Virus record (IMG/VR): IMGVR_UViG_3300007723_000001
Span: 8,278 to 72,277 of that record
Length of the DNA: 64,000 nucleotides
Reading direction: 5' to 3' (one strand)
Source: a virus
Shown here: in pieces, positions 1 to 64,000 of the stretch
Position numbering within the stretch: position 1 is the stretch's first letter
How the letters are laid out: every line of letters starts with the position of its first letter
The notes under the pieces: generated by a model
Seen by the model: only the letters and a program-made list of their open reading frames with translations
The model's database searches: none
What the model was told of the DNA's origin: nothing
Made by a program: the position numbers and the translations under genes

Positions 1-1923
1 TACTTTGCCAGCAGGAGTTTCTAACATTTCGTTTAATACTTGTGTAGATATTAATTTATCTTCATTATAATATCCACCAAATTCACCACTGTAGTCCCCT
101 TTATCTCCGTAGTAAAGACTATTGTCCAACTGCAGCATCCATACCTGATTCAAGTTAGCGTATAATTCTCTTACACTTGCACCTGTATAAGGCTTAGATA
201 CATAGTCAATTAAATTTCTTAATGCAACTCCTGTATCTCCTGCTAAACCTACCTGCCCTCCTGTAAATTCTCTTCCATCTAATCCTTCAAAGGCGAGAGA
301 TCGTGTCTGTAAAAATAAGTGGCTCTCTATAATATCTTTTTGTATTCTTGCTCTTTCATTATCAGAAGCCTGAGCAACTAAAGAGGAATAAGATTGTCTT
401 AATCTCTTTGCTACTGAGCGAATCTCTTGAGGATCAGTAGAAGTGGAAGAGCCAAATTTATTATTATATCTATCTAGAATCCTATTATGAAATATGTATA
501 TTTCTTCATAATTAGATCCTGCTTGGTTAGGACTATTACCTACAGGAGATGTCAAGTTAAATGAGCCTATAATACCCACTCTATCTGTAGTATATACTTT
601 AGGGTGATACATCCCCTTATCTACAAATCGTAATGAGAACCATGTACTCAATATCTGCTCAGTCATCACTGCTGTCTGACTACTGCTTTGGTTCCCACTC
701 ATAGCATCTTCTATTATCTCATCCCTCACATTCCTTAACCTTTCCATAGCTATTATATTGGGACCAAGAATAGCATTCCCTACTTTATTAATTTTATTCA
801 GGTCAGAAGTGGGTGCAGCTAGTCTAATAGATACCTGAAATTTACCTTCTTTAATATCTTGTTTCTTAGTTCTTAATTTATTAACTAAAGTGTCTATAAC
901 TGCCTTATTCTGTAATTGGAATAAGTCGATAGTTAATGAAGAAGTAGAACTTTCTATTATTGCTATTGCTGCTCTAATACCTGGTTTAGATACATAATCC
1001 CTTGAACTTAAATATTCATCAGCAGTAGCAGCCAATCTACTCTGTAAATCCCTAGCTGATTCTTGAGGATCACTAAATACTCTATTAGACCATTTACTCC
1101 GTATCATCTCGGGATTAGTTCTTATGAACTCACTATGAATCCTACTGACCCTAGCAGTTAAATTGTATTCATCGTCTCTAATTATCGAATTTAAAGTATA
1201 AGCACCATATTTAAGGATATTCCTTTCAGACTCATCTATTTGATTTATAGCATCTGGAGTTAAGTTTAATATACTTAAACCACCATAAAAAGATTTGCCT
1301 TGATAATCCAATGTGTCGTGTTGGAACAAATATCTATAAGTATTAGTAGCTAAATACTTCTCGTACTGCTGAGTTCTTATATCATTACTTTTACTGTAAT
1401 CTTTTATTATGGGTGCCACGAACTCATCGTTAGCCCCAAATGTTGCTGCCGATGAAAAGGAGCTATCCAAACCGGTCTGAAAGTTTCCAATAATCCTTTT
1501 TAAAGCATTAGTACCACTGTTAACTGTAGAATATATGTCACCTGAAAAAGCTGTAAAAGCATTCCTAGCTAATGCTCTTCCTACCTCTCTATAAATATCT
1601 ACATGACCTCCATAGCTATTGGTAGATGATCCAGAAGTGTATTTAACTTTGGACATTGCAGAGCCTCTTTTAAAATAATCCAATCTTTCACCTTCAGACT
1701 TTTCTCTGCCCAATCCAGAATAAACTCTATACAGTTCTTCATTTTTACTAGCAGTGACATCATCAGTTGCGTCTCGTTCTTTGTTAAAAGCTAGATGAAA
1801 ATTAGTAGCGTTCTGTAATGAAGAACTTGTGCCAAAAGTGTAGAAGCCTAAAGCCTCATAGTTCCCTTTAGCAGAATTTCCATATGAAGAAAATGGGCTA
1901 TAAAAATAATCATTAAAAGGCAT
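1..1923 (-). CDS. Large protein (>641 aa, runs off the window start) with a phospholipase D/nuclease (HKD) domain; candidate tape-measure/ejection protein
   Basis: Not in ORF track. Hand translation from ATG at 1923 (MPFNDYFYSPF...) is open to base 1. Contains AAIAIIESSTSSLTIDLFQLQNKAVIDTL...FQVSIRL and MYHPKVYTTDRVGIIGSFNLT...NYE, i.e. HxKxxxxD + GSxN (His440 at 604-606). Confidence 0.85.
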   Translation of the reverse strand, partial: MPFNDYFYSPFSSYGNSAKGNYEALGFYTFGTSSSLQNATNFHLAFNKERDATDDVTASKNEELYRVYSGLGREKSEGERLDYFKRGSAMSKVKYTSGSSTNSYGGHVDIYREVGRALARNAFTAFSGDIYSTVNSGTNALKRIIGNFQTGLDSSFSSAATFGANDEFVAPIIKDYSKSNDIRTQQYEKYLATNTYRYLFQHDTLDYQGKSFYGGLSILNLTPDAINQIDESERNILKYGAYTLNSIIRDDEYNLTARVSRIHSEFIRTNPEMIRSKWSNRVFSDPQESARDLQSRLAATADEYLSSRDYVSKPGIRAAIAIIESSTSSLTIDLFQLQNKAVIDTLVNKLRTKKQDIKEGKFQVSIRLAAPTSDLNKINKVGNAILGPNIIAMERLRNVRDEIIEDAMSGNQSSSQTAVMTEQILSTWFSLRFVDKGMYHPKVYTTDRVGIIGSFNLTSPVGNSPNQAGSNYEEIYIFHNRILDRYNNKFGSSTSTDPQEIRSVAKRLRQSYSSLVAQASDNERARIQKDIIESHLFLQTRSLAFEGLDGREFTGGQVGLAGDTGVALRNLIDYVSKPYTGASVRELYANLNQVWMLQLDNSLYYGDKGDYSGEFGGYYNEDKLISTQVLNEMLETPAGKV

Positions 1924-2057
1924 AAGTAAGATTATTAACTTTGTGCATTAATAGATAAGAGGAAGGGAAAGAATAGTTAAATACAAGATATATAAGATGT
2001 AAATTTATTACTATATGAAAATATAAATTACTTTAAAACAACAACTTATTATTATTT

Positions 2058-2078
2058 CTTATATACTGATATATATTA
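2058..2078. promoter_or_regulatory. Candidate regulatory motif in a divergent intergenic region
   Basis: Reverse complement TAATATATATCAGTATATAAG matches 17678-17698 TAATATATATCTGTATATAAG at 20/21 positions; both lie between divergent genes. Very AT-rich, so a chance match is possible. Confidence 0.35.
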
Positions 2079-2103
2079 TAAATTTCATTCGAATATATCT
2101 TAT

Positions 2104-2535
2104 ATGCCTAATCTAAATAAAGTAATCTATCCAACCTTAACTTTACCTTCAGGTAAGAAAGTCCAATTTACAAGTGTAACCTTTTTAGATAGAAGGAGAA
2201 TATTAAAAAGTTATAAGCAAGAACAGGGATACTTAATGGAAGAAATGTTAGCAGCCTATGCCTTACATACTATAGATGGTGAACCTTTAGATACTGGATT
2301 TGGTAGTCCCCAAATAATTGAAAGATTAGATACTTGGGATTACAAAGATGTGACCTATTATTTAGAAGTATTTATGAGGACCGTTATGTTAGATGACGAA
2401 ATGAGGTCTCAAGCAGAATCGGATGCAAAAAAGATATCTTCAGGGGCTACCTCAACAAACCAAACCGTGACAGACAAAGACACGAGTGGTACTCCTTCAG
2501 GTCTTCCCAAGGGATTAACTGTCAATCGAAGTTAA
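2104..2535 (+). CDS. Tail assembly chaperone-like protein (short form)
   Basis: 143 aa, N-terminal TLTLPSGKKVQF, and AKK encoded by a slippery heptamer followed by a long open -1 frame, as in lambda G/GT-type chaperones. Confidence 0.65.
   Translation: MPNLNKVIYPTLTLPSGKKVQFTSVTFLDRRRILKSYKQEQGYLMEEMLAAYALHTIDGEPLDTGFGSPQIIERLDTWDYKDVTYYLEVFMRTVMLDDEMRSQAESDAKKISSGATSTNQTVTDKDTSGTPSGLPKGLTVNRS
2427..2433 (+). other. Programmed -1 ribosomal frameshift site A_AAA_AAG
   Basis: GCA AAA AAG in frame 0; the -1 frame is open from 2433 to the TAA at 3111-3113. Confidence 0.8.
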
Positions 2536-3113
2536 GATGGGCTGCTTTTTGTAACTATAAAATATTAAGTTCGGAGAGATATAAACTTTTATTAAACAAT
2601 GTATTATCAAAGAATAGTTCTTCGGAGAAAGATTCAATAAAAGGAAGTGTTTTAAATGGTACTAATATTATTCATTCTATATTAATAATAAGTAGACCTA
2701 TAGTACCTATTGATTATAAAGATACATTGTTTGATATAGTTCAGTATAGTAAACCTATACCCTTCGAATCATTTAATAATCCTATCCCTATTGATTGGGA
2801 AGAATTGAGGGCTCATAAGGATAGTTTAATTAGAAGTATTTCAGATAATATAAGAAAGAAAGCTAATCTACAAAATTGGATTGTTATAAATACAGTAGCA
2901 AATGGTGGAGTTCCTTTGTACGAAGGAATGAACTGGCTAGACTTAGATGAGTTTTGGATGTCAGCTATCACTGATGAGGTGAATGACTACATCAGAGAAC
3001 AAAATAAGAGTCAACAGCAGTCAATGCAAAAGATTCAAGATCAAATATCTGATAAGTCTTCCCATAATCGCAGTGTATTTAACGACATACCCAAACCCAA
3101 ATTTTTGTCTTAA
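2433..3113 (+). CDS. Frameshift extension of the chaperone (fusion about 336 aa); includes ORF-track 2727..3113
   Basis: The -1 frame reads DIFRGYLNKPNRDRQRHEWYSFR...DYKDTLFDIVQYSK with no stop; the TTG at 2727 is an internal Leu. Confidence 0.75.
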   Translation, partial: DIFRGYLNKPNRDRQRHEWYSFRSSQGINCQSKLRWAAFCNYKILSSERYKLLLNNVLSKNSSSEKDSIKGSVLNGTNIIHSILIISRPIVPIDYKDTLFDIVQYSKPIPFESFNNPIPIDWEELRAHKDSLIRSISDNIRKKANLQNWIVINTVANGGVPLYEGMNWLDLDEFWMSAITDEVNDYIREQNKSQQQSMQKIQDQISDKSSHNRSVFNDIPKPKFLS

Positions 3114-3147
3114 TGTATTATAAGGAGTATCAATTCTATGATTAAGG

Positions 3148-4632
3148 ATGCAAAATAAAACTGTAATAATCCCGCCCTATTTAAGACAAAATAGGATTAA
3201 TGGAGATAGTGTTGGAACTAATGCTTATGAAGGTAGCACTATCCCTAGGCCATTTCTTTCAAATAAAGAGAACTGGGTAGAAAGTGGAAATAATAAAAAG
3301 AACATAAGATTAAATAAAAAGAAGATAGGGCAATTGGGTAGGGCTACTCCTTACTCTTCCTTAGATGGGGAGACCTTTACTACTTGTGTTCAGCCCAATA
3401 GACAAAAGTTAGCTTTATGTGATTATGCTCTAAAAGAAGAGCCTATATTCTTTGATGGAGTCCAGAAAATGACTCATTTCGTTAGAGCAAAACTAGGTGA
3501 ATTCTATCATGAAGATGAAACAATAACTGAGTTCATAAGAGCAAATACTATAAAATTAAAAAGCTGGTTATCTGAAATCACTTTTTCTCTATTATGGAGT
3601 GGAAGGGGAGACTCTGAAATAGTATACAAAAGATGTAAATCAACTTACACGTCAAATCCATTTGAGATATGGATTGATAAGATAGTTAACTTTCATCCTC
3701 TGGATGTCTATTTTGTGTTTGATGAATTTAATTGTTTAAGCCATGGTAAAAAGTCACCAAATAAACAATACCAATCTGGTATATGGGTCCCAGCGCCTCT
3801 ATCTTTTAGAGAAACCTATGATCTAAATAAGGACTATGATGGCCATAGAGTAAGACTACCTGAAAGTAAAGTATGGCATACGGCTATCAACAGTTATGGT
3901 AATAATAGTACTGGATTAAGTCAATTTGAATCAGGTATAAAATTCTTTTTATATAAACAACTATTCCTAGAGATGAATAGTACTGCTTTAGATAGGTATG
4001 GTAATCCCTTAATATATGCTGTAGTACCACCTGGAAATACAGATCAAGTTATAAAAGAACCAGATGGGAGTGTCAGGTATAAATCTTATCATCAAGTTGT
4101 AACTGAAATATTGGAAGATTTAGGTGGTAAGAGTTCAATAGTATTAACTCAAGTAGATAAAGATCATCCTGTTAAGTTAGATTCATTAACTACTGGTAAT
4201 AACTTTAGTGGAGCTTTTGACTCGGCCATTAAATTACGTGAAGATAATATGATGATAGCAATGGGAATACCCAATCTAATACTAAAAGACAATAATAACG
4301 GATTGGGAACTGGAGGTGCTGCTGAAAGACAAATGGAAGCATTCTTATTATTAATAGATAGTATCTACGATACTGTTATGACTGATTTCATGCATGTAAT
4401 AAAGTATCTAATAGAATGGAACTTTCCACCAGAAATGCATAAAGGAAAGTTTGGTGTATTTAATAGTAAGATACTAAGGGTCTCAGAACTAAATGTATTA
4501 GGAAATATAACTGATAAATTGTTAGATAAAGGAGTATTAGACACAAATGACCCTGATGACAATAATTGGATAAGAGAGACTTTTGGTATTCCTACCAGAA
4601 GATCTTTTAATCATCTAGAACAAGACCAATAG
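3148..4632 (+). CDS. Portal protein, Mu gp29/DUF935-like
   Basis: 494 aa; SLLWSGRGDSEIVY, LDRYGNPLIYAVVP, GLGTGGAAERQ, WIRETFGIP resemble Mu-type portals; upstream of protease and capsid. Confidence 0.8.
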   Translation: MQNKTVIIPPYLRQNRINGDSVGTNAYEGSTIPRPFLSNKENWVESGNNKKNIRLNKKKIGQLGRATPYSSLDGETFTTCVQPNRQKLALCDYALKEEPIFFDGVQKMTHFVRAKLGEFYHEDETITEFIRANTIKLKSWLSEITFSLLWSGRGDSEIVYKRCKSTYTSNPFEIWIDKIVNFHPLDVYFVFDEFNCLSHGKKSPNKQYQSGIWVPAPLSFRETYDLNKDYDGHRVRLPESKVWHTAINSYGNNSTGLSQFESGIKFFLYKQLFLEMNSTALDRYGNPLIYAVVPPGNTDQVIKEPDGSVRYKSYHQVVTEILEDLGGKSSIVLTQVDKDHPVKLDSLTTGNNFSGAFDSAIKLREDNMMIAMGIPNLILKDNNNGLGTGGAAERQMEAFLLLIDSIYDTVMTDFMHVIKYLIEWNFPPEMHKGKFGVFNSKILRVSELNVLGNITDKLLDKGVLDTNDPDDNNWIRETFGIPTRRSFNHLEQDQ

Positions 4633-4656
4633 AATTAATAAATAACTATTAGACAA

Positions 4657-5694
4657 ATGGCTACTACTCATCATCGGGAATTAACCCCTGAAGATATTCA
4701 TGAACCTTATTCTTTCAGTTATAGCAATGAAATAGAAAGGAATAAAGATACTTCTATATCTTCTAAAGATGTTAATAAATTAGCTATACAACAGAACAAT
4801 AGAACAATATGGCTTTTGTTAGACACAAAGCCGACTTGGAAACAAGTATTAACTGAAGGGTCTCCTACTTTACCTAGGGGAAATGCCGGTGGAGATTTAA
4901 AAGGTTCATATCCAAATCCTTCAGTTGTAGATGATAGTCATCAACATAGTCCCGGTATAAGTATACCCGCTTATCCTACTACATTAAGACCATCAGGGAG
5001 TGCAGGAGGTAGTCTTGACGGTAATTATCCTAATCCCAGACTATCTAATACAGGAGTGACAGCAGGTCTCTATACAAATCCTCAAGTAGAGGTAAACTCT
5101 GAAGGAAGAATAACGAGTATAGTTTCTAATAGAATAGGAGAAGCTAACGAAGCAATAAATATAGGAGTGGGGAAAGAAGTATATGCAGAGAAGCAAGGTT
5201 CTTCCCTTTTATTTAGGACTTTAAAAGTTGAAGCTAATAGTGGATTAAATATAACACAGTCTTCTAATGAGATCGAAATAAGTAATCTTAATCTTGCTAA
5301 ACTTAGTGGAGCTAACTTCTCTGGTGATATAAGTAGTCCTAATTTAAAGGTAGATGAAAAAGTAGAAACTAAGATTTTACATACACCATTACATGATGCA
5401 GGAATAGGAGGTAGTTGGACTCCTGATGTAGCTAATGGAGTTGTTCAGAAAAGGATTATATCTGGTAATACTTTTATAAATGAGATAAGAGGAGTAGAGG
5501 CAGGGATGAGATTAATTTTAATACTAAAGCAAAATACAGTAGGAAATCATTATATTACTTTAGCAGATGAGTATAAAGTTAAAGAGGGTGAGAATAAAGT
5601 GCTAAGTCTTCCTGCAAATAGTATAGATGTTTTAGAAGTAACAGTACTTTCTAGTAATTTCTATTTAACTCTAATTCATAGGAACTTTAAGTAA
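4657..5694 (+). CDS. Short fibre/decoration-like virion protein
   Basis: Two AGG(D/S)LxGxYPNP repeats, AGLYTNPQVEVNSEGRITS, one NIGxGKEVY...LFRTL repeat shared with the long fibres, beta-rich C-terminal domain. Confidence 0.6.
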   Translation: MATTHHRELTPEDIHEPYSFSYSNEIERNKDTSISSKDVNKLAIQQNNRTIWLLLDTKPTWKQVLTEGSPTLPRGNAGGDLKGSYPNPSVVDDSHQHSPGISIPAYPTTLRPSGSAGGSLDGNYPNPRLSNTGVTAGLYTNPQVEVNSEGRITSIVSNRIGEANEAINIGVGKEVYAEKQGSSLLFRTLKVEANSGLNITQSSNEIEISNLNLAKLSGANFSGDISSPNLKVDEKVETKILHTPLHDAGIGGSWTPDVANGVVQKRIISGNTFINEIRGVEAGMRLILILKQNTVGNHYITLADEYKVKEGENKVLSLPANSIDVLEVTVLSSNFYLTLIHRNFK

Positions 5695-5707
5695 TTGTAA
5701 TTTATAG

Positions 5708-6220
5708 TTAGCCCATATAGTCATTAGCTTTATTAATTAAAGCTTGGCTACCTAAAGCCATAAAAATGTGCTTACAATACTTTTTATTAAAGAGGTAATC
5801 GGCACATGTACAAGTAACAGAAGAAAGGTCATCTAGTTTCTGTTCATTATAATTAACGTCTATAAAGTATTCTTTATTAGAAGGCGTCACACATAAATAA
5901 TTACCTGACACTTCTATTATTAAATAACCTTGAGAGACCATTAAGGCATAATGTTTTATAAGAAATTGTTCATATAGAGACCCCCATTGGGTTCGCGATA
6001 TATCAGTTTTATATGCTTTGTCTTTATAATTAAAAGTTATCCATACTTTAGGTTTCGACTTAATAGAATGATAATCTTTCCTATCATCATGTAATGAATA
6101 AATAGCGGAGGATTTTACTAAGTTACCGGTTGGTTGTACATGTATTTTAATATCTCTTATATCCTTTAATATAATTCCTGATATTGTTTCTAAAACAAGA
6201 ATTTCTTCTAAATTTCTCAT
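5708..6220 (-). CDS. SWIM zinc-finger protein
   Basis: C-terminal CTCADYLFNKKYCKHI = CxCx(n)CxH SWIM motif. Confidence 0.8.
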   Translation of the reverse strand: MRNLEEILVLETISGIILKDIRDIKIHVQPTGNLVKSSAIYSLHDDRKDYHSIKSKPKVWITFNYKDKAYKTDISRTQWGSLYEQFLIKHYALMVSQGYLIIEVSGNYLCVTPSNKEYFIDVNYNEQKLDDLSSVTCTCADYLFNKKYCKHIFMALGSQALINKANDYMG

Positions 6221-6452
6221 TATTTATATTTACTTTTTATTTAAGATGTGTTTGATAAGAGTAATAAATTCTTAAAGAAGAAATATTTAAAGTTACTAAA
6301 ATATTGACTAATAAATAGTTTGATTAAGAAATACCGACTTTATTATATTAGATATATAGAAAGAATCAAGAATACATATATACAACTGCATTTATATTAA
6401 AGTTAGTAAATATAATGTATATATAAATTTATACAAATCAAGTTCATTAAGT

Positions 6453-8162
6453 ATGAGCAAACCAGTATTACTAGAGAAAGATATAATATTCACACCTAGT
6501 CCTAAACTAGAAGATATCACAAATACTTCTAAAGTTAAGACTGAGGCAGACTTAGAAAATAAGAAAGGTAGTACCATAAAAGTACCTTTAGCTATATTAG
6601 GTAGATGGCGTCATAGTTCTTATGGTAAAGTCGAGTTCACTCAACAAGACTTTGATTATATAAAGGAAGGATTTGAAAAAGATGTGTTAGGACATACTCC
6701 ATATATTACCTTAGGACATTTAGATGAAGAGCACCACTCGACTGACTCACATAGGAAACGCGGCAATCTACTATCAATTAATCAAGAGGGAGACGTCCTC
6801 TACGGAGTATTTGACGTCAAACCTAAAGTCTATAATTGGGTAGCTGATGGTGATTATGAATATGTAAGTGGAGAATTTATTAGGGGATTCTTAGATAAGG
6901 AAGGTAAAGAAGTTGGTACAGTATTACTAAGAGTTGCATTAACTAATAGTCCGTTCCTACCTTTTGGCAAACATAAAAATGTAGCCTTATCACTAAATAA
7001 TAAATCAATTGATCTTGATAATCATAAACTACAATTATTTAGTCTTAAAACTAATATAACTATGCAAAACCCTAAAAATAAAGTTAAGCCTGATGAGCCC
7101 CAGAACTTATCTTCTACCGTAATTGAACCGCCTACAAAATCCCAAGAGGAAAATAATAAAGTTGAAGAAAGTCTTAAAGAAACAGAAGATGCAGATAACA
7201 AAGAAAAAGTAGAATCAAGCGAAGATAAGGGAGAGCAGTCTGATACAAAATCTAATCTAACTAGTTCAGAAGAAAAAGAACAAAAGGGGGATGAGAAAGA
7301 AGGTGAAGATGATAGTAATCAAGAATTAAGTTCTACAGAAAGCGCAGCTAGTACTGAACTAGAAAATAAAACAAAGGAAGAAGAAAAGGAAGAAGAAGAG
7401 AAAGAAGAAGAAAAGGATAAAGAATCAGATAGTATTGATAATGAACATAAAAAAGAATTAGATAAAGAGTCTAATATAAATAATAATTTAGATGGAGGGT
7501 TAACTTCAAATCAAGAATCTACCACACAAGAAGATATGAACGCAAAAGCTGAAGAAACTAATTCACAAAATCTCTCTCAAACAGATGCTCGTAGTCCTCA
7601 ATTTAGTAATGTACTAATGAATAAGGATGGCGTGAATGTAAAAGCATTATACGAAGGCATGAGGAAATGTTTTAGTCAGAAGTATCAAAATGATTTAGCT
7701 CAAAGAGATTTAGAAATAAAAGGACTACAAGAACAATTATTGTCTTTATCTCAAACTTTAGAGGAAACTAAAAATCGAACTGAAAAGCAACAACTTTCTA
7801 TACGAGATACTCAAAGTCAAGCAGTGTCCGCTTTAGAAGGAATGTTAACCGAATACTTAGGTGGAGCTGGAGTACCACCAGCTTTAATAAGAAAGTTCAG
7901 TACCTTAAAAGATGCAATTAATTCTAGATTAGATACCGTCAAACTTTCTTTAGATAACAATACGGTAGAAGAAATTACTACTATTCAGTTATTAGCCGAC
8001 ATGTTAATAGAGGCAGTAAATACAAATAACATTCCTCTACAACAATTAGGTATCAGCAAGCATATGACTAGATTAAACAATGATCCTAGTGGACGTAATG
8101 GCGCTGCTTTACAAACTATTGAAAGGAATATAGATAAAGCTAGATCATTAGGTAGAATATAA
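6453..8162 (+). CDS. Prohead protease (Mu gpI-like) fused to acidic linker and coiled-coil scaffold
   Basis: GRWRH..YG, H of LGHLDEEH, GDYEYVSGEF, VALTNSPFL; Glu/Lys-rich middle; coiled-coil C-terminus; precedes the capsid gene. Confidence 0.8.
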   Translation: MSKPVLLEKDIIFTPSPKLEDITNTSKVKTEADLENKKGSTIKVPLAILGRWRHSSYGKVEFTQQDFDYIKEGFEKDVLGHTPYITLGHLDEEHHSTDSHRKRGNLLSINQEGDVLYGVFDVKPKVYNWVADGDYEYVSGEFIRGFLDKEGKEVGTVLLRVALTNSPFLPFGKHKNVALSLNNKSIDLDNHKLQLFSLKTNITMQNPKNKVKPDEPQNLSSTVIEPPTKSQEENNKVEESLKETEDADNKEKVESSEDKGEQSDTKSNLTSSEEKEQKGDEKEGEDDSNQELSSTESAASTELENKTKEEEKEEEEKEEEKDKESDSIDNEHKKELDKESNINNNLDGGLTSNQESTTQEDMNAKAEETNSQNLSQTDARSPQFSNVLMNKDGVNVKALYEGMRKCFSQKYQNDLAQRDLEIKGLQEQLLSLSQTLEETKNRTEKQQLSIRDTQSQAVSALEGMLTEYLGGAGVPPALIRKFSTLKDAINSRLDTVKLSLDNNTVEEITTIQLLADMLIEAVNTNNIPLQQLGISKHMTRLNNDPSGRNGAALQTIERNIDKARSLGRI

Positions 8163-8439
8163 TTTCTATAATAATTATTAATACTTATATGAAATGATTA
8201 GAATAAGTAAGTATAAATAAGCTATTAATAAACTTATATAATTGATTAATAACTATTCTTAAAAGTTAGTAGCTATTATTTGTCTAATACCGAGCGTATA
8301 TTTTGTCACTATTTAATTAGTATTTTTAGAATAATAATAGTAATTCTCCAAATTGATAAAGAGATATTAAACAATAGAATAATGTAGGATGTATAAACAT
8401 CAGATCATTAATAATTAAAATAAATAAAACTTTATAAAC

Positions 8440-9714
8440 ATGCCAACTCAAATTCCTAATAATACAAATTTCTCACCCTATATAAGTGGCTGGGAATCTA
8501 TGGCGGATGGACTATTACCTGGTGAACCGATATACACAGAGGTAGCTAGATCTTTTGTTCCTTTAGTAGGAAGAACTGCTCTAACAGAAATATTCCCTGA
8601 AGAGGTTATTGAGCAACGTGTTGTAGTAATTCAACAATCTCAAGAAGCTACTACTACCATAATGCCTCTAGTAGATTGGGGTAAACAAGATGTAGTAACA
8701 GGGCAGACAGGTGGTACTAGTAAGTTCATGATGGTACAACCTTTAGTAATCCGTCAAACTAAATTCATTGCTCATGGTGAATTGAATACTAGATTACGTC
8801 CTGGAACCATGAATGAACAGTGGTCTCCTTCTGAGCAAATTGATAGGATCATTGAGACAATGGTTCAGGAACATGCTTTAACTTGGGATGTATACAGAGC
8901 CTTAATGTTATTAGGTGGTATTCATTATACAGATCCACGTACTGGTGTATCAGTAGAAGTCAGTGCTCAAATACCTCCTCATAACTTCTGGTCTTACAAT
9001 GTATCTGCCGGATTTATGGGAAGAAACGAAAGTTTAATGTTCAAGTCTGTATTAGATAGTAATACAACTAACTCCACCACAGCAGGAGTTCCATTCACAG
9101 ATCCTAATGCCGACTTGTTAATGGCTATGAGAAGTTTTGCTAATTGGTTCAAAGTAACTAATAAATCCAGAGTTACAGCAATGTATTTATCTGCAGACTT
9201 GTCTCATATCTTAATGAATAACAACCAAGTCAAGTTATCTCAAGGAGGTACAGTATTTGGTATGGGATCCGCTCCAATTGTACGCGACTCAGCTGATCCT
9301 ATCTCTAGTAGTCAGTTTACAATGAATGCTGAAGGTCTATCTTCTATCTCTGGTATACCCTTAAGACCTGTTGAGACTGGATTCCGAGATCCTGTAACTA
9401 ACTTATATAGACCAGTATTCCCTAAGAATAAAATTGTAGCTGTAAGTGAAGTTAATTCCAACGGCGGTAATGAAGCACCAGGAAGAACACAATATTGTGT
9501 ATCTGAAGAATCAGGTGGTAGACCGGGATTATGGACTAGGACTGTAGATGAAACCCAACCTCCAGCGCCTCCAGGAATGTATATTCAAATGGGTAATGCG
9601 GGATTACCTTATCTAAAATTCCCTTATAGAGTAGCACACTTAAACGTTGCTAGTCCTCAAGCTGTGAATAATAGATTGGGTATTGTTGGTGATTACAACT
9701 TTGGAGTGATCTAA
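8440..9714 (+). CDS. Major capsid protein (HK97 fold, lambda gpE-like family)
   Basis: 424 aa after protease; EIFP, EHALTWDVYRALMLLGGI, FTDPNADLL, VFPKNKIV and the C-terminal LP motif fit the gpE-like pattern. Confidence 0.8.
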   Translation: MPTQIPNNTNFSPYISGWESMADGLLPGEPIYTEVARSFVPLVGRTALTEIFPEEVIEQRVVVIQQSQEATTTIMPLVDWGKQDVVTGQTGGTSKFMMVQPLVIRQTKFIAHGELNTRLRPGTMNEQWSPSEQIDRIIETMVQEHALTWDVYRALMLLGGIHYTDPRTGVSVEVSAQIPPHNFWSYNVSAGFMGRNESLMFKSVLDSNTTNSTTAGVPFTDPNADLLMAMRSFANWFKVTNKSRVTAMYLSADLSHILMNNNQVKLSQGGTVFGMGSAPIVRDSADPISSSQFTMNAEGLSSISGIPLRPVETGFRDPVTNLYRPVFPKNKIVAVSEVNSNGGNEAPGRTQYCVSEESGGRPGLWTRTVDETQPPAPPGMYIQMGNAGLPYLKFPYRVAHLNVASPQAVNNRLGIVGDYNFGVI

Positions 9715-9736
9715 TATTATTAAGGATTGAGAAAAG

Positions 9737-9768
9737 GGGAGGAGTATTATTTATATAGTACTTTTCCC
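9737..9768 (+). terminator. Hairpin after the capsid gene (possible terminator or RNA stabiliser)
   Basis: GGGAGGAGTATTA pairs with TAGTACTTTTCCC using G:U; no clear U tract follows. Confidence 0.4.
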
Positions 9769-9885
9769 ACAAAATATATCTTAATAAAAATAATATAAAT
9801 ACATCAATTTAGTAATCACATAATACAATTATTCTTGCTTTAGTATATATCAATATAAAATAATAGTTATTCATCAAAACTTATC

Positions 9886-11385
9886 ATGCCAAGCTTAGGA
9901 TATGGCTTAATGAACTCCGCCCAAGTTTTATGGGGGGCCAGAAAGCCAGGAACAATAAAAACTTATGTAACCTCTGGTGTAATTGAATCTCCTAGAGTAT
10001 TTCTTCATAATGCTACTACTCTAGCTGCAGCTATGGCTAGTGGTAATGACTGGGCTACTCAAACCCAACAAGCTCTTACAGATGCTCATATTATATCTTT
10101 TGTAGGTGGAGCTATAGAATTTGACGGCAAGAGATTTACATTAGATACAGGGCCTGCTCCTGCTGATGGAGGTATAAATAATGTAGGTAATAGTAATATT
10201 GACTTAGATCTACTGTCTGATTATCTATGTGTAGGTGAACCTTGTCCAGAGTATGTATTAGCTGCTGTACCTAGATATGACGAGCCAGCTAGTCAAGCTG
10301 AAGCAGAAGCTATGGGAGTTAATTACTTTATAACCATGACTTCTCAAGGAGAATTTGAAGCAACCTTCTTCACCAGCTCTTCTTGTAACTTCTCTGCTTG
10401 TAAATATGGTAGCTTCTATGCTTTAGAACAAGCCGTAAGAAATGGTTGTGCAAGCTGTGAAGATGCTCAAGCTTACTACGATTGTGTAGGCGAAAGGGAT
10501 TGCCCAACTCTAATGTTATGTATAAGAGGTGTAGCATTCGTCTTAGCCGAAGTCTGTGATATGTCTAACTGCTGTAATCCAGCTCAAAACTTAAACAGAT
10601 GTCAATTTGAACAACTTATAGCTACTTATGGTGGTTTACCTAGTATCAGATTAAGACCTATCACTACGGCTGATACTGGAACTCCTCCCGATCCTGGTGT
10701 GACTGATGAAGGGGTTTATACTTTAAACGAATTCTTTGGTTCTACTACAAATACTCAACCTTTCACTGGAGATACCGTAACAGGAGGAAGTAACTCTTCA
10801 TTCCGCAACGGTGTCGGAATAGATTATGGAAATGGTAATGGTCCTGGGTCTGAACTTTGGAGAATACAAAGTATTGAGTTTTATCCTTCTTCTAACTTAG
10901 CTACAGGATGTGAGCAAGGTAAGAGCTTAATGTATCCCTCTAGTATGTCTGAAGTTAGGGACTTTGTTAATATACTAACTGCCCCTCTAGGTACTGATCC
11001 TTGTAATCCAACATGTGGACATGGTTGGAGCGAAGCTGATATTCGTATAATAGCAAGAGAGTACGAAATGCCATGTTGTGATACTCCTCCAACTCAACAA
11101 GGAGATCAACCTGAATTAAGGAGAATGATTACTAAACAGCAAACGGGAGCAGCAGGTCCAAGTTGGTTAGGTAGAATTAATCCATTGTACAAACAGTCTA
11201 GAGGTGCTTCACTAAGACTACCTTACCGTCCTAGTGCTTCTGCATTACATTGGTATGCGGATCCTGTCTCACTAGTAAGGTTTAGAATCAGTGATATAGA
11301 TCCAGATGATGATCCCCTCACCACACCTAACGTAGTAATTGATACTACTTCTGTAACTTATCAGGTTAGGCATTTAATCGGTTAA
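9886..11385 (+). CDS. Cys-rich putative virion (capsid-associated) protein
   Basis: 499 aa directly after the capsid gene, Gly/Pro/Thr/Cys-rich, followed by a terminator; function not recognised. Confidence 0.5.
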   Translation: MPSLGYGLMNSAQVLWGARKPGTIKTYVTSGVIESPRVFLHNATTLAAAMASGNDWATQTQQALTDAHIISFVGGAIEFDGKRFTLDTGPAPADGGINNVGNSNIDLDLLSDYLCVGEPCPEYVLAAVPRYDEPASQAEAEAMGVNYFITMTSQGEFEATFFTSSSCNFSACKYGSFYALEQAVRNGCASCEDAQAYYDCVGERDCPTLMLCIRGVAFVLAEVCDMSNCCNPAQNLNRCQFEQLIATYGGLPSIRLRPITTADTGTPPDPGVTDEGVYTLNEFFGSTTNTQPFTGDTVTGGSNSSFRNGVGIDYGNGNGPGSELWRIQSIEFYPSSNLATGCEQGKSLMYPSSMSEVRDFVNILTAPLGTDPCNPTCGHGWSEADIRIIAREYEMPCCDTPPTQQGDQPELRRMITKQQTGAAGPSWLGRINPLYKQSRGASLRLPYRPSASALHWYADPVSLVRFRISDIDPDDDPLTTPNVVIDTTSVTYQVRHLIG

Positions 11386-11429
11386 GATTAAACATTGTAG
11401 AACAAGATAAAATACAGATACCAATATTG

Positions 11430-11460
11430 ATGTGTAGACTAACTAAGTCTACACATTTTT
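11430..11460 (+). terminator. Rho-independent terminator
   Basis: Perfect 11-bp stem ATGTGTAGACT / AGTCTACACAT, 5-nt loop, T tract. Confidence 0.85.
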
Positions 11461-11550
11461 ATGTTTTAAGGACATAATGATTTGATAAAAAGTATATTAT
11501 TAATATGTATAGAATAATATAAAGTAAATTAACTATATAAAAGCCTAGAT

Positions 11551-12201
11551 ATGAGAAGAATTAGTATAAAAGCTAGAGCACCATTTAAATATAAATATAA
11601 CGGAGAGATTAAGGAAATGACTGCAGGTCAAGAAATATTCTTTAATCTCAATATACCTGAACAATATAAAGAACTTCAATATATATTAGGGCCTAATTTT
11701 AGTCACAAACAATTTATATATTGTGATAGAAGTACTGCTAAGAAATATGTTGAAAATGTAGAAGGAGATAACTTTTATTATGAATCCTATAATCTAGATG
11801 AAATAAAACCACCAGAGCCTTTAGAAGAAAATCCTTTCGCTAAGAATAGCCAGGTTGTATATTCTACTATTGATGAAGATAAAGATAGTAATAAAGATAA
11901 TAAAACGATAGAAGCTAGTAATGTACCAAAGAAGTCAAAACCTTTAGGAGAAGAAATAGAAGAGGCTCAACTTAAAAAACAGGAGACTGAGCAAATGTCT
12001 GCTGATGAGTTAAGAGAAGTACTGACTTTAAACGAGGAGAAAGAAAACGTTAGTACTGAGGAATTGATGGAAATAAGAAGGGAGGAATTAAATAAGACTA
12101 AATGGGAAAAAGTAAAAGACATTGCAGAGAATGATTATGATATAACTTATACTAATAAAGTTAATACTATAGAAGCTATATTAGCTATTGAGTTTAAATA
12201 A
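11551..12201 (+). CDS. Hypothetical virion-associated protein; N-terminal domain shared with fibres 17732 and 55506
   Basis: RRISIKARAPFKYKY...AG...F...FI aligns with the N-termini of both fibres; acidic linker; short helical C-terminal domain. Confidence 0.55.
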   Translation: MRRISIKARAPFKYKYNGEIKEMTAGQEIFFNLNIPEQYKELQYILGPNFSHKQFIYCDRSTAKKYVENVEGDNFYYESYNLDEIKPPEPLEENPFAKNSQVVYSTIDEDKDSNKDNKTIEASNVPKKSKPLGEEIEEAQLKKQETEQMSADELREVLTLNEEKENVSTEELMEIRREELNKTKWEKVKDIAENDYDITYTNKVNTIEAILAIEFK

Positions 12202-12225
12202 ATACTAGGGCTTATCTTTGTTCAT

Positions 12226-12288
12226 TTTAAATAGATATATGATAACGAGTTGATATTTACTATAACGGTTGCCATATATCTATTTAAA
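12226..12288. repeat. Long inverted repeat (hairpin)
   Basis: Perfect 16-bp arms TTTAAATAGATATATG (12226-12241) / CATATATCTATTTAAA (12273-12288), with partial inner pairing. Confidence 0.8.
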
Positions 12289-12356
12289 TAATAACAATAA
12301 TGTAATTTATAGTAAAGGCTTTATACAAATATAAATAAATAAAAATTAAATATTAA

Positions 12357-14192
12357 ATGGTTGATTTAAGTAAGAATGAGTTCATCATAAATAGAGTAAT
12401 AAATGATAACTTTACTGAAAGAGTAAGAAGGTCTTGCTTTATTATTGATAGTAATTCTTTAAAGGATGAAGAGATAATAGATATTGCTCTAAAGGATATA
12501 TATCCTAGGATAATGTTTAGGATTGCTTTTGTAAAAGATAAAGCTAATAATCCTATATTTAAAGGGATAGGAGAAAACTTTGACTATAATGATACTTACT
12601 TAAACGTCTTAAAAGTTATTACTAAAGAACCTTTTGGTAGTGCTTTTCTTAGTATAGCAGCTTTACTCTGTAGTGCTCATATCATAAGAAATATACCTCT
12701 AAATTCTGATATAAAATTATTGGATTTAGCTAAACAAATAGAGGATAGAGCTATAGAAGACTTGGAAGTTATGATAGGAACTTTAGCGGAAGATCCTCAA
12801 GTCATTCAACAAATTATCAGACCTACAGGCTCTATTGGTAGTGAAGGACAAGGTTCAGTAACTACTGATCCTGCTTTTTATTTTGCCCCTTCCATTAATA
12901 AAGAAACTGTACCTCCGGAAGTATTTGATTATATTAAAGAATCAGCTTTATTAGAAGATGTTGATATAGAACCTAACATTAAAGTTCCTAGTAACAAAAT
13001 AGCTTTCTGTTGGTTTTATATTACAAGTGTATTAAAGAATGGATATCAAGAAGGTGTTGTTTTAATAAAAGATGGACAGTCAATTGAAAGCTTAATAGAA
13101 GACCTAGCAGGTAATATTAATGAAGCGGCTATTAGTCTACAAAGTCCGCTTATTGCATCTCCTAATAGAGGTGAACTAAGAACCATAACAGCTAAATATA
13201 CAGAAGACGAATTATATCCTGAATTAACTATTAACAAAGTTAATTCTAAAAAAGAAGTTTCATTTTATTTAACTACAAGGATTCATAGTTTAAGAATAAC
13301 TTCAAGACTCCTTTCTCCTATATCTAATAGAGAAATAATTTGTATAAATATATATTCTTTAGATAAAGACTTATTTATTAATAACAGTCCTAGCACTGAA
13401 GATTTATTAAGTTATAGGAGTATAGCAAATAGAGGAATTGATGGAGTTATTTATGGTATAAAGCCTTATTACAAAGCTATGAGCAGTATTGGTCCTCATT
13501 CTTTATTAGTAGATATTGAGAAGGGTAATGTAAATATCTCATCTGTAATTAAGTCTCCTAATGACGATGACGATGAGAATGATTCAAATATAGTAGATAA
13601 AAGTTTAGACGAAATTGACACTGAGACTATAGATACATTCTTCTTCAGATTACAAGAAGGAGTACAGTCTTTGTCAGGGCAACTTAAAGTGAGAGTAAGT
13701 ACAGCTCCTATCTCACCAAATATTAATGAATGGATTATCCCTATTAATACTCTTAATGCTGATCAAATAGCCTTTCAGTTCTTAAATTCTTTTTATATTA
13801 ATAAGCTCCATAATCAGGTATTAGGTAGTATGAGTAGTACTAGTAGTGTACAAATGGTTAGCTTTATTCAAACAGAAGAGGAGATAAGAATTATAGTTGA
13901 TATATTGGAAGTACCTAAAGGATTGGAGATAGCTATTGGGAATCCTTTAAGACCTATAACCACTTATAAAAATGGGCCTAGAAGTATAAATATAAAAGCT
14001 AGATTAGATTTTGTAAATTATGCTAGAAATACTGGTCCTGATAGTGGAAATAGTAATATGAGAGTAGGTTCAGCTGTTGCATCTAGTCCTTCTCCTGGTT
14101 TAAGTAAAGTTAATAGAATAATAGAGAATCTAAAATATCCTTGCGGTAAGCCTATACAATATAGAGATACAAATAACCGTAACTGTAAGTAA
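12357..14192 (+). CDS. Hypothetical; possible head-tail adaptor with C-terminal extension
   Basis: 611 aa; helical N-terminal region (SIAALLCSAHIIR...IEDRAIEDLE) and its position resemble adaptor proteins. Weak call. Confidence 0.35.
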   Translation: MVDLSKNEFIINRVINDNFTERVRRSCFIIDSNSLKDEEIIDIALKDIYPRIMFRIAFVKDKANNPIFKGIGENFDYNDTYLNVLKVITKEPFGSAFLSIAALLCSAHIIRNIPLNSDIKLLDLAKQIEDRAIEDLEVMIGTLAEDPQVIQQIIRPTGSIGSEGQGSVTTDPAFYFAPSINKETVPPEVFDYIKESALLEDVDIEPNIKVPSNKIAFCWFYITSVLKNGYQEGVVLIKDGQSIESLIEDLAGNINEAAISLQSPLIASPNRGELRTITAKYTEDELYPELTINKVNSKKEVSFYLTTRIHSLRITSRLLSPISNREIICINIYSLDKDLFINNSPSTEDLLSYRSIANRGIDGVIYGIKPYYKAMSSIGPHSLLVDIEKGNVNISSVIKSPNDDDDENDSNIVDKSLDEIDTETIDTFFFRLQEGVQSLSGQLKVRVSTAPISPNINEWIIPINTLNADQIAFQFLNSFYINKLHNQVLGSMSSTSSVQMVSFIQTEEEIRIIVDILEVPKGLEIAIGNPLRPITTYKNGPRSINIKARLDFVNYARNTGPDSGNSNMRVGSAVASSPSPGLSKVNRIIENLKYPCGKPIQYRDTNNRNCK

Positions 14193-14201
14193 TTCAACCA
14201 T

Positions 14202-14957
14202 ATGATTGGAACATTTCCAGTAGGCCCTCCTTTACCATCACTACCATATCTCTGTGAATACTTTTTTAGATTAATTGGTAATCATCCATTAATAGCTAAT
14301 CCAGTAGTAAGACATCCATTAACTGACGAAAGAGTTTATATAGAAAGATATAAGTTATATAACGGTATAGAAACTGAAGAAGGTTTAGCTTGTTCAATAT
14401 TCCCACATTCAACCCCTACTGATGGATTGTCTTTACCTAAACCTGCTGAAGTCTCTACGTCTGCTCTATTTGGTAGTGGAGATGATCCTACATTAGGAGT
14501 AACAGTAGAAGATGTAATTTACCATATAGGTATAAAGTTACATTATGCATGTAATATAAAAGGTAACCTTCATCCTTCTGATCCTTTTAGGACTTTACCA
14601 GTAGATGCTGCTATTCATCCTTCTCACGAATTAAAATATGATATAGGTACAAAAGTTGTACCAGTAAATATAAATCCTGGGATTTATATAATAGGTGAAT
14701 ATATGGAGTTAATACGACTTGCTATACATGATAGAAATAATGCAGATGTAAAAAGATTAATGGATGTTCCATATCATCCTAAAAGAGTAGAAGTATTATA
14801 TTTCAATTTAAAGACAGCTCCTTGGGAAAAAGATAGATCAGTCTATTTTCATGAAGGAGAAATACTTATAAGAATTGATGATAAAGTATCTAAAGGTTGG
14901 AGGTCTAGGTTTAATAAACCAGCTACTTGTACTACTCTTACTATTGAAAGATCTTAA
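14202..14957 (+). CDS. Hypothetical; possible tail completion/terminator protein
   Basis: 251 aa, position after the putative adaptor, alpha/beta pattern ending FHEGEILIRI. Confidence 0.35.
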   Translation: MIGTFPVGPPLPSLPYLCEYFFRLIGNHPLIANPVVRHPLTDERVYIERYKLYNGIETEEGLACSIFPHSTPTDGLSLPKPAEVSTSALFGSGDDPTLGVTVEDVIYHIGIKLHYACNIKGNLHPSDPFRTLPVDAAIHPSHELKYDIGTKVVPVNINPGIYIIGEYMELIRLAIHDRNNADVKRLMDVPYHPKRVEVLYFNLKTAPWEKDRSVYFHEGEILIRIDDKVSKGWRSRFNKPATCTTLTIERS

Positions 14958-16332
14958 CAGGACTATTATCTTTGAATCCACTTATATGACAAAGATTATT
15001 CCCCAACAATATAATATGTTCTAAATTAGATTTTCTCAAAGTAGCTCCTGCTAAAAATATTAGCTTATTTACTCTCAACAATACATCATTGATTACTTTA
15101 TTTCTTGTTATTAAGAAAGTTAAATCTTGCTGAGGAAAATTTAACGAAGATTTAGGGCTAGATAATTCATCAAACTTAGTAGATGAAATAGCGTTACCTA
15201 CTATAGAAGGATGACTTATAATAAAAGCTCTATTTAATAATAAACAAGCTATCGAGATTAATAACATATTATAACCTCCGGGAGGTGTTAAGTATTCTAG
15301 AATAAATGAACTAGTAATACTAAGATTTGATTTAGAGTTACTATCAATGTTTTGATAAAAGGCTGTAGCTAATATATCTAAGTCTGTAGATCTAGATAGA
15401 TTAGGATCATATAGAAATTGTTTCCGTAGGTTAATGATTTCATTATATACTCCAGGCCAATTGGTAGATAAAGATTGATGAAGTAGATGATAACTTAACT
15501 CTTCCCTTTCATCATACATCCTATCTAATCCAGCATTAACAATAATCCTGGCTATCCTAGATAGAATTGTATATGCTTTATATTCATTGGTACCTTCAGA
15601 CGGTTGTAAGGGTACTTCATAATTATTGTTAAACTGCCCAAAGTACCATTTTACTAAATCAGGAATCCATTTAGTAAAGAACTTTAAATTCCTAATTGTA
15701 TCAGATGTTATTTCTTCAGAAAGAAACAATTGTTCTGGGAAGTTATATACTTCGAAGTCATACCTTTCTTCTAAATTAGAAGAAGTAGCTAATATATTGT
15801 CAAAGTTATTATTCCAATTATTTAATTTAAAGTCCCCGTAAGAATCAAAATTAACTTTAGAAAATCGATTAAATAAAAGACTAATAGTTTTATAAGCTAG
15901 TTCAGAAAAACTAATATATGTTAAGTCTATATTATTAAGATCCAAAGAAAGATAACCTAAAGAACCATAATATCCCAACCATATAGATTTATGAGATAAT
16001 GAAAGTTCTTCTACTTTAGAAAAGTTCAAACTAGGACGTTCATTGTTGAGTAACAACAATCTACTCTTGAAATGATCTGTCAGTTTAGTATTATCTAAAT
16101 TCTCTATAGTATTAGTAAATATTAAATAAGATAGTTGACTTTCTATAACTAAATTGACGTACTCAATGCAAGGCTCTAATTCTTTTAATTTAATTTCTAT
16201 CTGAGAGTGAAAGTCTTTTATTCTTCTTGATGATTCTATAGGACAATAGTTAACTACAATAATCTGTCTCTTTTCTAACTCATTAGTAATATTATAAGGA
16301 GGCTCTATCAAATGTGCAGTATATTTTATCAT
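14941..16332 (-). CDS. Hypothetical protein
   Basis: 463-aa ORF coupled to the upstream gene at 16332; no motif recognised. Confidence 0.6.
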   Translation of the reverse strand: MIKYTAHLIEPPYNITNELEKRQIIVVNYCPIESSRRIKDFHSQIEIKLKELEPCIEYVNLVIESQLSYLIFTNTIENLDNTKLTDHFKSRLLLLNNERPSLNFSKVEELSLSHKSIWLGYYGSLGYLSLDLNNIDLTYISFSELAYKTISLLFNRFSKVNFDSYGDFKLNNWNNNFDNILATSSNLEERYDFEVYNFPEQLFLSEEITSDTIRNLKFFTKWIPDLVKWYFGQFNNNYEVPLQPSEGTNEYKAYTILSRIARIIVNAGLDRMYDEREELSYHLLHQSLSTNWPGVYNEIINLRKQFLYDPNLSRSTDLDILATAFYQNIDSNSKSNLSITSSFILEYLTPPGGYNMLLISIACLLLNRAFIISHPSIVGNAISSTKFDELSSPKSSLNFPQQDLTFLITRNKVINDVLLRVNKLIFLAGATLRKSNLEHIILLGNNLCHISGFKDNSPVKIFQ

Positions 16333-16988
16333 TAACCTAATAAATGAAAGTCGTAGTCGTTCTTTAGCCTTATTAAACTTTCAATACTTTTATTAGAAAA
16401 CTTAAATCGATTACACAGAGATGAAATAACTATAGAATTATCATTGCTAACTATGAAATTATAAATATCCATATAACCTTGATTCCAATTCACAGCCTTA
16501 GCAAATCTTGTAAACATATCATAAAATGAATAGTCTCTAATGTCAAATAAATCCTCTTCAGTATCATATAAAACTTTTAATGCTTTATTAACTCTATATA
16601 TATTGTTATAGTTATCTTCTACTTCGGAAAGAATATTGATAATAATCTGGCTTAATGAATATCCTAAAGTATTCGCTGTTAGTTCAAGATGCTTAACTAA
16701 AGAAGGTATATTTTGAATTTGTATATATCCTAATTTACTTGTATATACATAAGTAATTAAACTTAAAGGTAATCTATATTTATAACTTACTAAAGGTAGT
16801 GAAAGATAAGTTGTAGGAATATAAGAATCAATTAGTTCAATAGTAGGAAATAATAAAGATAGAAAGTCTACCATATAATTATCTCCTGATTGAGAAGCTA
16901 CTATAGACTCTAATGTATCTATATAATTACTAACATTAAAGTCACTAAAATTAGTAGAGCTAGTTTTTCTTACACTATAAGCTTTCAT
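16332..16988 (-). CDS. Hypothetical protein
   Basis: 218-aa ORF, ATGA overlap with the upstream gene. Confidence 0.6.
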   Translation of the reverse strand: MKAYSVRKTSSTNFSDFNVSNYIDTLESIVASQSGDNYMVDFLSLLFPTIELIDSYIPTTYLSLPLVSYKYRLPLSLITYVYTSKLGYIQIQNIPSLVKHLELTANTLGYSLSQIIINILSEVEDNYNNIYRVNKALKVLYDTEEDLFDIRDYSFYDMFTRFAKAVNWNQGYMDIYNFIVSNDNSIVISSLCNRFKFSNKSIESLIRLKNDYDFHLLG

Positions 16989-17590
16989 ATCCTTGACAAT
17001 AGTTCATCTATTTTATCTTTGAGTAAGTAAGATCTTATTTTCATCAATTTATTCAATTTATAAATATCTTCCTTCTTATGAATTCTAAGTCTATAAAGAT
17101 TTCTATCTCTATATGTCTTAGCGTTAATATCTAATCTTTCTACAAGAGCTATATAACAATTATTAATTATAGTTTTTCTAGTTGAGCAGATGTCTAAATA
17201 ATATTCTTGATGATTAGTTTTATTCCAACCATTTGTATAAATAACTTTAGCTTTAGCGTCTAAAATACCAGACAAATAGTTAATCAACAATGGAAGATCA
17301 ATATTTCTAATATCTTTATTTTCTAATTGAAGAAAAGAATCTAGTCTAAGTTTACTATGACTTCTAATTTTGCTAGCTTGAATCCTAATCAATCCCGGTT
17401 TATATCCTTCTGTCATAAAAGAGTTCTTAGCCAAAGAACTAATTATAGAGTATATATTACTAGTTAATTGACCATCATTTGAAGTTATAGTAACTCTAGT
17501 ACTATTCCATCTACCTATAATGTCTATGACTCCTAAAAGCCAGTATTCTAATTCATTATCACTAAGAGTAATTTGTTTAGCTAATACCAT
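16985..17590 (-). CDS. Degenerate two-motif LAGLIDADG-family protein
   Basis: YWLLGVIDIIG and YLSGILDAKA helices about 90 aa apart; YRLRI strand; both catalytic acidic positions replaced. Confidence 0.7.
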   Translation of the reverse strand: MVLAKQITLSDNELEYWLLGVIDIIGRWNSTRVTITSNDGQLTSNIYSIISSLAKNSFMTEGYKPGLIRIQASKIRSHSKLRLDSFLQLENKDIRNIDLPLLINYLSGILDAKAKVIYTNGWNKTNHQEYYLDICSTRKTIINNCYIALVERLDINAKTYRDRNLYRLRIHKKEDIYKLNKLMKIRSYLLKDKIDELLSRI

Positions 17591-17677
17591 CAGTACCTAA
17601 TTAATAAAATTTATAAGTAAATATTAAGAAGGAGTACAAGTGATAAATCGTTTCACTTTTCAACCCATACACCAAGT

Positions 17678-17698
17678 TAATATATATCTGTATATAAG
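17678..17698. promoter_or_regulatory. Second copy of the candidate regulatory motif
   Basis: TAATATATATCTGTATATAAG, 33 nt upstream of 17732; see 2058-2078. Confidence 0.35.
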
Positions 17699-17731
17699 TA
17701 TGTATAACATTAAAAGTCGTTAGTAAATATT

Positions 17732-20020
17732 ATGGTAAGAGTTCGTATATTAAAACCATTTAGATATATATATAAAGACAAAGACTTAATACTAAGTGGT
17801 ATTTACACCTTAAACTTAAGCAAGAAAGAGGAAGCAGATGAATATGCTTGGATTGCATCAGATAATTTCCCCTATAAAAACTTTATATCTTTAGAGTTCA
17901 TAGATTCAGGCTGTCAAAATCCCTATCCTCCTGGTCAACCTTCTCCTACACCTACGCCTACACCAACACCACCAGGACAGCCTTCACCATTTCCTATTCC
18001 TCCAATGCCTCCAATTAATCCTCAACCTACACCTGGTCCCGGTCAATCAACTCCATCTTTTATAGATATAAGACAAAGTGCTCCTTTAAACCCTTATCAA
18101 GGGTATATATATTATGACATAACCAAGGCTCTAATAAGAATATGGACAGGTCAGAATTGGATAGATCTTCCTAATAATACCAACGGTGGAGGTGGTGGAG
18201 GGAGTAACGTATTTGATGTTGTTCCTCCTTTATTTGGAGATATAACTACAAATGGTGTTACTAATGAAACTAATATATCTCCTGGCACTATTGTCAATAA
18301 AGATATATCAGAAGGGGCAGAAATATCTTTGTCTAAACTAGCTAAAAATCCTTTAGATAGAATCAATCATATTGGTATACAAACTGCTTCTACTATAGTG
18401 GATTTTGATGCCCAAGTTAAGAGAAACAGATTAGACCAATTTAGGTCTCCAATGTCTTCTATTTCTATGGCCGGTAATAGAATAGTAGAATTAGGAGAAC
18501 CCTGTGAAGACTCTGATGCAGCCTCAAAAGGTTATGTAGATGCTGTTAGTCAAAACATAAGTTTCTGCGATTTAGTAGGTCCTTCATGTGATATTGATAT
18601 GAAGGGCTTTAGGTTCACTAATGTAGGGAACCCCATAGCTAGTTCTGATGCTGTAAATAAATCTTATATAGACAATCTTATAAGCAATTCTTCTGTAAAA
18701 GATCCAGTAAGATTAGTATCTACAGAAAACATTAATACTTTATCAGGACTAAATCACACTATCGATGGTGTATCCATAACTAATAATAATAGAGTATTGT
18801 TAGTAGGTCAAAGTGACCCTAGACAGAATGGTATTTATATAACTTCATCCTCAGTCTGGTCACGTACTTTAGATGCCGATAGTGGAAATGAGTTACCGCC
18901 TGGGACCACCGTATTTGCTAGAGAAGGTAAATTTTATAGTGGAACTGGATGGATATTAATGTCTTCAGGGTCTCAAACTGTATTAGGAGTAACTGCTCTT
19001 AACTTTAAACAATTCACAGGTATAACTTCTGATATAGCTGGTAGAGGATTGTATTTGGAGTCTAATGTTGTACATGTAGGAGGTAAAACAGGAGAAATAA
19101 TAGTAGAAGAAGATTCTATTGGAATAGATCCTATGTGGAGTGGTTCTTCTGCCATAACTACTGTTGGAAAAATCACCAGCGGCTCTTGGGCAGCTTCACC
19201 AATACCTATAGCTTATGGAGGTACCGGTGGCAGTAGTCCTGCAATGGCCAGATCAAATTTGAGTGCTGCCTCCTCAGGTATTAACTCTGACATTACTGCT
19301 TTAACTGGTTTGACCTCTCCGATACCTATATCTTCAGGAGGGACTGGAGCTTGTACTGCTGCTGATGCAAGAAGGAATCTAGAAGTATGTCATTGTAATC
19401 AAGGTGTAGCTACAGGCATAACTCAATTACCAGCCTTTATTGGACCTTTAACAGTCCAACAAGGTGGTACTGGAAGTACTAATGCAAATACTGCAAGGTA
19501 CAATTTATCAGCTGCTAAGTCAGGAGATAACTATGACATTATAAGCTTGAATAGTCTAACAACACCTTTATCAATTCAACAAGGTGGAACAGGTGCTACT
19601 AATAGTACTGATGCTAGAACTAATTTAGGAGCTGTAGGCAGTGGCGCTAACCTTGGTGGAGGTTCTCAATTGTTCAGTAGTATAACGGGTACTGACCCTA
19701 CAATGAACTTTAGAACTTTAACTGAAGGTACCGCTATAGGTGTAACTCAAACAGCAAACGAAGTAGAAATAGCAGTAGATCCTACTCAAATAGATATCAC
19801 CCAAACTATGGGAACGTTACCTATAAATAGAGGCGGTACTGGTGCAACTACAGCAGCTCAAGCAATGACCAATCTTGGAGCAATATCTAGTGTAACAGGT
19901 TCTCCTGGTATTAATGTAACTAGAGCTGGTTCTGGAGTAACCGTAGCACCGGCCTTAGTAGCAGGTAATAATATAACTTTGACAGTCGTTGGTAATACTA
20001 TAGTTATTAGTTCACCTTAA
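17732..20020 (+). CDS. Fibre protein (762 aa)
   Basis: Pro-rich linker, poly-Gly hinge, DAxxKxYVD motifs, RVLLVGQSDPRQNGIY, five GGTG(A/G/S)...A(R/M)xNL repeats, MNFRTL repeat. Confidence 0.75.
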   Translation: MVRVRILKPFRYIYKDKDLILSGIYTLNLSKKEEADEYAWIASDNFPYKNFISLEFIDSGCQNPYPPGQPSPTPTPTPTPPGQPSPFPIPPMPPINPQPTPGPGQSTPSFIDIRQSAPLNPYQGYIYYDITKALIRIWTGQNWIDLPNNTNGGGGGGSNVFDVVPPLFGDITTNGVTNETNISPGTIVNKDISEGAEISLSKLAKNPLDRINHIGIQTASTIVDFDAQVKRNRLDQFRSPMSSISMAGNRIVELGEPCEDSDAASKGYVDAVSQNISFCDLVGPSCDIDMKGFRFTNVGNPIASSDAVNKSYIDNLISNSSVKDPVRLVSTENINTLSGLNHTIDGVSITNNNRVLLVGQSDPRQNGIYITSSSVWSRTLDADSGNELPPGTTVFAREGKFYSGTGWILMSSGSQTVLGVTALNFKQFTGITSDIAGRGLYLESNVVHVGGKTGEIIVEEDSIGIDPMWSGSSAITTVGKITSGSWAASPIPIAYGGTGGSSPAMARSNLSAASSGINSDITALTGLTSPIPISSGGTGACTAADARRNLEVCHCNQGVATGITQLPAFIGPLTVQQGGTGSTNANTARYNLSAAKSGDNYDIISLNSLTTPLSIQQGGTGATNSTDARTNLGAVGSGANLGGGSQLFSSITGTDPTMNFRTLTEGTAIGVTQTANEVEIAVDPTQIDITQTMGTLPINRGGTGATTAAQAMTNLGAISSVTGSPGINVTRAGSGVTVAPALVAGNNITLTVVGNTIVISSP

Positions 20021-20056
20021 TAATTCAATTAATTAATACTAAAGATTGTAAAATAT

Positions 20057-20108
20057 AAATCAATAAATATAGAAGTTTACAAAATGAACTTCTATATTTT
20101 ATTGATTT
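20057..20108 (+). terminator. Intrinsic terminator (possibly bidirectional)
   Basis: AAATATAGAAGTT (20065-20077) / AACTTCTATATTT (20087-20099) stem, extended by AAATCAAT/ATTGATTT. Confidence 0.75.
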
Positions 20109-20156
20109 AATATTAAGACTATACTTATATGACAATCCTGAATCGTGTATTAATTA

Positions 20157-22259
20157 ATGAAACATTATACTACTAATTGTTCAGTACCAGCAGTGGCTAT
20201 CACATATGCAGGTGCTTTATCCTCTTATCAGCCAATCGTATTTACTAGTCAGTTAGGGTTTGAAGACACTGGTAATTTAAAAAGTCCAGATGGTTCAGTA
20301 ATTCAAAAAGCTGCAAGTAATGATTCTAATTTAAATCTACCTACTGATTCTTTTAAAGGTAGAAAATTACGTTGGGTAATTAATTACATGCAAATAAACC
20401 TTGTAAGAGACTGGCCAACTTCTATGGCTAATATAGTTCTAATTCCTAATGTTCCGGATAAAGAATGTCCTATACCACAACTTCCTTATTTAGGAAATAT
20501 AAGAGGAGGTAATAATCCTTATTTAATGTCTGATGATGAAATAAGAATATACATGGGATACTTATCTTCAGCAGTAGCTCCTATAACAAGAGATATGCTA
20601 GATGAACATCCTATAGATTTATGCCCTCAATATACAGAAGACTCTAGTGTAGGTTTTCAATGTACTCCTTATTTTCATACACCTCCAGGATTTAAACAAA
20701 CTCCTTCCAAACCTTTATGTCCAGTGTTCTGGGGATTTATAGATAATATAAACTTTCAAGCTGACGAGAGTTCCGGTTATAAATTAGTAATTCAATGTAG
20801 AGATAGAACTAGAGTATTTGCTGACACAAAAATAATAGCAGTGCCATCTCTTCAAGGTAGATTAGTAGATACCTCTGATAATAGTTGGTTTGGATCAAAA
20901 GATAAATCAGGATTAGCTTCAGGAAGAAGAGAAGATATTTTAATTCAAGTAGCTAGAGCTTCTGTAGGTTCTCTTTTTGAGGGTTCTAATACAAGTAGGG
21001 TACAAAATAAAAGACCTCCTTGGAAACCTATAATAGGTGGAGGTAATATTGAAGACAATCTGTACTCACCAACTTGGAGTAATGAAAAGCTATCTCCTAG
21101 GGCTTTAGGTGTACAGCTATTTACAGCATATGAAGGAGATGGATTAAGTCACCTAGTAAAAAATAGTCCTTTAGAAGATATGGCAACTTGGGTGAGAGAA
21201 GCTACACATAAAGTCATGTTACCCCATAGTGAACCTAGATTTCATATGTGGATTATGAGACCGCCTTTAACCAAAGCTAGTGGACAAGCGGTATTCCAAG
21301 TATTGGGCAAATCCCCCATGGAAATAGTTCAATTCTTAGCAACTACTGAGGAGTTACCTACTGACTTCTTTTGCTCTCATGTAAACGGTGACTTTATGTT
21401 TGCACCTAGGATATTAGATATAAGTGGATTCTACGATCCTAATAGATTTTATAGAACTTACTTTTTTAAAGATTATCCTGGTGATGATAAACCTGCACCA
21501 AATCAAGTGATAAAGAGTATGAGAGTAGTAACTTCTACCTTAGGAACTTTTAATAGATATGCTGTTTTAGATAGTGAAACAGAAGGGGCCTTCTCTGCTT
21601 TTATTGATAACTTAAGAGTTACACTCGATGTATTACCTTGGACACTTGATGGTACTAAAGGAAGTTACGGGGGTATTTTTGATGAAACAATGGGTAGAGC
21701 TGTTTATCCTCCTTCTAGAAATCAGATTGCTTATGACGGAAATTTAAGTAGTTATGGGCCTAAAGACTTTCAAAGGATAGGTGGTGCTTTAATTGTAGCT
21801 ATCAGTTTAGCTAGACAATGGTCTAGAGAATTACATGGTATACAATTAACAATTATTGGAGATCCCACCTTCTTTCCATCCGAAGGGATAAGAGTTTATA
21901 ATACAGTACTACATGATTTTGGTACTAGCGTTAACCCTGGAACTCCAGAAAGTTCAAGTCTTTTCAATGAAACTATGAACAGTCTTGAAAATCTTAAGGA
22001 GGATTCCCAAAGTATATCTGAATTAACTGGCACCTATTCTCCCCAAGAACAAGATAAGGCTATGAAATCTTTTGGTACACAAGAAGCAGCTAAAACAACT
22101 GAGTATGCAAATCAAGCTTTAAGGAGTCATACTGTAGAAACTAACAAATCTAACATGGTGTTACCTACTTATAAAGTAGTAGCAGTTAGACATACCTTCC
22201 AATCTAGGGGTAGGGATCCTGGATTTACAACAACCTTAGAAGCAAATAGTGATTATTAA
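20157..22259 (+). CDS. Baseplate hub protein (gpD/gp27-like)
   Basis: VFWGFIDNI, LVIQCRD, LTIIGDPTFFP, YKVVAVRHTF...GFTTTLE; immediately upstream of the spike. Confidence 0.7.
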   Translation: MKHYTTNCSVPAVAITYAGALSSYQPIVFTSQLGFEDTGNLKSPDGSVIQKAASNDSNLNLPTDSFKGRKLRWVINYMQINLVRDWPTSMANIVLIPNVPDKECPIPQLPYLGNIRGGNNPYLMSDDEIRIYMGYLSSAVAPITRDMLDEHPIDLCPQYTEDSSVGFQCTPYFHTPPGFKQTPSKPLCPVFWGFIDNINFQADESSGYKLVIQCRDRTRVFADTKIIAVPSLQGRLVDTSDNSWFGSKDKSGLASGRREDILIQVARASVGSLFEGSNTSRVQNKRPPWKPIIGGGNIEDNLYSPTWSNEKLSPRALGVQLFTAYEGDGLSHLVKNSPLEDMATWVREATHKVMLPHSEPRFHMWIMRPPLTKASGQAVFQVLGKSPMEIVQFLATTEELPTDFFCSHVNGDFMFAPRILDISGFYDPNRFYRTYFFKDYPGDDKPAPNQVIKSMRVVTSTLGTFNRYAVLDSETEGAFSAFIDNLRVTLDVLPWTLDGTKGSYGGIFDETMGRAVYPPSRNQIAYDGNLSSYGPKDFQRIGGALIVAISLARQWSRELHGIQLTIIGDPTFFPSEGIRVYNTVLHDFGTSVNPGTPESSSLFNETMNSLENLKEDSQSISELTGTYSPQEQDKAMKSFGTQEAAKTTEYANQALRSHTVETNKSNMVLPTYKVVAVRHTFQSRGRDPGFTTTLEANSDY

Positions 22260-22276
22260 GAATATAAAGAAAGAAT

Positions 22277-25111
22277 ATGTTAAATGACAATAGTCCTAGA
22301 AAAGGTATACATGCTAGTAATTATAAGAAAGCAAATTATGCAGTACACAGTAACTTTCTAATAAATGAAGGGGTCATAGTAAAAACATTTGGACAAGAAG
22401 CTCATGATCATCTAACTACTACCTACCAGGTTCGATTGGTAGATACAGGTCATATCATCTCTTGTAGGTCTTTATCACCTTATGCAAGCTTTGATGGTTG
22501 TGGGGTAATATATCCTTTAGAAGAAGGAGATCCAGTTCTAATAGCCTATAAAGATGGGCTCATGCAGAATGGTATAATATTAGGCTGTCCTTATCATGAA
22601 GGAGATTATGAGAAGTTTTGTGTAAGAGGTCAAGGACTTAAACCTTTAGAAGTTGATGAAGAGGGATTACAGCCTAGAGAGGCAAATCAACCTTCTATAC
22701 ATCCTAATAGAATAGCCCAGCCAGATAGTTATTTCTTTACTATGGGAGGTAAAGACCATATAGAACCTTTTCATGATCCAGCTATTGCTCCTATAGATGT
22801 AAAGGAAAGGTCTCGTAAAAGATCTCAACCCTCTTCTATAGAATTTAAAAATAGATTAGGCGATTGTGTTCAATGGTCTAGTGGAGATCAAATATTAGTA
22901 TCTAATAGTGATGTAATAATTCTGGCAAATTCGGGTGGTAGAGATAAATGTAGGAGGTATCAGGAGTTAGAAGAATACTATACTATGATGGCGGATGAAT
23001 TGGAAAAGTATGTGGGAAAGTCTTCCAATACTGATCCTCTAAGTCGTGAGAATTCTATTAACGAAGAAACACTACAAAATGCAATAAAAGGTATAACGGG
23101 AGGTATTAAAGATATAACTGATGGTACCACTTTAATTGATGATACTAATCGGACAAACACTCTTCTACAAAATAGTTTTAATCAAAATGTTCCCACGGCA
23201 TTTAGAGATTTCAATGAAGCATTCAGAACTTCATTAGAAAGAATATCAACTCCTGACGAGTTTATAGAAAGAGAGGTTATTAGATCAGGTGATACAGTAG
23301 CAAGTAAAAGATTATTACCTTATGTAGAGGGAGAACAAAATATAGATTCACTTCAATGGGCTCCCTTAATCGAATACCATATACCTCAATTGAGAAAACT
23401 AGCGGAGAGTTCAGGACAATTAGCTAAAGTCTGTTTGGAACAAGCTGCTCAGTTAAGGAATATTGTTGAGATGAGTAGTAACGCTATGAATAGTAGTAAC
23501 AATACTCAATGTACTATTAATAGTGATGAAAGCATAATAGATAAAGCAAAAGCTTTGTCAGGACAAGAACCCTGTAAAAAGGGAGATATCATACATTTTA
23601 GTTTCAGCAAATGGAAAGCTAATGAATCTAATTTAGTAAGAGTAGATGGACAGCTGGTACAACCAGCTCTTAAAGAAGCTTATCTAAAGATGAAAGAAGC
23701 TGCCCGTAAAGATAACATAGAAATGAGAATAGTCTCTGGCTATAGAGGCTCTAATTATAACAATAGAACTTGTGACTCTTTATCAGAAGAAAGGTTAAAA
23801 GAGGTGGCACCTGCTACACATTCAGAACATATAACTGGGTATGCCGTTGATATATTAGGTACTGGTACAGTTACTGGTTCTATTGTTCCAGATTATTCAG
23901 GCACTCCGAATGAATTAAAAGGAGTTTGGAAATGGATGCATAACAATGTTACTAAATATGGTTTTGAAATCTCATTTGGACATAACAATAAACAGGGTGT
24001 AGCGTATGAGCCTTGGCATATTAGATATATAGGTAAAGATCTACCAACTGAGTTAGCTACTATGTTTGCTCTAACTAGAAAGGGTAACAGCACGAACTCA
24101 GAAGAAGCAATATTAAGTGACTGCAAAGAGCCTAGTAATTCAGTTCAACAGGTATCTGATATAGGAAGCCTATCAAGAGGGGATTTAGATTTAGATCAAA
24201 TAGTTAATGAATTAAAAATCCACAGCATTGCGGTAGTAATAACAGCTAAAGGATCTAAAGATTCAAAGATATTAGTCAGTAGTAAAGGAAAAGAACCACC
24301 TACTAGTGCTGCATCTGTAATTAAGTTAGCAATAGCAAGTACAGTCATAAACGAGTTAATAATTGATGAACTTAATAAAGGTGTATTAGATCCAGCCTCT
24401 AATTTATTGAGAGTAGTTAGAGGAGTAGTGGGATATAGAGAGAACTTTTCAGTTGGTAGTTCTTTAACCATATCTAAACTTTGTCAGATGATGCTTGAAG
24501 AAAGTAGTAATACTGCTACCAATGTATTAGTTCATTATTTAGGTGGCCCTGGTAATTCAGGTATTAATCCTAAAATAAAAAGTATTGGATATAATTGTAC
24601 TAAATTTAACAGATATCTAAATTTACCAGGTTATTATGATGGTTCATTACAGAGCTTTCCTAGTTATAAACCAAACTGTAATGATAGTTCTTTCAATATA
24701 TCTAGTGCTTACGATTCAGCTATAGCTATGTCTAGATTGGTATCTTCTCCTAAATTCAATAAAGAGTTAAATCAAAGTATGTCTTCTAAATTACAATCAT
24801 TTGTAACTAATTCAGTATTAACTCCCCTAACTCAAAGTCCTAGACCTTGGGGGAACACTAATTTAGCAGGTTATAAAACTTTGTATTCCAAATGGGGTTT
24901 TAATAGTCGTGCTAGTAATAATTCGGCTGTGTTTGACATACACAATAATTATTGTACTATTACTGTCTTTGATGATTCAGCAAAATCAGAAGGTAGGACT
25001 AATGCTGTATCAGGTTCGGTGCTAGGTGGTAACGCCTGGATTAAAGTTAATAAAGCTACTGAAATGGTGGTATCAGGATTAGACAAATTATTAGGATCTA
25101 ATAACCAATAA
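22277..25111 (+). CDS. Baseplate spike (gp5/gpV OB-fold) fused to an M15 (VanY-like) peptidase and a serine beta-lactamase/PBP-fold domain
   Basis: YPLEEGDPVLIAYKDG...IILG (OB); SGYRG, SEHITGYAVD, EPWHIRY (M15); ASVIK, SSN, KWG (SxxK, SxN, KTG-like). Confidence 0.8.
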   Translation: MLNDNSPRKGIHASNYKKANYAVHSNFLINEGVIVKTFGQEAHDHLTTTYQVRLVDTGHIISCRSLSPYASFDGCGVIYPLEEGDPVLIAYKDGLMQNGIILGCPYHEGDYEKFCVRGQGLKPLEVDEEGLQPREANQPSIHPNRIAQPDSYFFTMGGKDHIEPFHDPAIAPIDVKERSRKRSQPSSIEFKNRLGDCVQWSSGDQILVSNSDVIILANSGGRDKCRRYQELEEYYTMMADELEKYVGKSSNTDPLSRENSINEETLQNAIKGITGGIKDITDGTTLIDDTNRTNTLLQNSFNQNVPTAFRDFNEAFRTSLERISTPDEFIEREVIRSGDTVASKRLLPYVEGEQNIDSLQWAPLIEYHIPQLRKLAESSGQLAKVCLEQAAQLRNIVEMSSNAMNSSNNTQCTINSDESIIDKAKALSGQEPCKKGDIIHFSFSKWKANESNLVRVDGQLVQPALKEAYLKMKEAARKDNIEMRIVSGYRGSNYNNRTCDSLSEERLKEVAPATHSEHITGYAVDILGTGTVTGSIVPDYSGTPNELKGVWKWMHNNVTKYGFEISFGHNNKQGVAYEPWHIRYIGKDLPTELATMFALTRKGNSTNSEEAILSDCKEPSNSVQQVSDIGSLSRGDLDLDQIVNELKIHSIAVVITAKGSKDSKILVSSKGKEPPTSAASVIKLAIASTVINELIIDELNKGVLDPASNLLRVVRGVVGYRENFSVGSSLTISKLCQMMLEESSNTATNVLVHYLGGPGNSGINPKIKSIGYNCTKFNRYLNLPGYYDGSLQSFPSYKPNCNDSSFNISSAYDSAIAMSRLVSSPKFNKELNQSMSSKLQSFVTNSVLTPLTQSPRPWGNTNLAGYKTLYSKWGFNSRASNNSAVFDIHNNYCTITVFDDSAKSEGRTNAVSGSVLGGNAWIKVNKATEMVVSGLDKLLGSNNQ

Positions 25112-25136
25112 ATCAATATATATAATAGTATGAAAT

Positions 25137-25610
25137 ATGAAGTATGAACCTCTATTAGTCATTCATGAATCTATTACAGAGTATGAACAATTATTGGACC
25201 ATATAAAAGATCCTTACAGTACTGGAGGGTATCATTGTTTCATTCGTATTGATGGGCACATTATTTATATGGCTCCATCTAATAGAACTATACGCGCTTC
25301 TTATCCCTCTTCTTTCAATAAAGAATCTATAAATAATAGTGTAGATCCTTTCTCTTATCATGTATGTCTAGAGACGCCTTTAAATACCCCTTATACAAGT
25401 CTTAGTCATAGTGGGTATACGATTCATCAATATACTTCTTTAGGGTACATTTATACGCGATTAGATGTAAAACCCGATAGAGTAGTATTGCATAAAGATA
25501 TAGATTTGTCTGGAGAAGTTATGGATCCAAGAAGTTTTGACTTTAGAAAGTTTTGGGAATCATTACCTTTAGATAATAGAAATATAAAATTAATAGATCT
25601 GGGATTTTAG
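25137..25610 (+). CDS. N-acetylmuramoyl-L-alanine amidase (Amidase_2)
   Basis: LVIHES, YHCFIRIDGHI, SVDPFSYHVCLETP, HSGYT..QY.SL, HKDID...DPRSFD. Confidence 0.85.
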   Translation: MKYEPLLVIHESITEYEQLLDHIKDPYSTGGYHCFIRIDGHIIYMAPSNRTIRASYPSSFNKESINNSVDPFSYHVCLETPLNTPYTSLSHSGYTIHQYTSLGYIYTRLDVKPDRVVLHKDIDLSGEVMDPRSFDFRKFWESLPLDNRNIKLIDLGF

Positions 25611-25627
25611 TATTTATGAATTAAGTT

Positions 25628-26926
25628 ATGAGTTATAGAGATAATATAGAAAGATATAGAAGGTTAGCTTCTAATCCTAGAGTAAGGGCGATGTTAGATA
25701 CTATAGCTCACTGGGAAACCTCTAATTATAGAGGTAATCCTAGTATGCAATATAGAACGATATTTGGTGGCTCTACTGTTTCTGATTTGAGTAGACATCC
25801 TAGTAATAGACCAGCAGGTAGATATCAAATACAAAGAACTACTTATAATGATGCGGTAAGAGAGCTAGGGATATCTGACTTCCAACCAGAAACACAGGAT
25901 TTAATAGCTATATGGTTAATGGATTGTAGAGGTTCTTTAGACCATTTGTTGAATGGAGACTTAAGGTCAGCCATTCTAGGTAATGGTAAAGCAACCCCTT
26001 GTGGTAAATCAGGTCTAGGTTGGGAATGGGCAGTTTTGCCAGGAAATAACTACGGTCAGACTAGTGAGACTCTAAGTAGTGTTAGAAAGGTATATGAATC
26101 TTATTTAGGTTCAGGTAGTTCATCCCCTATTAATGAAAATAATACAACTTCAGAAGCCGATTCAAATAATAATAATAATGATTCATCTATTAATCAAATA
26201 TCTACTTCTAATCAAGTAAGTTTAGAAACTAATTTGTTAGGTCAAATGGCTAGTGGTGTTAAAGTGTTAGGATTTAGCTTCGATCCTGATAAATGTAATT
26301 GGAGAAAGGATACAAACTCCAATATTAGAAAGATAAAAGTTTATCCTAATTGCAAGATTAGTATAGTATCTGGAGGTAATGTAGCTACTTCTATAGCAGC
26401 TGTTTCTAGTGGTAATGCTATATTAAGTAATTCTACTAATAATAAATCCTCTTCACCTACTATAGGTAATCCTTCTGCAACAGGTGGTAAATTGAATTTC
26501 ATCTGTCCTGTGCAGTCTCCAAGAATGTCCTTGACTGGTAGATTTGGAGATCCTAGAAGCGGCGGTAAAAGAAGACATAAAGGCATAGATCTTTCAACTG
26601 TAGGAGGTTCAGGTAAGGGCTCTCCTTTACTAGCTCCCAAAGACGGTAAAGTAATTCGTAGAGATTATCAAGAATGCGGGGCAGGACATTGGATAAGAAT
26701 AGATCATGGAGAAGGGGTCCAAACTGTATTTATGCATATTCATGCTGGAACTCTAACTGTAGATGAAGGTCAAACAGTTAGACAAGGACAAATCTTAGGC
26801 TATGAAGGAGCAAGTGGTTTAACGTGTTGGGAGGGTGGAGGTACTCACCTTCATTTTGAAATATATATAAATGGTAGTGCAGTCAATCCTTTACCTTATG
26901 TTTGCAAACAATGTAAAGTCTGTTAG
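25628..26926 (+). CDS. Lambda-type lysozyme (lytic transglycosylase) + M23 peptidase
   Basis: AMLDTIAHWET, AGRYQ, QDLIA, EWAVLPG; HKGID and HLHFE. Confidence 0.88.
   Translation: MSYRDNIERYRRLASNPRVRAMLDTIAHWETSNYRGNPSMQYRTIFGGSTVSDLSRHPSNRPAGRYQIQRTTYNDAVRELGISDFQPETQDLIAIWLMDCRGSLDHLLNGDLRSAILGNGKATPCGKSGLGWEWAVLPGNNYGQTSETLSSVRKVYESYLGSGSSSPINENNTTSEADSNNNNNDSSINQISTSNQVSLETNLLGQMASGVKVLGFSFDPDKCNWRKDTNSNIRKIKVYPNCKISIVSGGNVATSIAAVSSGNAILSNSTNNKSSSPTIGNPSATGGKLNFICPVQSPRMSLTGRFGDPRSGGKRRHKGIDLSTVGGSGKGSPLLAPKDGKVIRRDYQECGAGHWIRIDHGEGVQTVFMHIHAGTLTVDEGQTVRQGQILGYEGASGLTCWEGGGTHLHFEIYINGSAVNPLPYVCKQCKVC
26282..26352 (+). repeat. 71-bp direct repeat, copy 1 (copy 2 at 27682-27752)
   Basis: GATCCTGATAAATGTAATTGGAGAAAGGATAC(A/G)AACTC(C/T)AATATTAGAAAGATAAAAGTTTATCCTAATTG; two synonymous differences. 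Confidence 0.95.
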
Positions 26927-26943
26927 TTAAATGTATAAATTAA

Positions 26944-28368
26944 ATGAGTATTACTAATGTAGAAGAATTATTTAGAACAAGAGAATCAATAGGGGCATTA
27001 GTTATTGGACACGCAGAAGGTAATATTGATATAAATGGAAATCCTACAGAAGCTTATTATGGTCATGAGGATCCAGGAAATAAGAAAATGAATTGGGGTT
27101 GGTGTAGTGACCAAGGTAAAGGAGGTGGAACTGTAGAAGGAGCAGATAAATTCTGTTTTGAATATACTATGCGTTACTTAGGTAAATCTAGAGAAACCAT
27201 GAGAGAAAATGGTTTCGATTTAATTAGAGACTTTGAGTTATTAATTAATACTATCGATTTAAGAAACCAAGCTGCTCCTGCTCATTATGTCAGATGGTTA
27301 GCTGAATATAGATGGTTGAAAGAAAATACTACCGGTATGAGTCAACATGAATTGATTGCAGCAGCAAGAGCTAATTCTTTCGTTATTAATGGTAGAAATA
27401 CAGCAACTGGTCTTCACAAATTTTGTACTGGGCCTTCAGACGGTAAAGGTCATAAAGGTAATAGATATAACATAACTTATTGGGGATGTGTTTATAGAGA
27501 TCAACTTAGGAGGTCAGAGGCTATTAACAGAATGCTAACTAAACATAAAGATAAATTAAGTGGCATGGTTTTGGATTCAACTAGTAGTACTGTTAATAAC
27601 AATAGTAGTTCTGTTGCTAGTGAGGCACAGAATCAACTAGGTTTAATGTCAGCTGGGGTCAAAATAGGAAACTTTAGTTTTGATCCTGATAAATGTAATT
27701 GGAGAAAGGATACGAACTCTAATATTAGAAAGATAAAAGTTTATCCTAATTGTTCTATATCCTTAGTAAACTCTTCTAATCTTAGTAGCTCTTCAAGCGT
27801 ATTATCTTCAGGTAATTCTATACTAAATAGCAATTCATCAAATAATGGAGAATCCAATATTCAACTAGAGAGCGTGGATATGAGCAATTTACCAAATGCT
27901 AAAAATAAAACTATATCAACTCCTATAGGTTATACCGATCCTATGCCTTGGCCCACTACTGTTCTAACTAGTAGGTTCAATCCTAGAAGAAATGGTAGAT
28001 GGCATCCGGGTACAGATCTATCAGGTGGCGGGGCGGGTAAAGACATAGTAGCTTCTAAGGATGGGATAGTAGTAACTTCTCTTACTTCTGGTCATAACGG
28101 TGGATTCGGTCTATATGTTACTGTATTACATCCTGACTCTTTATATACTGGTTACCATCATCTTCATCCAAGTACAATAGTAGTTAAAAAAGGACAAAGA
28201 GTTAAACAAGGTGAAAAATTAGGTGGTATGGGTACTACTGGATTTAGTACAGGACCTCATCTACATTTTGAATTAAGAACTACAATAAGTCCTAATGATC
28301 GATCTGCTCCAGCCAATACTCACTACAATCCTGAGAAGTACGTTAAAGCTAAATGGAGTAAAGCTTAA
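26944..28368 (+). CDS. Putative lysozyme-like N-terminal domain + M23 peptidase
   Basis: HPGTD and GPHLHFE (M23); N-domain IGHAEG...YYGHEDPGN...DLRNQA of uncertain activity. Confidence 0.8.
   Translation: MSITNVEELFRTRESIGALVIGHAEGNIDINGNPTEAYYGHEDPGNKKMNWGWCSDQGKGGGTVEGADKFCFEYTMRYLGKSRETMRENGFDLIRDFELLINTIDLRNQAAPAHYVRWLAEYRWLKENTTGMSQHELIAAARANSFVINGRNTATGLHKFCTGPSDGKGHKGNRYNITYWGCVYRDQLRRSEAINRMLTKHKDKLSGMVLDSTSSTVNNNSSSVASEAQNQLGLMSAGVKIGNFSFDPDKCNWRKDTNSNIRKIKVYPNCSISLVNSSNLSSSSSVLSSGNSILNSNSSNNGESNIQLESVDMSNLPNAKNKTISTPIGYTDPMPWPTTVLTSRFNPRRNGRWHPGTDLSGGGAGKDIVASKDGIVVTSLTSGHNGGFGLYVTVLHPDSLYTGYHHLHPSTIVVKKGQRVKQGEKLGGMGTTGFSTGPHLHFELRTTISPNDRSAPANTHYNPEKYVKAKWSKA
27682..27752 (+). 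repeat. 71-bp direct repeat, copy 2
   Basis: 1400 bp from copy 1; encodes identical DPDKCNWRKDTNSNIRKIKVYPNC. Confidence 0.95.
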
Positions 28369-28766
28369 CTTTCTAATATAGAATCTAACCAATTAGAAAT
28401 ACTTCTTTTATCTTTACCTACTATAGTTTCATTTGTATTAGGATCGTTCAAAGCTTTGACTAATACTTCTAAAATAGTCTGTTGGTATATTGGATTGCTC
28501 CTCTCTATTAAATCTAATATATTACTTGAAAATAGTTCTATCATTTTATATCTCTTATTTATTAAAGAGCATATTATTATCTTATGGAAGTAAGACAGTT
28601 CTAGATAATCATAGACTATTTGAGTAAGTGAAGATTTAAAAGTATCACCTAATATTTTGTACTGCTCTAAAGTTATACTCCTGAAATCTATAGAATATAT
28701 GCTTTTGAGTTGGTATATGATAAATCTTAACCTCTTTGCTATATCCAATATATTAATAACGTCCAT
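28365..28766 (-). CDS. Hypothetical small helical protein
   Basis: 133 aa; its stop overlaps the stop of the convergent gene. Confidence 0.55.
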   Translation of the reverse strand: MDVINILDIAKRLRFIIYQLKSIYSIDFRSITLEQYKILGDTFKSSLTQIVYDYLELSYFHKIIICSLINKRYKMIELFSSNILDLIERSNPIYQQTILEVLVKALNDPNTNETIVGKDKRSISNWLDSILES

Positions 28767-28780
28767 ATCTATAAATATAT

Positions 28781-29209
28781 CTAGAATAAAAAATGATCAG
28801 GTAGAAATATATTTAGAGTCTTCTTTATAACTTCAATGTTAAATTCCTTGCCTCTATCACTAAGTGAATGTAGTTGTAGTCTAATTATTTCTTTGTTGTT
28901 AGTTGTACAAAATAATATAACTAATAATCTAACTAACTCTGGATTATTGGAATGTAGATAATAGCTTAACTCTACTATCAAATCTTGGTTAGTAAGAGTA
29001 CTTATTGAATTACAATTAATAATTGACTTAAGCAAAAGAAGTAGTTTCTCTTCCTTTACATTAGAATAAACTAACCATTCGTAAAATACTTCTTGTTCTA
29101 AAGAATTTGTCTTTATGTATGTAGAAATATAGTATATTAATTTATTTAATAAAGTTTTATTAGATATATCTATAATACTCAAAGTACCTAATAGTACTCT
29201 TAAGTTCAT
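28781..29209 (-). CDS. Hypothetical small helical protein
   Basis: 142 aa, Leu/Ile-rich; ELSYYLHSNNPELVR is HEAT-like. Confidence 0.55.
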   Translation of the reverse strand: MNLRVLLGTLSIIDISNKTLLNKLIYYISTYIKTNSLEQEVFYEWLVYSNVKEEKLLLLLKSIINCNSISTLTNQDLIVELSYYLHSNNPELVRLLVILFCTTNNKEIIRLQLHSLSDRGKEFNIEVIKKTLNIFLPDHFLF

Positions 29210-29232
29210 ACAAGTAAATATTAAAGTATTGT

Positions 29233-32085
29233 TTAGTACGTAACAAACTTTATATCTTTTATACTAGGTCTTTGTAGTATATTATTAGTATTTAATATAA
29301 TCTTTATAGTCACCCATTCTCTTAATATGGTTATGTTGTCCTCAGTCAATTCTTTGTATGGGACTGACTCCGTTAGATTATGTAAATAAAACTTAGAAGA
29401 ATCTTCTTCATCAATTAATAACTTTTCCCACTCCTGACCTTTATTAGACGAAATAAATATTTCTATTGAAGATCCCTCTGGTTGAAGATAACTTAACCAT
29501 AAGTCTACATTTGTATATGGACTACCAATGTCAAATGTTTTACTTATCCAATTCCCAGACGGTAGATAATTAGTAACTATAAAATAACTTGTGTCTAGAT
29601 TAACTAAGGATAAAGGATAATTCAGTTTATAACTTACTTTTATAGAACTTGCTTCATTGAATTCACTATCTAAGTTCTCATACTCACTATCTATTACTAA
29701 CATATTACTAAAATCACCCTTGTCACCTATCCATTCTAAATGATCATGAATTCTTATAAAGGGTTCAATAGATTGTAAATTAATAGTCAATATATTATCT
29801 GTATATAAGGTAGTGCCTAAGTTGAGTTTTATATTTAAATCCTTATCAGATATGGTTTCCCAAACTCCTCGGCTGTTTCTACGCATTAAGTTACCTAAAG
29901 TATAATCTTGTCCATTACTATCACTATTGCTATTACACTTGAACTTCATAGATGAAGCATTAAAATAACAGATATTTATGGAGTAAAAATTAGGATCCAA
30001 TACCACCATAGGATTTAAATCTATATCTATGTAAGTATTGGAAGTTATACTGTTAAATGATTTATACCCAAATGCTAAATAGTCATTAAGAGTCGGAATA
30101 GAATTATTAGATCTAGTAATAGTTATAACTATAAAAGTTAAAGGATCATTTGTAGTATCCTTTATAACTTCTTCTATAGATATAGAAATATTCTTTATTA
30201 CTTTAGATTCCTCTATCTTAATAATTTGACTAAGAGTATTTGTATAATCATTGTCTATGAATAAAGAATTTTTATAAGTACTTATAGGTAAATTAAATGA
30301 CTTTTTTATATCTCCATCAACTTCTATAAATAAGTCATTAGATACATCATATTTTGTACTTCCAGGTAAATCGAATTTAACTATAGAAGTGTTATCTTTA
30401 GGAATAAGTGAACTATCTTGTTCACTGCTTCTAGATCCATATAAGGTACTAAAGTTATTTATATATTCGTTTGCAACAGCAAACAAAAACTCTGAATCAT
30501 TATTAAATACAAATAATAGGATATCATTTGTAAACCTATTAGGCTTACCTAAAGTTATATAAATAGTGGACTCTGTAGGATCAAGATTAATACTATTATT
30601 CCCTTTAGCTATATCTATTGACTCAAAGGTCAATTCTGGGGAAGATACTACTTCTTTATTATGTACAGAGGATATAAGTTTACTACCTTTTGTATAACTT
30701 ATATCAGCTGAATTTACTTTTATATATTCATTTATAGTTTGAAGAGTAATTGCATTATCAGACTCTATATAAGATACAGAATACAAAGGATGATTGATGT
30801 CCGAGTATTGGGAGAGGATAGAAGAAGCTTTCTTATCTATTAAGTTAGTCTCGACCTTAGCAATTAATTGTTTATCTAACTCTAACTGAAGTAATCTTTT
30901 CTCTAAAGCTTCTAACCGCATAACAGCTTGAGTTAGTTCTACATTTGTGATAGCTCTGTAAGAATCCTCATTGTCTATTATAATTTCATACAATGTGGGA
31001 TTCTGGGATAAGTCTTTTCTTATATTTACTGTTGCTAGTAATAAATGATTAACCCCTGTCTGACTTAATCCTAAATAAAGAGAAGTGTTAGATAAATTAA
31101 TATTCTTATCTTGATTATTATCTTTCCAAATGTAAATCTGATTCTGTTGAGGATCTGTATCACTATAGTAAAAAGAATCAACAATTACATTAGAACCTTT
31201 TAAAGTTTCAATCAATGAGTAATCTTTAAGAGGATATACAGAAGAATCAACTTTTCTTATCTCAATAAGACCAATGGAATTAATTAATACCATATACTTA
31301 CCTTCATTCACAAAGTATTCTTCAATAGGTAGAGGTAATGGGTTTTCTATAACTATTCTTTTACCATCTATATAGCAAACACCTGATTGTAATGTAATAG
31401 TCTTATTATTAGTAGATGTTACTTTTAACCCTTTATTTATAAAGTCTCCAGACTCCTCAAAAAAGTATCTCTCAACGTAAGGTGTAATAGAAGGTAAGGT
31501 GTAATTCTGGTTAGTAGTTAGATTTGATTTAGAATCAATATAAAGAATATCTACAGTCCTAGAAGATTGTACATTAATTAAAGCTATAGGGAAACCATCG
31601 ATATACTCTTCTTTGTTAGTTTGATCTCCTACTAAACTTAGGTCACCTGATACCTTTTGCTTTATCATTCCATAAGATCCAAATATCGGACCCCCTTGTA
31701 TAGGGTTTCTATATTCGTCATTTATATATTCAAGCTCTTTGTGTTTAGTATTAATCTTCAACCAATATAAACCTTCTTCTACAGGTAAAGGTAGAGTCTT
31801 ATTCTGAATATCAATTACCTCAGATAGATTATTAAGATTAATATATATAGTGCCTTTAGAAATATAAAGATGTGTATTATTTATAACTACTACTTTTAAT
31901 CCTTCAACTACTGAATAATAAGAAAATAAAAACTTATATGGACTATTGGCAATATAATTTATTAAATATTGAGTATCCAATAGTTCAGTAAGCTGAAGTC
32001 TTTTTCCAGATCTATATAATACTTTTACCCAATCATTTCCTTCTTTCCATCTAGTCAGAGTAATAACCTTTTCTTTCTTGTTCAT
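29233..32085 (-). CDS. DUF4815-like virion/baseplate protein, diverged paralog
   Basis: WVKVLYRSGKRLQLTEL, YFFEESGDF, LEKRL; collinear with 32157..36398. Confidence 0.65.
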   Translation of the reverse strand: MNKKEKVITLTRWKEGNDWVKVLYRSGKRLQLTELLDTQYLINYIANSPYKFLFSYYSVVEGLKVVVINNTHLYISKGTIYINLNNLSEVIDIQNKTLPLPVEEGLYWLKINTKHKELEYINDEYRNPIQGGPIFGSYGMIKQKVSGDLSLVGDQTNKEEYIDGFPIALINVQSSRTVDILYIDSKSNLTTNQNYTLPSITPYVERYFFEESGDFINKGLKVTSTNNKTITLQSGVCYIDGKRIVIENPLPLPIEEYFVNEGKYMVLINSIGLIEIRKVDSSVYPLKDYSLIETLKGSNVIVDSFYYSDTDPQQNQIYIWKDNNQDKNINLSNTSLYLGLSQTGVNHLLLATVNIRKDLSQNPTLYEIIIDNEDSYRAITNVELTQAVMRLEALEKRLLQLELDKQLIAKVETNLIDKKASSILSQYSDINHPLYSVSYIESDNAITLQTINEYIKVNSADISYTKGSKLISSVHNKEVVSSPELTFESIDIAKGNNSINLDPTESTIYITLGKPNRFTNDILLFVFNNDSEFLFAVANEYINNFSTLYGSRSSEQDSSLIPKDNTSIVKFDLPGSTKYDVSNDLFIEVDGDIKKSFNLPISTYKNSLFIDNDYTNTLSQIIKIEESKVIKNISISIEEVIKDTTNDPLTFIVITITRSNNSIPTLNDYLAFGYKSFNSITSNTYIDIDLNPMVVLDPNFYSINICYFNASSMKFKCNSNSDSNGQDYTLGNLMRRNSRGVWETISDKDLNIKLNLGTTLYTDNILTINLQSIEPFIRIHDHLEWIGDKGDFSNMLVIDSEYENLDSEFNEASSIKVSYKLNYPLSLVNLDTSYFIVTNYLPSGNWISKTFDIGSPYTNVDLWLSYLQPEGSSIEIFISSNKGQEWEKLLIDEEDSSKFYLHNLTESVPYKELTEDNITILREWVTIKIILNTNNILQRPSIKDIKFVTY

Positions 32086-32156
32086 TATTAAATTTAAGAT
32101 TTAAGTCTATTATTTATATAAAAACATTCAATGTATATAAATAATCTAACGTAATA

Positions 32157-35100
32157 CTAATTGATATTCGAGGTACTAACTCTTATATTTCTCACAAAAG
32201 GAGTTAATACTCTTGAAGATGAAATTAGTGCAAATCTTATAACTAAGTTATTACTATTAAAAGATCTACCAGGTATAAAAGAAGCTAAATATTCGTTAGT
32301 ATTTAATAAGTTATTAGACAGTAATAACTCGGTATCGTCAAAGTTACTCCAACTTCTACCATCATCAGTACTAACTGATAGACTTACTGAGGCCTTATTA
32401 GGGATAAACGCTTCATAGTACACAAAGACTTTATCTATATCTTTATTAAATTTGAAATCTTTAACTATGAGTATACCAGTAGTACTATTTGTATAAATAG
32501 TTATTGATGAACTTTCTATATCAAGTAGTGGAGAGATTCTTCTACTATTAGTCGATAGTATAGCTCTGAGATTTAATGTAGATGCATCATGATCTAAACA
32601 ATTTACTTTATTTGGTAAAATGTCCTTCCAGCTATTATTTAAATTAGTCGAATACTGATAAGTTATAGAAGTACCTTTAGGTAATATATCCCTACAATTA
32701 ATACAAAACTTGTTTATAAAGGCTATCCCATCTTGTATACCATAATTCCCTAAAGAGACTATAGAACTAAAAGAAGTAAAGGATGCAATGTTATGTTCAT
32801 AAGTTAAAGTAGACTTTTCATCTTCTATAATGTTATATCCATTAGGAGAGTAAAAAAGACTACCCTTATATAAAGGTTGGTTACCAATAGTATAACCGTT
32901 ATTAAGATCTGGTTCCCCTAAGGTAGCAGTAAATATCTCATATCTATCAGATAGAGAATTAAGAGATAATGAATATGAAGAGCCACTATCTAATAATATT
33001 GGCATATCATATTCAAATTTAGAAGGTTCAATTGCCCTTAAATCTGATTTATAGTCTTCACATTTACCAATACCTAAAGTCTGATTACCAGGACCAAAAG
33101 AGTTAGTATCTTTAATTAATAATTCTAAAGGATATTGATAATCTAAATTTCTTAAATATATATTAGTAGATAATAGTAGACAATCTACAGGTAAATTAAA
33201 CAGCTGAGATAAGCTACTATATTCTTGATTAATATATAAAGTATTACTCGTATTTAATATACTAGTTCCTGTAGAGTTAGAAGAATTCATTACTTGACTA
33301 TCTATATCCTGTGCCAACGGTTGGGAAGAAGTTGGTAAATAATTTGATGATACATCATTAATACTAGAAGAATTAGCTATTTGATTAAGTAATGTACTAT
33401 GAATTCTAAGAGAAGCACTAGCATAAGATTTAGTACCAATTATTTCTAGTAAATGTGTACCTACATTCATTGGTTTATCTAATTGTATAGATATTAATAT
33501 TTCTCCCATTTTATTAGATCTAATACCATCTGGAGAAATACTTGCATCATTAAGAATCCTAAAATAAGACATTTCTTCGCCATCTAAAAAGATAGTGTTA
33601 TGTCTATCGTTAGGTCTTATGCCCCATACATAAATTAGTATTTCTTTATTAACTTGAGTTTCTAATAAGTCGAAACATATTTGTATTTCAGTATCTTCCA
33701 AAACAGTCCCATATAAAGTAGAATTACTAAACTCATCGTAAAGTCTAATCAGATCTTTAGTGACATCTGCCGATAGAACTGTGTTATCTCCTAGTTGATT
33801 GCTATTACATGGATTAATCTTATTATCTATATACTTAGATACTCTGACATCTCTTGGATATACTTTAATACTTCCTCTTATATAATTTGAATTAGCTGAT
33901 AATGCTTCATTTATTAAAGGTGTAATTAGTCTATATCCAGTTGCTCTGAGTTGGCGTACTAATGATTCTTCTATATAGGGTAATGTAACAAAACTATTCC
34001 TATCTCCAATATAAGAATATTTATGTAGTACTCCACCACTTTCATATTTAAGACTTAGTTCTTTTATAGACGTAGAAGTAGTATGACTATTATTAAGAGG
34101 AGTCCAAGATACTGTAGAGTCCGTCTTATTTAAATCTCCAATACAATTGAAAGACGATAAGTTGTATACAAGTGAAGGATCTTTATTGTCTTTAATCAAC
34201 GTAATCTGATCCTCTAAATTAGATATATCCACCTCTAATTCTCTTATCCTTTCTTCTAGATTTCTAAGTTCTTTAACTGTAAATCTTTTATTTTTTATTG
34301 GTAAAATCTCAACTCTATCGGCATATATATAAATATATGCTAAAGGTAAGTAGTCTTGAGATATTAATGGAATTATAGGGTTCTCAGAACTGGAACTTAA
34401 TTGATAGTTTATAGAAGTGTCAGTATCAATAAATATAACTCCAGCTCTTGCTAAGGAATAAGAGTAATCAACATCAAATGAATATCCTTTGGCAGGTCTT
34501 CTACCACCTGGTAAGAAACTAATAGAGTTTTTAGTTTTATCGAATTTATAGTCTTCATTCTCTATTAATGGTTGGGTATATAAAAAGCTTACAAAATAGG
34601 TCGTACCAATATCAGGCTCATCTCCCCCAGGTGCCCAAGATATGTATTGTTGATCAATTAAGTTAAAGTCTAATCCTTGTACATAAACTTTATCTCCCTG
34701 TCGGACTTCTAATATCTCATATATTGAATCATCTTCTAAATAATCTTCATCTTCTTGGCCTCTTATCATAGGATGATCTAATACTCTTAACTCTGCCACT
34801 ACTTGAATGACTTCGTGAGCTAACTTTTTACCTAATGTATAGTCAAGCTTAGAATGACTATTCAATATCTTACTATTCTTATCTATTAAAAGGCCTCCAC
34901 TTACTTCTGTAGACACTAATAAGTTTCTTTCAGAAACAGAGGTAGTAGATAAAGATAAGGATGTATTAGATAGTTTGTTAACTGAAATATTACTTTTTAT
35001 TAAAGCTCTAATTATAGAAGGGCTAATAGTAAGTTTAGTAGAAGAGTCCATAGAATATGCTTCTAATGAAACATTATTAGAAACTAAAGCGTTGGACATA

Positions 35101-36398
35101 ATTCCATTAATAAACTCAGTTAATATATCGCTTATAGAGTTAATATTTAAGTTATCGTTGATGATTAATTTATATATAACTTTAATTAACTTACTCTCAA
35201 ATATAACTGGCGATAAAGTTAATTCTATGGAAGCAGAGTTATCTTTTATCTGTTGTACAGATATAGATGTAGGAATTGATATTGTTCTATTGGTAACCGC
35301 CGTATCTTCCTGAAACGTAAATCTGGCTGATATGACCTTATTAGTCTCTATATTTCTAGGGATGTTCAATATAGTATTACTCAACTTCTCGACTCTATAA
35401 CCTTTTATATAAGCTACTCCAGGAGATACGTTGAATACTTCCTTCCCCTGTATATTTTGTATAGAATCTAAAGTAATACTAGAATCAATAATGTTATCTT
35501 CTTTATCTTCAACCAATAAATATAAGTTGCTAACATCCCTTTCTCTTTCATTTATAGATTCTCTGATAGAATCAATCCTAGCTAAATTAAAAGGAGTAGG
35601 TGAGGCAGCACTATCAGTCAATGCTTGAGTTAAATCTCTCCTCAAGCTGTCAAGAGAAGATTGAGTAGAGCCTAATTGACTTCTAAGTATAGATAAATTA
35701 TCTAAGTCTTCCTGTATATTTTGTTGAAGAGAATTAGTTTTATTAGGTGACGATGATAAGGAGCTTTCAGTTATTGTCTTTATATGGCTAACATTAAATC
35801 CCTGAACTAGAAAATTACCATTTCTCTCATAGATATAAGAAGCCAATATATCCTGTACCAAATATATTGGATTTATTTCTTTCTGTATAATTTGTCCATC
35901 AATAACTTTACCGATAGCGTAGGCCTCTTCATCATTAATAACTAAATCAGGTGTCCAGACTAACCTTGCAGCCCCCTCAAGACCATATAAAGAAGAACCT
36001 TTAATAGGATCTCTTAAGTTAGGATCATCAAGCTCTGTAATTATTGTTTCATTTATCTTAACTCCTATTACAAAAGTGCCTATATTCAAAATCTCAAATG
36101 ACTTAGCAGGTATATTAAATACAAATCCTTCTACATAAAAATTACCTTGAGTGACCTGTATTTCAATAGCCTCTTCATCAATATACTTTTGTATAATCTT
36201 CAATCCCTTTAGTCTAGAAGCTTCTCCAAACAGAATGTCTAATATCTCTTTAGTATTACCTTGTATAAGACTTTGTATCTCTATTAATTCAGATGACTGT
36301 ATAGGTCTTCCAGAAACAGGTAATATCTTCGACCAGTTACTATCAGGACTGTATCTATCTGTATATAAAGGATTGTTCTTATAAGAATTTATTTTCAT
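32157..36398 (-). CDS. DUF4815-like large virion/baseplate protein
   Basis: YTDRY...SGRPIQSSELIEIQS, GAARL, YERNGNFLV, PGVAYIKGY, FTVKELRNLEERI. Confidence 0.75.
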   Translation of the reverse strand: MKINSYKNNPLYTDRYSPDSNWSKILPVSGRPIQSSELIEIQSLIQGNTKEILDILFGEASRLKGLKIIQKYIDEEAIEIQVTQGNFYVEGFVFNIPAKSFEILNIGTFVIGVKINETIITELDDPNLRDPIKGSSLYGLEGAARLVWTPDLVINDEEAYAIGKVIDGQIIQKEINPIYLVQDILASYIYERNGNFLVQGFNVSHIKTITESSLSSSPNKTNSLQQNIQEDLDNLSILRSQLGSTQSSLDSLRRDLTQALTDSAASPTPFNLARIDSIRESINERERDVSNLYLLVEDKEDNIIDSSITLDSIQNIQGKEVFNVSPGVAYIKGYRVEKLSNTILNIPRNIETNKVISARFTFQEDTAVTNRTISIPTSISVQQIKDNSASIELTLSPVIFESKLIKVIYKLIINDNLNINSISDILTEFINGIMSNALVSNNVSLEAYSMDSSTKLTISPSIIRALIKSNISVNKLSNTSLSLSTTSVSERNLLVSTEVSGGLLIDKNSKILNSHSKLDYTLGKKLAHEVIQVVAELRVLDHPMIRGQEDEDYLEDDSIYEILEVRQGDKVYVQGLDFNLIDQQYISWAPGGDEPDIGTTYFVSFLYTQPLIENEDYKFDKTKNSISFLPGGRRPAKGYSFDVDYSYSLARAGVIFIDTDTSINYQLSSSSENPIIPLISQDYLPLAYIYIYADRVEILPIKNKRFTVKELRNLEERIRELEVDISNLEDQITLIKDNKDPSLVYNLSSFNCIGDLNKTDSTVSWTPLNNSHTTSTSIKELSLKYESGGVLHKYSYIGDRNSFVTLPYIEESLVRQLRATGYRLITPLINEALSANSNYIRGSIKVYPRDVRVSKYIDNKINPCNSNQLGDNTVLSADVTKDLIRLYDEFSNSTLYGTVLEDTEIQICFDLLETQVNKEILIYVWGIRPNDRHNTIFLDGEEMSYFRILNDASISPDGIRSNKMGEILISIQLDKPMNVGTHLLEIIGTKSYASASLRIHSTLLNQIANSSSINDVSSNYLPTSSQPLAQDIDSQVMNSSNSTGTSILNTSNTLYINQEYSSLSQLFNLPVDCLLLSTNIYLRNLDYQYPLELLIKDTNSFGPGNQTLGIGKCEDYKSDLRAIEPSKFEYDMPILLDSGSSYSLSLNSLSDRYEIFTATLGEPDLNNGYTIGNQPLYKGSLFYSPNGYNIIEDEKSTLTYEHNIASFTSFSSIVSLGNYGIQDGIAFINKFCINCRDILPKGTSITYQYSTNLNNSWKDILPNKVNCLDHDASTLNLRAILSTNSRRISPLLDIESSSITIYTNSTTGILIVKDFKFNKDIDKVFVYYEAFIPNKASVSLSVSTDDGRSWSNFDDTELLLSNNLLNTNEYLASFIPGRSFNSNNLVIRFALISSSRVLTPFVRNIRVSTSNIN

Positions 36399-36483
36399 TT
36401 AGCGAAGGTATTATTATATAGACTATTAATTAATAAATTATAAGGTTTAATAAATTATTAAATATAATTTAATAGAATATCAA

Positions 36484-37044
36484 TTATACCTTCATCATAA
36501 TTTCTATTAAAGGAAATCCTTTTTCTAATCTATATATAGGACTACAAAAAGTAATGAAATGAGTATATCCCCAGCTTTCAATATCACTTGGGAAAAAAGT
36601 TAACTGATTAAGATTTACATAATCCTTAAAGATTATCTCAGAGTTAAAAGCAATAACTCTAAAAGTCTCAGTATTAAAATCAGAAGGTACTATATTAACA
36701 GCTACATAAATATGAGAAGGTGAAGGCACAGGTACTCCTTCTATATATTGAATTTCTTCTGGTTGAAATAGATTCCAATTTTTACCTTTATATATCAATT
36801 CACCACAAGAACTTTCATTAGCTAACAATAATCTTTCTACTCTTTTAATTATTATGGGTTCTGGAGGGATATTAGAAATACTAGGTAAAGGTGATGGAAC
36901 TAAATCTCTGTTTTCACTAGACCAGGGTGTAGGCTTACCTAGTATTATTACTGGATTAGATATACCTTCTATGAACTTTATAGCCCTATAAAGTAAATGG
37001 GATTGAGTAATTGTTGAGTAACTAAGAAATTTATATTTATCCAT
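36484..37044 (-). CDS. Baseplate wedge protein (T4 gp8-like)
   Basis: LGKPTPW...PSP, IYV...DF...FRVIA; directly upstream of the DUF4815-like gene. Confidence 0.6.
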   Translation of the reverse strand: MDKYKFLSYSTITQSHLLYRAIKFIEGISNPVIILGKPTPWSSENRDLVPSPLPSISNIPPEPIIIKRVERLLLANESSCGELIYKGKNWNLFQPEEIQYIEGVPVPSPSHIYVAVNIVPSDFNTETFRVIAFNSEIIFKDYVNLNQLTFFPSDIESWGYTHFITFCSPIYRLEKGFPLIEIMMKV

Positions 37045-37107
37045 TTTAAAGTTAGGCTTTTGTCTTTTTTATTAAAGTTCATATTTATCAATTATTATTT
37101 TGATTGA

Positions 37108-38259
37108 TTATAAAGATTTATTTATATCCTCTAATATTTCTTGGCTAGTTAATCCTATAGAAAATAATGAATTCTGTCTAGGGCCGTCATAAAGAGTTGC
37201 CAGTACTCCTGTATAATAATGGCCATTAGATGCTTTGAATCCACTCTTCAATAAAGGATATCTTCCACTTCGACTATCTAATTCTAAATGATCATTTATA
37301 GGTAAAGCTGATATAGAGATATTAAATCCAGTACATAATACAATACCATCACATTCTTTTATCAGATTAGACAAGTTGTATGTTCTATCATATTCTTTTA
37401 CTATTGTATATCCATCTTTAATAGACTGTAACTCTTCATTAATATTAGGAGTAATGGAAGGACCCCAAGCCTTAACTTTCTCTAAATAATCTATCTGATG
37501 TTTTGGGTCTATAGTCAACTGTCTATAAAAGTCACTGAAACAACTTTTAGCTTGCCAATCTTTATATGTTGGTATAGGGTATTGTTGTACTTTGATTGTT
37601 TTATCTCTAACTACCCAATAAACGTAGTTACCTTTATCCACTAAGTATTTAGTGTATTCTGCTCCAGCTTGACCTCCTCCACAAACTAATATAACTTTCC
37701 CAACTGGTGGTTCCTTTAATATTTGCTGATATCCCAATAGTTTTACATTAACTTGTGAATTATTTACCCAAGGAGGTACTATCCTTTTATAACCTGGACC
37801 AGAAGCTATAACTATTCTATTTCCAGCTATTACTTTATTAGATGATAGTCTAACTTGGTTATATTTTATTTCTATAACTCTATCCTCTTGTAAAGTAAAA
37901 TTGTTATTGCCTAATATATAAACTTTATATAAGTAATTGATATAGGAATAAAAAACATCTCTTGATACATAATGATTACATTCTTCGTAATCTCTATAGG
38001 TTTTGTAATCTTCATATATAGATATATATCTGTTAAGAGAATAAGTATTTCTAATATCTTTACTACATAGAGATACTAGGTCAAATGAAGTAGGACTTCT
38101 CATATCCATACTATTTATTAGCTGAAGACTACTCCATGTTTGTAACGGATTTGGATCAATGCCAATTACTCTATATCCCGCATCTAAAAGCCTTAAAGCT
38201 ACTCCTAATCCTCGAGGCCCTAATCCTATTATTATTACAGTAAGATCTGATGGTTTCAT
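37108..38259 (-). CDS. FAD/NAD(P)H-dependent oxidoreductase, lysine/ornithine N-hydroxylase-like flavin monooxygenase
   Basis: IIGLGPRGL (FAD), MRSP, IVIASG, VCGGGQAGAE (NAD(P)), IVLCTGF, YYTG...GP. Confidence 0.8.
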   Translation of the reverse strand: MKPSDLTVIIIGLGPRGLGVALRLLDAGYRVIGIDPNPLQTWSSLQLINSMDMRSPTSFDLVSLCSKDIRNTYSLNRYISIYEDYKTYRDYEECNHYVSRDVFYSYINYLYKVYILGNNNFTLQEDRVIEIKYNQVRLSSNKVIAGNRIVIASGPGYKRIVPPWVNNSQVNVKLLGYQQILKEPPVGKVILVCGGGQAGAEYTKYLVDKGNYVYWVVRDKTIKVQQYPIPTYKDWQAKSCFSDFYRQLTIDPKHQIDYLEKVKAWGPSITPNINEELQSIKDGYTIVKEYDRTYNLSNLIKECDGIVLCTGFNISISALPINDHLELDSRSGRYPLLKSGFKASNGHYYTGVLATLYDGPRQNSLFSIGLTSQEILEDINKSL

Positions 38260-38315
38260 AATATATTTAGTTAATTAATTTTATTAATAGTCAAATAGAT
38301 CAGGACTTATAATTC

Positions 38316-41300
38316 TTAACTAACAAATCCATATCTGGGTCTTACTGTTATTACTTTATACGTCTCAAAGGGTAATAGCATATCTACGGAATATACAGTC
38401 TTATCGTAAGACAAACTGAGATTACCTTCATTATCAACATTTATATAAAGCTGGGAAGATGTAGCATAATCAAGAGTTAATTCATACACAGTACTTCTAT
38501 TGTAATCATATACCCCACAACATGGGATTATTGCTTTATAGCTAGGGATATAATTAGAAGTTCTAATTTGTATGTCTCCTTCTATATTGCCATCGTCCTC
38601 TATTAAATCATAGCAACCCTCAAATTGAAGTCTTGATCTATAAAAATGGTTAACACCTAAAGACTTAACTTCCATAACATATTCGTCTATAGAAGGAGTA
38701 ACAGGATAATTAGTATGTATATCTATCACCGGACTAGTTGCATAGTAATTGTCTGATATCCAACTATCCTGAGGATCAGGTATAAATCTTAAGTCTTTAT
38801 AGTAGTTATAAGTAAAATAAGAATCAGTAGAAGTTATATTAGGCTCTGTGACTATACTATCAATACCAAACAAAGTAATAGTGTCTACTATAGCTTCTGA
38901 TACATTTGCTTCTCTTAACATATAAGCTTTTATTCTTTCTTTATAGTCATAGTCAGTTTCACCATCCCATCTAAATAAAGAATAATCTGATCCATAAAAA
39001 TCAATTTCCCTATTTTTAGATGTAGTTAGATTATTAGCATCTAAAGATCTATTAAACCCTACATACCAATTAGCTAAACTTTTAGAAGTAGTGATTAATA
39101 GTTTCCCTAAGTTGCCTTTTGGAGATATTGCTTTTTCATTAAACCATCCAAATTTAGTTGGCATTAAGTCACTGACTTTTTGGTAAACAAATCTTCTTGA
39201 CATTAATAATGTCTCTACGTCCGGCCAACAGTCAATATTAAATAATGAATTATTAAATAAAGATTCATTAAGACAAAAAGAAGAAATTGCTGATGTAAAA
39301 ACTCTTGTGTCAATATTATTGTTGATATGTTGATGAATAATATTAGTATATTTATTAACTAATAATATAGACGGAACGTAGTAAGAAATATTCTTTACCG
39401 TGTTGTCATAATTAAAAGATAAGTCTGACAGCAATCTTTGTGTTATAAATATATGGCTAAGAGAACTATGTAAAGGTAGCTGATCCTTTATTTTATTAAT
39501 AAAGAAAGGAACAGTACTCCTAGTATCTTCTACTAGCAATTGTAGATAATCAAACCGCTTAGCTACTATATCATCTCTACTATAAGTAGTAATCAAATTA
39601 CCTTTGCTATCAGTAATTTCTATATTAGGATCAGTATGTAAATACTTAGAATATGTTTTAAATGTTTCTAATATTGATTCTATAGCTTCAGATTTATTCA
39701 ACTCTTTACTCAACCAAAGACCATAAAGCAGCGATTCGTAAGAATAATCTACATCATCTAAATTGTCAACAAATAATCTTTCCTTATGAGAAAATAGAGA
39801 GTAGTTAATACCTTCATAAATATCAGCTCCTGTATCAAGATATTTATAATCTCTGAATAAATCGTAGGTTCTCAATAAACTTAAACACACTGTCACGTTG
39901 GTAGAGGTTTCATAAATGTCTATAGGTAAAGACTCTCTATATACTGTTGAATGGTTCCACCCTTTTCTAACTAAAGACAGTTTGGGATTATATTCGTTTA
40001 TAAGATAAGAAGCAAGAGTTTCAATTGTGTCATTATATCTTACATTATTAAAGACTTTATAGTAAGTATTATAGGCTAACAATAGCCATGCAATAGCTCT
40101 ATTGTCTACAAGTCTAAAAGCAAACTCATTATCCAGTACAGGTTCAAAGCAATCATCAGGACAAATAAGAGAATTGTTTAGTATAAATGAATTATTGAAT
40201 ATATTACAAGGAGCTTCAAAAAGATTATTCATGAAACAATCCTGTATACGCTCTTGTTGAAGTTGATCATCATATATATCTTCATAAGTTATATATGAAT
40301 ATAGATGTAAAGGAATACTACCTGCTCTAGGAGAGGCTCCTTCTATATCTAATAATTGTGATAACCTATCTAGGTTATACATAACAATAAGCTCTAATTG
40401 AGGATCAAGATAGTAACCAATAGAATTATCCTCACATTCCTTACTATCTTTATAACCACTAAGTATTATATTTATTAAAGATATTGATAACTCTTCTAAA
40501 TTAACATATTGATCAATGGGATTTAGATTTAATGCAGAACCACCATATGTTCTTAGTAAGGTTAATCCTGATGGTGTTTCTCCATAACGTATAGCTATTA
40601 TCTGTTCATCTAAATAAGATATTGCTTTTAATATAACTACTTTTATACCTTTAGGAACTAAACCTTCATGTGTATAAGATCCATCGGATCTTAACGGTAT
40701 ATTCTCATATATAATGCTTATTTCAGAACCGTAATGAGGAATATATCCAATATCTAATACATAAGCTACCTCACTATTTCCAGCTCCTTTTACGAAACAC
40801 TCTTTACCGCTTGGTGTGAATCTACATAATTGATCGTAATCATCTTTATACGGTTTATAACAAATATCACAATCAGTATTACTAATAAATTCGTTATTAG
40901 TTAATGTAGCAATATACTCATTGTAGTAGTCAGTAATAACAAAGTTAGCTAGTATTCTTTCTTCAACTATGGGAGTTCTATAACAAAGAGAATAGCCTGA
41001 ATCGGTAGGATAATATGGTTCGGAATATATAAGAGTTTTATCAACAAAAACACCAGGTTCAAATACTCCTTCTTCAAAAGGCTTAATACCGTAACTATAA
41101 TGATTTATATATTTATAGTAGACAGATGGTTCATCTAAACATTTCACTTCAGTACATCCAAAGAATCTATCATTAACAATATAATCGTCATCAAATAACG
41201 GAGTTCTACAGTTTGACTCTATGCATGACTGAACATCAATTAAAAACTTAGTTCCCTCTTGATCATAAACAATCTGAGGGTAAGTATTATTTTCTTCAAT

Positions 41301-42131
41301 ACAAAATATATGATCTAGCTTAAAACTATTAGTCGAATTGTCTAAATGAGTAGCAAAGATAGGTAAAAGATTATACATACAATCTGTATAACAATCCGAT
41401 TCTGCACACGTTTCCTTCAAATAAGTGATACAAGTATTATGATAAAGTCCATCTTCAAAAACTCCATATTCATATACAGAATCACAACACACTACATAAT
41501 CTAGAGAATCGGAAAAGCTATAATTACAATCCTCAAATACATTGTCTTCAAAAGCTCTTTCATAAAGTTTTATTGTAGCTGATTGAGCCTCAATAGAATA
41601 ACCTTTACATAGCCTATTACCTACAATATGTTGATAACTTTGTAAATTTGATATATGGTTAGATTCCTGCCTTTCTGTGTAATTTGGTATTTCTACACAG
41701 TCAGTATCTTTGTAAGTCTTTTCTATATAAAGTTCTTTTTCAAAAAGTCCATCTTCAAATACTTCTGGTTCAAAGCATTTAAATCTTTCTTTAAGAACTT
41801 CAATTTCACATACATTGTTGAAGTCTTCATAACAACCTAGAAAACAATCTAAGAAAGCTCTCTTTAATCTATCATCTTTCACAAACACTTTACTCCATAT
41901 ACCATTGCCTTCAAAACAATCTTCGAAGCAATCAATATATATTCCATTATCTTCTAATAAAGCATTAATAACTCTACCTCCTATTCTATTAACTGGACCA
42001 AATTGTCGTCCTTCTTCAAAAGTAAAAGTTATACCTTTGTTATTTATTGAAGGTATTAAGAATTCCTTATTAGAACCTTCTAATGTAGATAGTTCAAGGA
42101 CTTGGTTATAACAATCTTTTACAGGTAACAT
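38316..42131 (-). CDS. Large baseplate wedge protein: Cys-rich repeat N-terminus, helical-toroid-like middle, gpI-like C-terminus
   Basis: Follows gpJ; C-terminal IDFYGSDYSLFRWDGETDYDYKERI; AWLLLAY..YY...RY and LLRTYDLFRDYKYLD helical hairpins; repeated FExxVFE. Confidence 0.6.
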   Translation of the reverse strand: MLPVKDCYNQVLELSTLEGSNKEFLIPSINNKGITFTFEEGRQFGPVNRIGGRVINALLEDNGIYIDCFEDCFEGNGIWSKVFVKDDRLKRAFLDCFLGCYEDFNNVCEIEVLKERFKCFEPEVFEDGLFEKELYIEKTYKDTDCVEIPNYTERQESNHISNLQSYQHIVGNRLCKGYSIEAQSATIKLYERAFEDNVFEDCNYSFSDSLDYVVCCDSVYEYGVFEDGLYHNTCITYLKETCAESDCYTDCMYNLLPIFATHLDNSTNSFKLDHIFCIEENNTYPQIVYDQEGTKFLIDVQSCIESNCRTPLFDDDYIVNDRFFGCTEVKCLDEPSVYYKYINHYSYGIKPFEEGVFEPGVFVDKTLIYSEPYYPTDSGYSLCYRTPIVEERILANFVITDYYNEYIATLTNNEFISNTDCDICYKPYKDDYDQLCRFTPSGKECFVKGAGNSEVAYVLDIGYIPHYGSEISIIYENIPLRSDGSYTHEGLVPKGIKVVILKAISYLDEQIIAIRYGETPSGLTLLRTYGGSALNLNPIDQYVNLEELSISLINIILSGYKDSKECEDNSIGYYLDPQLELIVMYNLDRLSQLLDIEGASPRAGSIPLHLYSYITYEDIYDDQLQQERIQDCFMNNLFEAPCNIFNNSFILNNSLICPDDCFEPVLDNEFAFRLVDNRAIAWLLLAYNTYYKVFNNVRYNDTIETLASYLINEYNPKLSLVRKGWNHSTVYRESLPIDIYETSTNVTVCLSLLRTYDLFRDYKYLDTGADIYEGINYSLFSHKERLFVDNLDDVDYSYESLLYGLWLSKELNKSEAIESILETFKTYSKYLHTDPNIEITDSKGNLITTYSRDDIVAKRFDYLQLLVEDTRSTVPFFINKIKDQLPLHSSLSHIFITQRLLSDLSFNYDNTVKNISYYVPSILLVNKYTNIIHQHINNNIDTRVFTSAISSFCLNESLFNNSLFNIDCWPDVETLLMSRRFVYQKVSDLMPTKFGWFNEKAISPKGNLGKLLITTSKSLANWYVGFNRSLDANNLTTSKNREIDFYGSDYSLFRWDGETDYDYKERIKAYMLREANVSEAIVDTITLFGIDSIVTEPNITSTDSYFTYNYYKDLRFIPDPQDSWISDNYYATSPVIDIHTNYPVTPSIDEYVMEVKSLGVNHFYRSRLQFEGCYDLIEDDGNIEGDIQIRTSNYIPSYKAIIPCCGVYDYNRSTVYELTLDYATSSQLYINVDNEGNLSLSYDKTVYSVDMLLPFETYKVITVRPRYGFVS

Positions 42132-42163
42132 CTAAATGTATAAATTATATGAGTATAAAGTTA

Positions 42164-43234
42164 TTAATAACTATTAAAGGTAAATTGTATATCTTCTATA
42201 ACTATTAATTCTGAGTTATTAGGTACAATGTCTGCCACAGGTTCTATCAATCTAATAGACTTTACTCTGTCAAGAGTTGATAGAGAAGAAACTATAGTAT
42301 CTCTATAAAGAGGCTTATTAATAGAAAGCGAGTTATTAAGACTACTAATTATATCCTTTGCTTGGGATTGAATAAAAGCAACGGCATCTACAGTAGTTAT
42401 ATCTACCACTAACCTAATAATTACTGACCTTATCCTAATAGGTCTAATAAGAAAAGCAACACCTGCCGCTTTAACCCTATTTATTGTATTAGATAAACCT
42501 TCTATAAATTGGCTATCTGAAGAATCAATATAAATAGTGAAGTAACCCGTAATAGGAGTATGTTCTTGAATATACATTCTTCTACTACCATACCTAGATC
42601 TATTAATAGCATTAACAATTGCTGACTTAGTTCCTGTCTCCGTACCTCTTAATCTAGCTATTATCCTAGCCCTAAAATCTTCATCTGTTTCTCTACCTGC
42701 TCCATTTTCTAAACCACCTACGGTATTCAATGTCAAAGAGTCTCTATATCTACCAATAGTAAAAGAATGTGAAGGAAGAGTTGAAGCATACAATTTAGTA
42801 CCGGCAGGTAAATTGCTTTCAGAAGAGTTAGATAGTCCCTCTATCAAAATAGATTTCTCCACATTATCTGATATCTTTATAGTACTAACAGTTCTAAATT
42901 GTAGGGATTGATTAGGAGCAGATAGTACTAGTCCTTGTGGTATTATAACTTCTTTACCCTTTACTAAAACATATCCTCTACTTACATCTCCATTACTTCT
43001 AATTAACCCATAGTCTAAAGCTTTAGCGTCAAGATAATCACCAGTAGCTGTTAATATATAAAAACTTTGAAATACAGTATTTAATCTAACATCTTGCTCA
43101 GTTATTGCGGAAGCTATAGCACGAAATATAGCGTATATATTTGTATAAGGATTAAAACCAGCTAAAGATGAGCCTACTGAAACAAGAGTAGTCCTAAAGT
43201 ATTCTATTACTTCTTCTAATGATCTTATTTTCAT
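42164..43234 (-). CDS. Baseplate J/gp47-like protein
   Basis: TATGDYLDAKALDYGLIR, IPQG, GAGRETDEDFRARI, GT..AI. Confidence 0.9.
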   Translation of the reverse strand: MKIRSLEEVIEYFRTTLVSVGSSLAGFNPYTNIYAIFRAIASAITEQDVRLNTVFQSFYILTATGDYLDAKALDYGLIRSNGDVSRGYVLVKGKEVIIPQGLVLSAPNQSLQFRTVSTIKISDNVEKSILIEGLSNSSESNLPAGTKLYASTLPSHSFTIGRYRDSLTLNTVGGLENGAGRETDEDFRARIIARLRGTETGTKSAIVNAINRSRYGSRRMYIQEHTPITGYFTIYIDSSDSQFIEGLSNTINRVKAAGVAFLIRPIRIRSVIIRLVVDITTVDAVAFIQSQAKDIISSLNNSLSINKPLYRDTIVSSLSTLDRVKSIRLIEPVADIVPNNSELIVIEDIQFTFNSY

Positions 43235-43239
43235 TTATA

Positions 43240-43713
43240 TTATGTAGGAGTTAGATTATTTATATCATCAAAGTTTACAATAGTGGAAACCTCATAAGTG
43301 AGTCCACTAATAGAATAATGAATATAAATATCAACAGAACTAGGACCGGTCAAAGCTAATCTAACACTATTAATCTTCACGTCATTAGGAGCATTAGATA
43401 AAGCTCTCTTAATATGATTATTCCCTCTACTTAACCAGTCATAAGTAACAGGTTCAGAAAGTTCTAAGTAGATAGCATTCCCATAAGGTAAATCTTTAAT
43501 CCTTGATCCATATAAATCAATAATCCAAGCTTTTATATAGGTAATAGGAGTCTTTAGAACTCTTGCTAGTAATTTATAAGAAGCTCTATTAGGATCATCT
43601 TCTACTAGATCTAGAACTTGATTAGACCTTACATTTCTATTTGAAATATCTTCTTCTAAATCAATAGGTTGTATTGCCAAATCTCCTTCATATAAAAGTA
43701 AATCAGTAGCCAT
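43240..43713 (-). CDS. Baseplate gpW/gp25-like protein
   Basis: DLLL..GDL, LKTP, PYGN, IKRAL, VDIYIHY; immediately upstream of gpJ. Confidence 0.65.
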   Translation of the reverse strand: MATDLLLYEGDLAIQPIDLEEDISNRNVRSNQVLDLVEDDPNRASYKLLARVLKTPITYIKAWIIDLYGSRIKDLPYGNAIYLELSEPVTYDWLSRGNNHIKRALSNAPNDVKINSVRLALTGPSSVDIYIHYSISGLTYEVSTIVNFDDINNLTPT

Positions 43714-43734
43714 AAATATAAATTTTATTATTAG

Positions 43735-44106
43735 TTATGTTATTACCAAAGGTTGATATATAGAATGAGGAACTCCTATTATTAACCTTTTAGAGTCTTC
43801 TAAGATACCATATAATCTAGAAGTATAATGAGTGCCGTCCTTCAAAGTTAACCCAACTTTAATAGTATAAAACCCTTTATTAACGTCCCCTCTCCATTTA
43901 ACAACTAACTCTCTAGCATTTAATAGAGTCTCTCGTCTCCATAAAACTACTTCACAATACTTACAGTCATATTGAGCAGTGGAAGGGTTCCTGTTACTAT
44001 AAACAATAGATGTAGTTAATTTTCCCTTTTTACCCGTGTCATTCCTTATTAAAAAAGCTATACCTCTATCAATAACTTTTGGTGCACTTATAAAGTTTTT
44101 TATCAT
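43735..44106 (-). CDS. Hypothetical basic beta-rich protein
   Basis: 123-aa ORF in the baseplate operon; CKYC motif. Confidence 0.55.
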   Translation of the reverse strand: MIKNFISAPKVIDRGIAFLIRNDTGKKGKLTTSIVYSNRNPSTAQYDCKYCEVVLWRRETLLNARELVVKWRGDVNKGFYTIKVGLTLKDGTHYTSRLYGILEDSKRLIIGVPHSIYQPLVIT

Positions 44107-44135
44107 AAAGAGTTAAGAAATTATTGATAATGCTT

Positions 44136-44687
44136 CTATTTAACTAGATAGGCATCTAAGGGATTTATAGTATAATAAAACCCTATGTCAGATATATTAA
44201 ATTGTCTTATAACATTATTCTCATCAATCAATCTTAATTTACTACAAGGACCTGATACTAAAGCCATACCTAATTTGGCTAGGTTATCCCAATCCACTAC
44301 AGTGAAGTTCAATACAGTTGGGGTATAAATATCATCTCCATAATGTGGCTTTAGTTGAGTACCGTCCCTCATAAGAAAGAATTGTCTAATTTGTACTTGT
44401 ATAGTATCTTTTGTCATTACTTGTAGCTTACCCTTATAGTTAAAAACTAAATAGCCACCTTCTATAAAATCTATAACCCTCACTGTAGAGTCTAAAGCAT
44501 TACTTTTAGGTATAGGAAGACACAGATCCTTAGGGTAATTTATTTCTAGTTTTCTTAACTTATATAATGTTTCTTTATCCTCTAATTTATCTATCACCTC
44601 TTCAGGCATTTCTCTTATAAGATTTAAAGTCTGAGCTAATCTAGGTAACTGTTCTAATAAAGCAGCTATCTTTGTTCTCTCTTCCAT
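44136..44687 (-). CDS. Hypothetical protein
   Basis: 183-aa ORF overlapping the upstream gene by 22 nt. Confidence 0.55.
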   Translation of the reverse strand: MEERTKIAALLEQLPRLAQTLNLIREMPEEVIDKLEDKETLYKLRKLEINYPKDLCLPIPKSNALDSTVRVIDFIEGGYLVFNYKGKLQVMTKDTIQVQIRQFFLMRDGTQLKPHYGDDIYTPTVLNFTVVDWDNLAKLGMALVSGPCSKLRLIDENNVIRQFNISDIGFYYTINPLDAYLVK

Positions 44688-47600
44688 AACATTCTTTGAG
44701 ATGTAATTTCTATAGTATTAATAGATTCTAATCCTTTACTATACCATCTATTACTATCCTTTATAGACAATGCAGAACCGTTGATTTTTATTTCCTCTAC
44801 ATTATTGAGAATAAGACTTCCATCTCTTGTAGTCATTCTTAATTGTTTTACATTAGATAGAGAAGATATAAAATCAATTAATCTAATTTCACATTGTGCA
44901 TCTTGGGTCTGAAGTATACCAATAAGTTCTATAGGAGACACCCTGCCTGCTGTTTTTATATTACCTGAAGAATCCTCACGTAACTCTCTACCAGCTACAG
45001 GTATTACATTACCGAGAGAGCTCCAAGATCCATCCTGCTCTGTTTGAGCTTGTCTTATATCTTCAAAATTAATTAGATTGCCTGTTCTATCAAAAACAGC
45101 TCTCAATGCTTGGTCAACTCTAGTGACTTCAATTCCATCTGCATTTCTAATAGAATCTAGAATAGAGGTAAGAGGAACTATTTCGCCACTCTCTGTCTGT
45201 CCAAGTATCTTGTCCGGATCAGGTGAGTCGTTAGTTTCGTAAGCTATTATGTCGTTACTAGAATATCTTCTACTAGTAGAATTACCACAATCATTTATTG
45301 ATGAAACTATTAAACTTCCATCACTATTCATTTCTAAAGCTGTAATATTAGGATCAGAAAGGTCCAGTCTCCCTATAGATTCTAAGATGACACCTCTTAC
45401 ATTTCCTATTAAAGAATTCCAAGTACCCTCATTTATATTTGGATTATCTTCATAGTCAATATCTTCTATAGACGGGTCTTCTTGCTCATTAGGATTTAAA
45501 AGCTGACCTACTATGTCTTTAACAGGAGCCTTCGGTTGATAATTAAATGGATCTGATGCTATACCAATAATATCTCCAACCCTATTAACAATATCTAAGC
45601 ATCCTAGAATTGATGTCATTTGAGTAAGTATGGGTACGTCATTCTCATTCATCATAGATAGTAATTCAGGTATTGTCCCTAATGCCTCAACAGTACCCAT
45701 AATTGCAGAAGCATTATTTACCAGACCTTGAATTCTACCTATACTTCCTTCCCCTAATATATTATCTACTATAGAAGATAAGCTTCCATTAGTTATAAGA
45801 TCAGCTACATTACCAGATTGAATGCTTTCTAATAGTGGCTGTATATTATCTAAAATAGGTAAACCTATAGAATCCCCTAAGGTGTAAAGTAATTGTGAAG
45901 ATATATTTTCTATACCATCACCACTAATAATACCTGAAGCTATGGTTTTAGCTATATTGACAATGCTATTGTCTCCTATAGGTAGAGATTGTATCGCAGA
46001 AAATATGGAGTCAGTATCGCCCTCTAATAGTCCAGCTATATCCGAGGGAATATATTTACTTATTTCAGGTAATAAATTATCAGCTAAAGTTAAAATAGCA
46101 TCTTCTATATTAGGAGTATCAGACATTAAACTACAACCAACATCTACTAAAGAAGATAATCCGGGGACTCCACTATCTCCTTGCCTTAGTTTCTCTATGA
46201 CTGATACTGCAGAATTACCTAACCCTATTAAAGTAGATAAATTAGTAATCTGACTAGTTATATTATCTAAACCTTGGTTAATCTGTTCAGTACATTCATC
46301 TGATTCTAATGCTGATAAGTCTCTTAAACTCCTTTCCCATATAGAAGATCTTGATTCATCTACAGGTATCTCAATTGGCATATCAACATCTGTACCAATA
46401 GCCCCTAATAATATTGATGTTTCTTCGAATGACTCTCTAACAATATTCATTAAGGATGATGGTACTCCTCTCTGAGTTAGAATAGATTCAAAATCAGAGT
46501 TATGAGGATTTAAGGTAGTAGCTCCCTCCTCACCTTGCATTACTATATCGGTTATTGAAGAGGCTTCAGTTACAGTTAATCCTTTATTATTTAGAGAATT
46601 AAGTAAAGCAGATCTTGATACTCTAGCTAATAAACCAAATCTACCTTTATCATTTTCATTAGTTATATTGTCTAAAGGATCTTGATCTTCAGTACTAGCC
46701 GACTGTTCTAAATCTTCTATATCATCTGGTTCTTCTTCATCTGGATCTCTATAAGCAGGACCTATGTATACCCCAGGCATATAAGAAATAATATTATCTC
46801 TTGACATGCGTCCTTCGATACCTGATGTAGTAGTTTGTTGTTGACTTAACGTGGATGATTGTTCAGAAAGAGATATTCTATTGCTATATTCAGAATTAAA
46901 AGCAGTAGAAACTTGGTTCGGATTTTCTTCTGATTGCTCTCTTTCTAATTCCCTTGAAAGATTACTTGAACCTCTTCTCTCTAAAGAATCTAATATATCA
47001 TTCTCATGAATATTAAGATCATCTTCATCAGTTCTTTCTCTACGATTCTCCCTTTTGTACTGAGGTGGTATACAACTTTCTAAATCTTCATCTCCAAAAG
47101 AAGTTAGTCTTTCAGGAAAGTGTAAAAGTGATAAGAATTCCGGCAACTCTAAGTTAGGTAATAATTGATCTACTATACTCATGACATTAGCAAAGTCTCC
47201 TAAAAATCCTCCTAGAAAACTTATACCTCCCATATAAGTAGTTGCCGGGCTACCTATATTACCTATCTGTGTATATAGGCCGTGTAGTACATTACCAGCT
47301 TGACTAAAGTTTATAGATTTACCAGTGTTATCAATAAGACTCATAGCCCTAGGAGTTACAGTTGCAACACTATTACTAGAAGTAGTAACTTGATTCCTTC
47401 CCACTATACCTACTTGTTCTGTAGATACTAGACTAGAACCTTGAGGAGAAAGACTTAGAACATTCTGTGCAGATGGACTAGTGGATGAAGCTCCAGATAA
47501 ATTAGATATAAATCCAGATAGGAAAGAAGGAGACTCAATAGAACCATTAGACGTAGTCGCTCCTACAGATAAAGTCATAGTATTACCTACTCTATGAGTA

Positions 47601-48523
47601 GATATATTTTCTACAAACTCTTCTTTATCAGTAGTATGGACTTCTTCTCTTTGAGATTCGGTATGACCAATAGCCCTTGCGAACTGTTGACTTTGACTAG
47701 AGTAGTTACTATACCTAGAGCTTCTATCTTCATGAGATTCAGTAGAAACGTTTATACTCTTTTCAGTGACCCCTATATGTCTACGACTATTAATGACATT
47801 AGAACCAGTTGTAACATTATTAACTTCAGATTCACTATTGTTAATCTCTGTTCTATTGCTGTAAATAGTAGAATGATTTAATAGAATTGGAGCAATGTTA
47901 CTAACGGGACCTAAAGAACTAGTAACTATGGAACCAGAAGAACCAATTCGTATTCCGGCTCCACGATCCATAATACTAATAGCACCTTGTCTTTCAGCTG
48001 ATTCAATAAACATTTCAGCACCACGTCTGGAGAGGTCAATAGTTCTTCTTAAAACATCTGTAACTGATTCTCCATCAATAGTATCTTTTATATTTTTATT
48101 ATTAGCATTATCGTTACTAAGAGAGGATACTTGTTCTACTTTGTCAGTAGTTCTATTAGTTAGATTATAAGTGGTTTGCTGTAGTTGATCATTACTTTGA
48201 ATTAATGGTTGGTTTCCCAACACTTCCCTAACAGCAAATAGATTACCAAAGTCTTGTTTATTAGAACGAATAGAAGGTTGACCTAAAGAAAGACCTTCAC
48301 TATCACTCTTATTATCAATAAAACTTTGAGATAAGGTATTAACATCTACAGTGCTGTTAGATAGACCTATTTGTACTGCTTTTTTAGTATTATTAATAAT
48401 TGATGAGAAAGCCTCATAATGCTTTTTCACATAAGGTTCTCCTAGATTCGGAGTACTAGTAGTTCCAAAAGTATATCCTTCTGGCATTTCTCCTTTAGAC
48501 AAAGATTCTATAATAGGATTCAT
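44666..48523 (-). CDS. Large hypothetical virion protein (Ser/Thr/Asn beta-rich segment, acidic linker, Gly/Ile/Leu helical region)
   Basis: 1285 aa, first gene of the baseplate operon; function not recognised. Confidence 0.5.
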   Translation of the reverse strand: MNPIIESLSKGEMPEGYTFGTTSTPNLGEPYVKKHYEAFSSIINNTKKAVQIGLSNSTVDVNTLSQSFIDNKSDSEGLSLGQPSIRSNKQDFGNLFAVREVLGNQPLIQSNDQLQQTTYNLTNRTTDKVEQVSSLSNDNANNKNIKDTIDGESVTDVLRRTIDLSRRGAEMFIESAERQGAISIMDRGAGIRIGSSGSIVTSSLGPVSNIAPILLNHSTIYSNRTEINNSESEVNNVTTGSNVINSRRHIGVTEKSINVSTESHEDRSSRYSNYSSQSQQFARAIGHTESQREEVHTTDKEEFVENISTHRVGNTMTLSVGATTSNGSIESPSFLSGFISNLSGASSTSPSAQNVLSLSPQGSSLVSTEQVGIVGRNQVTTSSNSVATVTPRAMSLIDNTGKSINFSQAGNVLHGLYTQIGNIGSPATTYMGGISFLGGFLGDFANVMSIVDQLLPNLELPEFLSLLHFPERLTSFGDEDLESCIPPQYKRENRRERTDEDDLNIHENDILDSLERRGSSNLSRELEREQSEENPNQVSTAFNSEYSNRISLSEQSSTLSQQQTTTSGIEGRMSRDNIISYMPGVYIGPAYRDPDEEEPDDIEDLEQSASTEDQDPLDNITNENDKGRFGLLARVSRSALLNSLNNKGLTVTEASSITDIVMQGEEGATTLNPHNSDFESILTQRGVPSSLMNIVRESFEETSILLGAIGTDVDMPIEIPVDESRSSIWERSLRDLSALESDECTEQINQGLDNITSQITNLSTLIGLGNSAVSVIEKLRQGDSGVPGLSSLVDVGCSLMSDTPNIEDAILTLADNLLPEISKYIPSDIAGLLEGDTDSIFSAIQSLPIGDNSIVNIAKTIASGIISGDGIENISSQLLYTLGDSIGLPILDNIQPLLESIQSGNVADLITNGSLSSIVDNILGEGSIGRIQGLVNNASAIMGTVEALGTIPELLSMMNENDVPILTQMTSILGCLDIVNRVGDIIGIASDPFNYQPKAPVKDIVGQLLNPNEQEDPSIEDIDYEDNPNINEGTWNSLIGNVRGVILESIGRLDLSDPNITALEMNSDGSLIVSSINDCGNSTSRRYSSNDIIAYETNDSPDPDKILGQTESGEIVPLTSILDSIRNADGIEVTRVDQALRAVFDRTGNLINFEDIRQAQTEQDGSWSSLGNVIPVAGRELREDSSGNIKTAGRVSPIELIGILQTQDAQCEIRLIDFISSLSNVKQLRMTTRDGSLILNNVEEIKINGSALSIKDSNRWYSKGLESINTIEITSQRMLWKREQR

Positions 48524-48634
48524 CTATTTAATAATTTCATAAATACTAGTCATATATTCCTTATAATATAGAACATTAGAATAAACTATATTTTCATGTA
48601 CTTAAGGATAGATATACAAAATGATTTGATTAGC

Positions 48635-48694
48635 AATACTTACTAAAAATAAATACTTATAAGGCACTATTTGTTTTACGTATTAATAAGTATT
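48635..48694 (+). promoter_or_regulatory. Long hairpin in the leader of the sheath gene
   Basis: AATACTTACTAA / TTAATAAGTATT outer arms and AAAATAAATA / TATTTGTTTT inner arms. Confidence 0.4.
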
Positions 48695-48737
48695 AAAAGA
48701 TATAAATTATAAACTAATTCAATATTAATTAAGTCAT

Positions 48738-51700
48738 ATGAACATGCCAATACCCCGCGTTCAGTTTATTGAACAAAATGAGGGGTTTTCACCAGTTAGA
48801 CCTACAGTTACTAATAGAATAGGAATCATTGGTCCTTTCAGTAGAGGACCTGCCAATAGACTGAGATTAATATCAGGCTATACTGATTTCGCAAATACTT
48901 ATGGTTCAGATGGAGCAATAGGCTCATTAGCGTTTCAATCAGCTTGGGATCAAGGAGCCCGAGACTTTGGCTGTCTAAGAATATTAGGTAGAGGTAAATC
49001 AGCCGTAGGTAAAATAGATTTCAGTGGCTACTCTTCTAAAAAGAACGATATGATCTTTTTAATGAAGTTTATAGGGCCCGCTACTAAAAGATCTGAAAGA
49101 GCTTTAAGGTCTAACATAATGACCAGTGGGGATTTTACTGATGGTAATAGTGGTAGATTTTGGTTTAAGGTTGATAAGGTCGATGATGATGATTTTATAT
49201 ATATAAGATATGTATTTATTGCTGATGGTCAAGAAGGACTTATAAATTGGAATCCTGTTACTAGAGATCCGAACAGTATAGCTTTAGACTCAACTTTCCC
49301 TTCAACTTTAGCTAATAAAGTTTTAGCAGAAGCATCACAACAAAGTTCTATATCTACATCTGTACTTCAAATAGTAGGTGCAGAGAAACGGAATTTTGCG
49401 AATGGTTGTCTTGAATTACCTAAACCCGGTGAAGCCTGTACAGCAGCAATAGTGCAAGGATGGAGAGTTATAGTAGAAGCTGGTTCTATGCGTTGGACAT
49501 ATCATATAGACAACGCAGGTCAAAATATAAGATTTGATGCATCTAATAGTGGCTATATAGGTACTATTCCTATCACAGTCCCAGGTACAACTCAAGGTAA
49601 TGATTCTTACAACACTGCCATATGGGGTCAAGAGATCACTATAACTACTACAGGAGTAACAAATAGTAAAGATGCAGTCTTAGCAACAGCTACTACTTCG
49701 GGAGTTATATACCCTTCAGTATTTCATGTAGAAGATTATTTTGTAGTAAATAAATCTGATACAGGGGTACCCTTTGCTGTTGATAAAGGAGTATTCTTAA
49801 CGTTTGATACCTTAAATACTGGAGATGGTGTTGATCTATCTCCTGGAGATATATGGTCAGTAAGAATATTGAGTAAAGAATATACTATACCTATTCATGA
49901 AGAAGCTGTCCCTAGTCAAGTAGTAACAGCATTTGCATCAGTAATGTCTGGAGAAGATCCTGTGGGTGAAATAAAAAGAAATGAAACTGATACAGGATTA
50001 TTATTTGAGTTAGAACCAGAATGGGTAGGTATAGAAGGTAATAACTGGAATTACTATTTAGATCTTGCTGAGCCAGATGGTGAAGTAGTATGCGAAGGAT
50101 CCTTCTTTAGTGGTGAAAGATACATACAAGTCCCTATAAGATTTGCGACTTATATACAAGAGGGGGCTCAAGTAACCACATTAGAAAAGCCTGGCATATA
50201 CGGTGTATATAATATATCTAATCCTTTCGATCCTTTATCTCCTACGTCCAATCCTAATAAGCCAGTAATTTCTTCTAATACAAAAGTTGTAAGAGTAGAA
50301 GCACCAATAACTGGTGGGGGTATGGCAGTAATATGGTTAGATAAACCTATAGAAATGGACTTTGATAGTATAGCGGTATTTCACTTTGCTAATCCATTAG
50401 GATTATCTATGACGCATTACACTCAACATCAAGCTACATTTATGCAGGGAGGTGAAGATCCACCTAGAAGAGCCACTAGAACTCTCTATACTTTAGGTGG
50501 GGTTGGTTTAATACAATTGTTTGCTAACAGTGAGGGGCAATGGGGTAATCAATTGAGGATAGGTGTGTACCCCGAAAGCAGTAGGACTATAAGAATTACT
50601 ATAAGGGATCTAGATTCTGATAATTACGATCCACCATTACAAGATGAAGTATTTGTAATCTCTTTAGATCAAACAGATGATAATGGAGTTCTAACTCAAC
50701 TAAATGCTTCTAAATTTATTAGAGGTATATTCATTCCTAAGGCTAGAAACCCATCGTTCAATATAAAGTACTTAACGATGAGTCCTATGAGATTAGCTCC
50801 TTCTGATCAGAATATAATTGACCCTGAAGATCCAGCCTATCCCGATAACTACGGTCCTGAATATATGTCTAGTTTTTCTTTAGAAGACGGATATGATGGA
50901 CCTCCACTAAATGCAGAGGATTACATCTCGGGTTTAAATTTGATAAAAGATGAACCCATACATATGATTACCACTCCCGGCTTATATAATAGTAGGGAAG
51001 TAAAAGCTCAGATGTTAGCACAGGCAAAGTCAGCTACGGAGATAGAAGGTATGAGAATAGCTATCTTAAATGCTAGACCTGGATTAACTCCCGAAGCTTC
51101 TCATAATGAAACTTTCGGATTTGATTCTCCACATGGTGTAATGGTAGCTGGTTGGGGAACATATATGGGAAGAGTAGGTGCGCCTAGAGGAGGTCAAAGT
51201 CCTGATGCCTATCTAGCAGGAAAATTAGCAGCTACTCCTTACTTTATAGGACCTAATGCTAAGACTAGTGCAGGAGCTGTATTTGGAGTTGCGGAATTAG
51301 ATACTATGCCTCATTCTAGTAAAGGTAAATTGCAAAGGTTTACTGATGCCAGATTGGAAGTTTTACATTTAGATAGAATACTTAATAGATTTAGCTTCTT
51401 AAATGGTAGGACCTTATCTACTGATACTCAATGGGATAAAGTTAGTTACAGAAGAACCTTTAATGTTATAAGGACTGACTTGTCTAAAGTAATGTATCCT
51501 TATTTGAGCGAACCAAATACTCCTAGAAATCATACGAGAATGGCCTCAGCTATAGATGCCTACATGAGTCAAAGGAAAAGGAATGGTCAAATAAGTAGTG
51601 CCACTAATGCCTCTGTAAATAGTCCTAATCCAGCATCTGGTCTTGTTGAAATAAGAGTTAGTATCATTCCTATTTATGCTATGGATTATATAGATATCTA

Positions 51701-51746
51701 CTTAATAAGAGATGATATAGGCTCACCCACTAGACCTTTAGTTTAG
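48738..51746 (+). CDS. Contractile tail sheath protein with large insertion
   Basis: PRVQFIE...GIIGPFSRGPAN, GQWGNQLRI, LEDGYDG, ITTPG, RTLSTD..WDKVSYRR, VSIIPIYAMDYI. Confidence 0.92.
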   Translation: MNMPIPRVQFIEQNEGFSPVRPTVTNRIGIIGPFSRGPANRLRLISGYTDFANTYGSDGAIGSLAFQSAWDQGARDFGCLRILGRGKSAVGKIDFSGYSSKKNDMIFLMKFIGPATKRSERALRSNIMTSGDFTDGNSGRFWFKVDKVDDDDFIYIRYVFIADGQEGLINWNPVTRDPNSIALDSTFPSTLANKVLAEASQQSSISTSVLQIVGAEKRNFANGCLELPKPGEACTAAIVQGWRVIVEAGSMRWTYHIDNAGQNIRFDASNSGYIGTIPITVPGTTQGNDSYNTAIWGQEITITTTGVTNSKDAVLATATTSGVIYPSVFHVEDYFVVNKSDTGVPFAVDKGVFLTFDTLNTGDGVDLSPGDIWSVRILSKEYTIPIHEEAVPSQVVTAFASVMSGEDPVGEIKRNETDTGLLFELEPEWVGIEGNNWNYYLDLAEPDGEVVCEGSFFSGERYIQVPIRFATYIQEGAQVTTLEKPGIYGVYNISNPFDPLSPTSNPNKPVISSNTKVVRVEAPITGGGMAVIWLDKPIEMDFDSIAVFHFANPLGLSMTHYTQHQATFMQGGEDPPRRATRTLYTLGGVGLIQLFANSEGQWGNQLRIGVYPESSRTIRITIRDLDSDNYDPPLQDEVFVISLDQTDDNGVLTQLNASKFIRGIFIPKARNPSFNIKYLTMSPMRLAPSDQNIIDPEDPAYPDNYGPEYMSSFSLEDGYDGPPLNAEDYISGLNLIKDEPIHMITTPGLYNSREVKAQMLAQAKSATEIEGMRIAILNARPGLTPEASHNETFGFDSPHGVMVAGWGTYMGRVGAPRGGQSPDAYLAGKLAATPYFIGPNAKTSAGAVFGVAELDTMPHSSKGKLQRFTDARLEVLHLDRILNRFSFLNGRTLSTDTQWDKVSYRRTFNVIRTDLSKVMYPYLSEPNTPRNHTRMASAIDAYMSQRKRNGQISSATNASVNSPNPASGLVEIRVSIIPIYAMDYIDIYLIRDDIGSPTRPLV

Positions 51747-51758
51747 AGAATTAATATA

Positions 51759-52457
51759 TTGAAAGTTAGTAATGAAATACACACTCGCATTCACATTATC
51801 CTTGAGCTAACTATGCCTTTTGATTATTATACTTGGGTTAACGATAATTCTACTAATGAAAATACATGGTTTGGTGTATTTCAATCTTTAACTTTGTATA
51901 TTAAAAATCCTAAAGAAATCCATTTAGATTCTGTACAAACAAGTTCTACTACATTAAGCAATAAAGGTCGAATAGAATGGGTGTTAGAAACAGGAATGGT
52001 ATATATGGGTTTTGTTGAAAGAAGCTTTGGAGTCTCTTGTATTAGAAAAGATATTTACCCTACTAAAGGTCCTAGATTTCAAATATCCTTTGATACAGCA
52101 TTCACTCCTGATATCTTAATAAGCCCTACACTACAAGAAGTTAATGAAGACTCCTTAATTATTAGTTCTAATAAAAAGGATAGATTCAATAAACTAAGTT
52201 TTGAAGAACACTTCCTTTCTAATTCCTTAGAATCTAACCTCTATAAACATCTTGACAATAACTCTAGAATTAAAGAGACAGGTAGGTATGATTTACTAAA
52301 TGCTAAAGTAGATTGTTTATCTTTAGGATTAATGCCAGGTAGACGCGTAGCTGCTATCCGTTGGGAAGGAGTAGCAGAAGGAGTATGTTATCAAACAGAA
52401 CCAATTCAAAAGTTCATTAGGAGTGAACAATCCAACAGTAAAATAACTACTAAATAG
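51759..52457 (+). CDS. Tail tube-like paralog 1 (probable start ATG at 51813)
   Basis: WFGVFQSLTL, WVLETGMV, GPRFQISFD, GRYDLL, LGLMPGRRVAAIRWEGVAEG shared with 52581. Confidence 0.7.
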   Translation: MKVSNEIHTRIHIILELTMPFDYYTWVNDNSTNENTWFGVFQSLTLYIKNPKEIHLDSVQTSSTTLSNKGRIEWVLETGMVYMGFVERSFGVSCIRKDIYPTKGPRFQISFDTAFTPDILISPTLQEVNEDSLIISSNKKDRFNKLSFEEHFLSNSLESNLYKHLDNNSRIKETGRYDLLNAKVDCLSLGLMPGRRVAAIRWEGVAEGVCYQTEPIQKFIRSEQSNSKITTK

Positions 52458-52580
52458 ATTTGGATTATTAATATCTAAATAACAAACAATTTATAGATTA
52501 CATTGATTTTTGTATTTTAAGAGATGATAAAAGTTCGTCTATTTAATCAATTAAAAAAATTATCAACAGTTTAATTAATT

Positions 52581-53402
52581 ATGCCTTTTGAAGTACCTGA
52601 ACATCAAGATTCGTTATATTGTTCACCAGTTAATAATACTGGCTTAGACCCATTACAAGGTTTTGACTTCTTTGTATGGGTTCAAGATGTTTGTACTGGT
52701 AAAGTAGCGTGGTTTGGTTTATTCCAATCCCTAACTCTTTCTATAAGAGATGCTACTGAAACATATCTAGAACTAGGGCAAAGGATACCAATACATCTAA
52801 ATGGTGAAATTCAAATAGCCTGGGTACTGGAACAAGGAATGGTCGACATGGGCTTTATTGAAAGAACCTTTGGAGTCTCTTGTATTAGAAGAGATATGTA
52901 TATTACTAGAGGTCCTAGATTCCAAATATCCTTTGACGCACATGCCGCTGAATTGGAACAAGCAGCTGAGTATACTGCAGATGGTGTATTAGATAGAACT
53001 CAAGGAGACGCAACGGGTACTGGGTCAGGAGAACAAGGTGCAGGTTATAGATGGGGTGCAGATGAATATTTTACTTGGGATAGAGGAGAGTATGCTTCTT
53101 ATGGAGATTCTGATAAACCTGCAAGACCAAGAGCTACTGGTAGATACGATGTATTAAGAGCTAAAGTTGACTCTTTATCTCTAGGATTAATGCCCGGTAG
53201 ACGTGTAGCTGCTATCCGTTGGGAAGGGGTAGCAGAAGGGATATGTTATCAAACAGAAACAGTCCAGAGGTTTAAGAAAGAAAGACAAAACAAAAATGCT
53301 TCTGCTGGTGGATTTATTACTGGTAGTAACGGGGAGATTATAGGAACCCCTAGAGGCTCGGCTCCTTCACAAGCCAATAATGGGAACTTTGTATGGCAAT
53401 AA
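52581..53402 (+). CDS. Tail tube protein (most complete copy)
   Basis: Downstream of the sheath; DPLQGFDF, TETYLELG...IHLNGEIQI; beta-rich tube-like pattern. Confidence 0.75.
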   Translation: MPFEVPEHQDSLYCSPVNNTGLDPLQGFDFFVWVQDVCTGKVAWFGLFQSLTLSIRDATETYLELGQRIPIHLNGEIQIAWVLEQGMVDMGFIERTFGVSCIRRDMYITRGPRFQISFDAHAAELEQAAEYTADGVLDRTQGDATGTGSGEQGAGYRWGADEYFTWDRGEYASYGDSDKPARPRATGRYDVLRAKVDSLSLGLMPGRRVAAIRWEGVAEGICYQTETVQRFKKERQNKNASAGGFITGSNGEIIGTPRGSAPSQANNGNFVWQ

Positions 53403-53454
53403 AATTTCCATAATAAATATATAAATTTAAATACATTTTCTTTTAGCTCATTTA

Positions 53455-54009
53455 TTGTATATTAATTATTACGTACATATAATGAGCTATTTTAATATTC
53501 ATATGAATAAACCATCTAATACCAACAATTATGATTTCGTAGTGTGGGAAGATAATCAAGATCAGATTAGACGATTCGGCTTCTTTGAAACCTTAGTCTT
53601 ATCTGTAAGTGAAGTTAATGAGAATGTTCATCCTGATAAGTTAGTTATTAATTGGGTACTAGAAAAAGGCATGATGGCTACAGATAAAGTTAAAGAGATA
53701 TTGGATCTAGAAGAATTAGAATTAAATGAAAGTATTCTGGTAGAAGACCCAAATGAAATAAATTTTCAAATATCATTTGATTGTATAGATAATATATTAA
53801 AACCTGGTAATAAAGTTTTAAAAGGAAATCCAGGAAGATACGACATCATAGATTGTAGTATAAAATCTATGATTATACACAATGAGATAAGTGATAAATC
53901 CTTAAGGATAAAGGAAATAAAAGGCAGTTCTACTCAATATCTATTTACTGAAGGTAAAGATATTTCTTACATATTGAATCCTAGTAAGGTTAACGAACGT
54001 TACAATTAA
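53455..54009 (+). CDS. Tail tube-like paralog 3 (diverged)
   Basis: YDFVVW, FGFFETLVLS, WVLEKGM, FQISFD, GRYDII. Confidence 0.65.
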   Translation: MYINYYVHIMSYFNIHMNKPSNTNNYDFVVWEDNQDQIRRFGFFETLVLSVSEVNENVHPDKLVINWVLEKGMMATDKVKEILDLEELELNESILVEDPNEINFQISFDCIDNILKPGNKVLKGNPGRYDIIDCSIKSMIIHNEISDKSLRIKEIKGSSTQYLFTEGKDISYILNPSKVNERYN

Positions 54010-54064
54010 TTCAATAAATATTGATAATCATATTATTCTTAGTAATCCACTCAAAGATATATAT

Positions 54065-54505
54065 ATGACTACTACAGTTTCAGTTCCAAAACCCCCGATA
54101 GTAGTAAGAGCCCAACAAGACAATCCTATATTGCTATGGGTTCAAGTAAAATCTGACATAAAACTTCTAGGAGAATGTAAACGGCTAAATATATACGCTG
54201 AGAGTAAAAAGGAAACTAATGTTATTGATATAGAAGTTAATGTCTTTAATATAGAATCAGATTGTAGACCATGGATAGAAGACAAAATATTAAAAGAGGG
54301 TCTCAAGTTTGAAATGTCTTTCAGTCCCTATCTTATATCTAATGAGGAGAAAGATAGAAATGTGGGTAGATACGATTTATTAAACTGTTCTATAGACTCA
54401 CAAGTAGAAATATTTAAAGCAATGAGTTGGGATTGTAAAGCGGAAGGTTTATGTTATCAAACTGAAAGTATGAATAGCTTTATGGATAGCCTAAGTTATT
54501 CTTAA
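54065..54505 (+). CDS. Tail tube-like paralog 4 (most diverged)
   Basis: LWVQ, FEMSF, GRYDLLNCSIDS, W..KAEGLCYQTE. Confidence 0.6.
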   Translation: MTTTVSVPKPPIVVRAQQDNPILLWVQVKSDIKLLGECKRLNIYAESKKETNVIDIEVNVFNIESDCRPWIEDKILKEGLKFEMSFSPYLISNEEKDRNVGRYDLLNCSIDSQVEIFKAMSWDCKAEGLCYQTESMNSFMDSLSYS

Positions 54506-54511
54506 TGCTAA

Positions 54512-54856
54512 TCAACTATAAACTTCTTCATACTTAGACCACCAATAATCCAAATTATCATATTCTTTATGCGATTTCCTTCCAGACCAATTAGGAATAG
54601 TCATGATATTGTTTAGTATAAAATCTTGACTAACTCCTGCTTTATTTAATACGGCGGCAGCGTAAGGTATTGGTACTATACACTCTTGAGGAATAACTTT
54701 ATAAGGTTAGAAATCTAGTGTTTTAGAATCAACACATAAGTACTTATAGTTAGGATAGGAATTATTTGGATTTATAGTATTAGATCCAAATATGTCAGGA
54801 CAAGTGTCAACATCCCTTGGATAGACTTTATTATGTGTATATATCTCTCTAAACAT
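54512..54856 (-). pseudogene. Paralog of 54866..55366 with an in-frame TAA at codon 50
   Basis: GGAG RBS, then MFREIY...CPDI...KYLCVDSKTLDF*PYK...PIPYAAAVLNKAGVSQDFILNNI...DNLDYWW; homology continues across the stop at 54707-54709. Confidence 0.8.
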
Positions 54857-54865
54857 TATTATCTC

Positions 54866-55366
54866 CTACGTTAGTTTGTCAATAGAAACTTTAGTCTGTT
54901 TATTACCTGCATTGAGACACATAGCCCAAAATAGTTCTAAATTATCTAAGTCTTCTGTAATATAAAAATCTTGAGAATTAATATTTTCCTCATAGGCTGA
55001 TCTCAAAATATTCCTTTTAATAAAGTCTATAGAAAGTCCTTTATTATGTAAAACACAAGCAGCCAACGGTCTAGGTATAAATTGCATGTAGCTCTGATTA
55101 CCTACAACTATAACATCATAAGTAATTGGATCAATAAGTAAATATTTATTTGCTGTTGCTTTGCTATTAACTTGATATTTTATATCGTCATGATTAAGAA
55201 GCGGGTGTATATCAGGACTATTCTCTAGAATAGCTTTATTATAATAGTCATCATAGTGCTCCCATACCTTATATCCTATAAACAGGTAGCCTCTCCTAAC
55301 TACAGTGAAACTGTTATACCTTTGCGGTTCACGGTAATATTCCATTTCTACAGAATACTTCTTCAT
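54866..55366 (-). CDS. Hypothetical protein
   Basis: 166 aa with an AAGGAG RBS; paralog of the downstream interrupted gene. Confidence 0.7.
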   Translation of the reverse strand: MKKYSVEMEYYREPQRYNSFTVVRRGYLFIGYKVWEHYDDYYNKAILENSPDIHPLLNHDDIKYQVNSKATANKYLLIDPITYDVIVVGNQSYMQFIPRPLAACVLHNKGLSIDFIKRNILRSAYEENINSQDFYITEDLDNLELFWAMCLNAGNKQTKVSIDKLT

Positions 55367-55505
55367 AATTCATTCTCCTTCTTCACGGTAAGTGCCATAC
55401 ACTTTTTTTATAATAATCAATAAAGTATGAATAGATAAAATTATAAGAATAGTTAATAAGATAAGCAGACAATAAATATAACAATCATCAATTAAATATT
55501 CATAA

Positions 55506-58500
55506 ATGAATCGTATAGCAGTAAAAATCCTAAAGTCCTTTCGTCACATTTATGGCAATAAGGATGTTCATTTAAAAGCAGGAGGAGTTTATTACTTAGA
55601 TGTAGAGAAGCCAGAGGATAGAGATGAGCTCATCTATATGATGAGTGGATCATTTCCTTACAGATTCTTCATATCAATTGAGATGAGTCCTCAATTGATG
55701 CAGATTCTGGCTGTATCTAAATTTGATGTTTATGATAGACCTCCTGCCTCTCCTCAAGTAGGTAGAGTATATTTTAATCCTATAACTGGTAAAGCTTATA
55801 TATGGGATGGTACAACTTGGAAAGATATGACATGCTGCGGCTCCGGAGGTGGAGGCGGTGGCGGTGGTGGTACTACAGTAGTACCAGCCTTATTTGGAGA
55901 CGTCACTTCTTCAGGTTATAGTAATGAAGTCCAAATCACTCCGGGAGTTATAGTAGATGCTGATATAAGTCCAACAGCAGCTATTAAATTAAGTAAGTTA
56001 GAAAAGAATCCTTTAGACAGAGCTAATCATACTGGATCTCAATTAGCTAATACTATATCTGATTTCATTCCAACGGTAAAAACTGTAGCATTAAACCAGA
56101 TGGCCAAGCCTATTGGCAATCTGGATATGAACAACTTTAGGATTATAAATCTTCAAGATCCTCTTAATCCTCAAGATGCAGTTACTAAAAAGTATGTCGA
56201 CCAGGCAATACAAAACCTCAATCTAACCTTCCCTATCCCCTTAAGTCAAGGGGGTACAGGTATAGCTGCTAATACTGGTATAGAAGCCCTAAACGCTTTA
56301 GAAGGTGTAGGTGATGGTAGAAACTTACCTATCACAGGTAATGCACCTGCAAATAGTGGGAGAATCTTTGCTAATAAAACGAGGAATACTGGAGCCACTC
56401 CTTCCTATCTAAACTTCAGAAGAATAGCTGTCACAGCACCTCTAACACTAGTAGAAAATACGGATCATATACTTATAAGTTTAGGTGGTACTGGTACTAT
56501 TAACATAAATACCGGCTTAACTGGTTATCCACTAACTGTTGCTAATGGAGGTACTGGAGCTACTACAGCTCAAGGAGCTAGAGTTAATTTGGGAGCTGTT
56601 GGTGCGGGTCTTAATTCTATCCAACCAGCTACTACTGATGTAGGTAATGTTTTTAGAGATGTCATTAATAATGCTGGAGACATTACTATGCGCTTCAGGT
56701 CTCTTAAAGAAGTGGCCAATGGTGGTATAGACATAAATACAGTTGGTACTGAAGTAGAGTTTTCAGTAAGGGAAGGAGATTTAAATATTGGTAATATGGG
56801 TGGGCAAATAAACTTGGCAGGTGCTCAAGTTACAGGGATCTTACCTATCATTAGAGGAGGTACAGGAGCAAATACTATAGCAGGTGCCAGAGATAACCTA
56901 AATGTAGTATATGATGCCCGTATGATAGCTGGTGCTACAGGTCAATCAGTACTAGCAAATCCTGCAGTAGTTCAACAAGCTGGTGACGGTGGAGTCATTC
57001 AAACTAAAGGAATAAGAGCAGGAGCTAATGTAACTATTACGTCAACAGGTACTGATATAGAAATAAGTGCTGCTACTGGTGCTTCTTCTCTTGGTGCTAA
57101 TGTAGGTACTACTGGAGCTAATACAGGTCAAGTTTATGTAAATAATACTGGATCTACTCTTAACTTTAGGAGTATTGTGGCAGGTCCTGGACAGAATGTG
57201 GTTATGACAGGAAGTGACATAACTATAAGCCCAAATATAAGAAGTGCTTCTACAGCGGGGGCTCAAGTATTAGCTCCAGTACCGACCGTTAATGGTAATC
57301 CTTATCAGATAAAGAGTTTAGTACAAGGGAACGGTATTACCCTAACTGACACTAATGCTTCCATAACTATAGAAGCTAATCTTCAAGGTGTAGCTAATGT
57401 CGGTACAAGACCTGGACAAGTATATAGGGATGTAACAAACAATACTATTAATCTTAGGACTATAGGGGGACTGAATAATGACCCAGTACAAGATGGTATT
57501 ACAGTTACAACTACCGGGGATCATGTATTATTACAATCAAGAGTATTAGGTGCAATTAATATTGGTACAGGTAAAGAAGTTTATAATGATGCAGTTACTT
57601 TACCAGGTAGTCTTGAATTCAGAACTTTAGTAGAAGATTATGCCATAACACTTACTGAAACAGCACAAGAAATAAGTGTCAAGTTTAATCATACTCATGT
57701 TGGTGGTGAAACTGAAGTATTAAAAGCAGTAGGAGCAACACCAGGACCTGCAGAATTTAAGACCTTCAGAGCTGGCACAGGAATTATATTAGATAACACA
57801 ACAGATCCTGATGTAATAGAAATTAGGTCTGCAGCTGCGGCTTTAACTCCTGACTATGCTATTGATATTACTAATAATGTAATAAAGGTTGAAGCTGAGA
57901 ATTTAGCCGGGACAGGCGAGATAGTACTGTCTAATCCTGCTGGGGCTGCTGCGGATCCTATGAGGTTTAGAAGAGTATTGGCTGGTACCAATATATCGTT
58001 AGCTAACTCAACTACTAATGAAATAGTTATTGATGTTGACGGTGTAATAACAGACGGAGCTAATGTTAGTAGCATTATGCTGACTGGTTCTTATGGAAAT
58101 GGAGAAGTATTTAAAGATAAGACAGGTACTACACTTAACTTTAAAACTTTATATTTTGGTTCGCCAACAGTAGGTTATCCAGGTGCTGCTGTTAATAATT
58201 CTACAGATGATGTAGTAGTAGATCTTTATATAGTAAATGCTACTTCTTTATCTACAGATGAAGACATTTACACCACAGGGAACATAACGACTGCAGGTTC
58301 TACTTTAGAGTTTAGGGGTATTAAAGAAGGTGGTGCTATCTCTTTAGCCAACTCTACTACTACTGATGTTCAAATTGATGTAGTAGCTGAGAACTTAGGT
58401 ACTGGTGAAGATCTTATAATTAATCCTACTCCAGCTGTAGGTGAGAAGCTCCAAGTCAAGAGATTACAAGAAGGTCCTGGTATAGATTTAGACAGTACTA

Positions 58501-59666
58501 CTACTGCAAATACTATAATAATTAGTGCGGCTGCACCAGTCGATGATTATGGTATTGAAATCACTACTAACGCTACTACAGGAGTTTCTACTATAAAAGC
58601 TCATGCAGTAAACTTGGGTACAGCTGGTGAAATAGTATTAGCTAATCCTACAGGCGCTGCGGCTGATCCTATGGAATTCAAACGTATTAGTCCAGATGGT
58701 ACTAATGCGGGAATAACTGTTACTAGTAATGCTACTAATGTCCTTCTTAAAGCTAATGTTGGTGGTGCTATAAATGTTGGTACAGGATTAGATGTATTAA
58801 AAGGATTAAATGCTACTACCAATAACTTAGAATTCAAACGATTAGCAGATGGTTATGGTATTATACTTGATGACACTACAGTTGCCGATAGTATTTTAAT
58901 AAAAGCTCATGCTGCTAACTTATCTGGTAGTGGTCAACCTGTATTAGCTATAACTCCTACAGGTAATACAGATCCTTTAAACTTCAAACATATAAGTCCA
59001 GCAGCTACCAGTCCTGGTATAAACATTACAGCTGACGCTAATAATGTTTATATACAAGGAAGAATCAATAATGTTACACAAGTTGGTACAGGAGAGTCTC
59101 TATTGACCAATACTTTACCATTAACTGCATGGGGTGAAGAATTAGAATTTAAGAGAGTATTAGGTGACTATGGTATCGATGTTAGTACCGCAACTGGCGA
59201 TATAGTAGTTAAAGCTGAAGCTACAAATATTGGTACCACTACGGGTACAGCTGGTAAAGCCGCTGAGGATATATTAAATAATCCTACTGGAGGCGCAGCC
59301 GATCCTATGGAATTTAAGAGGATTGTAGGAATGGCAAATAGTGGTATAGATATTAGTACAGTAGGGGATACTATAGTTGTTGACTATACTGCCGGTGCTA
59401 ATAGTTATAGTACTCCTACCCCCTTAGCACCCGCTACTGGTACTACAGGAGCTCACGTATGGACAGTTACTCATAACTTAGGGTTAACTGGTGCTTTTGA
59501 TAACATAGTATTTAATGCTTATGACATGAACAATAATAGAGCAGTAATTCCATTTACAAGAATTATACCTGTGGATGCGAATACTACACAATTTGAATGG
59601 GTAACTGGAAGTAACCCGTCACCTACTACTTCTGTACACTTTAGAATAGTTAAGACTGAACAGTAA
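55506..59666 (+). CDS. Long fibre protein (1386 aa)
   Basis: N-terminal ~235 aa homologous to 17732; GGTGA repeats; about 17 repeats of NxGxG...(L/M)xF(R/K)x(L/I)..GxGI; C-terminal WTVTHNLG domain. Confidence 0.8.
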   Translation: MNRIAVKILKSFRHIYGNKDVHLKAGGVYYLDVEKPEDRDELIYMMSGSFPYRFFISIEMSPQLMQILAVSKFDVYDRPPASPQVGRVYFNPITGKAYIWDGTTWKDMTCCGSGGGGGGGGGTTVVPALFGDVTSSGYSNEVQITPGVIVDADISPTAAIKLSKLEKNPLDRANHTGSQLANTISDFIPTVKTVALNQMAKPIGNLDMNNFRIINLQDPLNPQDAVTKKYVDQAIQNLNLTFPIPLSQGGTGIAANTGIEALNALEGVGDGRNLPITGNAPANSGRIFANKTRNTGATPSYLNFRRIAVTAPLTLVENTDHILISLGGTGTININTGLTGYPLTVANGGTGATTAQGARVNLGAVGAGLNSIQPATTDVGNVFRDVINNAGDITMRFRSLKEVANGGIDINTVGTEVEFSVREGDLNIGNMGGQINLAGAQVTGILPIIRGGTGANTIAGARDNLNVVYDARMIAGATGQSVLANPAVVQQAGDGGVIQTKGIRAGANVTITSTGTDIEISAATGASSLGANVGTTGANTGQVYVNNTGSTLNFRSIVAGPGQNVVMTGSDITISPNIRSASTAGAQVLAPVPTVNGNPYQIKSLVQGNGITLTDTNASITIEANLQGVANVGTRPGQVYRDVTNNTINLRTIGGLNNDPVQDGITVTTTGDHVLLQSRVLGAINIGTGKEVYNDAVTLPGSLEFRTLVEDYAITLTETAQEISVKFNHTHVGGETEVLKAVGATPGPAEFKTFRAGTGIILDNTTDPDVIEIRSAAAALTPDYAIDITNNVIKVEAENLAGTGEIVLSNPAGAAADPMRFRRVLAGTNISLANSTTNEIVIDVDGVITDGANVSSIMLTGSYGNGEVFKDKTGTTLNFKTLYFGSPTVGYPGAAVNNSTDDVVVDLYIVNATSLSTDEDIYTTGNITTAGSTLEFRGIKEGGAISLANSTTTDVQIDVVAENLGTGEDLIINPTPAVGEKLQVKRLQEGPGIDLDSTTTANTIIISAAAPVDDYGIEITTNATTGVSTIKAHAVNLGTAGEIVLANPTGAAADPMEFKRISPDGTNAGITVTSNATNVLLKANVGGAINVGTGLDVLKGLNATTNNLEFKRLADGYGIILDDTTVADSILIKAHAANLSGSGQPVLAITPTGNTDPLNFKHISPAATSPGINITADANNVYIQGRINNVTQVGTGESLLTNTLPLTAWGEELEFKRVLGDYGIDVSTATGDIVVKAEATNIGTTTGTAGKAAEDILNNPTGGAADPMEFKRIVGMANSGIDISTVGDTIVVDYTAGANSYSTPTPLAPATGTTGAHVWTVTHNLGLTGAFDNIVFNAYDMNNNRAVIPFTRIIPVDANTTQFEWVTGSNPSPTTSVHFRIVKTEQ

Positions 59667-59689
59667 AAAGTTAATACAAATAAACCCAT

Positions 59690-59917
59690 ATGAACGTAGC
59701 AATCATCAGATCTCAAATAGCTAAGAAGAAAGGAGTAGATATTAATAGTATAGGAGTGTATGCTAGACGCCCTTATGATCCTAACTTCAGTGAAGAGCTA
59801 TGGAATAAATTAGATCAAAGAGAAGGTACTGAATTGGTACAAGGTGTCTTTTATGATGGTCAGGGAAGTTTTGATACTAAATTCTACTTACTAAAAGATT
59901 CAGAAAGGGTCATTTAA
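59690..59917 (+). CDS. Small hypothetical protein (possible fibre chaperone)
   Basis: 75 aa between the fibre gene and a terminator. Confidence 0.5.
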   Translation: MNVAIIRSQIAKKKGVDINSIGVYARRPYDPNFSEELWNKLDQREGTELVQGVFYDGQGSFDTKFYLLKDSERVI

Positions 59918-59949
59918 ACTGATAATTCTTAATTGAAATAGTATGAATA

Positions 59950-59981
59950 AATAGAGGAGAACAATCTCCTCTATTATTTTT
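59950..59981 (+). terminator. Rho-independent terminator
   Basis: AATAGAGGAGA / TCTCCTCTATT 11-bp stem, ACAA loop, T tract. Confidence 0.85.
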
Positions 59982-60006
59982 ATATGAGATTACTTAGAAA
60001 AATTGA

Positions 60007-60423
60007 ATGATTAAAGAAGTATTAGATGTAATTAATAAATTAGATAAATCAAAAGTTAATTTACCACTTAGGACGGGCGGAACTAAAGTAGAAAAGGCTT
60101 TGAAAGATATACAAAAAAGATTACCTGAACTAGATCAACCTAAACAAGCTTTATTAGCCATTCTTCTTCAACATCAAAGCTTAACAAGATTTACTGATCA
60201 AGAACTAAAAAGAGTTTCTGAATTGAGACTAGAACTATTAGATAATAATGTTAATGAAACACCTGTAAGGGCAATAAAATCTAATATGGGATTTTATGAT
60301 ACTGGTAGTTATAGAGTAAATACTCAATTAGCTAAAGCTAACGTAAACAGCAATCATCTAAATTATCTAATAGCTAGTCGTACAAAGAATATAGAACGTT
60401 TATTATTGGAACTTATATCTTAA
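60007..60423 (+). CDS. Hypothetical helical protein
   Basis: 138-aa ORF. Confidence 0.55.
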   Translation: MIKEVLDVINKLDKSKVNLPLRTGGTKVEKALKDIQKRLPELDQPKQALLAILLQHQSLTRFTDQELKRVSELRLELLDNNVNETPVRAIKSNMGFYDTGSYRVNTQLAKANVNSNHLNYLIASRTKNIERLLLELIS

Positions 60424-60437
60424 TTAACTAAAAACTT

Positions 60438-63400
60438 ATGACAGCAGTATATCAATTATTTAATAACTATAACTTTCAGAATCTTAGAAGAATTCAACTA
60501 AAGCTTGGAGAGGATCAACCGGATCAATATTTTAGTAATGATATTAATCTAATACCAGGAGTTACTATAGAAAAATACTCTAAGTTAACTCAGGTTTATT
60601 TTCAAGATTTAACACCATCAGGTCAAACTTCAAATAGTGCAGCTATAAATACTGTTGCAGGTCTTATATGGATAGAATGGATAACTGAAGAAGAAAAGAG
60701 ACATAGCTTTAGTGTAAAGCCTTTTACTAGAGATTCTAGTACTTTAGTAATAACAGCATTAGGTCAAACTAGAGACACAGATGATGAAACAGAAATAAAA
60801 AGTATATTCTCTGCTCTTAGTTCGAGACCGGTCTCAGAGAATTTATTCACCCTCCCTGAGGCGAACATTATAATAGATAAGTTAATAGAGAAAATAAAGT
60901 CTATAAATAATAGTAATAAGAAAGCTATAGTAAACAATAATATCCTCTTCAATAATCAGGTAATAGTTAACAAAGGAGTAGAAGCTAAAATAAGTAGTAT
61001 TGAAAAAGGATCCATTGACCTTCGCGATAATGAACAAATCGTTGTAGGTAAAATAGCTTATTCCGATTCGGGAATAACAGTCCGGTTTATACCCTCAGGT
61101 AATACTAGTGTTGAGGTCAAGGTATATACATCCCCTCCTATTTCAGAATATTTAAGCTTATACAACGCTCTTAGCTCACTAACTTTAGTACCAGGCTCAG
61201 CATTAGAAATAGGAGCTATACCTTTACCTTTAGAAGCTTGTAATGTAAAGATTGAAAAAAGTGAATTTGATAAAGCTTATATAGATTGGGGACAGGAAAT
61301 AAAAGGTTGGATTCCTAAGATTGATAGTTGCGCTAATGAAATAGCTTATATCGCTAGGGAAACAGCAGACTCACCTGTATTTGCTGATAATGTAATGAGT
61401 ATAAGAAATGCTGCAAAAGCATTAAATACGACGGAAGCTTGGAATAGTAAAAGTTCTATAGATAATATACTAGAGAAATATAAAGAGTTAGTAGATCTAA
61501 TATCTTCTAATGATTTATGGAAGAGAGCCAGTGCAGATGGAGGTCATTCATGTGAAACAGCTATTAAGTGTTTTACTGATGTAATGGTTAGAAGGCCGTG
61601 TCTAGAAAAAGAAACACCTGTGGAGAATAATCCTGCACCTCCTACTCCTGGTGAAGAATCCACAGAGGGTACGACTCCTAAATGTATGGAAGTAAGTCCT
61701 GAAAGATGGGGTGTTAGATTTAGGTATAGAGATGCTGGTGGTTCTTGTTCACCTATTAATAGTTCATCAGATAGTGATATTAGATTTGATTTAGATGCAG
61801 CCCAACAAAGATGGCCTGGTCATACATATGATTGGTTCTTAATGTTATTACCTGCCATGAGAAGTGTTATACCTAATTCAGGAGGCATGGATACACCTAA
61901 TGCTATGCCAGGATTACAATTCCAAATAAAGAGCAATATAGCTAAACATAGATTGCCCGGCTTTCAACCTATATATCAGCATCTAGGGGTCGATACTGTA
62001 CTTGTTACATTAGTTGGTACATTTACTGGAGATGGTGGCTTAGGAGCTAAATACGGTAACTTCCAGGAGTACTCTGGATATGGGACGGGAGTTAACAGGG
62101 ATGTAAGTGTTAATGGTGAAAATGAAGTATTACCGGATACTAGAAAGAATGAGAACGGTGTATCATATGGAGCTTTGACGGATAGTGGAGCTTTAGGAAT
62201 AAATACAATTAGTCCTCAATATCAACCATGGGATAAAAGAGAACCAGTAAGTGCGGGGTTTGAAATTGGTAATCCTATGTCTGGGCATCCAATAGTAGAG
62301 TCTACTAATAATAGAGTGGAAACTTTAATGTCTTATAATTCCCAAACAGGGGAAAGAGTTCCAGGATTAGATATTAAAAATAGTAGAGGTGTATCTACTA
62401 TGGAACAAAACTTAATGGGTGCTGGGATGTTTATGAGAGATGGGTGTCCATGGACTTGTGATACTGCTGATAACTACCAAGGTTATAGAGAAGAGAGTAG
62501 AGGTGATTATGCCGCTGGTTATCAAGATGCACTTAATCCTGATGTTACTAATACTCATTCGTTGTTAGAAATAGCTTCTTATTTAGACTCTTATCACGAG
62601 TTCAGTTCATTCTATAAATTTGCTGTGTTAGAAGGTAGAGAACTAGAAGTAGAAATTAATTTAAGAAGAAATAGGGATATGATGCAGCCTATGCCTAATT
62701 CATTCCTACAATATGGTAGAGAAGCTACTGGAGTAGGACTACGCAATGATGCTAATGGCAATCCTTCTTTCAAAGGATTAGTCAAACAAATGGAAGTCTT
62801 TCATGCTAAGAGTGATAGAACTTGGTACACCATTCAGATAGAATTAACTGACTACGGTATGTTAGGTCAAGAGCCTCTTAATTTAACTAATGATTTGACA
62901 GAAGCAGCGGCAGCAGCATTAGCAGATCAACGAAGTGCATTAGAGGTTAATGAAGAGGCAGTATCTGAGTCAGCAAGTGCCAATCTAGAATGTACAAACA
63001 GATTAAGATTAAAAAGTATAAGGTTTGATAGAGGTAATTATAGATATTATATAAGTCTAGACTCTTTAGAGGGATTTAAAATTCCTTTTGTGGCTAAACA
63101 AGAATTAACGGAGAGGGCTGAATATATGTCTAAAAGAGAGACTTATTTTTTTATAAAATCTTCAGTCTCTAATATGAGACGTTTTGAACGGGGGTTAATA
63201 GTCGCCTATATACGGCAATGTCTGAATAACGCTAAGCCCTTAGGCAGTAGGCCGGATAATTTAGACGAAGGATCTTATACTAAACTAACAGATATACTAC
63301 TAGGGGGTGCTGAATGGGGTTATCATAACAGTGGTTGGGTAGTAAAATCTTCGAATAATAACAGAGAGTACAAAAACCCTTCTTCCTTAAATCTTATTCT

Positions 63401-63998
63401 CAATCAGTCTACCGGTACAGATTTTCTAAACGCTTTACTCCTATACTTAACAAAAGTAGATATTAACACTACTAGTTTATGTGAAATGGGTGGTGAATCT
63501 ATTGATAATACTACTGATACTTCTAATACTTCTAATACTTCTAATAATCAAGAAGCAGCCCCTTCATCCTCTATAACTTCTCCTGCCAGTCCACCTGCAA
63601 GTAGAACCTCTCCCTCTAATTCTTCTAATACTACTTCTAATACTACTTCTAATACTACTTCTAATTCTTCTAATGCTACTTCTAATTCTTCTAATACTAC
63701 TTCTAATAGTAGCAATACAAACAATAGTGGTGCAAGCACTTCATCAAGTGACGATTTAACTTTGATCTCAGATATTATTAGAAATACTAGAACTACTAGA
63801 AGACTAGCTTTAAGTGGATTTGACTTATTTACCAACGTATTTCAAGGTATTAATCTAAATAGTCCTGCACCTGAACTACCAGTTAATAATGACAGGTATG
63901 TTTCTTTAATAGTCAATGGACCAAACTCTATAGGTTACGATAGACAAAGCGGATGGTTAATTCAAGGGACGGGCAGTAATGCCACAGCTAAATCCTAA
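60438..63998 (+). CDS. Large virion protein with a gpU/tube-initiator-like domain
   Basis: KSNIAKHRLPGFQPIYQHLGVDTVLVTLVGTFTG and FKGLVKQMEV...WYTIQI resemble gpU-like baseplate/tube initiators. Confidence 0.5.
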   Translation: MTAVYQLFNNYNFQNLRRIQLKLGEDQPDQYFSNDINLIPGVTIEKYSKLTQVYFQDLTPSGQTSNSAAINTVAGLIWIEWITEEEKRHSFSVKPFTRDSSTLVITALGQTRDTDDETEIKSIFSALSSRPVSENLFTLPEANIIIDKLIEKIKSINNSNKKAIVNNNILFNNQVIVNKGVEAKISSIEKGSIDLRDNEQIVVGKIAYSDSGITVRFIPSGNTSVEVKVYTSPPISEYLSLYNALSSLTLVPGSALEIGAIPLPLEACNVKIEKSEFDKAYIDWGQEIKGWIPKIDSCANEIAYIARETADSPVFADNVMSIRNAAKALNTTEAWNSKSSIDNILEKYKELVDLISSNDLWKRASADGGHSCETAIKCFTDVMVRRPCLEKETPVENNPAPPTPGEESTEGTTPKCMEVSPERWGVRFRYRDAGGSCSPINSSSDSDIRFDLDAAQQRWPGHTYDWFLMLLPAMRSVIPNSGGMDTPNAMPGLQFQIKSNIAKHRLPGFQPIYQHLGVDTVLVTLVGTFTGDGGLGAKYGNFQEYSGYGTGVNRDVSVNGENEVLPDTRKNENGVSYGALTDSGALGINTISPQYQPWDKREPVSAGFEIGNPMSGHPIVESTNNRVETLMSYNSQTGERVPGLDIKNSRGVSTMEQNLMGAGMFMRDGCPWTCDTADNYQGYREESRGDYAAGYQDALNPDVTNTHSLLEIASYLDSYHEFSSFYKFAVLEGRELEVEINLRRNRDMMQPMPNSFLQYGREATGVGLRNDANGNPSFKGLVKQMEVFHAKSDRTWYTIQIELTDYGMLGQEPLNLTNDLTEAAAAALADQRSALEVNEEAVSESASANLECTNRLRLKSIRFDRGNYRYYISLDSLEGFKIPFVAKQELTERAEYMSKRETYFFIKSSVSNMRRFERGLIVAYIRQCLNNAKPLGSRPDNLDEGSYTKLTDILLGGAEWGYHNSGWVVKSSNNNREYKNPSSLNLILNQSTGTDFLNALLLYLTKVDINTTSLCEMGGESIDNTTDTSNTSNTSNNQEAAPSSSITSPASPPASRTSPSNSSNTTSNTTSNTTSNSSNATSNSSNTTSNSSNTNNSGASTSSSDDLTLISDIIRNTRTTRRLALSGFDLFTNVFQGINLNSPAPELPVNNDRYVSLIVNGPNSIGYDRQSGWLIQGTGSNATAKS
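63505..63725 (+). repeat. Low-complexity 9/12-bp tandem repeats encoding a Ser/Thr/Asn linker
   Basis: (ACTTCTAAT)n and (AATACTACTTCT)n giving TSNTSN / SNTTSNTT. Confidence 0.85.
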
Positions 63999-64000
63999 TG

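Follow-up and report, generated by a model that had tools for sequence, protein, structure and literature searches.

A giant protein encoded beside the portal gene of a cyanophage-like virus resembles an injected enzyme more than a tail tape measure

Giant virion RNA polymerases are known from N4-like, crAss-like and P23-45-like phages, and each of them has changed the view of early phage transcription. Coliphage N4 gp50 is a giant single-chain virion polymerase that is made late and ejected to transcribe the early genes. The very large single-chain, two-barrel polymerase gp66 of the crAss-like phage phi14:2 is described in similar terms: it is produced late, is carried in the capsid and on ejection transcribes the early genes. 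Its fold neighbours are reportedly QDE-1-like polymerases. Both phages differ from the virus considered here in being podoviruses, and both enzymes in having no phospholipase D (PLD) domain; N4 gp50 is moreover a T7-like enzyme, not a two-barrel one. Members of the PLD superfamily are recognised by HxK(x)4D...G(S/T)xN, present twice per chain or once per dimer subunit, and their two histidines cleave a phosphodiester via a covalent phospho-histidine intermediate. In Thermus phage P23-45, gp96 is reported to be a virion two-barrel RNA polymerase fused to a tape measure (PMC10770324).

The closest described relative of the protein studied here is gp080 of Microcystis phage Ma-LMM01 (YP_851094, 3562 aa, phrog_31006), which is annotated 'hypothetical protein' and has orthologues in MaMV-DC, MaMV-DH01, MaMV-CH and MaMV-DL. 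Full-text searches, the scope of which did not include the original genome paper (J Bacteriol 2008), found no literature on gp080, on a PLD-polymerase fusion or on a phage polymerase in the Ma-LMM01 group.

The window is a stretch of 64,000 nucleotides (C1:8278-72277) from a viral contig of 32% G+C; its features are collected in Table 1. A minus-strand frame of 641 codons had been predicted to leave the window as the N-terminus of a very large protein. The frame is confirmed, and in the whole contig it stays free of stops down to contig base 1, giving 3400 codons and a protein of at least 3400 aa. As relatives have 3200-5400 aa and CheckV puts the completeness of the contig at 47%, this copy is taken to be cut by the contig end. 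That same completeness, with relatives 1000-2000 aa longer, led to rejection of a circular contig in which the ORF would end one codon past the junction. The giant protein of this cyanophage-like virus is probably longer than 4,000 residues.

Table 1. Coordinates of features in the window (strand as given; aa, residues of the giant protein)
Feature	Position	Strand	Remark
Giant ORF, first 641 codons	1..1923	-	ATG start, open at window edge
PLD lobe 1, aa ~303-490	454..1017	-	
HKD motif 1, HPKVYTTD (H440, K442, D447; aa 440-447)	583..606	-	H and K invariant in 41/41 rows
GSFN (aa 453-456) and PVGNS..QAGSNYE to aa 473, completing motif 1	505..567	-	N456, G469, E473 invariant
Start of PLD lobe 2, aa ~560-641	1..246	-	HxK and GSSN beyond window edge
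Divergent intergenic region, giant gene / head-gene block	1924..2103	.	
Small conserved gene, 143 aa, phrog_32670	2104..2535	+	Accompanies giant gene in relatives
Second small ORF before portal gene	2727..3113		Strand opposite giant gene
Portal protein gene	3148..4632	+	phrog_113, E 6.6e-17
Major head protein gene	8440..9714	+	phrog_30785, E 8.5e-108
Baseplate genes	42164-43713		
Candidate tape measure / central tail protein, ORFs of 1285 aa (44666-48523) and 183 aa	44136..48523	-	By position
Sheath and tube genes	48738-53402		

The giant protein matches phrog_31006, the gp080 family, with E 2e-33, and in BLASTP its residues 26-2950 are collinear with relatives of 4400-5400 aa; it groups with these longer relatives (36-43% identical). 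A word search yielded 11 giant relatives. At E<=1e-3, 37 representatives were recovered, of which 31 are 3212-5372 aa long and six are pieces of 250-1467 aa, with no ordinary small PLD protein among the 37. Similarity that is significant and collinear, together with a gene neighbourhood common to the relatives, places the protein in this family, and it is the orthologue of the uncharacterised gp080. The two are collinear over residues 303-2914 of the window protein, each has two HKD motifs, and both genes are divergent from a small-gene/portal block. They are only 22-28% identical, and the window copy has about 130 aa extra at the N-terminus and is cut before the DFDGD loop. The complete protein would have about 4400-5400 aa and would continue into a polymerase-like core. 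Searched whole (3400 aa) against PDB with phmmer, it gave no meaningful match.

A single-sequence query recovered no related locus, and an alignment query recovered 15. The original prediction had set the giant gene at the tape-measure position. It adjoins the portal and head genes instead, and not the tail genes, both in the window and in 12 of the 15 related IMG/VR loci, where, as also in Ma-LMM01 and MaMV-DH01, it is transcribed divergently from the block of small genes, portal and major capsid. Homologues of phrog_32670 occur in 14/15 loci, lying between the giant and portal genes in 12. In the Microcoleus phage My-WqHQDG the giant gene still adjoins the portal block with its orientation reversed, and the link holds in relatives of only 25-45% identity. 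The major head protein is 40-45% identical to capsid genes from the Ma-LMM01 group and from Microcoleus phage. The gp080 family consists of giant, nearly Cys-free proteins whose genes adjoin that of the portal in Fukuivirus-like myoviruses.

Residues ~300-900 form a two-lobed PLD-superfamily module in which both HxK...G(S/T)xN motifs are intact. The full PLD signature predicted around HPKVYTTD was located as H440-x-K442-(x)4-D447...G453-S-F-N456, with AGSNYE at aa 468-473. A second repeat had been thought possible near base 230 (ALRNLIDYVSK...ELYANL, aa ~563); this is the start of lobe 2, and its motif lies outside the window in the contig, as H829-x-K831...G854-S-S-N857. Two HKD motifs (aa 440-456 and 829-857) were counted in the extended ORF, and with the second present the pair makes up one two-lobed module. 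In a 41-row alignment (A2), H440, K442 and N456 are invariant in every row, and H829, K831 and S855-S856-N857 are kept in at least 90%, so that the motifs are no chance occurrence. Motif 2 lacks a conserved aspartate and has a longer spacer. A strict regular expression applied to 38 giant relatives found both motifs in 29, one in eight and none in one.

Profile scores for this module are low. Pfam PLDc_2 gives 22-22.9 bits on the window protein against a cut-off of 27 (E 8e-5 to 1.6e-4) and is unlisted in the scan of the whole 3400 aa; it matches five of seven N-terminal pieces of the family, below or near the cut-off (best E 4.7e-6), and 2/11 whole relatives. The module profile (A5) found no PLD match among PDB sequences. 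The predicted structure of aa 290-920 (pLDDT 74.5, pTM 0.77; low confidence at model residues 329-363 and 495-511) has the two-lobed alpha/beta PLD fold, and this fold and the motif conservation bear out the earlier reading of an intact PLD-family enzyme domain. The best ~50 Foldseek rows are all PLD-superfamily entries, none at E<=1e-3, and the second lobe aligns with two-lobed PLD enzymes (model range 24..624). Compared structures included the two-HKD enzymes vaccinia F13, phosphatidylserine synthase, bacterial and human PLD and the PLD3/PLD4 5' exonucleases, and the one-lobe nucleases Nuc, NucT, Zucchini and BfiI. In the scores, lipid enzymes come out level with nucleases and with polyphosphate kinase, all lying within ~2 Z units; since no subfamily stands out, the fold gives no substrate. 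Sequence identity of the module to solved PLD enzymes is only 8-17%, and it differs from them in large helical inserts between the lobes and in lobe 2 (the two low-confidence segments of the model), in the unconserved aspartate and in its fusion to a giant protein.

Slightly favoured over all other readings together is that the giant protein, whose gene adjoins that of the portal, is delivered by the virion, joins a PLD phosphodiesterase to a two-barrel RNA polymerase and is not a tape measure. Judged by gene position, expression timing and analogy, it would be made together with the structural proteins, packed in the head near the portal and then ejected with the DNA into the host, where its polymerase part would use the phage DNA as template for transcription. 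For the PLD part, the slightly likelier target is nucleic acid, either DNA or RNA, which it may nick or degrade; membrane phospholipid at entry is hardly less probable. By established PLD chemistry the two histidines would cleave the phosphodiester via a phospho-histidine intermediate. Ejection into the host, as in the original prediction, remains the best guess, but the tape-measure identity proposed with it has no support from gene position or HMMs.

Several features are consistent with packaging of the giant protein in the virion. According to the Ma-LMM01 transcriptome tables, gp080 falls in expression class B5 ('M'), as do portal gp083 and tail gp097-099, and its values are zero for the two earliest samplings (PMC5780444, supplementary file 3). 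The 3400 aa of the window protein hold no Cys, against 196 in the 19,496 aa (1.0%) of the other 41 window ORFs. At that rate about 34 are expected in this protein (Poisson P ~1e-15), and none of the 38 giant relatives has more than 1. Near the C-terminus of the relatives there is one moderately hydrophobic Gly-rich segment (P0001 aa 4504, P0008 4279, P0015 3324, gp080 3317). A protein that stays unpackaged and works inside the cell, serving for instance in middle or late transcription or in DNA processing, and whose proximity to head genes is incidental, is unlikely, even if gp080 is transcribed in the middle class alongside 97 middle-promoter genes, non-structural ones included (PMC5780444). 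Non-virion polymerases are described in P23-45 and jumbo phages too (PMC10770324, PMC2919709); no virion proteomics for any gp080-family member was found in the literature, and the MaMV-DH01 paper states that mass spectrometry remains to be done (PMC9927357). Against such an intracellular role, the link to the portal block outlasts both an inversion and deep divergence, and the extreme, conserved avoidance of Cys and the hydrophobic C-terminal segment would be expected of a translocated protein more than of an enzyme in the cytoplasm. The giant single-chain phage polymerases named above (N4, phi14:2, P23-45 gp96) are, besides, all virion proteins.

The polymerase half of the favoured reading comes from the full-length relatives, which appear to end in a core resembling RNA polymerase beta'/Rpb1 and centred on an invariant GDFDGD loop. 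Of the 38 giants, 35 carry D[FY]DGD and the remaining three have DWDGD or DLDGD at the corresponding position; the loop occurs in gp080 too. The 3400 aa of the window protein contain no DxDxD, as the contig ends before the loop, and a core in this protein is predicted from its relatives. The first reading of this DNA, limited to the window, could not see the C-terminal polymerase-like core of the family. Conserved blocks in the relatives are FRSPPPG, NPxS..LGDFDGDPYT, LGKAGG..LGKTYNT and QLLRDSIKPK.

It is quite unlikely that the DFDGD region is something other than a polymerase, with a loop binding metal for another function, fold matches due to helical coincidence and the whole a PLD-headed structural or ejection protein, although every sequence-profile test for a polymerase was negative. 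Pfam found no polymerase family on 11 whole relatives, the DFDGD-region profile (A6) met coiled coils only among PDB sequences, and hhalign of A6 with E. coli RpoC aligned just a 14-residue motif (probability 1.2%). A beta-like second barrel was not identified in the central region (A7; window-protein aa 1295-2464 and six relatives), either by hhalign with E. coli RpoB (probability 0.4%) or by its profile against PDB sequences, which returned nothing. The structural comparison leans the other way. For the model of the DFDGD region from relative P0030 (pLDDT 65, pTM 0.57), the Foldseek rows with probability >=0.7 are all beta' chains (phage AR9 7s00_d at 0.97, 1iw7_D, 6j9f_D and 6vvv_D). Among 48,161 and 350,542 chains, RNA polymerase largest subunits are singled out by Foldseek and by a second, independent aligner, neither giving long alignments to other families. 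The model DFDGD (residues 364-368) falls inside the aligned beta' segment 342-931, in which NADFDGD lies at about 458-464. Even between proteins of as little as 22-25% overall identity the loop stays invariant, and so do the R-x-P and N-P-x motifs that flank it, which also argues for a polymerase. In BFVD the only significant match of the model was a piece of Ma-LMM01 gp080 (E 1e-17), the others being helical tail proteins at low probability.

Comparison with the known virion polymerases shows both likenesses and differences. The structural matches of the family are to beta'/Rpb1 of multisubunit enzymes, and QDE-1-like polymerases, in contrast to phi14:2 gp66, are not among the matches listed. 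P23-45 gp96, as far as it is described in its report, is likewise giant, carries a DFDGD loop while its sequence is in other respects unlike that of known polymerases, and is hydrophobic towards the C-terminus; its polymerase is N-terminal and its tape measure belongs to a very-long-tailed siphovirus, whereas the gp080 family has PLD at the head and the polymerase-like core at the C-terminus and is encoded in the head module of myoviruses. gp96 is not among the fold or sequence matches listed.

A fuller scheme, which is conceivable but should be held tentatively, is that Ma-LMM01-like myoviruses pack by the portal one Cys-free protein of 400-600 kDa that combines PLD with a complete, unrecognisably diverged beta-beta' polymerase and is injected via the contractile tail; by nicking or clearing nucleic acid, or by opening the membrane, PLD would allow the polymerase to start phage transcription without the host enzyme. 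In the promoter analysis of the Ma-LMM01 transcriptome report, host sigma-70-like promoters explain all three gene classes and no phage-specific motif is given (PMC5780444), so that a phage polymerase has no obvious job there. A virion-delivered PLD-polymerase, if real, would overturn this published view of reliance on host sigma-70 transcription alone. It would extend virion polymerases to contractile-tailed cyanophages that control toxic Microcystis blooms and to their marine or freshwater relatives, be the first of its kind in a non-jumbo myovirus, and include a two-HKD PLD, an enzyme for which no fusion with a polymerase had been seen before. For Ma-LMM01, its largest gene gains a concrete candidate function.

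That the giant protein is itself a tail tape measure, or is fused to one as in P23-45 (PMC10770324), and takes its enzyme domains through the tail tube is very improbable and is not supported here, for all that its relatives carry a C-terminal hydrophobic Gly-rich segment as many tape measures do. The gene does not lie between tube and baseplate genes, no tape-measure PHROG or Pfam family matches the protein, and no transmembrane-like segment occurs in its 3400 aa. Lengths in the family spread from 3200 to 5400 aa mostly through an insert preceding the DFDGD loop. Frameshifting chaperone genes, which normally adjoin a tape measure gene, were not found next to it: the two small ORFs beside it are 191 nt apart on the opposite strand and precede the portal gene, and being non-overlapping they are not a G/GT-type chaperone pair. 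Tape measures follow a rule of ~1.5 A per residue, by which the 3562-aa MaMV-DH01 orthologue (ORF102), used here in place of the window's own phage, would give ~534 nm against a reported tail of 260 nm.

The original prediction also held that no other clear tape measure gene lies in the window. This stands in so far as the bodies of the window ORFs match no tape-measure family, PHROG hits of that kind falling only on peptidase or VanY domains of other proteins, but the 1285-aa ORF is a better-placed candidate. It overlaps the 183-aa ORF by 22 nt, and the pair lies directly upstream of gp25-like and gp6-like baseplate genes and together resembles Ma-LMM01 gp098 (E 3e-5, 2e-4). As this similarity is weak and no tape-measure family matches the pair, the role is assigned by position, and the gp098-like alternative is itself a candidate. 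A 700-aa ORF at 20157-22259 was dropped as a tape measure; by eye it looks globular and Cys/Trp-rich, with no long helical or hydrophobic stretch. This ORF is gp093-like, and in Ma-LMM01 gp093 adjoins the tube gene.

The giant minus-strand ORF belongs, as a new and truncated member, to the gp080 family (phrog_31006; orthologues of gp080 of Microcystis phage Ma-LMM01). It opens with an ATG at 1923, and the 641 codons originally noted fall within positions 1-1923; rather than ending soon after the window edge, it extends in the contig to 3400 codons without a stop (contig 1-10200) and stays open to contig base 1. The contig is single and linear, with 72,277 bases and 47% completeness (CheckV); the window covers its bases 8278-72277. 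A circular contig, with the ORF stopping one codon past the joined ends, was rejected since every relative is far longer. The giant relatives have 3200-5400 aa, so the contig end truncates the present copy, which probably lacks 1000-2000 residues. Its protein matches the phrog_31006 profile (E 2e-33; 3562 positions, function not annotated), which is gp080, annotated as "hypothetical", and BLASTP against gp080 is collinear over aa 303-2914 with 22% identity. A word-indexed search yielded 11 metagenomic giants (4397-5384 aa; 26-43% identity in the PLD region), collinear with aa 26-2950. When 1.84 billion representatives were searched exhaustively (E<=1e-3), 37 proteins were found: 31 of 3212-5372 aa and 6 short pieces, with no ordinary PLD protein among them.

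The first HKD signature of the phospholipase D (PLD) superfamily, HPKVYTTD (aa 440-447), lies at bases 583-606, where it had been predicted, and is complete, being followed by GSFN (453-456) and AGSNYE (468-473). The second repeat suspected near base 230 proved to be the start of the second lobe, whose HxK (H829, K831) and GSSN (854-857) are located beyond the window edge, giving two HKD motifs in the extended ORF. H440, K442, and N456 are invariant in all 41 aligned rows, in which conservation is at least 90% for H829, K831, and S-S-N 855-857; no conservation is seen for the second-motif aspartate. Pfam PLDc_2 scored 22-23 bits, below the cut-off of 27, and the family profile of the module had no PLD match among PDB sequences, therefore sequence alone is suggestive only. 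The PLDc_2 match was absent when the whole 3400-aa protein was scanned with Pfam. A structure model of aa 290-920, built from an alignment of 21 relatives, had pLDDT 74.5 and pTM 0.77, and its best approximately 50 Foldseek rows were all PLD-superfamily (E 9e-3 to 0.1). On this model we regard the predicted two-HKD PLD module as real; its substrate is not readable from the tied fold matches.

Far downstream, GDFDGD (once GDYDGD) is present in all 11 giants and in gp080. D[FY]DGD is found in 35 of 38 giants, and the other three carry DWDGD or DLDGD in the corresponding alignment position. The giant ORF has no DxDxD in its own 3400 aa because the contig stops first. The loop is flanked by invariant blocks (FRSPPPG, NPxS..LGDFDGDPYT, LGKAGG..LGKTYNT, and QLLRDSIKPK), which look similar to NRAPTLH, NADFDGD, and the bridge helix in beta', the largest subunit of multisubunit RNA polymerase. 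P0030, as the most compact relative, served for a model of this region (1063 residues; pLDDT 65, pTM 0.57). Foldseek gave no match at E<=1e-3, and rows with probability of at least 0.7 were beta' chains only (phage AR9 7s00_d, 1iw7_D, 6j9f_D, 6vvv_D). These fold matches provide a first, so far moderate test of whether the loop belongs to a polymerase fold. Counting against a polymerase, the model is helical and of modest quality, and rmsd exceeds 10 A in many fold alignments. Sequence-profile tests for polymerase (Pfam, DFDGD-region profile against PDB, hhalign against RpoC) were all negative, and the central region yielded no beta-like barrel against RpoB or PDB sequences. The gp080 family quite likely has a polymerase core. 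All Ma-LMM01 gene classes are attributed to host sigma-70-like promoters in PMC5780444, which counts against the need for a phage polymerase.

The original prediction placed the giant protein as the tail tape measure, whose gene is normally adjoined by frameshifting chaperone genes. Divergent from the giant gene lie a small conserved gene (2104-2535), another small ORF, and the portal gene, an order (giant, small gene, portal) kept in 12 of 15 IMG/VR relatives, and in Ma-LMM01 and MaMV-DH01; a Microcoleus phage has its giant gene inverted, yet still abutting the portal block. The two small ORFs were rejected as a frameshifting chaperone pair, being non-overlapping, 191 nt apart, and on the opposite strand. 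HMM searches gave no tape-measure family match to the giant protein. Tape-measure length follows approximately 1.5 A per residue. The MaMV-DH01 orthologue (3562 aa) would thus predict a tail of ~534 nm, vs. 260 nm reported. Portal-side position, lack of a chaperone pair and of a family match, and length mismatch therefore lead us to reject the tape-measure reading as very improbable. The gp098-like pair (Table) is a better-placed, though unproven, candidate. It consists of 44666-48523 (1285 aa) and 44136-44687 (183 aa), overlapping by 22 nt, where Ma-LMM01 gp098 has 1177 aa; the match of the 183-aa ORF covers the final 80 positions of the gp098 PHROG. Such an arrangement could be a frameshift (programmed or assembly error) or a true split.

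Table. Structural genes and candidate tape measure in the window
Feature	Position	Strand	Remarks
Portal	3148-4632		
Major head protein	8440-9714		
gp6-like baseplate	42164-43234		
gp25-like baseplate	43240-43713		
Candidate tape measure	44136-48523	minus	1285-aa and overlapping 183-aa ORF, weakly like Ma-LMM01 gp098; directly upstream of baseplate genes
Tail sheath	48738-51746		
Two tube-like genes	51759-52457, 52581-53402	+	paralogous, both phrog_34837

The original proposal of an ejected protein with PLD domains thus loses its tape-measure role, but ejection remains plausible, because of structural-type expression class, lack of cysteine, a hydrophobic C-terminal segment, and virion-borne giant polymerases elsewhere. 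Cysteine is entirely absent from the 3400 residues of the giant protein, whereas the other 41 window ORFs average 1.0% (~34 expected; P ~1e-15 for zero), and its giant relatives (n=38, 3200-5400 aa) have 0 or 1 each. Close to their C-terminus, relatives have a single hydrophobic segment rich in glycine. Known giant phage polymerases are virion proteins, among them N4 gp50. The same is reported for those of P23-45 (gp96; PMC10770324) and crAss-like phages (gp66). Ma-LMM01 gp080 shares the expression class of portal and tail genes, with no reads at early time points in supplementary file 3 (PMC5780444). Virion proteomics for the gp080 family was not found in the literature searched. The closest characterised systems are these virion polymerases and two-HKD PLD enzymes. 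In the literature searched, which did not include the 2008 Ma-LMM01 genome paper, no description was found of a giant beta'-like protein that begins with a PLD head and is encoded within the head module of a phage with a contractile tail.

The remainder of the window carries the structural module of a myovirus, with several hydrolases of the cell wall among its products. At 40-45% identity, the capsid gene resembles its counterparts in Microcystis phages Ma-LMM01, MaMV-DC, and MaMV-DH01 and in a Microcoleus phage. Ma-LMM01 has one tube-like gene, whereas two paralogues follow the sheath gene here, and its sheath protein has 774 aa compared to 1002 aa. Of 15 related loci, 14 have a counterpart of 2104-2535 (+; 143 aa, phrog_32670, function unassigned) along with the giant gene, and its product could be a partner or chaperone for the giant protein. 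The 944-aa product of 22277-25111 (+) combines a baseplate-protein N-terminus (phrog_30576) with VanY D-Ala-D-Ala carboxypeptidase (E 2.5e-23) and beta-lactamase-family (E 1.6e-12) domains, an unusual cell-wall enzyme pair on a tail protein. The products of adjacent genes 25628-26926 and 26944-28368 (+) each finish with an M23-type metallopeptidase domain, and the former also has a lysozyme-like N-terminus; their tape-measure PHROG matches come from the peptidase domains only. The adjacent large paralogues 29233-32085 (950 aa) and 32157-36398 (1413 aa) on the minus strand, both phrog_877 (function unassigned), correspond to Ma-LMM01 gp109 and gp108, respectively. Downstream of the baseplate genes, 38316-42131 (minus) encodes a 1271-aa tail protein with 37 cysteines, the window maximum, in contrast to the cysteine-free giant protein.
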